Source: Microcystaceae cyanobacterium (lineage in GTDB: Bacteria > Cyanobacteriota > Cyanobacteriia > Cyanobacteriales > Microcystaceae). From it: DNA of 20,778 nucleotides. The position numbers and the translations under genes are program-made. Numbering within the stretch: the stretch's first letter is position 1; each line of letters begins with the position of its first letter. Shown one piece after another: positions 1 to 20,778 of this stretch. The notes under the pieces are model-generated. The model searched no databases, was not told the DNA's origin, and saw only the letters and a list, made by a program, of their open reading frames with translations. The stretch lies in assembly GCA_041746575.1 (NCBI GenBank), contig JBGTGT010000015.1:1-20778 (forward strand). The letters run 5' to 3'.

Positions 1-247
1 TTTCTAGTCCCACTACTTTGGCTATCTCAGGTAAACTCTTTCTTTTTATATCACTTATTAGCCCTACATGAAGATATTTAAAACACTCATAGGCTCTGAC
101 TTCTACAAATAAGTCTTGGTACAATTTACGAAGTCAGAGGAGGCCCTGTCGTTTCACGGCAGGGTCTCTCTGACAGTATGTATCAATGAATTTAACGGTT
201 GGGGCGGGGGGTCTAGGCTTAACCATTGTCTCTATCTGGGTTTCCAT
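1..247 (-). pseudogene. IS701-family transposase, N-terminal part, interrupted by a 45-bp insertion that carries an in-frame TGA
   Basis: Manual minus-strand translation from ATG 247 (or 226): METQIETMVKPRPPAPTVKFIDTYC-[QRDPAVKRQGLL*LR]-KLYQDLFVEVRAYECFKYLHVGLISDIKRKSLPEIAKVVGLE. The flanks match the typical cyanobacterial IS701 N-terminus (F.D.YC..Y..LF.EVR..E.FKYLH.G.ISD.KRK.LP.IA). Not in the ORF track. Confidence 0.85.
130..174 (+). mobile_element. 45-bp palindromic miniature insertion, possibly an IS200/IS605-derived (PATE/REP-like) element
   Basis: Removing 130-174 restores the transposase frame (YC-KLY). The insert folds as GTCAGAG(G)AGGCCCTGTCG-TTTCA-CGGCAGGGTCTCTCTGAC, follows TTAC (126-129), ends in TGAC, and shows no target duplication beyond the shared AC. 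Confidence 0.7.
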
Positions 248-447
248 CTCTTTTCTTCATTTTACTCTCCCCAGTCTGATGAAAGAGAGTTAGCTTAAAT
301 GAATTGCGCAATCAAATTATGCACCCTCAGCGTTCCTTAGTTAATAACAAAACTACTTTACAACAATTATGGCAAAGAATTGATCGTTTACAGGATGCCC
401 TCTTTCGACTACGACAGTTACAATTCGTTTCCCTTAAATAACCTAAA

Positions 448-2808
448 TTATAGAGAAGGGCAAGCCGGAAAATCGAGAGTTTTAGGTGCATTTCCCTCTG
501 CTTTCAAAACAACTGTGCCGTCTTCCTTAAGACTCCATGCTTGTGCTTCAATAATCGGTTTTGGAAGCGGTAAAGGCGAAAAAGATGGGTTGAAACGAGA
601 ATCCTCTTGTGTTAATGTTGGCGTTCGTAAATCTACTAATCCTTGTATTGAATCGATTGAAGTGAGCGGATTAAGGGATAATCCACTACGTCCTACGATG
701 ACAAATCGTCCCCCTGCATATTCACCGACCGTACCGCATTGCTGAACAATGATATTCTGGGGATCAATTACATCAGCCGGCAGCGTTGCAAAACTACTTT
801 GAGGATCAAGATCAAGACGACTGATATTAATAATTCCCGAAACTCCGAACTGAGAACTAGCATTAATATCGCTAAATTCACTAAATTCCCGCTCTTCTAA
901 GCCAAAAATAGCAAAAGTTCGCAGTTCAATACTGCCACCGTTCCCTGCTTCTGCATTAGCTACAATATCCGTATTTTCAAGAGCCACTGCCTCAATAAAC
1001 GGCGTTTGAATGAGAATATTTCCTCCATTCCCCCCAACCGCTTGAGCAGAGATATAAGGATTATTCAAGGGTGTACCCTCAATATTATTGCGCAATACAA
1101 TAAAATCACTAGCATTAATTTGAATATTGCCCCCTTCCCCTGAATTACTCTCTGCACTAATTAACGCTTGATTATTAATCACAATACTTTCTGCTTCAAT
1201 GGCAATATTACCCGCATTCCCTAAACTTGTCCCACTGGTGGTAATTGTGCCTCGAAAGTCTGTCATTGCTTGGTTTTGTAGGATTAATTGACCTGTTTTG
1301 AGATCAATATTGCCCCCGTCGCCTGAACCTTGAGTTGTCGCAACAATACGACTCGGAATGGTTGTAATGCGATTTATTTCTGCTATGTCATCAAATTCTC
1401 GAAAGAGTCCAGTTCCCTCTAAATTTACGATTTCAGTTGCATTAATATTGATTAATCCTCCATCTCCGAAATCTTTGCTCGGTAGAGGAACACCCACAAG
1501 CGGGAAGGTCGATGCCCGAATTTCTGCACCATCCCGCATGACGAGCCGTTTCGTCGTAATATCAATCATCCCTGCATCACCGGCTGTCCGAGTGGCAACG
1601 GCGATGGAACTATTACCCACTTCTGAATTACTACCGCTCATTTCAATCGATTCTGAGGCTAAAATCCTCAAATTTCCGCTATTACCCTCGATATCAGAAC
1701 CATTCATTGACGAAAAAGTATCAGAAAAAATACCCGCACCGTCTTGAATACTGAAGTGTTTTGTGATGACTTCAATATTTCCTGCATTGCCATTATTAAA
1801 CGTTCGAGTGAATAATCCACTGGACAAGTCGTCTCGAAATCCGATGAGCTTCAGGGTATCAGAAGCTTGAACGACAATGTTGCCAGCAGATTTTTCTCCG
1901 AATACAAAAGAAATAAGCGCACTTCCCTCGCTCAAGGTAATATTGCGGCCAACCATTTGGATACTACCACTACCCAGTTCAAGTTGAGATAAGTCTGCTA
2001 TTACACGTTCTGACTCTGATACATCTACCGTCGTCAAATCAGAGAGGGTAATATCTTGGAACTGCTGGACTTTGTCATAGCTGAATTGCCACCCCAAGGG
2101 ATCCGGCACTAAATTAACAAAACTTCCTGCCGCTACACTTCCAATATCAATTCTGCCAGCAGGGGCTTTAAGATGAGCCGAATCTATATTGGGTAAAGGA
2201 CTCCCAATCGTCTCAATATCTCCCCCTAATAAAGCAAGGGTTTGTAGAGGCTTTACCACCAAGCGATCAGCCAACGTTTGTACTTGTATTGATTGCGCTT
2301 GTTGACCAAATTGTAAACCCATCGGAAGATTGATAGATAGTAAAGGAGAAGATTGTCCGATAACGCTACTAAAAATCTTGCCATCTTGAAAAACAAGGCT
2401 TTCTGCGGTAGTTGCCACGAAAGATCCTCCAATATTTAGAGAAGCGTTCGCCCCAAAGAGAATTCCATGGGGATTGAGCAGAAATAAACTGGCATTTCCT
2501 TGATTCTGGATTAGACCATCAATTTGGGAAGGATTTTGACCCGTGACTCGACTAAAAATATTAGTGATATCCGTCGGATTCAAGAATTGAGCAGATCCGT
2601 TCATTGGAACGGAAAAAGAATCAAAACTGTGATAAAGGTTACTGCCTACTCTTGCACCTCCTGTGATCTGAAAATCTTGGTTGTTTTCTGTCTGCACTGT
2701 AGTAACAGTGCTTAACGTATGATCAGGAGCAACTTGCGCGGTGGCGGGGGGACCTAGAACATTAAAACTAATTGCGATTAAGAGATAAGCATTTAACCAA
2801 GTGGACAT
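448..2808 (-). CDS. Filamentous haemagglutinin N-terminal domain protein (TpsA-like beta-helical exoprotein, cyanobacterial type)
   Basis: Signal peptide (ATA|QV). Haemagglutination-activity/TPS domain (NLYHSFDSFSVP, NIFSRVTG, LFLLNPHGILFG, GGSFVATTA). GNAGNI/GDAG/GDGG beta-helix repeats. Cyanobacterial C-terminal motifs INASSQFG, FVIVGRSGL and IIEAQAW. Confidence 0.93.
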   Translation of the reverse strand: MSTWLNAYLLIAISFNVLGPPATAQVAPDHTLSTVTTVQTENNQDFQITGGARVGSNLYHSFDSFSVPMNGSAQFLNPTDITNIFSRVTGQNPSQIDGLIQNQGNASLFLLNPHGILFGANASLNIGGSFVATTAESLVFQDGKIFSSVIGQSSPLLSINLPMGLQFGQQAQSIQVQTLADRLVVKPLQTLALLGGDIETIGSPLPNIDSAHLKAPAGRIDIGSVAAGSFVNLVPDPLGWQFSYDKVQQFQDITLSDLTTVDVSESERVIADLSQLELGSGSIQMVGRNITLSEGSALISFVFGEKSAGNIVVQASDTLKLIGFRDDLSSGLFTRTFNNGNAGNIEVITKHFSIQDGAGIFSDTFSSMNGSDIEGNSGNLRILASESIEMSGSNSEVGNSSIAVATRTAGDAGMIDITTKRLVMRDGAEIRASTFPLVGVPLPSKDFGDGGLININATEIVNLEGTGLFREFDDIAEINRITTIPSRIVATTQGSGDGGNIDLKTGQLILQNQAMTDFRGTITTSGTSLGNAGNIAIEAESIVINNQALISAESNSGEGGNIQINASDFIVLRNNIEGTPLNNPYISAQAVGGNGGNILIQTPFIEAVALENTDIVANAEAGNGGSIELRTFAIFGLEEREFSEFSDINASSQFGVSGIINISRLDLDPQSSFATLPADVIDPQNIIVQQCGTVGEYAGGRFVIVGRSGLSLNPLTSIDSIQGLVDLRTPTLTQEDSRFNPSFSPLPLPKPIIEAQAWSLKEDGTVVLKAEGNAPKTLDFPACPSL

Positions 2809-2867
2809 CTGCTGGAACAGAACGCATTTAATGCTATCTTAATACACAATTCGTCTCTTTCTCTATT

Positions 2868-2910
2868 AAAAAACCCCATATGAGTATCTTAGCAAGATTA
2901 ATTAGGGGTT
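2868..2910 (-). terminator. Possible intrinsic terminator downstream of the small peptide gene
   Basis: Minus strand reads AACCCC-TAATTA-ATCTT-GCT-AAGAT-ACTCATAT-GGGGTT-TTTT: outer and inner stems, an imperfect middle, and a U-tract. Confidence 0.45.
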
Positions 2911-2941
2911 ATATGTTTTTCTTCTCAGCCTTGATTGTGAA

Positions 2942-3106
2942 TTAACAACCTCGGCGGCACGCTTGAGGCTGGGTACTATTTTGGACTTGCTCTTGAGCAG
3001 AAGCCGATTGATTTCCATATTCGTTTTCAGCATTCACTCTTTTCACGAAACCGAAAGAAGCGGTCAGGGTGAGGGCAACGAGGGTGATAGTGGTTAGGGA
3101 TTTCAT
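2942..3106 (-). CDS. Small secreted peptide precursor (54 aa): Sec-type signal peptide plus ~28-aa mature peptide ending CRRGC
   Basis: ATG at 3106 is preceded by AAGGAG at 6 nt spacing, so it is preferred over the ORF-track start at 3127. Sequence: MKSLTTITLVALTLTASFGFVKRVNA|ENEYGNQSASAQEQVQNSTQPQACRRGC. It has a basic N-terminus, a hydrophobic core and a V-x-A cleavage site. Confidence 0.75.
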   Translation of the reverse strand: MKSLTTITLVALTLTASFGFVKRVNAENEYGNQSASAQEQVQNSTQPQACRRGC

Positions 3107-3112
3107 GGCTGA

Positions 3113-3118
3113 CTCCTT
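3113..3118 (-). promoter_or_regulatory. Shine-Dalgarno sequence (AAGGAG) of the small peptide gene
   Basis: Minus strand TTAAGGAGTCAGCC-ATG. Confidence 0.75.
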
Positions 3119-3486
3119 AAATTTCATCTTTTGATTTATGCTTACATCATAGACGAAGAGTTAAAGATCGAATAACCGAAAAACTCTTTAAATCTAAATA
3201 TATTTTATTTTTAACTTGTGGTGAATATACGGAATAGTTAAGAGGTTATTCATATATAACTGTAAAAATGAATCAGTTGTCTATCTTAATGGCCTGAAAT
3301 TTTGATGGACCTAAAAAGGAGTGACGGAAATCACAAGCCCAGGTTGATCTTAGACACACAATGACCGGCTCATCTCAAGCCCCTCAAGTCGGTCAAGAAT
3401 CTATCATATAAATAAGCCTTTGTCTTTCTGGTTAAGTTTTGGCTTTGTTTAACTCAAGTTCTTTTTAGTCTGACCTTCCCCTTCCC

Positions 3487-6057
3487 TTAACTAGACTGCC
3501 GTAGTAACTCCGTTGCCACCTCTTTCGAGAGGGGTTTAGCAAAGAAATAGCCTTGTCCGTATTCACATTCTAAATCTTGGAGAATCTGTACTTGGTCGCT
3601 AGTTTCAATCCCTTCGGCGATGACGTCTAGCTCTAGATTATGCCCCAGCGCAATAATTGTTCGTACGATTTGACTATATTTTCCCTCATCTTCTGAGAGA
3701 TCCATACGACTGACAAAAGAGCGATCAATTTTTAAAGTATCTATCGGAAAACGATGAAGATAACTTAAAGAAGAATAGCCCGTCCCAAAGTCATCAATGC
3801 TTAACCGCAGTCCCAACGCTTTCAAGCGTTTCAATAATTCAATAGCCGCTTCCACGTCATTCATCATCATACTTTCCGTAATTTCTAGCTTCAACATCTC
3901 CCCCGATAAGCCAATTTGCTCTAAAGTCAAGGCAATTTGAGAGACAAGATTGGGTTGACTAAATTGACGACTTGAAAGATTGACACTCATAATTACCGAT
4001 TGATGTTGGGGAAACATTTGTTGCCATGTCCGCATTTGACGACAGGCTTCTTTTAAAATCCATTGGCCGAGTTCCACAATTAATCCTGTTTCTTCAGCGA
4101 TGGGAATAAAAGCACTGGGAGAAACAAAGCCCCGTTTAGAGGATTGCCAGCGAACTAAAGCCTCAAATCCAGCAATTTTACGGTTTTTTAGCGATATAAT
4201 CGGCTGATAATAAAGTCGAAACTCTTGGTTCTTTAAGGCATTCCAGAGATCTATTTCTAATTCCCAGCGTTGAGTTGCTTCTAAATCCATGCCTGCCAAA
4301 TAGAGATCATGACGATCCTTACCTGCCTCTTTAGCTCGATTCATCGCAATATCTGCATATCTCAGCAGTTCTCGGGCTTGAAATTCTCGACCCAGCGTGC
4401 CATGGGCAATACCCACACTGGCTGTGCTACGAATTTCTGTTCCTTGCCAAATAAAAATTTCTGCCAGTTCTTGGTGAATTAACGCCACAATCGTGTCAAT
4501 TTTTGAGTTGTCCACGGCGGATTTTAAACAGATGGCAAATTCATCCCCACCGACTCGGCCCAGAAAAGCCTGATCCTGAAATAATTGCTTCAGTTTTAAG
4601 GCGATCGCTTTAAGCAAGCAATCTCCGGCTTCGGGGCCTAGGGCAGCGTTAATCTTATTGAAACCATCAATATCCAAGAAAAATAGGGTCACTTGGTCAT
4701 GGGAAGGATCTATGCCTACACGATTGAATTTCTGGAGATTTTGCAGAAATAAACGACGATTCGGCAACTCTGTTAACGGATCATGATAAGTTCGATAAAG
4801 GACTTTATAAGCGAGTAGAGACGCCCCGGTCAGTGCCAGACCGAGAAGGGCAGGAACAAAAGGAATCCAAAACCCTTGCAGGTAAAAAAGCAAACTGAGG
4901 CTCCAAATTCCTCCCACTGCCAGCAATACCCCGCTTAAAAGTGGAACGAGGCGATTTGTCCGCCAAACTAAGATGCCTCCGACCCAACTCCAGCCCCAAA
5001 TCCAAATCCATTCTTGCTGATTTGACCAAGACGTTAAGGACGGTTGATCTTCCAAAACGCTTTTGATAATTTGACTGACCATCAAGCCATGAATTTTGAC
5101 GCCCGGCATCTCAAAATTAGTCGTGTTGGCCGCACTATAAGGCGTTGGAAACGTATCTTTCTTACTCGGTGCAACATAACCCACGAGAATTATCTTATTT
5201 TCAAGCCAGTTTGGCTCAAAATCTCCAGTCAAAAGCTGTTCTAAGCTAATTTGGCGAGCTACTTGCGGAGAGTCATATTTCAATAATACCTGCCAACCTT
5301 GGGCTTCCGAAGCCGGCAACTGATATCCCCCCGACGTAGATGATAAACGGGGAAAAACCGTGGAACTTATCTGCAAATCGTCAGGAAAAACCTTAAATAC
5401 CTTCTTATTTCGAGATTCTAGATATTTGAGTGCAATTTGAAGAGCAAAAGCATAAGCTTTGACTTGACCATTGGGGGATTGTCCATAAAGAAAATAGCGA
5501 CGTACCACATTATCGGGATCAATAATGAGATCCACAAACCCCACTCTTGACGCAGGTATACCTAACGGCGGGGGAACACCTTGGCTCTCACTATTAGGCA
5601 ACTGGGTTGGAACAATAATATTTTCGGCTTTTAGGGCTTGAGCTAATGCTTCCTCGCCAGGGGGATGGGGAACATCCCGAAAGATATCCAGTCCAATCAC
5701 CGCCGGACGATGTTGCTGTAACGCTCTTAGGAGTTTGGCAATCACCGCATCCGAAAGTTCTCCTTGTTGTTGTTTTTGGAGGTCTTTTTCATTAATGCCA
5801 ATAATCAGTAGGCGATCATCTAAGCCTTGATGAGAGGTTAAACGAACCAGATGATCGTAAGCAGTCAGTTCCAAAAATTGTAAATACCCTTTTTGACGAA
5901 TGCCTCCCAAAGTGACGGTTACCACTAAAGAAGAAAAAAGGATTGGCAAAAATAACAGTGTCAAGCAACGCTTACGGAACGACGAATTAATAGCAGGCAA
6001 GGGTTGATTGGCAGCACCGAATCGTTTTTGTCGCTTTCGAGAAAAGGGAGAACTCAC
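3487..6057 (-). CDS. CHASE2 - 3TM - GGDEF - EAL c-di-GMP signalling protein
   Basis: N-terminal TM. CHASE2 motifs (LELTAYD, DDRLLIIGINEKDL, VIGLDIFRD, DPDNVVRR, MPGVKIHG). Three TM helices, then HDPLTELPNR, RVGGDEF, FEALVRW, LEITES, DDFGTGYSSLSYL, AEGIET and GQGYFF. GTG start. Confidence 0.95.
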   Translation of the reverse strand: MSSPFSRKRQKRFGAANQPLPAINSSFRKRCLTLLFLPILFSSLVVTVTLGGIRQKGYLQFLELTAYDHLVRLTSHQGLDDRLLIIGINEKDLQKQQQGELSDAVIAKLLRALQQHRPAVIGLDIFRDVPHPPGEEALAQALKAENIIVPTQLPNSESQGVPPPLGIPASRVGFVDLIIDPDNVVRRYFLYGQSPNGQVKAYAFALQIALKYLESRNKKVFKVFPDDLQISSTVFPRLSSTSGGYQLPASEAQGWQVLLKYDSPQVARQISLEQLLTGDFEPNWLENKIILVGYVAPSKKDTFPTPYSAANTTNFEMPGVKIHGLMVSQIIKSVLEDQPSLTSWSNQQEWIWIWGWSWVGGILVWRTNRLVPLLSGVLLAVGGIWSLSLLFYLQGFWIPFVPALLGLALTGASLLAYKVLYRTYHDPLTELPNRRLFLQNLQKFNRVGIDPSHDQVTLFFLDIDGFNKINAALGPEAGDCLLKAIALKLKQLFQDQAFLGRVGGDEFAICLKSAVDNSKIDTIVALIHQELAEIFIWQGTEIRSTASVGIAHGTLGREFQARELLRYADIAMNRAKEAGKDRHDLYLAGMDLEATQRWELEIDLWNALKNQEFRLYYQPIISLKNRKIAGFEALVRWQSSKRGFVSPSAFIPIAEETGLIVELGQWILKEACRQMRTWQQMFPQHQSVIMSVNLSSRQFSQPNLVSQIALTLEQIGLSGEMLKLEITESMMMNDVEAAIELLKRLKALGLRLSIDDFGTGYSSLSYLHRFPIDTLKIDRSFVSRMDLSEDEGKYSQIVRTIIALGHNLELDVIAEGIETSDQVQILQDLECEYGQGYFFAKPLSKEVATELLRQSS

Positions 6058-6396
6058 AGCTCGCTATGACCCATCGAAAATAATCAATATTAGCATAATT
6101 CAATCTAAAAATAGGTTAAAGACTGGTTTAGTCGTCCATGGGCTGTTTCAATAATCCATCTTCTCCCATGATAATCTGAATCTTTCTGGGATAACACGGA
6201 GTCGAGCCAATATTTTAATGATGATTCCTTATTTTCTAAGGACATTTTCCGATATTCTTTTCCGTTAGGAATAGGGTATATTGTAGATAGTGAATCTTTA
6301 TTCATCATCTTAAGCAACGATTGAGAGAATTTCAATTGCGCTAAATAAATTGAATGGTTTTTATACTTTTGAGCCAGTTTGGTTAGGGACATTGAT

Positions 6397-7371
6397 ATGA
6401 TAACTAAAATCTTCATAAATCGAGCAATCGGATTCACCAGTGTCTCCTCTCTTCTGATAGGGACGTTTTTGCTGTTTGCCAGCCCGTCTTTAGCTCTATC
6501 TGGCGGAGATTCTAACACCGTTAGTACTCCATCTCGTCGTAAGCCTGGAGCTAGTCGTTTTGACTCTTCTGCGTTATCAGAAGTCAGCAGTCCGTCTCGT
6601 CGTAAGCCTGGCAGTACCCGTGAAGCTGGACTGGCTAGTCCACTCCGTCGTAAACCGGGCAGTACCCGCGAAGAGGTGATTGTGAGTCCTCTCCGTCGTA
6701 AGCCTGGCAGTACTCGTTCTGATATTGCGCTGCTGTTGCAAGATCAGAAGAGCAAACAAGGTTCTTATCACTGTAATTCTGATATTTATCAGCTGACAGC
6801 ATTAATTCCTGAAAATCTTCAATTAAAGACGACTCAAGCGACCCCGACCCTCTATTTCAAGATGCCGTCTTTGCCAACTCCGACCGAAATGGAATTTGTC
6901 CTACAAGATGAACAGCGACAGGTTGTCTATGCGGCAACGCTACGGGGTAATCCTCAAGCAGGGATCATGGCTTTAACCCTTCCTCCCTCTCAAGAATTGC
7001 AAGTTAATCAAAATTATCGCTGGTATTTATCGGTGATTTGTGATGCGAATCGTCGGGAACGAGATTTGGTCGTGGAAGGATTAATCCAACGGGTTGAACT
7101 CGATGCCACGACGCGCCAAAGTTTGAGCCACGCCTCACGCCAAGAACAAATTCGTCTGTATCAAGCGCAAGGATTATGGCAAGATGCGCTACAAACGGTG
7201 GTCACTGCTTATCAAGAGAGTCACGAAGCGGCACTGATTCCGGTATGGCAATCTCTATTAATAGAGATTAATTTAGGCGGGCTGGAGGATGCGATGACGA
7301 AAAAAAGCTTTTTTGCCCTTGATTTGCAACCCCTCAGTCTGAATGTCCCCGCCCCAATTAATTCTGATTAA
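6397..7371 (+). CDS. DUF928 domain-containing secreted protein with N-terminal basic repeats
   Basis: ATG at 6397 is preferred over TTG at 6379. Signal peptide ends SLA|LS. DUF928 motifs C..LTALIP, PTLYF..P, EFVL.DE, L.V...YRWY.SVICD, V.G.IQRV and Y...GLWQDAL. The stop codon overlaps that of the convergent glycosyltransferase (TTAA 7368-7371). Confidence 0.88.
   Translation: MITKIFINRAIGFTSVSSLLIGTFLLFASPSLALSGGDSNTVSTPSRRKPGASRFDSSALSEVSSPSRRKPGSTREAGLASPLRRKPGSTREEVIVSPLRRKPGSTRSDIALLLQDQKSKQGSYHCNSDIYQLTALIPENLQLKTTQATPTLYFKMPSLPTPTEMEFVLQDEQRQVVYAATLRGNPQAGIMALTLPPSQELQVNQNYRWYLSVICDANRRERDLVVEGLIQRVELDATTRQSLSHASRQEQIRLYQAQGLWQDALQTVVTAYQESHEAALIPVWQSLLIEINLGGLEDAMTKKSFFALDLQPLSLNVPAPINSD
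6526..6717 (+). repeat. Four in-frame 33-bp repeats encoding TPSRRKPGASR, SPSRRKPGSTR, SPLRRKPGSTR and SPLRRKPGSTR
   Basis: Copies at 6526-6558, 6589-6621, 6637-6669 and 6685-6717 (periods 63, 48, 48 bp). DNA core CGTCGTAARCCKGG, varying mostly at synonymous positions. Confidence 0.95.
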
Positions 7372-8087
7372 AAGAATAGAGACCGAATAAAAAACTGAGG
7401 CAAAACCAGCATCCTGCGCCAACGCCAAGGCTCTTGGTACAAACGATATAACCATTCTAGATGATTCTCGCGTAACCATTTTGGTGCGCGATTTTTCATG
7501 CCCGACCAAATATCAAAACTGCCCCCCACCCCTATCCAAGTGGCATTCGGACAGAGATGACGGTGTTGTTGAATCCAAAATTCTTGACGAGGAACGCCCA
7601 AACCCACCAAAATTAAGCGAGGTTGGGTAGATTCGAGCTTTGTCAACCATTTTTCTTGCTCTTCTGGGGAAAGATAGCCATGGTTGGCAATAATCACCAT
7701 ATTTGGGACTTTTTTTTGCCAGTTTTGCACGGCAGTTGCCATCACATCGGGTTTTCCACCATAAAAAGCAACCAGGTTGCCCTGTTGTCCTACTTTTTCA
7801 ATCACCGAAGCGGCCAATTCGATTCCGGGACAACGTTTCTGTTGATATCCTCGCAAGCGTAAATAAATAACTACTCCTGCACCATCAGGGACAACTAACT
7901 CCGCTTTTCTGATGATTTCAGCAATTTTTGGTTCTTTCTCTGCTAAAGTCGCCATTTCTGCATTAAGAGTCACCACATGAGTTCCTTGGTGATGGTCAAT
8001 CCGTTCCTTTAACCAATCGGTATAATTGGGCAAGAGATGAAGCGGTAGCTTTAAAACAGAGGCAATTTTGGGCGAGTTTAGCATCAT
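7368..8087 (-). CDS. WecB/TagA/CpsF family glycosyltransferase
   Basis: Motifs VVTLNAE, VPDGAGV, R.PGIEL, VGLGVPRQE, IGVGGSFD..SG, RAP.W, LEWLYRL.QEPWRWRR. Confidence 0.95.
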   Translation of the reverse strand: MMLNSPKIASVLKLPLHLLPNYTDWLKERIDHHQGTHVVTLNAEMATLAEKEPKIAEIIRKAELVVPDGAGVVIYLRLRGYQQKRCPGIELAASVIEKVGQQGNLVAFYGGKPDVMATAVQNWQKKVPNMVIIANHGYLSPEEQEKWLTKLESTQPRLILVGLGVPRQEFWIQQHRHLCPNATWIGVGGSFDIWSGMKNRAPKWLRENHLEWLYRLYQEPWRWRRMLVLPQFFIRSLFF

Positions 8088-8128
8088 AGGGTCTTATCAA
8101 TTAATTTTAGAGTTGAAAATGCTAAGTG

Positions 8129-8548
8129 TCATGATAAATCCTGCTCGCTGGTTACTGATATAACCGCAATACAGTCAATTTCCACTAAAACATCCTTGGG
8201 AAGACGGGAAACTTCCACACAGGCTCTTGCTGGAGCAGTTTCTTCTGGGAAATATTGGGCATAGACTTGATTCATAGGAGTGAAATTAGTTAAATCACTG
8301 AGAAAAACAGTTGTTTTGACGACACTTTCCCAGTCAACATTTGCCTCTTTTAAAATTGCGTTTAAATTCTCCATTACTTGCTTAGTTTGGGCGGTGATAT
8401 CCCCGTGTCCGACGATTTCACCCGTTTGAGAATTGAGCGGAATTTGTCCTGCCACAAATAAAAATTGTCCCTTTGCCAAAATTGCTTGATTATAAGGTCC
8501 AACTGGAGCAGGGGCGTTATCAGTGCGAATAACGTGCTTAGAAACCAT
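8129..8548 (-). CDS. ridA: RidA / YjgF-YER057c-UK114 family reactive imine deaminase
   Basis: Motifs [51 protein letters not shown]. Confidence 0.92.
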
Positions 8549-8553
8549 CGAAT

Positions 8554-8976
8554 TTACACTCCATTAAGGTGAATCACAAGTTCTCGTCGCTGACTTCGTT
8601 GTCGATGTTCCCAAAGATAAATTCCTTGCCATGTTCCCAAAACTAAGCGACCCTGAGAAACAGGGATGAGTAAGCTGGTTTGGGTGAGAACCGAACGAAT
8701 ATGAGCCGGCATATCGTCTGCGCCTTCGGTACGATGAAGATATAAACTAGAATTTTCTGGCACCAGTTGGGCAAAAAAATGGCTTAAGTCTTGTAAAACA
8801 TCTGGATCAGCATTTTCTTGAATAATTAAGGATGCAGAAGTATGACGAATAAAAACTGTACATAAACCTATTTCGATTCCCGATTCTGTCACAATAGATT
8901 CGACTTTGCCAGTAACATTCTGAAAATTTTTGCCTGTCGTTGAAATGACTAAAGTACGCTGGTAATGCTGACTCAT
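8554..8976 (-). CDS. yjbQ: YjbQ / UPF0047 family protein (secondary thiamine-phosphate synthase)
   Basis: Motifs [39 protein letters not shown]. Start moved to ATG 8976 (MSQHYQ), giving the family-typical ~140 aa. Confidence 0.9.
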
Positions 8977-9089
8977 TATTTCTCTAACGATAAGGACAAA
9001 CTTTATTATAGATGATGAACGGAGATCAGTAACCGATAAACTGTTATTTATCCAATTCTTAAAATTTATAGAAAAAGGAGTCAAATACC

Positions 9090-10436
9090 TTGATATCTTC
9101 TCAACAAGATCTTCATATTAAACAAGCTCAAGCCAGTTTGCAACAAGCATTATCTTGGTACGCGAGTTTTCGCCGCCATTGGAATTATCCGCCTAATCCT
9201 GAATTACAGGCGGCCGTTCGGGAGGATATTCAAAGCCTCAAATCTGCCTTAGAAAAACTAGAACAAAATGAAATAAAAATTGCTACTTTTGGCTTAGTCA
9301 GTCGAGGAAAATCAGCAGTAATTAATGGATTATTAGGACAAAAAATATTACCCACTGGGCCGCTTCATGGGGTGACAAAATGGCCGAAATCGGTGGGTTG
9401 GATGCCGCCGAGTGGCAAGATAAAAATTGAGTTTATCGACACACCTGGATTAGATGAAATTGGAGGTCAAGCGCGAGAGGAAATGGCGCAAGAAGTGGCA
9501 AAAACCGCCGATTTGATTTTATTTGTGGTGACGGGAGATATCACTCAAACGGAATATCAAGCATTAGTCGAATTGAGACAGCATCAGAAACCGTTAGTCT
9601 TAGTTTTTAATAAAATTGATCTCTATCCTGAGCAAGATAAAGCAACAATTTATCAGCAACTTCAAGCTTTAGGGCAAAGAACAAATCTACGCTTTGCTCC
9701 CGATGAAATTGTTCGTGTGGCGGCAGAGCCTCAACCGATTCCTATTCGCACTGAATATCCAGAAGGAAGGGTGGAGGAAAACTGGGAAACGTTACCGCCC
9801 CAAATTCATGAACTTCAGGAGATTATTCTAAAAATTTTAAACCGAGAGGGGAAATCTTTATTAGCTATTAATAGTTTATTGCAGGCAAAAAAAGCAGAAG
9901 TAAATATTGCTAAAACGACACTTCAAGTGCGAGCAGAGGAAGCTGAAGCAGTGATCTGGAATTATGCTAAATATAAAGCGTTAGCCGTCGCTTTAAATCC
10001 CATTGCTATTATTGATATTGTAGGGGGATTTATGGCAGATTTGTCTTTGATTCGCTCTTTAGCTCGTTTATATGGATTACCAATTACTAGTTTTGAGGCG
10101 GGGACATTATGGCGTAAAATTTTAATCAGTTCAGGAGGATTATTATTAGGAGAAATGTTGACCGCTTTTGTATTAGGATTCGGCAAAACCTCTAGTATGG
10201 CTTTTAGTATTTTTGAAAGTCCGACCGCTTTAAGTTCTTACGCCAGTTTAACGCTATTACAGGGTTCAATTGCAGGATATAGTGCTTATATTATTGGCAA
10301 AGCGGCACAACAATATTTAGAAAAAGGGTGCAGTTGGGGTCCTTTAGGGGCAAGTACCGTTATTCAAACGATTTTAAATGAGGTTGATTCTGATACAATT
10401 ATTAGTCGATTACAAAATCCCTTATCTCCTTACTGA
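9090..10436 (+). CDS. GTP-binding protein with C-terminal DUF697 (YcjF-like) domain
   Basis: G1 GLVSRGKS, G3 DTPG and G4 NKID. C-terminal hydrophobic region with AVALNPI..ID, LARLYG, AGY..YIIG and SWG..G. TTG start is uncertain. Confidence 0.88.
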   Translation: MISSQQDLHIKQAQASLQQALSWYASFRRHWNYPPNPELQAAVREDIQSLKSALEKLEQNEIKIATFGLVSRGKSAVINGLLGQKILPTGPLHGVTKWPKSVGWMPPSGKIKIEFIDTPGLDEIGGQAREEMAQEVAKTADLILFVVTGDITQTEYQALVELRQHQKPLVLVFNKIDLYPEQDKATIYQQLQALGQRTNLRFAPDEIVRVAAEPQPIPIRTEYPEGRVEENWETLPPQIHELQEIILKILNREGKSLLAINSLLQAKKAEVNIAKTTLQVRAEEAEAVIWNYAKYKALAVALNPIAIIDIVGGFMADLSLIRSLARLYGLPITSFEAGTLWRKILISSGGLLLGEMLTAFVLGFGKTSSMAFSIFESPTALSSYASLTLLQGSIAGYSAYIIGKAAQQYLEKGCSWGPLGASTVIQTILNEVDSDTIISRLQNPLSPY

Positions 10437-10509
10437 TGACTTAAGTTTTGAAAATAAAAGTTTTGTTGATTTTTTGCTAAAATTGTTGAACAAATAAGGA
10501 TAATTAATA

Positions 10510-10839
10510 ATGATTCATAAAGTTTTAATTTTATTTTTGGCGTTATTTTTCTGGCTTCATTCTTCGATTCTACCTGTATCTGCCAGTCCAGATGTACCCA
10601 AACTGTTTGAGGTCAATTGTGCTGGATGTCATCCCCATGGAGGGAATATTATTCGACGGGGAAAAACATTAAAACAGAAAGCCCTTAAACGTTATAATAT
10701 GGATTCTCAAGAAGCTATTATGGCGATTATTGCTCAGGGCAAAAATAATATGTCTGCTTTTGGCGATCGCTTGACGGAATCTGAAATATCTGCTATTGCT
10801 AGTTATGTCTTAGAGAAGGCAGAAACAAACTGGCGATAA
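10510..10839 (+). CDS. petJ2: Cytochrome c6-like protein, probably the c6C (PetJ2) type
   Basis: Signal peptide, CAGCH haem motif, GGNIIRRGKTLK, axial Met in GKNNMSAF, C-terminal W. AAGGA RBS at 10496-10500. Ile replaces the Gln conserved in true c6. Confidence 0.8.
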   Translation: MIHKVLILFLALFFWLHSSILPVSASPDVPKLFEVNCAGCHPHGGNIIRRGKTLKQKALKRYNMDSQEAIMAIIAQGKNNMSAFGDRLTESEISAIASYVLEKAETNWR

Positions 10840-10876
10840 TTATTAATTTATTAACCCTTATTGAGGTGTGTTTTTG

Positions 10877-11269
10877 ATGTCTGCTTATTCCTATTCAAGT
10901 TTAGTCACTGTCGTTGCTTTGCTCACTTATCTTATTTTAACGATCAATGTGGGAATTGCGCGGAGAAAATATAAAGTTTCTGTGCCTCAAATGGCAGGAG
11001 AGCCAAATTTTGAGAGAGTTTTAAGAGTTCAACAAAATACCTTAGAGCAATTAATTTTATTTCTACCTTCGCTTTGGTTATTCTCTTTTTATATTAACCC
11101 TATGTGGGGTGCAATCATTGGTAGCGTTTGGATTCTTGGCCGTATTGTTTATGCGTGGGGATATTATCAAGCCGTAGAGAAAAGAGGCATCGGTTTTGCT
11201 GTTAGTTCTTTGAGCAGTTCTGTGTTATTGTTGGGAGCATTATTTGGTATTATTCGTCCTTTTTTTTAA
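10877..11269 (+). CDS. MAPEG family membrane protein
   Basis: Motifs VG.ARRKYKV..P...G...FERVLRVQQNTLEQ and W..GR..YA.GY. ATG 10877 follows a GAGG RBS at 10863-10866 and is preferred over GTG 10868. Confidence 0.92.
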   Translation: MSAYSYSSLVTVVALLTYLILTINVGIARRKYKVSVPQMAGEPNFERVLRVQQNTLEQLILFLPSLWLFSFYINPMWGAIIGSVWILGRIVYAWGYYQAVEKRGIGFAVSSLSSSVLLLGALFGIIRPFF

Positions 11270-11309
11270 ATAAAAATTATTAACTTTAATTTTTTTGAAT
11301 CACTGAGCT

Positions 11310-12185
11310 ATGATAATCCCAATAAAACAAACTTTTAAACAGAGTATCACCTCCTTATTAGATAGTAATTATGCTATGTCTATGGCGTGGCGAGCTTATT
11401 TAATTGAAAGACTACTTGATCGTTGCCTTTTTATTGTTTATTCTGATGGTAAAGTCGGCTCAACGACATTAACTGTTTCTCTTAAAAAAAATTATCCTAA
11501 TCAATTTGTTTTTCACATTCATCGTTTAACTGAAGCGTCAATCGCTGAAATTGAGAATTATTATCAACAAAATAAGACAAAGCCTAGTCAAATTCCTGAT
11601 AATGTAGTTCAAAGTAAATTTCTTCATCAAAACTTAGCAACGCTTTTTAACACCCATAAGCTGTGCTTTTTTTCTTTAGTTCGTGATCCCATTGCCGCTC
11701 TTGTTTCTGAGTATTGTGAGAATTATCCTTACGCTCAAAAAAGCTTAGTGAAGTCGGAAGATGAAATTGCAACCGAAATGATCCAAACCCTCTTTGATCT
11801 TTTCAAATCTGATAAAATACAATCGAGATTAAACTGGTTTGATTGGGAATTAAAACAAGCGTTAGACTTTGATATTTATACAGAAACCTTTGAGAAAGAG
11901 AAAGGATATCATATTTATTCAGTTAAAAATCTTTTAATCTTGAAACTGGAAATGTTAAATACTCAGATAACCTCCGCGATGAAAGTGTTCTTAGGTTGTC
12001 ATGAGTTTTTTTTAGAAAAGGGCAATCAAGCGGAAGTATCGAGTTATCATCATATTTATCAAAAAGTAAAGCAGGCGATTAAACTTCCTGCCGAAACATT
12101 GGATAAAATTTACACTTCAAAGTATGTACAGTATTTTTATCAAGATGACGAAATTCAAATTTTTAGACAGCGATGGCAACAATAA
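11310..12185 (+). CDS. Putative capsular polysaccharide synthesis family protein (NKWYS-like, sulfotransferase-like fold)
   Basis: GKVGSTTL resembles the 5'-phosphosulfate-binding loop and LVRDPIA..VS the 3'-phosphate-binding motif. Also H.H.L, WFD.E, KGY, L.LE.L, IY.SKY...FY...E and a terminal W. Confidence 0.75.
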   Translation: MIIPIKQTFKQSITSLLDSNYAMSMAWRAYLIERLLDRCLFIVYSDGKVGSTTLTVSLKKNYPNQFVFHIHRLTEASIAEIENYYQQNKTKPSQIPDNVVQSKFLHQNLATLFNTHKLCFFSLVRDPIAALVSEYCENYPYAQKSLVKSEDEIATEMIQTLFDLFKSDKIQSRLNWFDWELKQALDFDIYTETFEKEKGYHIYSVKNLLILKLEMLNTQITSAMKVFLGCHEFFLEKGNQAEVSSYHHIYQKVKQAIKLPAETLDKIYTSKYVQYFYQDDEIQIFRQRWQQ

Positions 12186-12350
12186 CGTTTGTATTCTGTC
12201 TTTCACCCATTCATTCCTAACGACTTTTTGGAAAGTACCGCTTCGAGTAAAACGCCTTTTATTTATCTGACGAATAGAGGAACAGCCTTTTTATCTCAAG
12301 CGTCACTCAGAGGTGATAAGGTGATAAACAAATTCTTCACGAGTGACTCA

Positions 12351-13514
12351 ATGATGGTGTGGCGATACCTCATTCCTTTCTATGATCCCGATGCCTCAAC
12401 GTGGACGGCAGAAGCTCGCTTATTGCGTTGGTTGACCTTTGTTTGGCTTTGTATTGGCTTAATTACCTTATTTTCTGCCTCTTATCCTGTAGCAGATGTC
12501 GAACAAGGCGACGGACTCTATTATTTTAAGCGACAATTAATTTGGTTAATCTTGGGCTTTTTAGGCTTTAATGTTATTGTGCGATCGCCCCTTAAAACCT
12601 TTCTTAAACTGGCACCTTGGGGCTTATTCGGCTCTTTTTTCCTGATTTTAGCGACTCATCTTCCCGGATTAGGCACAGAAGTCAATGGAGCGACTCGTTG
12701 GATTGGTATTGGACCTTTATTATTACAACCGTCGGAAATCCTTAAACCCTTTCTAATATTACAAAGTGCGCAGGTTTTTGGGGATTGGGATCGCTATAAT
12801 TGGAATTTTCGCTTAACGTGGGTAGGTATTTTTGCTGTTGTTTTAGTGAGTATCCTCCTTCAACCGAATTTAAGTACCACTGCTCTTTGTGGCATGAGCT
12901 TATGGTTAATTGCCCTCGCTTCAGGGTTACCCTTACGTTATCTCAGTTTAACGGCGATCGCTGGGGTGGGAACTGCCGTTTTAAGTATTAGTATCAAAGA
13001 ATATCAACGCTTACGGATTATTTCCTTTCTTGATCCTTGGGCAGATCCGATGGGTAATGGTTATCAATTGGTGCAAAGTCTCTTGGCAATTGGTTCTGGG
13101 GGATTATGGGGGACAGGTTACGGTTTATCGCAACAAAAACTATTTTACCTACCGATTCAATATACAGACTTCATCTTTTCGGTTTATGCTGAAGAATTTG
13201 GCTTAATTGGTAGTCTGCTTTTGCTAATTTTACTCTTCTGTTATGCCACCCTAGCGTTAAGAGTGGCGATGCGGTGTCGTCATCGGGTAAAACGATTAGT
13301 AGCCATTGGCGTAATGGTCGTTTTGGTGGGACAATCGTTACTAAATATTGGTGTGGCGACAGGCTCGTTACCTACCACCGGATTACCTCTTCCTTTCTTT
13401 AGTTATGGTGGCAGTTCAACCTTAGCCAGTTTAGCACTCGCCGCTTTACTGATTCGGGTAGCACGGGAAAAATCAGACGAAAATATCGTTCCTATGGCAA
13501 AATATCAGCATTGA
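12351..13514 (+). CDS. ftsW: SEDS family peptidoglycan glycosyltransferase FtsW
   Basis: Cyanobacterial N-terminus LIPF.D..W..EARLLRWLT. Motifs LFSASY, NGATRWI, QPSE..K, QPNLST, GYQLVQS..AIGSGG, LP...TDFIF...EE.G and G.LPTTG.PLP..SYGG. The TTG start at 12189 is probably too far upstream. Confidence 0.9.
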   Translation: MMVWRYLIPFYDPDASTWTAEARLLRWLTFVWLCIGLITLFSASYPVADVEQGDGLYYFKRQLIWLILGFLGFNVIVRSPLKTFLKLAPWGLFGSFFLILATHLPGLGTEVNGATRWIGIGPLLLQPSEILKPFLILQSAQVFGDWDRYNWNFRLTWVGIFAVVLVSILLQPNLSTTALCGMSLWLIALASGLPLRYLSLTAIAGVGTAVLSISIKEYQRLRIISFLDPWADPMGNGYQLVQSLLAIGSGGLWGTGYGLSQQKLFYLPIQYTDFIFSVYAEEFGLIGSLLLLILLFCYATLALRVAMRCRHRVKRLVAIGVMVVLVGQSLLNIGVATGSLPTTGLPLPFFSYGGSSTLASLALAALLIRVAREKSDENIVPMAKYQH

Positions 13515-13587
13515 AGAAGGCAGATACAGTGTTTTTGGTTTCCGAATATGAGTTTAAAATTGAAACTTTACGACATGACACTCAGTA

Positions 13588-13642
13588 GTGACATACCCGC
13601 CGCTAAATCGGGAGACTTCTCACCGAAGGGGGTTAAAGTCAA
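13588..13642 (-). mobile_element. Possible degenerate IS200/IS605-type end (hairpin remnant)
   Basis: Minus strand reads ...A-GAAG-TCTCCCGATTTAGCGGCGGGTATG-TCAC, i.e. guide / imperfect hairpin / terminal tetranucleotide. GC-rich patch within an AT-rich spacer. Confidence 0.4.
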
Positions 13643-13686
13643 GACGTTTTGCTCTCTTTTTTGATTGCCGACTTCAGAAAACCGAA

Positions 13687-13740
13687 TTGACATCAGAGAC
13701 AATTATGAGATAATAATGAAATATGAAACAATTGTGAAAA
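13687..13740 (+). promoter_or_regulatory. mntCAB promoter with ManR-like direct-repeat operators
   Basis: TTGACA (13687-13692)-N16-GATAAT (13709-13714). Two repeat pairs with 11-bp period: TATGAGAT-AAT-AATGAAAT (13704-13722) and TATGAAAC-AAT-TGTGAAAA (13722-13740). These resemble the (T/A)ATGA(G/A)A-type ManR site. Confidence 0.65.
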
Positions 13741-13758
13741 GCAGTTGGCGATTTCCCA

Positions 13759-14727
13759 ATGATCCCACAATTCGATCTCACAAATTTAGTATTAGCGATC
13801 GCTATCATCGGAGGAATAGGATTAACCGGTTGCACGTCAACCAAAGTTAGATCCCCTTCTTCATTGGATTTAACAGCTAATCAGCCAGAAAATGCCAAAG
13901 AAAAGAAAAAAGTATTGACAACCTTTACCGTTTTAGCAGATATGGCTCAAAAGGTAGCCGGTGATAAGCTGAGGGTAGAGTCTATTACCCGTGTTGGGGC
14001 AGAAATTCATGGTTATGAACCCACTCCTAGCGATATCGTTAAAGGACAGGATGCTGATTTGATTTTGTATAATGGCTTGAATTTGGAAAGCTGGTTTGAA
14101 CCGTTTTTAGGAAATGTCAAAAATGTGCCTTCTGTCTTGTTAACTAAGGGAATTGAACCCATCTCCATTACTGAAGGTGTTTATCGTAATAAACCCAATC
14201 CTCACGCTTGGATGTCGCCCCAGAATGCTTTAATCTATGTTGAGAATATTCGTCAAGCCTTTATCAAACTTGATCCTCAAAATGCAGAAACGTACAATGC
14301 CAATGCAAAAGCTTACAGTGAGAAATTAAAAGCCATCGATCAAAAACTAAGAAAAGATATGCAGAAAATACCTGAAAAAAAACGTTATTTAGTCAGTTGT
14401 GAAGGGGCGTTTTCCTATCTGGTGCGAGATTATGGCATGAAAGAGATTTATTTATGGCCGATTAATGCAGAACAGCAATTTACACCAAAACAGCTTAAAA
14501 TCGTCATTGATAAGGTAAAAACGCAAAATATTCCCACTATTTTCTGCGAAAGTACCGTCAGCGATAAAGGGCAAAAAGAAGTCGCCAAGACCACAGGAGC
14601 GCAATTTGGCGGAAATCTTTATGTAGATTCGCTTTCTACGGCAGAAGGAGCCGTTCCCACCTATTTAGATCTACTAGAATACGACATTCGCACAATTACG
14701 AAGGGTTTATTATCTGTAAACCATTAA
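13759..14727 (+). CDS. mntC: Mn ABC transporter substrate-binding lipoprotein
   Basis: Lipobox LTG|C. His/His/Glu/Asp ligand set (EIHGYEP, NPHAW, SCEGAF, YVDSL). Cys pair (SCEG/FCES) as in cyanobacterial MntC. Confidence 0.88.
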   Translation: MIPQFDLTNLVLAIAIIGGIGLTGCTSTKVRSPSSLDLTANQPENAKEKKKVLTTFTVLADMAQKVAGDKLRVESITRVGAEIHGYEPTPSDIVKGQDADLILYNGLNLESWFEPFLGNVKNVPSVLLTKGIEPISITEGVYRNKPNPHAWMSPQNALIYVENIRQAFIKLDPQNAETYNANAKAYSEKLKAIDQKLRKDMQKIPEKKRYLVSCEGAFSYLVRDYGMKEIYLWPINAEQQFTPKQLKIVIDKVKTQNIPTIFCESTVSDKGQKEVAKTTGAQFGGNLYVDSLSTAEGAVPTYLDLLEYDIRTITKGLLSVNH

Positions 14728-14792
14728 ATGTAGAAAGGCAAGATTTGCACCAAAACCCATTACGTTACCCTTATTGATCATTACTCACGACT

Positions 14793-15572
14793 ATGGAAAC
14801 TATTACTCAATCGTTCAATATTACCGTCAATAACCTAAGCGTTACCTATAATAATGCCCGATTAGCTCTTTATAATGCCAGTTGTATCGTGAAATCAGGA
14901 AAAATTACTGCTTTAGTTGGTCCTAATGGGGGAGGCAAATCCACTTTATTTAAGTCGATGATGGGTTTTTTAAAGCCCAGTGAGGGAAAAATCGCTATTG
15001 GTAACTTTTCGGTGCAAAAAGCGCAAAAAAACCAACTGATGGCTTATGTTCCTCAGTCAGACGACGTAGATTGGAACTTTCCTGTTAGTGTCTTCGATGT
15101 AGTGATGATGGGGCGTTACGGTTACATGAATCTGTTACGGATTCCCTCAGCGAAAGATCGTCGTCTAGTGATGGAAAGCTTAGAAAGAGTGGGGATGAGT
15201 GACTATCGCCATCGACAAATTGGAGAACTCTCAGGAGGACAAAAAAAACGGGCATTTTTAGCGCGCGCTTTGGCACAAGAAGGCAAAGTAATTTTACTTG
15301 ATGAACCTTTTACAGGGGTAGATGTAAAGACGGAAAAAGGCATGATTGACTTATTAATGCAGTTACGGGATGAAAAAAACACGATTTTGCTTTCTACCCA
15401 CGATTTAGCGTCTATTTCAACTTTTTGCGATCGCATTATTCTCCTTAATCGTACCATTCTCGCTGAAGGAACAACCGCAGAAACCTTTACGGAGGAAAAC
15501 CTCACAATGACGTTTGGGGGGTTACCGATTAACCGTCTTCGTGGGAATTCGATTTATAAAAAGACCTATTAA
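14793..15572 (+). CDS. mntA: Mn ABC transporter ATP-binding protein
   Basis: Walker A GPNGGGKST, YVPQ...DWNFP, signature LSGGQKKR, Walker B ILLDEPF, H-loop STHDL. Confidence 0.9.
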   Translation: METITQSFNITVNNLSVTYNNARLALYNASCIVKSGKITALVGPNGGGKSTLFKSMMGFLKPSEGKIAIGNFSVQKAQKNQLMAYVPQSDDVDWNFPVSVFDVVMMGRYGYMNLLRIPSAKDRRLVMESLERVGMSDYRHRQIGELSGGQKKRAFLARALAQEGKVILLDEPFTGVDVKTEKGMIDLLMQLRDEKNTILLSTHDLASISTFCDRIILLNRTILAEGTTAETFTEENLTMTFGGLPINRLRGNSIYKKTY

Positions 15573-15640
15573 TGAAAGTGTATTATAGGGGCGCGTATGT
15601 TTTTGTTTATTATAAAGAAATAAGAAGGAAAAGTTGAAAA

Positions 15641-16540
15641 ATGAAAGCCCTGTATCTTAGTGCAACGATTTCGCTATGGAATTGGTTTATTGAACCGTTA
15701 CAATATGAGTTTTTAGTCAAAGCGATTGGAGTAAGTGCCTTTGTTGGCTTAGTTTGTGCGGTTTTATCCTGTTATATTACTCTCAAAGGATGGTCATTAA
15801 TGGGGGATGCCGTTTCCCATGCGGTTGTACCGGGGGTGGTGGTATCTTATGCTTTAAATATTCCCTTTGCGATTGGGGCATTTATTTTTGGCTTTGGAGC
15901 AACGGTTGCCATTGGATTTATAAAAGCAAAAACCCGTTTGAAGGAGGATACGGTAATTGGAGTAGTATTTACAGGATTTTTTGCCTTGGGTTTAGTCTTA
16001 GTCACTAAAATTCCCAGTAATATCGATTTATTTCATATTCTTTTTGGCAATGTGCTAGGTATTTCTCAATCGGATATGATTCAAACGTTGATAGCAGGAA
16101 CAATTACCCTTGTAGTGATTCTCTTACGGCGGAAAGACCTATTATTATTTTGTTTTGACCCAAATCACGCTAAAGCGATCGGTTTAAGTACCGCTTTTAT
16201 GTATTATACTTTGCTTTCTGTTCTTGCTCTTACTATTGTTACGGCATTACAAACAGCAGGAATTATTTTGGTGATTGCCATGTTAGTCACCCCCGGTGCC
16301 ATTGCCTATCTCTTAACGGATCGTTTTGATTATATGCTGTTAATTTCAGTCATCAGTAGCGTTTTTTCAAGTATTTTTGGCACTTATCTTAGCTATCATT
16401 TAGATGTCTCCACAGGAGGCTGTATTGTCCTGTCGCTTACCTTTTTGTTTATCATTGTCATGTTTTTTGCCCCTAAATACGGTATTTTGATACAACAGTC
16501 TCACAAAGATTTGAATACAATTAACGATCATCAGTTATAA
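15641..16540 (+). CDS. mntB: Mn ABC transporter permease (ABC-3 family)
   Basis: Motifs SLMGDAVSHAVVPG, DTVIG..F...FALG, LFG.VLG, FD...AKAIG, G.ILV.A.L..P. Multiple TM helices. Confidence 0.9.
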   Translation: MKALYLSATISLWNWFIEPLQYEFLVKAIGVSAFVGLVCAVLSCYITLKGWSLMGDAVSHAVVPGVVVSYALNIPFAIGAFIFGFGATVAIGFIKAKTRLKEDTVIGVVFTGFFALGLVLVTKIPSNIDLFHILFGNVLGISQSDMIQTLIAGTITLVVILLRRKDLLLFCFDPNHAKAIGLSTAFMYYTLLSVLALTIVTALQTAGIILVIAMLVTPGAIAYLLTDRFDYMLLISVISSVFSSIFGTYLSYHLDVSTGGCIVLSLTFLFIIVMFFAPKYGILIQQSHKDLNTINDHQL

Positions 16541-16621
16541 AAAGATGTGAGGTTTATTTGAATTAAAAAGATAAAATGTATAGCGTTATTATCCTAAATT
16601 CATCTATTAACTATTAACGAT

Positions 16622-17656
16622 ATGACCTCTCCTGTTTTTAAGAATTTTTCTCTGTCTGATTTATTTTTTAGAAATGAAAATTTATTTTATGTAATCCAAC
16701 GTATATTACAGGGATTTTTCACTCTCTTTTTGGCCTCTATTTTGAGTTTTATTATTATTCAGCTTGCCCCAGGAGATTTTCTAGATACGTTACGACAAAA
16801 TCCCAATATTCCCCCAGAAACCTTAAATGACTATATTAGACTCTATGGACTTGATCAACCGTGGTATATTCAATATTGGCGATGGTTGATCGGTGTCATC
16901 ACTCGTTTTGATTTTGGCGTGAGTTTACTTTATACTAATCGTCCCGTCACAGGATTACTATTAGAACGCATTCCAGCCACTCTATTACTCGCCATTGCCT
17001 CCATTATTATTACTTGGTTAATGGCATTACCTTTAGGCATTATTAGTGCTGTAAAAAAAGAGAGCTTATTAGATAAAGTCTTAAGAGTGGTCAGTTATTT
17101 AGGGCAGGGTTTCCCAAGTTTTATTACTGCTTTGATATTGTTATTACTTGCCCAATATTTAACCCCTTTATTCCCTGTTGGTGATATGACCAGTTTGAAC
17201 TTTGCCGATTTTTCTTTACCTCATAAAATAGGCGATATTTTGTGGCACATGATTCTACCAACAATTGCCTTAAGTATTACCAGTTTTGCCGGATTACAAC
17301 GTTTAATGAGGGGACAAATGTTAGACGTAATGCGTCAAGATTATATTCAGACAGCGAGGGCAAAAGGACTACCTGAAAATCAGGTAATTATTGTTCATGC
17401 GTTACGCAATGCGATTAACCCTTTAATTACGATTTTAGGCTTTGAATTTGCGAGCTTATTGAGTGGTTCGTTTATCGCAGAATTTTTCTTTAATTGGCCG
17501 GGTTTAGGACGCTTAACATTACAGGCAGTTCAAGGACAGGATCTTTATCTCGTAATGGGAAGTTTAATCATGGGAGCAGCCCTCCTAATTCTAGGCAATT
17601 TATTGGCAGATTTACTTTTAAAATTGGTAGATCCTCGTATTACCTTAAATAATTAA
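16622..17656 (+). CDS. Peptide/nickel ABC transporter permease (OppB/DppB type)
   Basis: Motifs LAPGD, YGLDQP...QY..W, DFGVS, R.PATL.LA, DYI.TARAKGL, HALRNA, E.FF.WPGLG, DPRI. Confidence 0.92.
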   Translation: MTSPVFKNFSLSDLFFRNENLFYVIQRILQGFFTLFLASILSFIIIQLAPGDFLDTLRQNPNIPPETLNDYIRLYGLDQPWYIQYWRWLIGVITRFDFGVSLLYTNRPVTGLLLERIPATLLLAIASIIITWLMALPLGIISAVKKESLLDKVLRVVSYLGQGFPSFITALILLLLAQYLTPLFPVGDMTSLNFADFSLPHKIGDILWHMILPTIALSITSFAGLQRLMRGQMLDVMRQDYIQTARAKGLPENQVIIVHALRNAINPLITILGFEFASLLSGSFIAEFFFNWPGLGRLTLQAVQGQDLYLVMGSLIMGAALLILGNLLADLLLKLVDPRITLNN

Positions 17657-17672
17657 AAATCTCGTATAAAAT

Positions 17673-17969
17673 ATGTTTGCTCAAATTCATTATCTCATTC
17701 GTTCTAAAACTGATGGTCGTTACTTATTAGCTCGTCTTCGAGGAGAAGAAGGAGAAGAAATGAACTATATTTTAGTATTTAAAGAAGATTACGAAGCTCT
17801 CAGCTATTTAAATACCCATGCCCCCGATTTGGTTCGTCAATTTGGGGTAGAATCCATTACAGGAACACAATTAAGAGGAATCTTAAAAAGATGGGGTTAT
17901 CAAGGAATTGGCGTGGTTGATGAACCGATTGAACCCCGTATTCAGTTTTTACAACAGCAACAATTTTAA
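17673..17969 (+). CDS. Hypothetical protein (98 aa)
   Basis: Clean ATG ORF 16 bp after the permease, filling the gap to the convergent fabZ. Globular-looking sequence with no function recognised. Confidence 0.75.
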   Translation: MFAQIHYLIRSKTDGRYLLARLRGEEGEEMNYILVFKEDYEALSYLNTHAPDLVRQFGVESITGTQLRGILKRWGYQGIGVVDEPIEPRIQFLQQQQF

Positions 17970-18004
17970 CTTTTGAGCGATTTTGTTAGTTTAATAAGAA
18001 CCCC

Positions 18005-18499
18005 CTAATCTAATACAGAAAAGAGCATTTCTGCTTGAACTGTTAACTGTCCATCTACCTTTCCTTCTCCTTGCATTTTAGCAATTCGACCCATCTTAAA
18101 GGTCAATAATTCTACTGACATGATTAATTGATCCCCTGGTATAACTGGACGACGAAACCGGGCTTTATCAATCCCTGCAAAGGCAAAAAATTTCCCTTTC
18201 ATTCCCGGCATTTGTGTTAGAACAACCCCACCCACTTGTGCCATCGCTTCAACAATTAAAACCCCCGGCATTAATGGACGTTTGGGAATATGACCTTGGA
18301 AAAAAGGCTCATTAATAGTGACATTTTTTAAGCCAACTGCTTTTTGCCCCGGTACATAATCAATAATACGATCTACCAAAGCAAAAGGATAACGGTGGGG
18401 TAGAAATTCTCGAATTTCTTCGACGGTAAACGTCGTTTTAAGAGCGGTTTCTTCTTCTGTTGAATCAATAGTAATCGAGTGATTTCCAGCAGGGGTCAT
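18005..18499 (-). CDS. fabZ: 3-hydroxyacyl-ACP dehydratase FabZ
   Basis: Motifs [48 protein letters not shown]. Confidence 0.97.
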
Positions 18500-18586
18500 A
18501 ATAAAAATTATGAATAATAAATTATAAACGAGGATAATTATAGGATATAAGTCTTACGCCTAGCAAACCATCAATTTAGTTACTGG

Positions 18587-19384
18587 TTATCGACTGTAAA
18601 TCGCTTTTGCCAGTTGAACATGAAGTTTATGACTCGCTTTGTAGGCTAAATAATGGGCTTGTGGGATCGAACCCAAAAGACTTAAATCTCCTACTAAATC
18701 TAATAGTTTATGACGAACGGGTTCATTTGCAAAGCGAAGCGGTGGATTTAACCACTTTTCATGGTCACAAACGAGGGCATTTTCTAAGTTTCCCCCCTGA
18801 ATTAAGCCTGATTTTTGTAATTGTTCAATTTGATCGGCAAATCCAAACGTTCTGGCTGGGGCGATCGCTTCGACAAAGCTTTCTTGTTGGGGATTCCAGC
18901 TATACCATTGATTGCCAATGACAGGATAAGGAAAGTCAATGCCGTAGGTAAATCGTAACTCTGATGAAGGTAAGGCGGCCACAAAGGCATCGCCGTCACA
19001 ACACCAAATCGCTTCGGTGATCAAAGTATCGGTAGACAAAGAACGGTTTTGATTCATTCCTGCTTGAGCGATCGCTTCAACCCACCCCTTAGCAGAACCG
19101 TCTAAGAGGGGAATTTCTGGGCCATTTACTTCAATTTGAGCATCTTCAACCCCACACGCCACTAGAGAGGCTAAAAGATGTTCTACCGTGCGAATGTTTG
19201 CGTTATTGTGTTTTAATTCTGTAGAGAGGAGGGTTTGAGCCACTGAGGCTAAAGTCGCTGGAATGATGGGATTTTCGGGTAAGTCCGTGCGAACAAAATA
19301 ACGCCCTTTGCCTTTTTCAGCAGAAATTAAGCGAACTGTGGATAAGCGTCCCGAATGAAGGCCAATTCCCGATAATTCAATCAT
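18587..19384 (-). CDS. lpxC: UDP-3-O-acyl-N-acetylglucosamine deacetylase LpxC
   Basis: Motifs [52 protein letters not shown]. Confidence 0.97.
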
Positions 19385-19528
19385 TGTTTCTCAATAAAAC
19401 TAAATACACCTAGAATCAGCATAAGGTTTAAGTTAACCGATTTTAAACTGAATAACTGAATCCCCTAGTAGAATCTGACTTTTCTTGCCTAAGCTTCTTA
19501 ATAGATTATTTTAAATGAGAAACGCAAA

Positions 19529-20641
19529 ATGACGAAAATTGTGATTATCGGCGGAGGAATTATTGGAGCGGCGATCGCTTACGAGTTAAGTCAGGTGGCA
19601 GGATGGGATATTCATCTGATTGAACAACATACTCCCGCCTCGGGTGCTACAGGAGCCGCGTTAGGAGTATTAATGGGAATTATTAGCCTCAAAACCAAGG
19701 GGAGAAGCTGGAAATTAAGACAAAAAAGCATGGAACGCTTTGAAACGCTCATTCCTGAATTAGAAAAACGGACAGGTGACAAGATTCCTTATAACCGTCA
19801 AGGGATTTTAACGTTACAATTCGAGGGCGAAGACTTAGAGAAGTGGCGAAAGTTGGCTCAAATTAGAAATTCTCAAGGTTATACTCTAGAAATATGGGAT
19901 AGGTCTCAATTAAACGCCCGTTGTCCTCAAATTCAAAACGAAAGAGTGACGGGTGCGCTGTATTCTCCCAGCGATCGCCAAGTTGATCCGACAAAATTAA
20001 CCCATGCTCTTCTTAAAGGATCGTCTCAAAGCGGCGTTAATTGTCAATTTGACTTGAAAGTTCAAAATTTACTTTATGAAGTAGTCAATGAAAAAAATAA
20101 TCAGCAATGCACCGCTATTAAAACTGAAAATGGAATTTTCAACCTTGATTACCTCGTGATTGCCGCCGGGATAGGCTCATCTCTGTTGAGTGAACAATTG
20201 CATCACTCTATTCCGATTCGGGCGGTGTTGGGGCAAGCAATGCGCTTAAAATTGGAGCATTCTTTAGAAGATTCGGCTTTTCAGCCGGTGATTACGGGTA
20301 ATGATCTGCATATTGTTCCTTTAGGGCAGGGAGAATACTGGATAGGGGCAACCGTAGAATTTCCCAATGAACAAGGGGACGTTCAGCCTGAGCCAACATT
20401 GTTAGAAAAGATGAGAGAAGAAGCGATCGCTTTTTATCCTGATCTAGCCAAAGCAAAAATAATACAAACATGGCAAGGAAAACGACCTCGTCCTTTTGGA
20501 CAACCTGCCCCCGTTATCCAAGCTTTAGTGGGTTTTAATAATGTTTTACTAGCAACCGGACATTACCGTAATGGGGTACTGCTTGCTCCTGCTACTGCCC
20601 TAGAAATTCGAGAGATGATTCTTAGCAATATCAATCAATAA
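19529..20641 (+). CDS. FAD-dependent oxidoreductase, DAO / glycine oxidase ThiO-like family
   Basis: Rossmann GGGIIG, ATGAA.G, VIAAG, GAT.E, G.RP, GHYRNGVLLAP.TA. Confidence 0.88.
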   Translation: MTKIVIIGGGIIGAAIAYELSQVAGWDIHLIEQHTPASGATGAALGVLMGIISLKTKGRSWKLRQKSMERFETLIPELEKRTGDKIPYNRQGILTLQFEGEDLEKWRKLAQIRNSQGYTLEIWDRSQLNARCPQIQNERVTGALYSPSDRQVDPTKLTHALLKGSSQSGVNCQFDLKVQNLLYEVVNEKNNQQCTAIKTENGIFNLDYLVIAAGIGSSLLSEQLHHSIPIRAVLGQAMRLKLEHSLEDSAFQPVITGNDLHIVPLGQGEYWIGATVEFPNEQGDVQPEPTLLEKMREEAIAFYPDLAKAKIIQTWQGKRPRPFGQPAPVIQALVGFNNVLLATGHYRNGVLLAPATALEIREMILSNINQ

Positions 20642-20778
20642 GAAAAGCTGATGACAAGGATAAGTTAAGAAAAATGAAAAAGGTTTACAAAGCTTAAAGA
20701 AATAGGTAAGATAAGAGCAGTCAAACGACATCATCGTACCTTGACAAATACATAAAGGAATTATAAAACCATGACCAC

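Follow-up and report, generated by a model that had tools for sequence, protein, structure and literature searches.

A hypervariable secreted-type peptide gene linked to a two-partner secretion protein and a CHASE2 receptor: a candidate strain-specific peptide signalling locus in cyanobacteria

What does a very small, putatively secreted peptide do between the gene for a surface exoprotein and that for a c-di-GMP receptor, and which of its neighbours does it address? The question is raised by the locus in Table 1, part of the window (the whole stretch of 20,778 nucleotides that was analysed). The genes for TpsA, the peptide and the receptor share one orientation and DUF928 is divergent from the receptor. 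These ORFs and orientations agree with an earlier, sequence-only reading, and the short Arg motifs that it had pointed out can be read where it placed them, CRRGC at the end of the peptide and four copies of RRKPG[AS][ST]R in DUF928. Signal peptides and membrane helices were assigned by eye and hydropathy only. A promoter scan gave a chance-level result (14 versus 14.2) and no terminator; the window holds no CHAT or TpsB gene, both of which are located elsewhere in the genome. The WecG/TagA gene, which adjoins DUF928 in 30 of 37 loci of the host's family and was not seen on gene maps of the loci of other families, is probably not part of the system.

Table 1. Features of the locus, in window coordinates.
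Feature	Position	Strand	Description
TpsA	448..2808	−	786 aa, short, beta-helical type Vb exoprotein; TPS domain PF05860, E 2e-60
TpsA C-terminal tail	460..738	−	Closed by Cys691 and Cys783 (bond predicted); from Cys invariance and model
TpsA middle beta-helix, hypervariable	1369..2304	−	Residues 169-480
Peptide precursor gene	2942..3106	−	54 aa: signal peptide, polar spacer, TQPQA motif, core CRRGC
Core CRRGC of precursor	2945-2959	−	C-terminal end of the 54 aa product
TQPQA motif of precursor	2960-2974	−	From sequence
Shine-Dalgarno-like AAGGAG	3113..3118	−	6 nt before the peptide ATG; read from sequence
CHASE2-GGDEF-EAL inner-membrane receptor	3487..6057	−	856 aa; PF05226, PF00990, PF00563
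CHASE2 domain of receptor	4972-5919	−	PF05226
DUF928 exported protein	6379/6397-7371	+	PF06051; ATG at 6397 is the likelier start
Four DUF928 Arg/Gly motif copies	6526..6717	+	P-x-RRKPG[AS][ST]R; repeat family D2
WecG/TagA glycosyltransferase	7368..8087	−	PF03808; syntenic neighbour

Judging by its relatives and its pattern of substitution, the small ORF is a real gene: relatives lie at the same position in other genomes, a profile search of the protein library added 23 representatives, and over 8 pairs the leader has 29, 19 and 56 substitutions at codon positions 1, 2 and 3. A word-indexed homologue search with the peptide returned only itself, and relatives were gathered by genome searches plus the profile; the counts leave out weak profile matches to long ORFs that were confined to the signal peptide, and a few weak short-frame matches (e.g. 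G304, G398) were left uninspected. Members of the family consist of a signal peptide, a polar spacer, a conserved TQPQ-like motif and a hypervariable two-cysteine core. Both cysteines and the motif are kept while the residues between the cysteines change, and the leader is conserved while the adjacent core switches between relatives. Many cores are cationic or aromatic hairpins closed by a predicted disulfide; CARC and CRRGC are among the shortest, and CRRGC recurs in P0018 behind a different leader. No Pfam family matches the peptide and no NCBIfam family does so above its cut-off. A reading as a RiPP precursor, for example of the MNIO class, was considered and ranked below the main model; the best NCBIfam match, for one relative only (P0022), reached 18.4 bits against a cut-off of 40. 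Our literature search found no paper on the peptide family or on a swapped peptide-TpsA cassette. On the sequence evidence, the peptide founds a new, unannotated family of signal-peptide precursors.

Twenty-six of 30 peptide loci, drawn from several cyanobacterial families, lie directly upstream of a short TpsA gene, a position that is kept across orders. Three clear non-TpsA loci sit directly behind CHASE2-GGDEF-EAL in genomes where a TpsA of that type is present at another place, and the remaining one is at a contig end; 18 of the 30 are near a CHASE2 receptor. Under strict rules, set after the peptides were seen and applied to a TpsA sample ranked by likeness to the window's TpsA, a small secreted Cys-tailed ORF precedes 20 of 69 TpsA genes versus 2 of 989 long ORFs of the host genome; under loose rules the figures are 23 of 69 and 43 of 989. 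Counting against the association, 49 of the 69 TpsA genes are without such an upstream peptide. Linkage of the wider gene set, expected from the first reading, was borne out, since these genes occur together in several cyanobacterial families, a recurrent signal-peptide small ORF included. In families f14, f56 and f46 the peptide, TpsA, CHASE2 and DUF928 cluster, often with CHAT and TpsB, and DUF928 and a CHASE2 gene diverge at 33 of 37 loci in relatives. In both congeners, peptide and TpsA are on a contig separate from CHASE2/DUF928. Of the 37 orthologous DUF928 loci, a TpsA within 9 kb is present at only 8, which counts against the model proposed below.

Comparison of close relatives revealed a divergence island made up of the peptide core and the front two-thirds of TpsA. 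Among G064, G067 and G068, DNA identity is 53–77% in the 5′ two-thirds of TpsA and 28–37% in the peptide core and spacer, with flanks at 83–99% and 88–96%. The pattern is repeated in another family and in G084/G085; the f46 genomes are too distant to show it clearly (TpsA tail 50–70%). Trees of the TpsA front and rear are incongruent (AU p<0.001 both ways, 19 sequences), front-half clades correspond to peptide core types, and cassettes have been exchanged between genera. In a 15-locus clade, core similarity tracks the TpsA middle with tail and leader controlled (partial r 0.32, p 0.004) and does not track the tail (r −0.09). Over all 40 pairs the partial correlation with the middle is not significant (r 0.06, p 0.12), and G234 and G182 form a counter-case, with unrelated cores and TpsA middles 77–87% identical. 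Joint exchange is also expected from plain linkage, because core and TpsA front are adjacent. The CHASE2 domain is 83–100% identical among relatives whose peptide cores differ, with an exception in f14, where one 60-residue segment of the CHASE2 protein goes down to 67% in two pairs. Since core and TpsA front vary together and CHASE2 and DUF928 are conserved, TpsA rather than CHASE2 is likely to be the specificity partner of the peptide. Pherotype cassettes of the agr/ComQXP type have a hypervariable block that takes in the peptide and the sensing part of its partner and is set between conserved flanks; the island has this form.

The N-terminal TPS domain of TpsA scores 205 bits with PF05860 (cut-off 33.5) and also matches TIGR01901. 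An AlphaFold model (mean pLDDT 69) is a right-handed beta-helix of about 610 residues, and its closest PDB fold is HxuA-haemopexin (4RT6, E 1.6e-10). The hypervariable middle is 44–80% identical among relatives whose C-terminal part is 96–100% identical; mapped on the model, variability is greatest at outward positions of one strand class, 0.59 versus 0.09 in distal coils. Equivalents of the two tail cysteines are invariant in 40/40 aligned TpsA proteins, at a spacing of about 90–130 residues. The tail, unfolded in the model, would likely act as a periplasmic anchor and relay, by analogy with HMW1 and HxuA (PMC4873976). An orphan TpsB at G000:C98:40864-42612 is the best match (53–59%) to the TpsB adjoining such a TpsA in five relatives. 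The possibility that TpsA is a CDI or polymorphic toxin was ranked lower on the grounds that its C-terminal part is the most conserved and is without a toxin domain; a search for a CDI immunity gene found no ORF >60 aa on the minus strand in positions 1-447, downstream of TpsA. The sequence-only reading had it as an adhesin whose control is coupled to c-di-GMP, but the protein looks more like the input of the system than its output.

The GGDEF, EAL and DDFGTG motifs of the receptor are intact. CHASE2 proteins at the f14 and f56 loci have no GGDEF/EAL matches, so c-di-GMP is not the general output. CHASE2 has 11 invariant acidic residues. DUF928 matches PF06051 and has an N-terminal P..RR.GGxSR-like motif, of which its repeat unit is a copy: the motif is conserved family-wide, with 1–2 copies in 33 of 37 relatives (0/1/2/3/4 copies in 2/8/25/1/1; four only in this genus), and its Pro and Arg are invariant in 20 aligned DUF928 sequences. 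This Arg motif may well touch CHASE2. PDB sequence searches with CHASE2 and with DUF928 returned nothing significant, and the literature search found no defined direct CHASE2 ligand or DUF928 function. Matches in the ESM Atlas were limited to unnamed clusters at 0.80 and are at most a lead.

Established at these loci are the gene family, its linkage, the hypervariable core, the co-exchange of core and TpsA front, and the conserved TpsA tail, DUF928 and CHASE2. We propose, at about an even chance of being right, that the locus is a strain-specific peptide signalling system. The precursor would be exported by Sec and cut after the TQPQ-like motif by some protease, giving a disulfide-closed peptide. 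Once released, this would bind the variable face of its cognate TpsA at the cell surface, where the Cys691-Cys783 tail would fix TpsA in the orphan TpsB. The signal would pass through the conserved tail to DUF928, as a periplasmic relay whose Arg motif would engage CHASE2, and the receptor would then likely change c-di-GMP. The outcome may be density or kin sensing, for example in aggregation or biofilm formation. Tandem precursor copies with an identical core and drifting leaders (three in G012) count for a signal; counting against it, no processing or other extra gene recurs beside the peptide on gene maps. We hold more tentatively, at somewhat less than even chances, that this is a cyanobacteria-wide pherotype system in which a type Vb receptor and disulfide-closed ligands act through the TpsA tail and DUF928, with or without a CHAT protease, on CHASE2, with varied outputs; its ligand sources would form a continuum of TQPQ-type peptides, SQGGKC-type peptides and TPR proteins with Cys-rich tails.

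Among other explanations, the one that survives best, though unlikely, is antagonism: the peptide would be bacteriocin-like or jam the signals of non-kin, its cognate TpsA would either trap it for self-protection or sense foreign alleles, and CHASE2 would report attack. Extreme diversification and cassette swapping, here between genera, are typical of conflict systems, and the many cationic or aromatic hairpins would suit such a role. Nonetheless, a toxin would be expected to be larger than CARC or CRRGC, the gene maps show neither a small immunity gene nor a dedicated exporter that recurs next to the peptide, and the tandem copies are identical and form no varied arsenal. It is less probable that there is no cognate pair, that phages or grazers put pressure on TpsA as an ordinary surface adhesin, and that recombination drags the end of the peptide gene along. 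This would be compatible with the physical linkage, the weak correlation over all 40 pairs, the G234/G182 exception and three genomes in which peptide and TpsA are unlinked, but sits poorly with cysteines and a TQPQ-like motif that outlast the residues between them, with a position upstream of TpsA held across orders, and with a constant leader beside a switching core. More doubtful again is a structural role, in which the peptide is a cap or switch of its own TpsA and tunes kin-specific adhesion between cells that CHASE2 and DUF928 regulate or monitor, in the manner of LapD/LapG on CdrA. The tight co-orientation of the two genes, the c-di-GMP output, CHAT proteases at related loci and the precedent of CdrA tail cleavage (PMC5422565) would agree with it; TpsA is short, however, its beta-helix spanning about 610 residues, and a released product that acts by dose would better explain the conserved cleavage-like motif and the tandem duplication. 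Least probable is the proposal of the sequence-only reading that CHASE2 is bound directly in the periplasm by the peptide or by fragments released from DUF928: in 11 of 18 family loci, three of which have no TpsA, CHASE2-GGDEF-EAL is the gene immediately upstream of the peptide, DUF928-CHASE2 linkage is 33/37 and the invariant acidic residues could take the Arg motif, but the core varies with the TpsA front while CHASE2 stays conserved where cores are unrelated, the peptide stays with TpsA in both congeners and in five more genomes of the family, and the DUF928 repeat, a conserved motif that cannot carry strain identity, gave no evidence of release.

The proposed cognate pair resembles Staphylococcus agrBDC and Bacillus comQXP, where a hypervariable block made up of the peptide gene and the ligand-binding part of the gene that follows is exchanged while the flanks are conserved. 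The likeness is one of architecture, and a sequence relationship is not expected. The partner in those systems is a histidine kinase, whereas here it would be a type Vb exoprotein in a diderm host; the precursor is Sec-type with a predicted disulfide core, and the block comprises peptide and TpsA without maturase or histidine kinase.

Haemophilus influenzae HxuA/HxuB and HMW1 share with our system a TPS domain, a beta-helix, similar size and a C-terminal cysteine pair (PMC4873976, PMC5422565), and HxuA, a TpsA that is both short and anchored, has a protein as its ligand at the surface (PMC4873976). Its cysteines are 6 residues apart, whereas those of the window's TpsA are 92 apart and enclose the conserved tail; HxuA binds through its C-terminal part, for haem uptake (PMC4873976), whereas in our system the front and middle regions change along with a peptide that the locus itself encodes, and the neighbours are signalling genes. 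The rhizobial NsrA-CyaK/CyaD1/CyaD2-Clr pathway of Sinorhizobium meliloti runs from an extracellular protein signal through an outer-membrane sensor to CHASE2 cyclases that make a cyclic nucleotide, but its signal is a host ribosomal protein, its sensor is the barrel protein itself, and the portions consulted report no self-made hypervariable peptide, TpsA or DUF928 (PMC13001267, PMC7529298); its output is adenylate cyclase, that of the window's receptor GGDEF-EAL. CdiBAI has a TPS system, allelic variation and kin/non-kin logic (PMC5422565, PMC3482391), whereas the C-terminus of the window's TpsA is conserved and without a toxin domain, and the small variable gene, which encodes a signal peptide, is upstream. 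In the CdrA/CdrB-LapG system of Pseudomonas, a TpsA whose C-terminal tail is periplasmic goes together with a periplasmic protease and c-di-GMP, but there c-di-GMP controls the adhesin, and the part consulted describes no variable peptide, CHASE2 or DUF928 (PMC5422565). CHASE2 also stands beside an exported partner in MtxA-CHASE2 of magnetotactic bacteria (PMC4439547) and the LysM-FecR-CHASE2 operon of Burkholderia (PMC5192318); here that partner is DUF928, without a sequence match to any PDB chain.

To our knowledge, no peptide pheromone has been established by which cells of unicellular cyanobacteria signal to one another. The locus offers cheap synthetic candidate ligands of 4–14 residues with a predicted receptor and a measurable c-di-GMP output, and near-identical strains provide a natural allele series for comparing cognate with non-cognate pairs. 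If the proposed model is true, two-partner secretion proteins would have a new role, there would be a way to act on the behaviour of colonies, biofilms and blooms, and peptide quorum or kin sensing would extend to a diderm phylum, with a new class of receptor.

The four ORFs of the sequence-only reading, with their orientations, were all recovered in an ORF map of the window, which is an entire contig (C15) of a 4.2 Mb genome. Export signals of the products were assigned by eye and from hydropathy, and a Pfam search of the window ORFs found no domain in the peptide. By eye, the stretch from 8129 to 20641 holds ordinary genes (RidA, YjbQ, a GTPase, cytochrome c6, MAPEG, FtsW, a Mn ABC transporter, a peptide ABC permease, FabZ, LpxC and an FAD oxidase).

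Positions of features in the window and of a second module in the same genome (G000)
Feature	Position	Strand	Basis or remark
TPS domain protein (TpsA)	448-2808	-	Pfam
Peptide gene	2942-3106	-	likeliest start 3106, after AAGGAG; 54 residues, C-terminal CRRGC
CHASE2 + GGDEF + EAL protein	3487-6057	-	Pfam
DUF928 protein	6379-7371	+	Pfam
DUF928 repeats, four copies	6526-6717	+	repeat search
Sulfotransferase-like ORF	11310-12185		low GC; by eye
Second, complete module	G000:C123:82718-96135		TPR-CHAT, TpsA, TPR protein, likely subtilase (by eye), TpsB, DUF928, AAA-like/CHASE2 protein

In each of the two congeners, a single-sequence genome search placed a peptide relative immediately upstream of the TpsA orthologue, on a contig separate from CHASE2 and DUF928; the search also gave weaker relatives at CHASE2-linked loci. 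Profile searches recovered full-length, short-frame matches in 18 of the 89 genomes of the family, in 7 extra genomes of the order outside it (n=401) and in 5 extra genomes of the class (n=401), and a protein library yielded 23 additional representatives; these counts omit rows in which only a long ORF's signal peptide was matched, and weak rows were inspected in part. All members are built alike: behind the signal peptide come a spacer rich in Q/E/N/S/T, a motif resembling TQPQ and, at the C-terminus, a two-cysteine core of 4-14 residues; only Met1 and the two cysteines are near-invariant. Substitutions in the leader preceding the core favour the third codon position (29/19/56 at positions 1/2/3). 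Three tandem precursor copies in G012 have the same core, two copies in G056 are identical, and library representative P0018 carries the CRRGC of the window. Every NCBIfam match fell below cut-off, and of ten clusters looked up the three with names are each a 'hypothetical protein'.

Gene maps of 30 peptide loci bore out the suggestion that small secreted ORFs would recur in such neighbourhoods. A same-strand TpsA follows the peptide in 26 (including G195, where it lies in pieces ~1.4 kb away), and CHASE2 and DUF928 genes fall within the fetched stretch in 18 and 19, respectively. Three loci (G066, G069, G088) lack TpsA and have CHASE2-GGDEF-EAL directly upstream, with a same-type TpsA elsewhere in the genome; that of G726 stops at a contig edge. 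Gene order is peptide-TpsA-CHASE2-DUF928 with convergent CHAT and TpsB in family f14, peptide-TpsA-CHAT-DUF928-CHASE2 on a single strand in one f56 genome, and peptide-TpsA-CHAT with divergent DUF928 in f46. Without the profile, a small secreted Cys-tailed ORF was found upstream of TpsA in 20/69 cases (strict filter) or 23/69 (loose), against 2/989 and 43/989 for long ORFs of the own genome, one being the window locus; the strict filter was chosen post hoc and the TpsA sample is biased toward close relatives.

Besides such peptides, the ORFs upstream of TpsA include another small type, and longer ones that are TPR-like. At eight loci (L181, L182, L185, L188, L189, L198, L210, L215) secreted precursors of 54-170 aa with four-Cys tails, several TPR-like by eye, precede other TpsA genes and probably represent additional branches of this ligand class. 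The TPR protein of the C123 module (154-aa frame, Cys-rich tail) lies directly upstream of TpsA, the peptide's position in the window. PEP-CTERM-like genes precede TpsA at L283 and, by eye, at G000:C133:93122-99877, beside a divergent CHAT gene. Before a long TpsA, L168:260-1375 encodes an exported protein that, by eye, begins like FecR and ends like a TPR protein, resembling MtxA and FecR partners of CHASE2. Outside the window, four genes for TpsB and five for CHAT occur in the own genome; of the TpsB proteins, the orphan encoded on C98 best matches the one following this TpsA in five relatives.

In three genomes with WecG identities of 93-98% (G064, G067, G068) the cores are unrelated, and DNA divergence is concentrated in an island that begins in the peptide core and extends across the 5′ two-thirds of TpsA. 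TpsA residues 181-480 are 44-80% identical there and residues 541-720 96-100%; windowed identity is 83-100% for CHASE2 and 88-100% for central DUF928. Four f14 genomes repeat the pattern: the TpsA middle is 49-67% identical in 5/6 pairs, residues 481-600 90-97%, CHAT 81-98%, DUF928 78-95% and CHASE2 protein 82-100%, save one comparison window at 67% in two pairs. In the sixth pair (G234/G182) cores differ and the TpsA middle is 77-87% identical, which counts against strict core-TpsA matching. Across a 15-locus clade, core similarity tracks the TpsA middle (partial r 0.32, p 0.004) and the TPS domain (partial r 0.31, p 0.008), and does not track the tail. Front and rear TpsA trees, built from 19 of 40 sequences, are incongruent in both directions (AU p 1e-125 and 0.0009), and the front tree unites carriers of CPSFPYC/CPTYPYC/CPGWPWC, and of CPGKC/CHRCR/CARC, across genera, each with support 1.0. 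This shows exchange of peptide core and TpsA front as a cassette. A second peptide-TpsA-TpsB cassette in a congener (L281, G035:C48), whose alleles nest within those of genus g7, is likely a horizontal gain.

In the TpsA model (pLDDT 69), residues 23 to ~635 form a beta-helix, an unfolded tail follows, and the best fold match is haemopexin-bound HxuA. With strand classes and orientation derived from the sequence pattern, the middle coils of close relatives vary most at the outward residues of one strand class (0.59), compared with 0.35 inward, 0.42-0.44 outward on other strands and 0.09 in distal coils. Cys 691 and Cys 783 are invariant (40/40). For HxuA and HMW1 the proposed anchor is a C-terminal disulfide, which would fix the protein in TpsB and leave its tail in the periplasm (PMC4873976, PMC5422565). 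The Cys-enclosed tail of the window TpsA is far longer, and conserved, features that would suit it to a relay role.

At 37 loci fetched for the family's closest DUF928 relatives, DUF928 is a divergent neighbour of a CHASE2 gene in 33, adjoins WecG in 30, lies <9 kb from TpsA in 8 and has CHAT nearby in none. The window receptor and most orthologues retain complete GGDEF and EAL motifs. The Arg repeat is a general N-terminal motif of DUF928 proteins (two copies in 25/37, one in 8, none matched in 2, three or four only in two congeners), with Pro and Arg invariant across 20 diverse members; so conserved a motif is unable to carry strain identity. Eleven acidic CHASE2 residues, invariant in 12 orthologues, are a possible site for it. 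A search mostly of non-subscription papers found DUF928 mentioned solely in PMC5587647, whose accessible part describes one DUF928-CHASE2-WD40 cluster and the response of sll1891 to acid stress. CHASE2-GGDEF-EAL is frameshifted in G068 (L069:9429-12094); in G014 DUF928 is truncated (L094:1605-3742) and CHASE2 was not detected; in G037 an IS200/605-type TnpB-like ORF (by eye) separates the two genes (L067:3437-4612). The own genome has an additional DUF928-CHASE2 pair (C122:3854-7037). In genera g13 and g3 of family f1 this TpsA query matched at E 1e-30 in 0/17 and 0/3 genomes, and DUF928 weakly in 2/17 and in 0/3; the module may have been lost there.

On these data the locus falls into a variable module (core and TpsA front) and a constant one (TpsA tail, TpsB, DUF928, CHASE2). 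On the simplest reading, to which we give an even chance, these are ligand plus receptor face, and transducer. That the peptide is instead an antagonist with immunity is unlikely. Mere linkage of peptide and TpsA without cognate pairing, slightly less probable, draws on their being neighbours, because of which cassette exchange alone is not proof of binding, and on the lack of significant correlation between core and TpsA middle over all 40 pairs (partial r 0.06, p 0.12); the within-clade tracking points the other way. A role as adhesion cap ranks lower again. Least probable is the peptide as direct CHASE2 ligand, given how conserved CHASE2 is where cores are unrelated: the sequence-only model is partly supported, and the likely receptor becomes TpsA, whose front varies with the core.

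The peptide-TpsA locus resembles a pherotype cassette, as in agr and comQXP, combined with a surface receptor of HxuA type and a relay across the envelope like that of NsrA; tested for membership, it belongs neither to agr/ComQXP nor to CDI. The accessible parts of PMC2853523, PMC3482391, PMC5192318, PMC4439547 and PMC8195603 do not describe the system, and searches mostly of non-subscription papers found nothing on cyanobacterial two-partner secretion with CHASE2 or on hypervariable secreted peptides of this kind. Both the peptide family and its joint exchange with TpsA seem to be new. In the ligand-receptor reading, the precursor would be exported and trimmed, the peptide would bind its cognate TpsA, the TpsA tail would signal to DUF928 and the DUF928 Arg motif to CHASE2, and c-di-GMP levels would shift through the GGDEF and EAL domains.

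Follow-up and report, generated by a model that had tools for sequence, protein, structure and literature searches.

The window, a single stretch of 20,778 nucleotides, carries a small peptide gene between the genes for a CHASE2-GGDEF-EAL protein and a two-partner secretion (TPS) exoprotein. These three genes share one strand, and a DUF928 gene further along is transcribed divergently (Table 1). The peptide ORF ends in A-C-R-R-G-C-stop. An alternative in-frame ATG at 3127, seven codons upstream, has no Shine-Dalgarno-like site. The N-region (MKS), hydrophobic stretch and VNA/E site are read as a predicted Sec signal peptide, judged by eye and from the conserved alanine at position 26. No ORF of note lies downstream of the TpsA gene in window 1-447. 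The promoter scan gave one site against 1.7 expected, and no terminator was found in the scan between the peptide gene and tpsA. The gene is single-copy, with no paralogue detected by tblastn in its own genome, and shows no variants across the contigs of four DNA runs from one study, three of which may themselves be the source of the DNA described here.

Table 1. Position and proposed nature of the features at the peptide locus
Feature	Position	Strand	Remarks
TpsA-type exoprotein, 786 aa	448..2808	-	TPS domain 24-267; beta-helix to ~660; allelic N-half; C-terminal Cys 691 and 783; proposed peptide reader
Secreted precursor peptide gene, 54 aa	2942..3106	-	Core CRRGC; leader 27-48, containing EQV..QPQ; signal peptide 1-26
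Hypervariable core C50-R-R-G-C54	2945..2959	-	Putative disulfide ring; allele of this strain
Predicted Sec signal peptide, residues 1-26	3029..3106	-	VNA/E; from sequence and conserved Ala26
Shine-Dalgarno-like AAGGAG	3113..3118	-	6 nt before ATG of the peptide gene
CHASE2-TM-GGDEF-EAL protein	3487..6057	-	GGDEF, EAL and DDFGTG motifs present; proposed inner-membrane c-di-GMP output
DUF928 protein	6379..7371	+	Divergent; N-terminal RRKPG(A/S)(S/T)R repeats; proposed periplasmic adaptor

The sequence-only reading had described a 54-aa ORF with an AAGGAG ribosome-binding site, a signal-like start and a terminal ACRRGC. This was confirmed at 3106-2942, and many genomes have homologues with intact frames that occupy the same place in the gene order. 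A filter for a signal-like start, polar linker and terminal Cys pair, run over 466,736 stop-to-stop frames of the genome, returned five rows, two of which were the peptide ORF. GGAG or AGGA precedes 14 of 23 homologues, compared with a mean of 1.8 (maximum 7) in random 15-mers. The dN/dS check proposed in the earlier reading gave 0.31 for the leader and 0.18 for the signal peptide alone (8 Coleofasciculus loci), which indicates purifying selection on the leader. Together, the ribosome-binding site enrichment and the leader dN/dS support coding status. Comparison across genomes thus indicates that the ORF is a real gene for an unannotated mini-protein of secreted type.

Four homologues, two of them clear and two weak, came from a first search of 61 related genomes, and each stood immediately upstream of a TPS gene; iterated profiles then extended the set. 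With the single sequence as query, a search of 5.8 billion proteins matched the query alone; relatives emerged by profiles. The resulting family holds 69 distinct sequences (stored proteins and alignment A5), all from cyanobacteria where named. Members begin like a signal peptide and continue with a conserved polar leader, in many cases with EQI..PQ at its end, before a hypervariable core that usually has two cysteines. At least two cysteines lie within the last 20 residues in 64 of the 69, and PQ stands just ahead of the core in 43. The five members without the pair are four with Trp-rich cores and one truncated record; the four (P0039, P0041, P0047, P0052) carry their Cys-free cores on a Coleofasciculus-type leader. 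There are 59 distinct cores among the 69 members, 4-15 residues long (many only 4-6, and five in the window peptide), with loops of 2-10 residues. Across 64 loops the composition is R 13%, G 13%, F 12%, P 10% and W 10%, and D and E are absent. Cores recur as classes with conservative changes, and the same or nearly the same core is found on differing leaders.

Database searches agree with the proposal that these small precursors of secreted type, with their terminal Cys pair, form a family not described before. None of 30 members matched Pfam, and the window peptide had no NCBIfam match at E<=0.01, only sub-threshold ones. ESM Atlas gave matches of at most 0.81, to hypothetical or unrelated clusters, and a PDB sequence search gave five weak matches (E 0.08-0.58) on hydrophobic or signal-like stretches. 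Members are named "hypothetical" in Snowella, Crocosphaera and Coleofasciculus, and cultured strains with annotated members include Crocosphaera subtropica ATCC 51142 (cce_0321) and Coleofasciculus chthonoplastes PCC 7420 (MC7420_3133). The label "protochlorophyllide oxidoreductase" on a few members is probably borrowed from the neighboring gene. Full-length, neighborhood-confirmed matches occur in four families (f1, f14, f34, f38) among 401 genomes sampled from the order; most of the 98 tallied matches in that sample are partial signal-peptide matches and were left uncounted.

The earlier reading had taken CRRGC as the conserved motif of the family and the linker as variable, low-complexity Q/N/S/E sequence. 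The reverse holds. RRG occurs in two of 69 members, and CRRGC in one member besides the query (P0009). The polar composition of the linker stands, but it is not mere filler, because it holds the family motif EQ(I/V)xxxxQPQxC. In JGI metagenomes, a degenerate DNA pattern for QPQxCRRGC-stop had 13 matches, none in a TPS/CHASE2 locus, and these are taken as chance. Tandem copies of the peptide gene with the same or nearly the same core occur in G033 (two; L211/L269), G034 (three; L243/L270) and G327 (two; L247). Two genomes, G001 and G184, each have two separate peptide-TpsA loci with different cores.

The earlier reading also treated the peptide on its own and missed its coupling to the downstream TpsA gene. 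Among 41 loci inspected where the peptide was found (G004 and G328 left out), TpsA is the next gene downstream in 37, including a frameshifted TpsA in G337 and one that is split and 1.4 kb away in G144. Three of the others are split clusters, with the peptide beside the upstream CHASE2 gene and the TpsA orthologue elsewhere in the genome, and one ends at a contig edge. CHASE2 adjoins the peptide in 11 of the first 17 loci. In family f1 the order is DUF928 beside a run of CHASE2-GGDEF-EAL, peptide, TpsA and TpsB. In all nine Coleofasciculus genomes (f14) it is peptide, TpsA, CHASE2-cyclase and DUF928. A TPR-CHAT gene faces this run, and TpsB follows further on wherever the locus extends far enough. 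The CHASE2-GGDEF-EAL orthologue was not found in any of these nine genomes, whose clusters carry the CHASE2-cyclase instead.

Co-occurrence was scored in 89 family genomes (peptide at E<1e-3, CHASE2-GGDEF-EAL orthologue at E<=1e-150). Peptide and sensor were both present in 34 and both absent in 47, with one genome having the peptide only and seven the sensor only; kin among these genomes are not independent. Joint absence occurs within genera g19, g10 and g3. The 22 best TpsA orthologues comprise 16 with a family peptide directly upstream, three with a larger Cys-tailed ORF and three in split clusters. Of the 30 best sensor loci, seven have an adjacent peptide, 22-23 do not, and one is at a contig edge. 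The sole genome with the peptide and without the sensor orthologue is G337 (L249), where the TpsA gene is in pieces; the CHASE2-GGDEF-EAL gene is in pieces in G360 (L144). Either case may reflect decay or assembly error.

The window's own genome has four CHASE2 genes, each beside one of four DUF928 genes, together with four TpsA and four TpsB genes. TpsB is adjacent to TpsA in relatives, and the own TpsB nearest to their operon copy lies on contig C98 (53-59%). The N-terminal part of DUF928 (window 6523-6720) carries repeated RRKPG(A/S)(S/T)R units with a tandem repeat at 6598-6717 (period 48). Other DUF928 proteins have one Arg-Gly-rich motif at the equivalent place. The Arg-Gly-like motif of this cluster is on DUF928 rather than the peptide. 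A glycosyltransferase-like gene (window 7368-8087), presumably WecB/TagA-like, converges on DUF928 here and does so too in several relatives (G003, G359, G360, G024, G010, G022 and G005). Adjacency of CHASE2 and DUF928 has been noted in passing (PMC5587647).

The exoprotein belongs to two-partner secretion by its TPS domain (PF05860, E 2e-60), its beta-helix model and the adjacent TpsB in relatives. A structure model built from a 100-row alignment, which replaced a single-sequence fold (pLDDT 43), shows a beta-helix to about mature residue 640 (pLDDT 86, pTM 0.83). Its variable region has long loops, and the tail is modeled at low confidence. The best Foldseek matches were HxuA (4rt6/4rm6), EtpA, HMW1 and FHA domains, at low whole-chain TM-scores (0.19-0.32; top PDB match HxuA, 0.23). 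The tail contains the only two cysteines of the protein, which 100% and 97% of the 100 rows retain. HxuA binds a protein ligand and is described as anchored in its TpsB by a disulfide loop (PMC5422565, PMC4873976), and the C-terminal Cys pair matches this periplasmic anchor of HMW1 and HxuA (PMC5422565). Complex prediction for TpsA 1-640 with peptide residues 25-54 scored 0.03 (one pair), which counts neither for nor against binding. TpsA proteins range from 701 to 834 aa, stop to stop (L255-L264), because entire beta-helix repeat units are gained or lost where the variable and conserved halves meet, even between same-core genomes.

Aligned across loci, the core and the TpsA N-half are a polymorphic block between conserved flanks. 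In eight Coleofasciculus loci, leaders are 88-100% identical, and cores are wholly different or fall in classes. The CHASE2 domain, DUF928 and CHAT are each 87-98% identical and the TpsA C-half 84-95%. Among the 28 pairs of these loci, protein identity of the TpsA N-half is 63-70% in 19 different-core pairs and 85-88% in five, and the two same-core pairs reach 90% and 100%. Core similarity correlates with N-half identity (Spearman 0.55, permutation p 0.011; 8 loci, 28 pairs), driven largely by the two same-core pairs, and is uncorrelated with the TpsA C-half (-0.10), CHASE2 (0.14), DUF928 (-0.03), CHAT (0.04) or leader (-0.22). N-half dS between different cores is 0.89 compared with 0.18-0.36 in the flanks, with dN/dS 0.23, which points to old alleles under purifying selection. 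DNA identity of G246, G437 and G462 to G382 falls from 90-98% to 57-80% from the core to about TpsA codon 450 and recovers near codon 450-500. The same-core genome G168 is 99-100% identical to G382 in the block, above its 90-96% further along TpsA, indicating recent exchange of the block.

A similar dip is seen in other genera. In genus g9 (G359/G360/G010) the TpsA N-half is 56-75% identical and the C-half 95-100%, with flanks of 91% (CHASE2), 89-96% (DUF928) and 93% (TpsB). In genus g4 (G022/G005) TpsA is 69% at residues 241-440 and 86-96% elsewhere. The pairing has exceptions. G131 has a core unlike that of G382 (similarity 0.09), yet its TpsA N-half is 85% identical, equal to its C-half, and its DNA identity to G382 across the block is intermediate. 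In a second TpsA class, G360 C67 and G010 C73 share the same core and are only 77-85% alike in mid-TpsA. Both cases argue against a strict one-to-one code between core and TpsA. The second class still follows the trend, however: a more distant genome with a similar core reaches 73-79%, and a closer one whose core differs only 49-62%.

A peptide tail that varies in step with a neighboring surface protein is what one might expect of a chemical password specific to the strain, together with its reader. Comparison of genomes shows the anatomy of the precursor, the gene cluster, the co-occurrence and the co-variation; from these we infer that the peptide is a strain-specific signal read by surface-anchored TpsA and relayed to cyclic-nucleotide signaling, a reading to which we give an even chance. 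The precursor would be exported by Sec, its core disulfide would close in the periplasm, and trimming near the PQ motif would release the core; a CHAT protease is present in the Coleofasciculus clusters. The core would be bound by the allelic N-half of the TpsA beta-helix, with TpsA held in the TpsB pore by a C-terminal disulfide loop, as for HMW1 and HxuA. The conserved C-terminal part of TpsA may relay the signal via TpsB and DUF928 to the CHASE2 protein, whose output would be a change in c-di-GMP here and a cyclic mononucleotide in Coleofasciculus. Such a change would probably act on motility or biofilm behavior, and each allele would define a pherotype of its own. In S. meliloti, CHASE2 cyclases are described as responding to a protein signal via an outer-membrane beta-barrel (PMC13001267). 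A Leptolyngbya CHASE2-GGDEF protein suppresses motility and biofilm, and the ligand, for it as for CHASE2 domains, is given in that report as unknown (PMC10581220). Sensors without a detected peptide (seven of 89 genomes) or without an adjacent one (22-23 of 30 best loci) argue against the signal model, as do the five members without a Cys pair. Of the earlier proposal of cyclic signaling or inhibitor peptides, the new family stands and signaling is the best reading; its Arg-Gly/PatX lead is not supported.

The same co-variation would be expected if the peptide were a structural cofactor or cap that binds TpsA of its own cell, in folding, secretion, masking or as a plug of a ligand site, with no message between cells. 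The peptide would then co-evolve with a TpsA surface that diversifies for other reasons, such as adhesion or escape from phages or grazers. No neighbor is more constant than TpsA (37/41), and other TpsA genes also have Cys-tailed small ORFs upstream. This explanation accounts poorly for the tight co-occurrence with the CHASE2 sensor and DUF928 in two gene orders and for the three clusters in which the peptide gene stayed next to CHASE2 although TpsA has relocated, and the tandem copies in G033, G034 and G327 fit dosage of a diffusible product. We consider it unlikely, if still worth keeping in view.

A conserved leader, variable core and tandem copies are typical of bacteriocin loci, and this family has all three. 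The peptide could accordingly be a microcin- or bacteriocin-like competition peptide. TpsA would be its cognate neutralizer or its scaffold for delivery, and attack would be sensed by the CHASE2 module. The cationic and aromatic loops would suit such a role, but many cores, including that of the window peptide, are too short to lyse membranes. The locus maps, in which ORFs below about 200 aa were covered unsystematically, revealed no small immunity gene, double-glycine leader, ABC exporter or modifying enzyme. There was no Pfam or NCBIfam RiPP match, and no modifier or exporter was noticed among neighbors compared with nine query domains and by eye. An antimicrobial function seems improbable overall.

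Because the core adjoins the TpsA N-half, cassette exchange anchored in the leader and the TpsA C-half could couple both without binding, and linkage alone could explain part of the co-variation. In its full form, this explanation has the TpsA N-half swapped as an antigenic cassette with the adjacent core traveling along, while the peptide acts elsewhere (e.g., by direct contact with CHASE2 or DUF928) or the sequence of its core is of little consequence. The exceptions G131 and G360/G010 and the three loci that keep the peptide with CHASE2 rather than TpsA are in its favor. Linkage explains less well the lasting core classes, with identical or near-identical cores persisting across differing leaders, and the constant CHASE2. 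CHASE2 domains are 95-98% alike despite unrelated cores (G246, G437, G382), a poor fit with direct allele-specific binding to CHASE2. In G361/G036, where peptide and TpsA are unlinked, the TpsA dip also persists (65% at residues 241-340 vs 79-88% elsewhere). Mere hitch-hiking appears quite improbable.

PatX and PatS are defined by an RG(S/T)GR pentapeptide (PMC7761841) and are found in genomes with HetR. A PatX/PatS-like inhibitor of HetR, a lead taken from the PatX-type layout noted in the earlier reading, can practically be dismissed, since RG(S/T)GR occurs in none of 69 members and the own genome has neither hetR nor patX. The hetR gene was absent from this genome (G000, 99.8% complete) and from G001, G021 and G003, and G000 had no match to the PatX model (NCBIfam NF047413); control genome G382 was positive for both. 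In G382, patX lies beside hetR, on another contig than the peptide gene, and the peptide neighborhood differs. The likeness is a coarse one, of a short cyanobacterial precursor with a signal-like N-terminus, a linker and a C-terminal motif, and one of 30 family members weakly matches the PatX model (E 0.0046).

Autoinducing peptides of staphylococcal agr systems have a small ring-closed core, which the putative ring here recalls. Quorum sensing by peptides that fall into pherotypes is known mainly among Gram-positive bacteria. In comQXPA of Bacillus, a small secreted precursor and polymorphic signal and sensor alleles lie in one locus and define pherotype groups (PMC4008528). The present cluster likewise has a conserved leader with a polymorphic core and a linked co-varying partner, the TpsA N-half, apart from the exceptions above. 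It differs in coming from a diderm cyanobacterium, and its cluster maps show TPS, ShlB, CHASE2-GGDEF-EAL or cyclase, DUF928 and CHAT, but neither a ComQ or AgrB modifier nor a histidine kinase with its response regulator. Its polymorphic partner is an outer-membrane-exported beta-helix, its membrane sensor is conserved, and its output would be c-di-GMP or a cyclase product. The cluster is thus organized like Gram-positive pherotype cassettes from unrelated parts, and is no member of comQXPA or agr.

HxuA/HxuB and HMW1 share the TPS domain, beta-helix, length of about 800 aa and C-terminal Cys pair. The HxuA ligand, unlike the peptide, is a host protein for haem uptake, and HxuA has no self-encoded peptide or CHASE2/DUF928 module. 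CdiBAI loci also pair TpsA/TpsB with a small gene that is cognate to them and part of a polymorphic cassette, with roles described in kin discrimination and signaling (PMC5422565). Here, however, the variable part is the N-half rather than a C-terminal toxin, TpsA is short, and the small gene is upstream and has a signal peptide. The cluster is not CDI, because the TpsA C-half is the conserved part. In the NsrA-CyaD1/CyaD2/CyaK system of Sinorhizobium, a protein signal switches on CHASE2 cyclases by way of an outer-membrane beta-barrel; that signal is a plant protein, and the available text of the report describes no TpsA, DUF928 or self peptide (PMC13001267).

No description of the peptide or of its pairing with TpsA was found in the literature covered, which was mostly open-access. 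If the signal reading is true, cyanobacteria would have a kin-specific peptide signal, TpsA proteins would gain a new job as allele-specific receptors, and DUF928 and CHASE2 would gain assigned roles. Even under the weaker alternatives, an unannotated family is locked to a polymorphic surface cassette. The signal reading is directly testable because cores of 4-15 residues can be synthesized and cultured strains carry members. More tentatively, and with rather less than even confidence, we propose a widespread self/non-self peptide language of cyanobacteria, in which disulfide-loop peptides would be read allele-specifically by TpsA and relayed via TpsB and DUF928 to CHASE2 c-di-GMP or cyclase enzymes, with several unrelated leader classes feeding the same design. 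If true, it would account for many orphan TpsA, CHASE2, DUF928 and CHAT genes in these genomes.

The placement of a peptide upstream of TpsA may be a general design. In 79 GTDB loci, a Cys-tailed small ORF precedes 20 of 82 first-in-run TpsA genes; among other long ORFs the count is 18 of 327, an odds ratio of 5.5. Inspection by eye found roughly 15 of the 20 convincing, and the small ORFs fall in several unrelated leader classes. One class has an acidic leader without a signal peptide and a Cys-rich C-terminal core; it lies upstream of TpsA in genus g9 (L295, L296, L297, L298, L293) and in GTDB loci L093, L117, L122, L124 and L129, and the one member searched (L124) had no NCBIfam match. Seven other loci (L059, L066, L094, L072, L091, L107, L113) have secreted Cys-tailed precursors upstream of TpsA with leaders unrelated to the family. 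The own genome has a second complete cluster (G000:C123:82718-96135) with CHASE2, DUF928, TpsB, an S8-type protease, TpsA and CHAT. It also encodes a secreted protein of 154 aa (88163-88627) that is TPR-like and has a tail rich in Cys.
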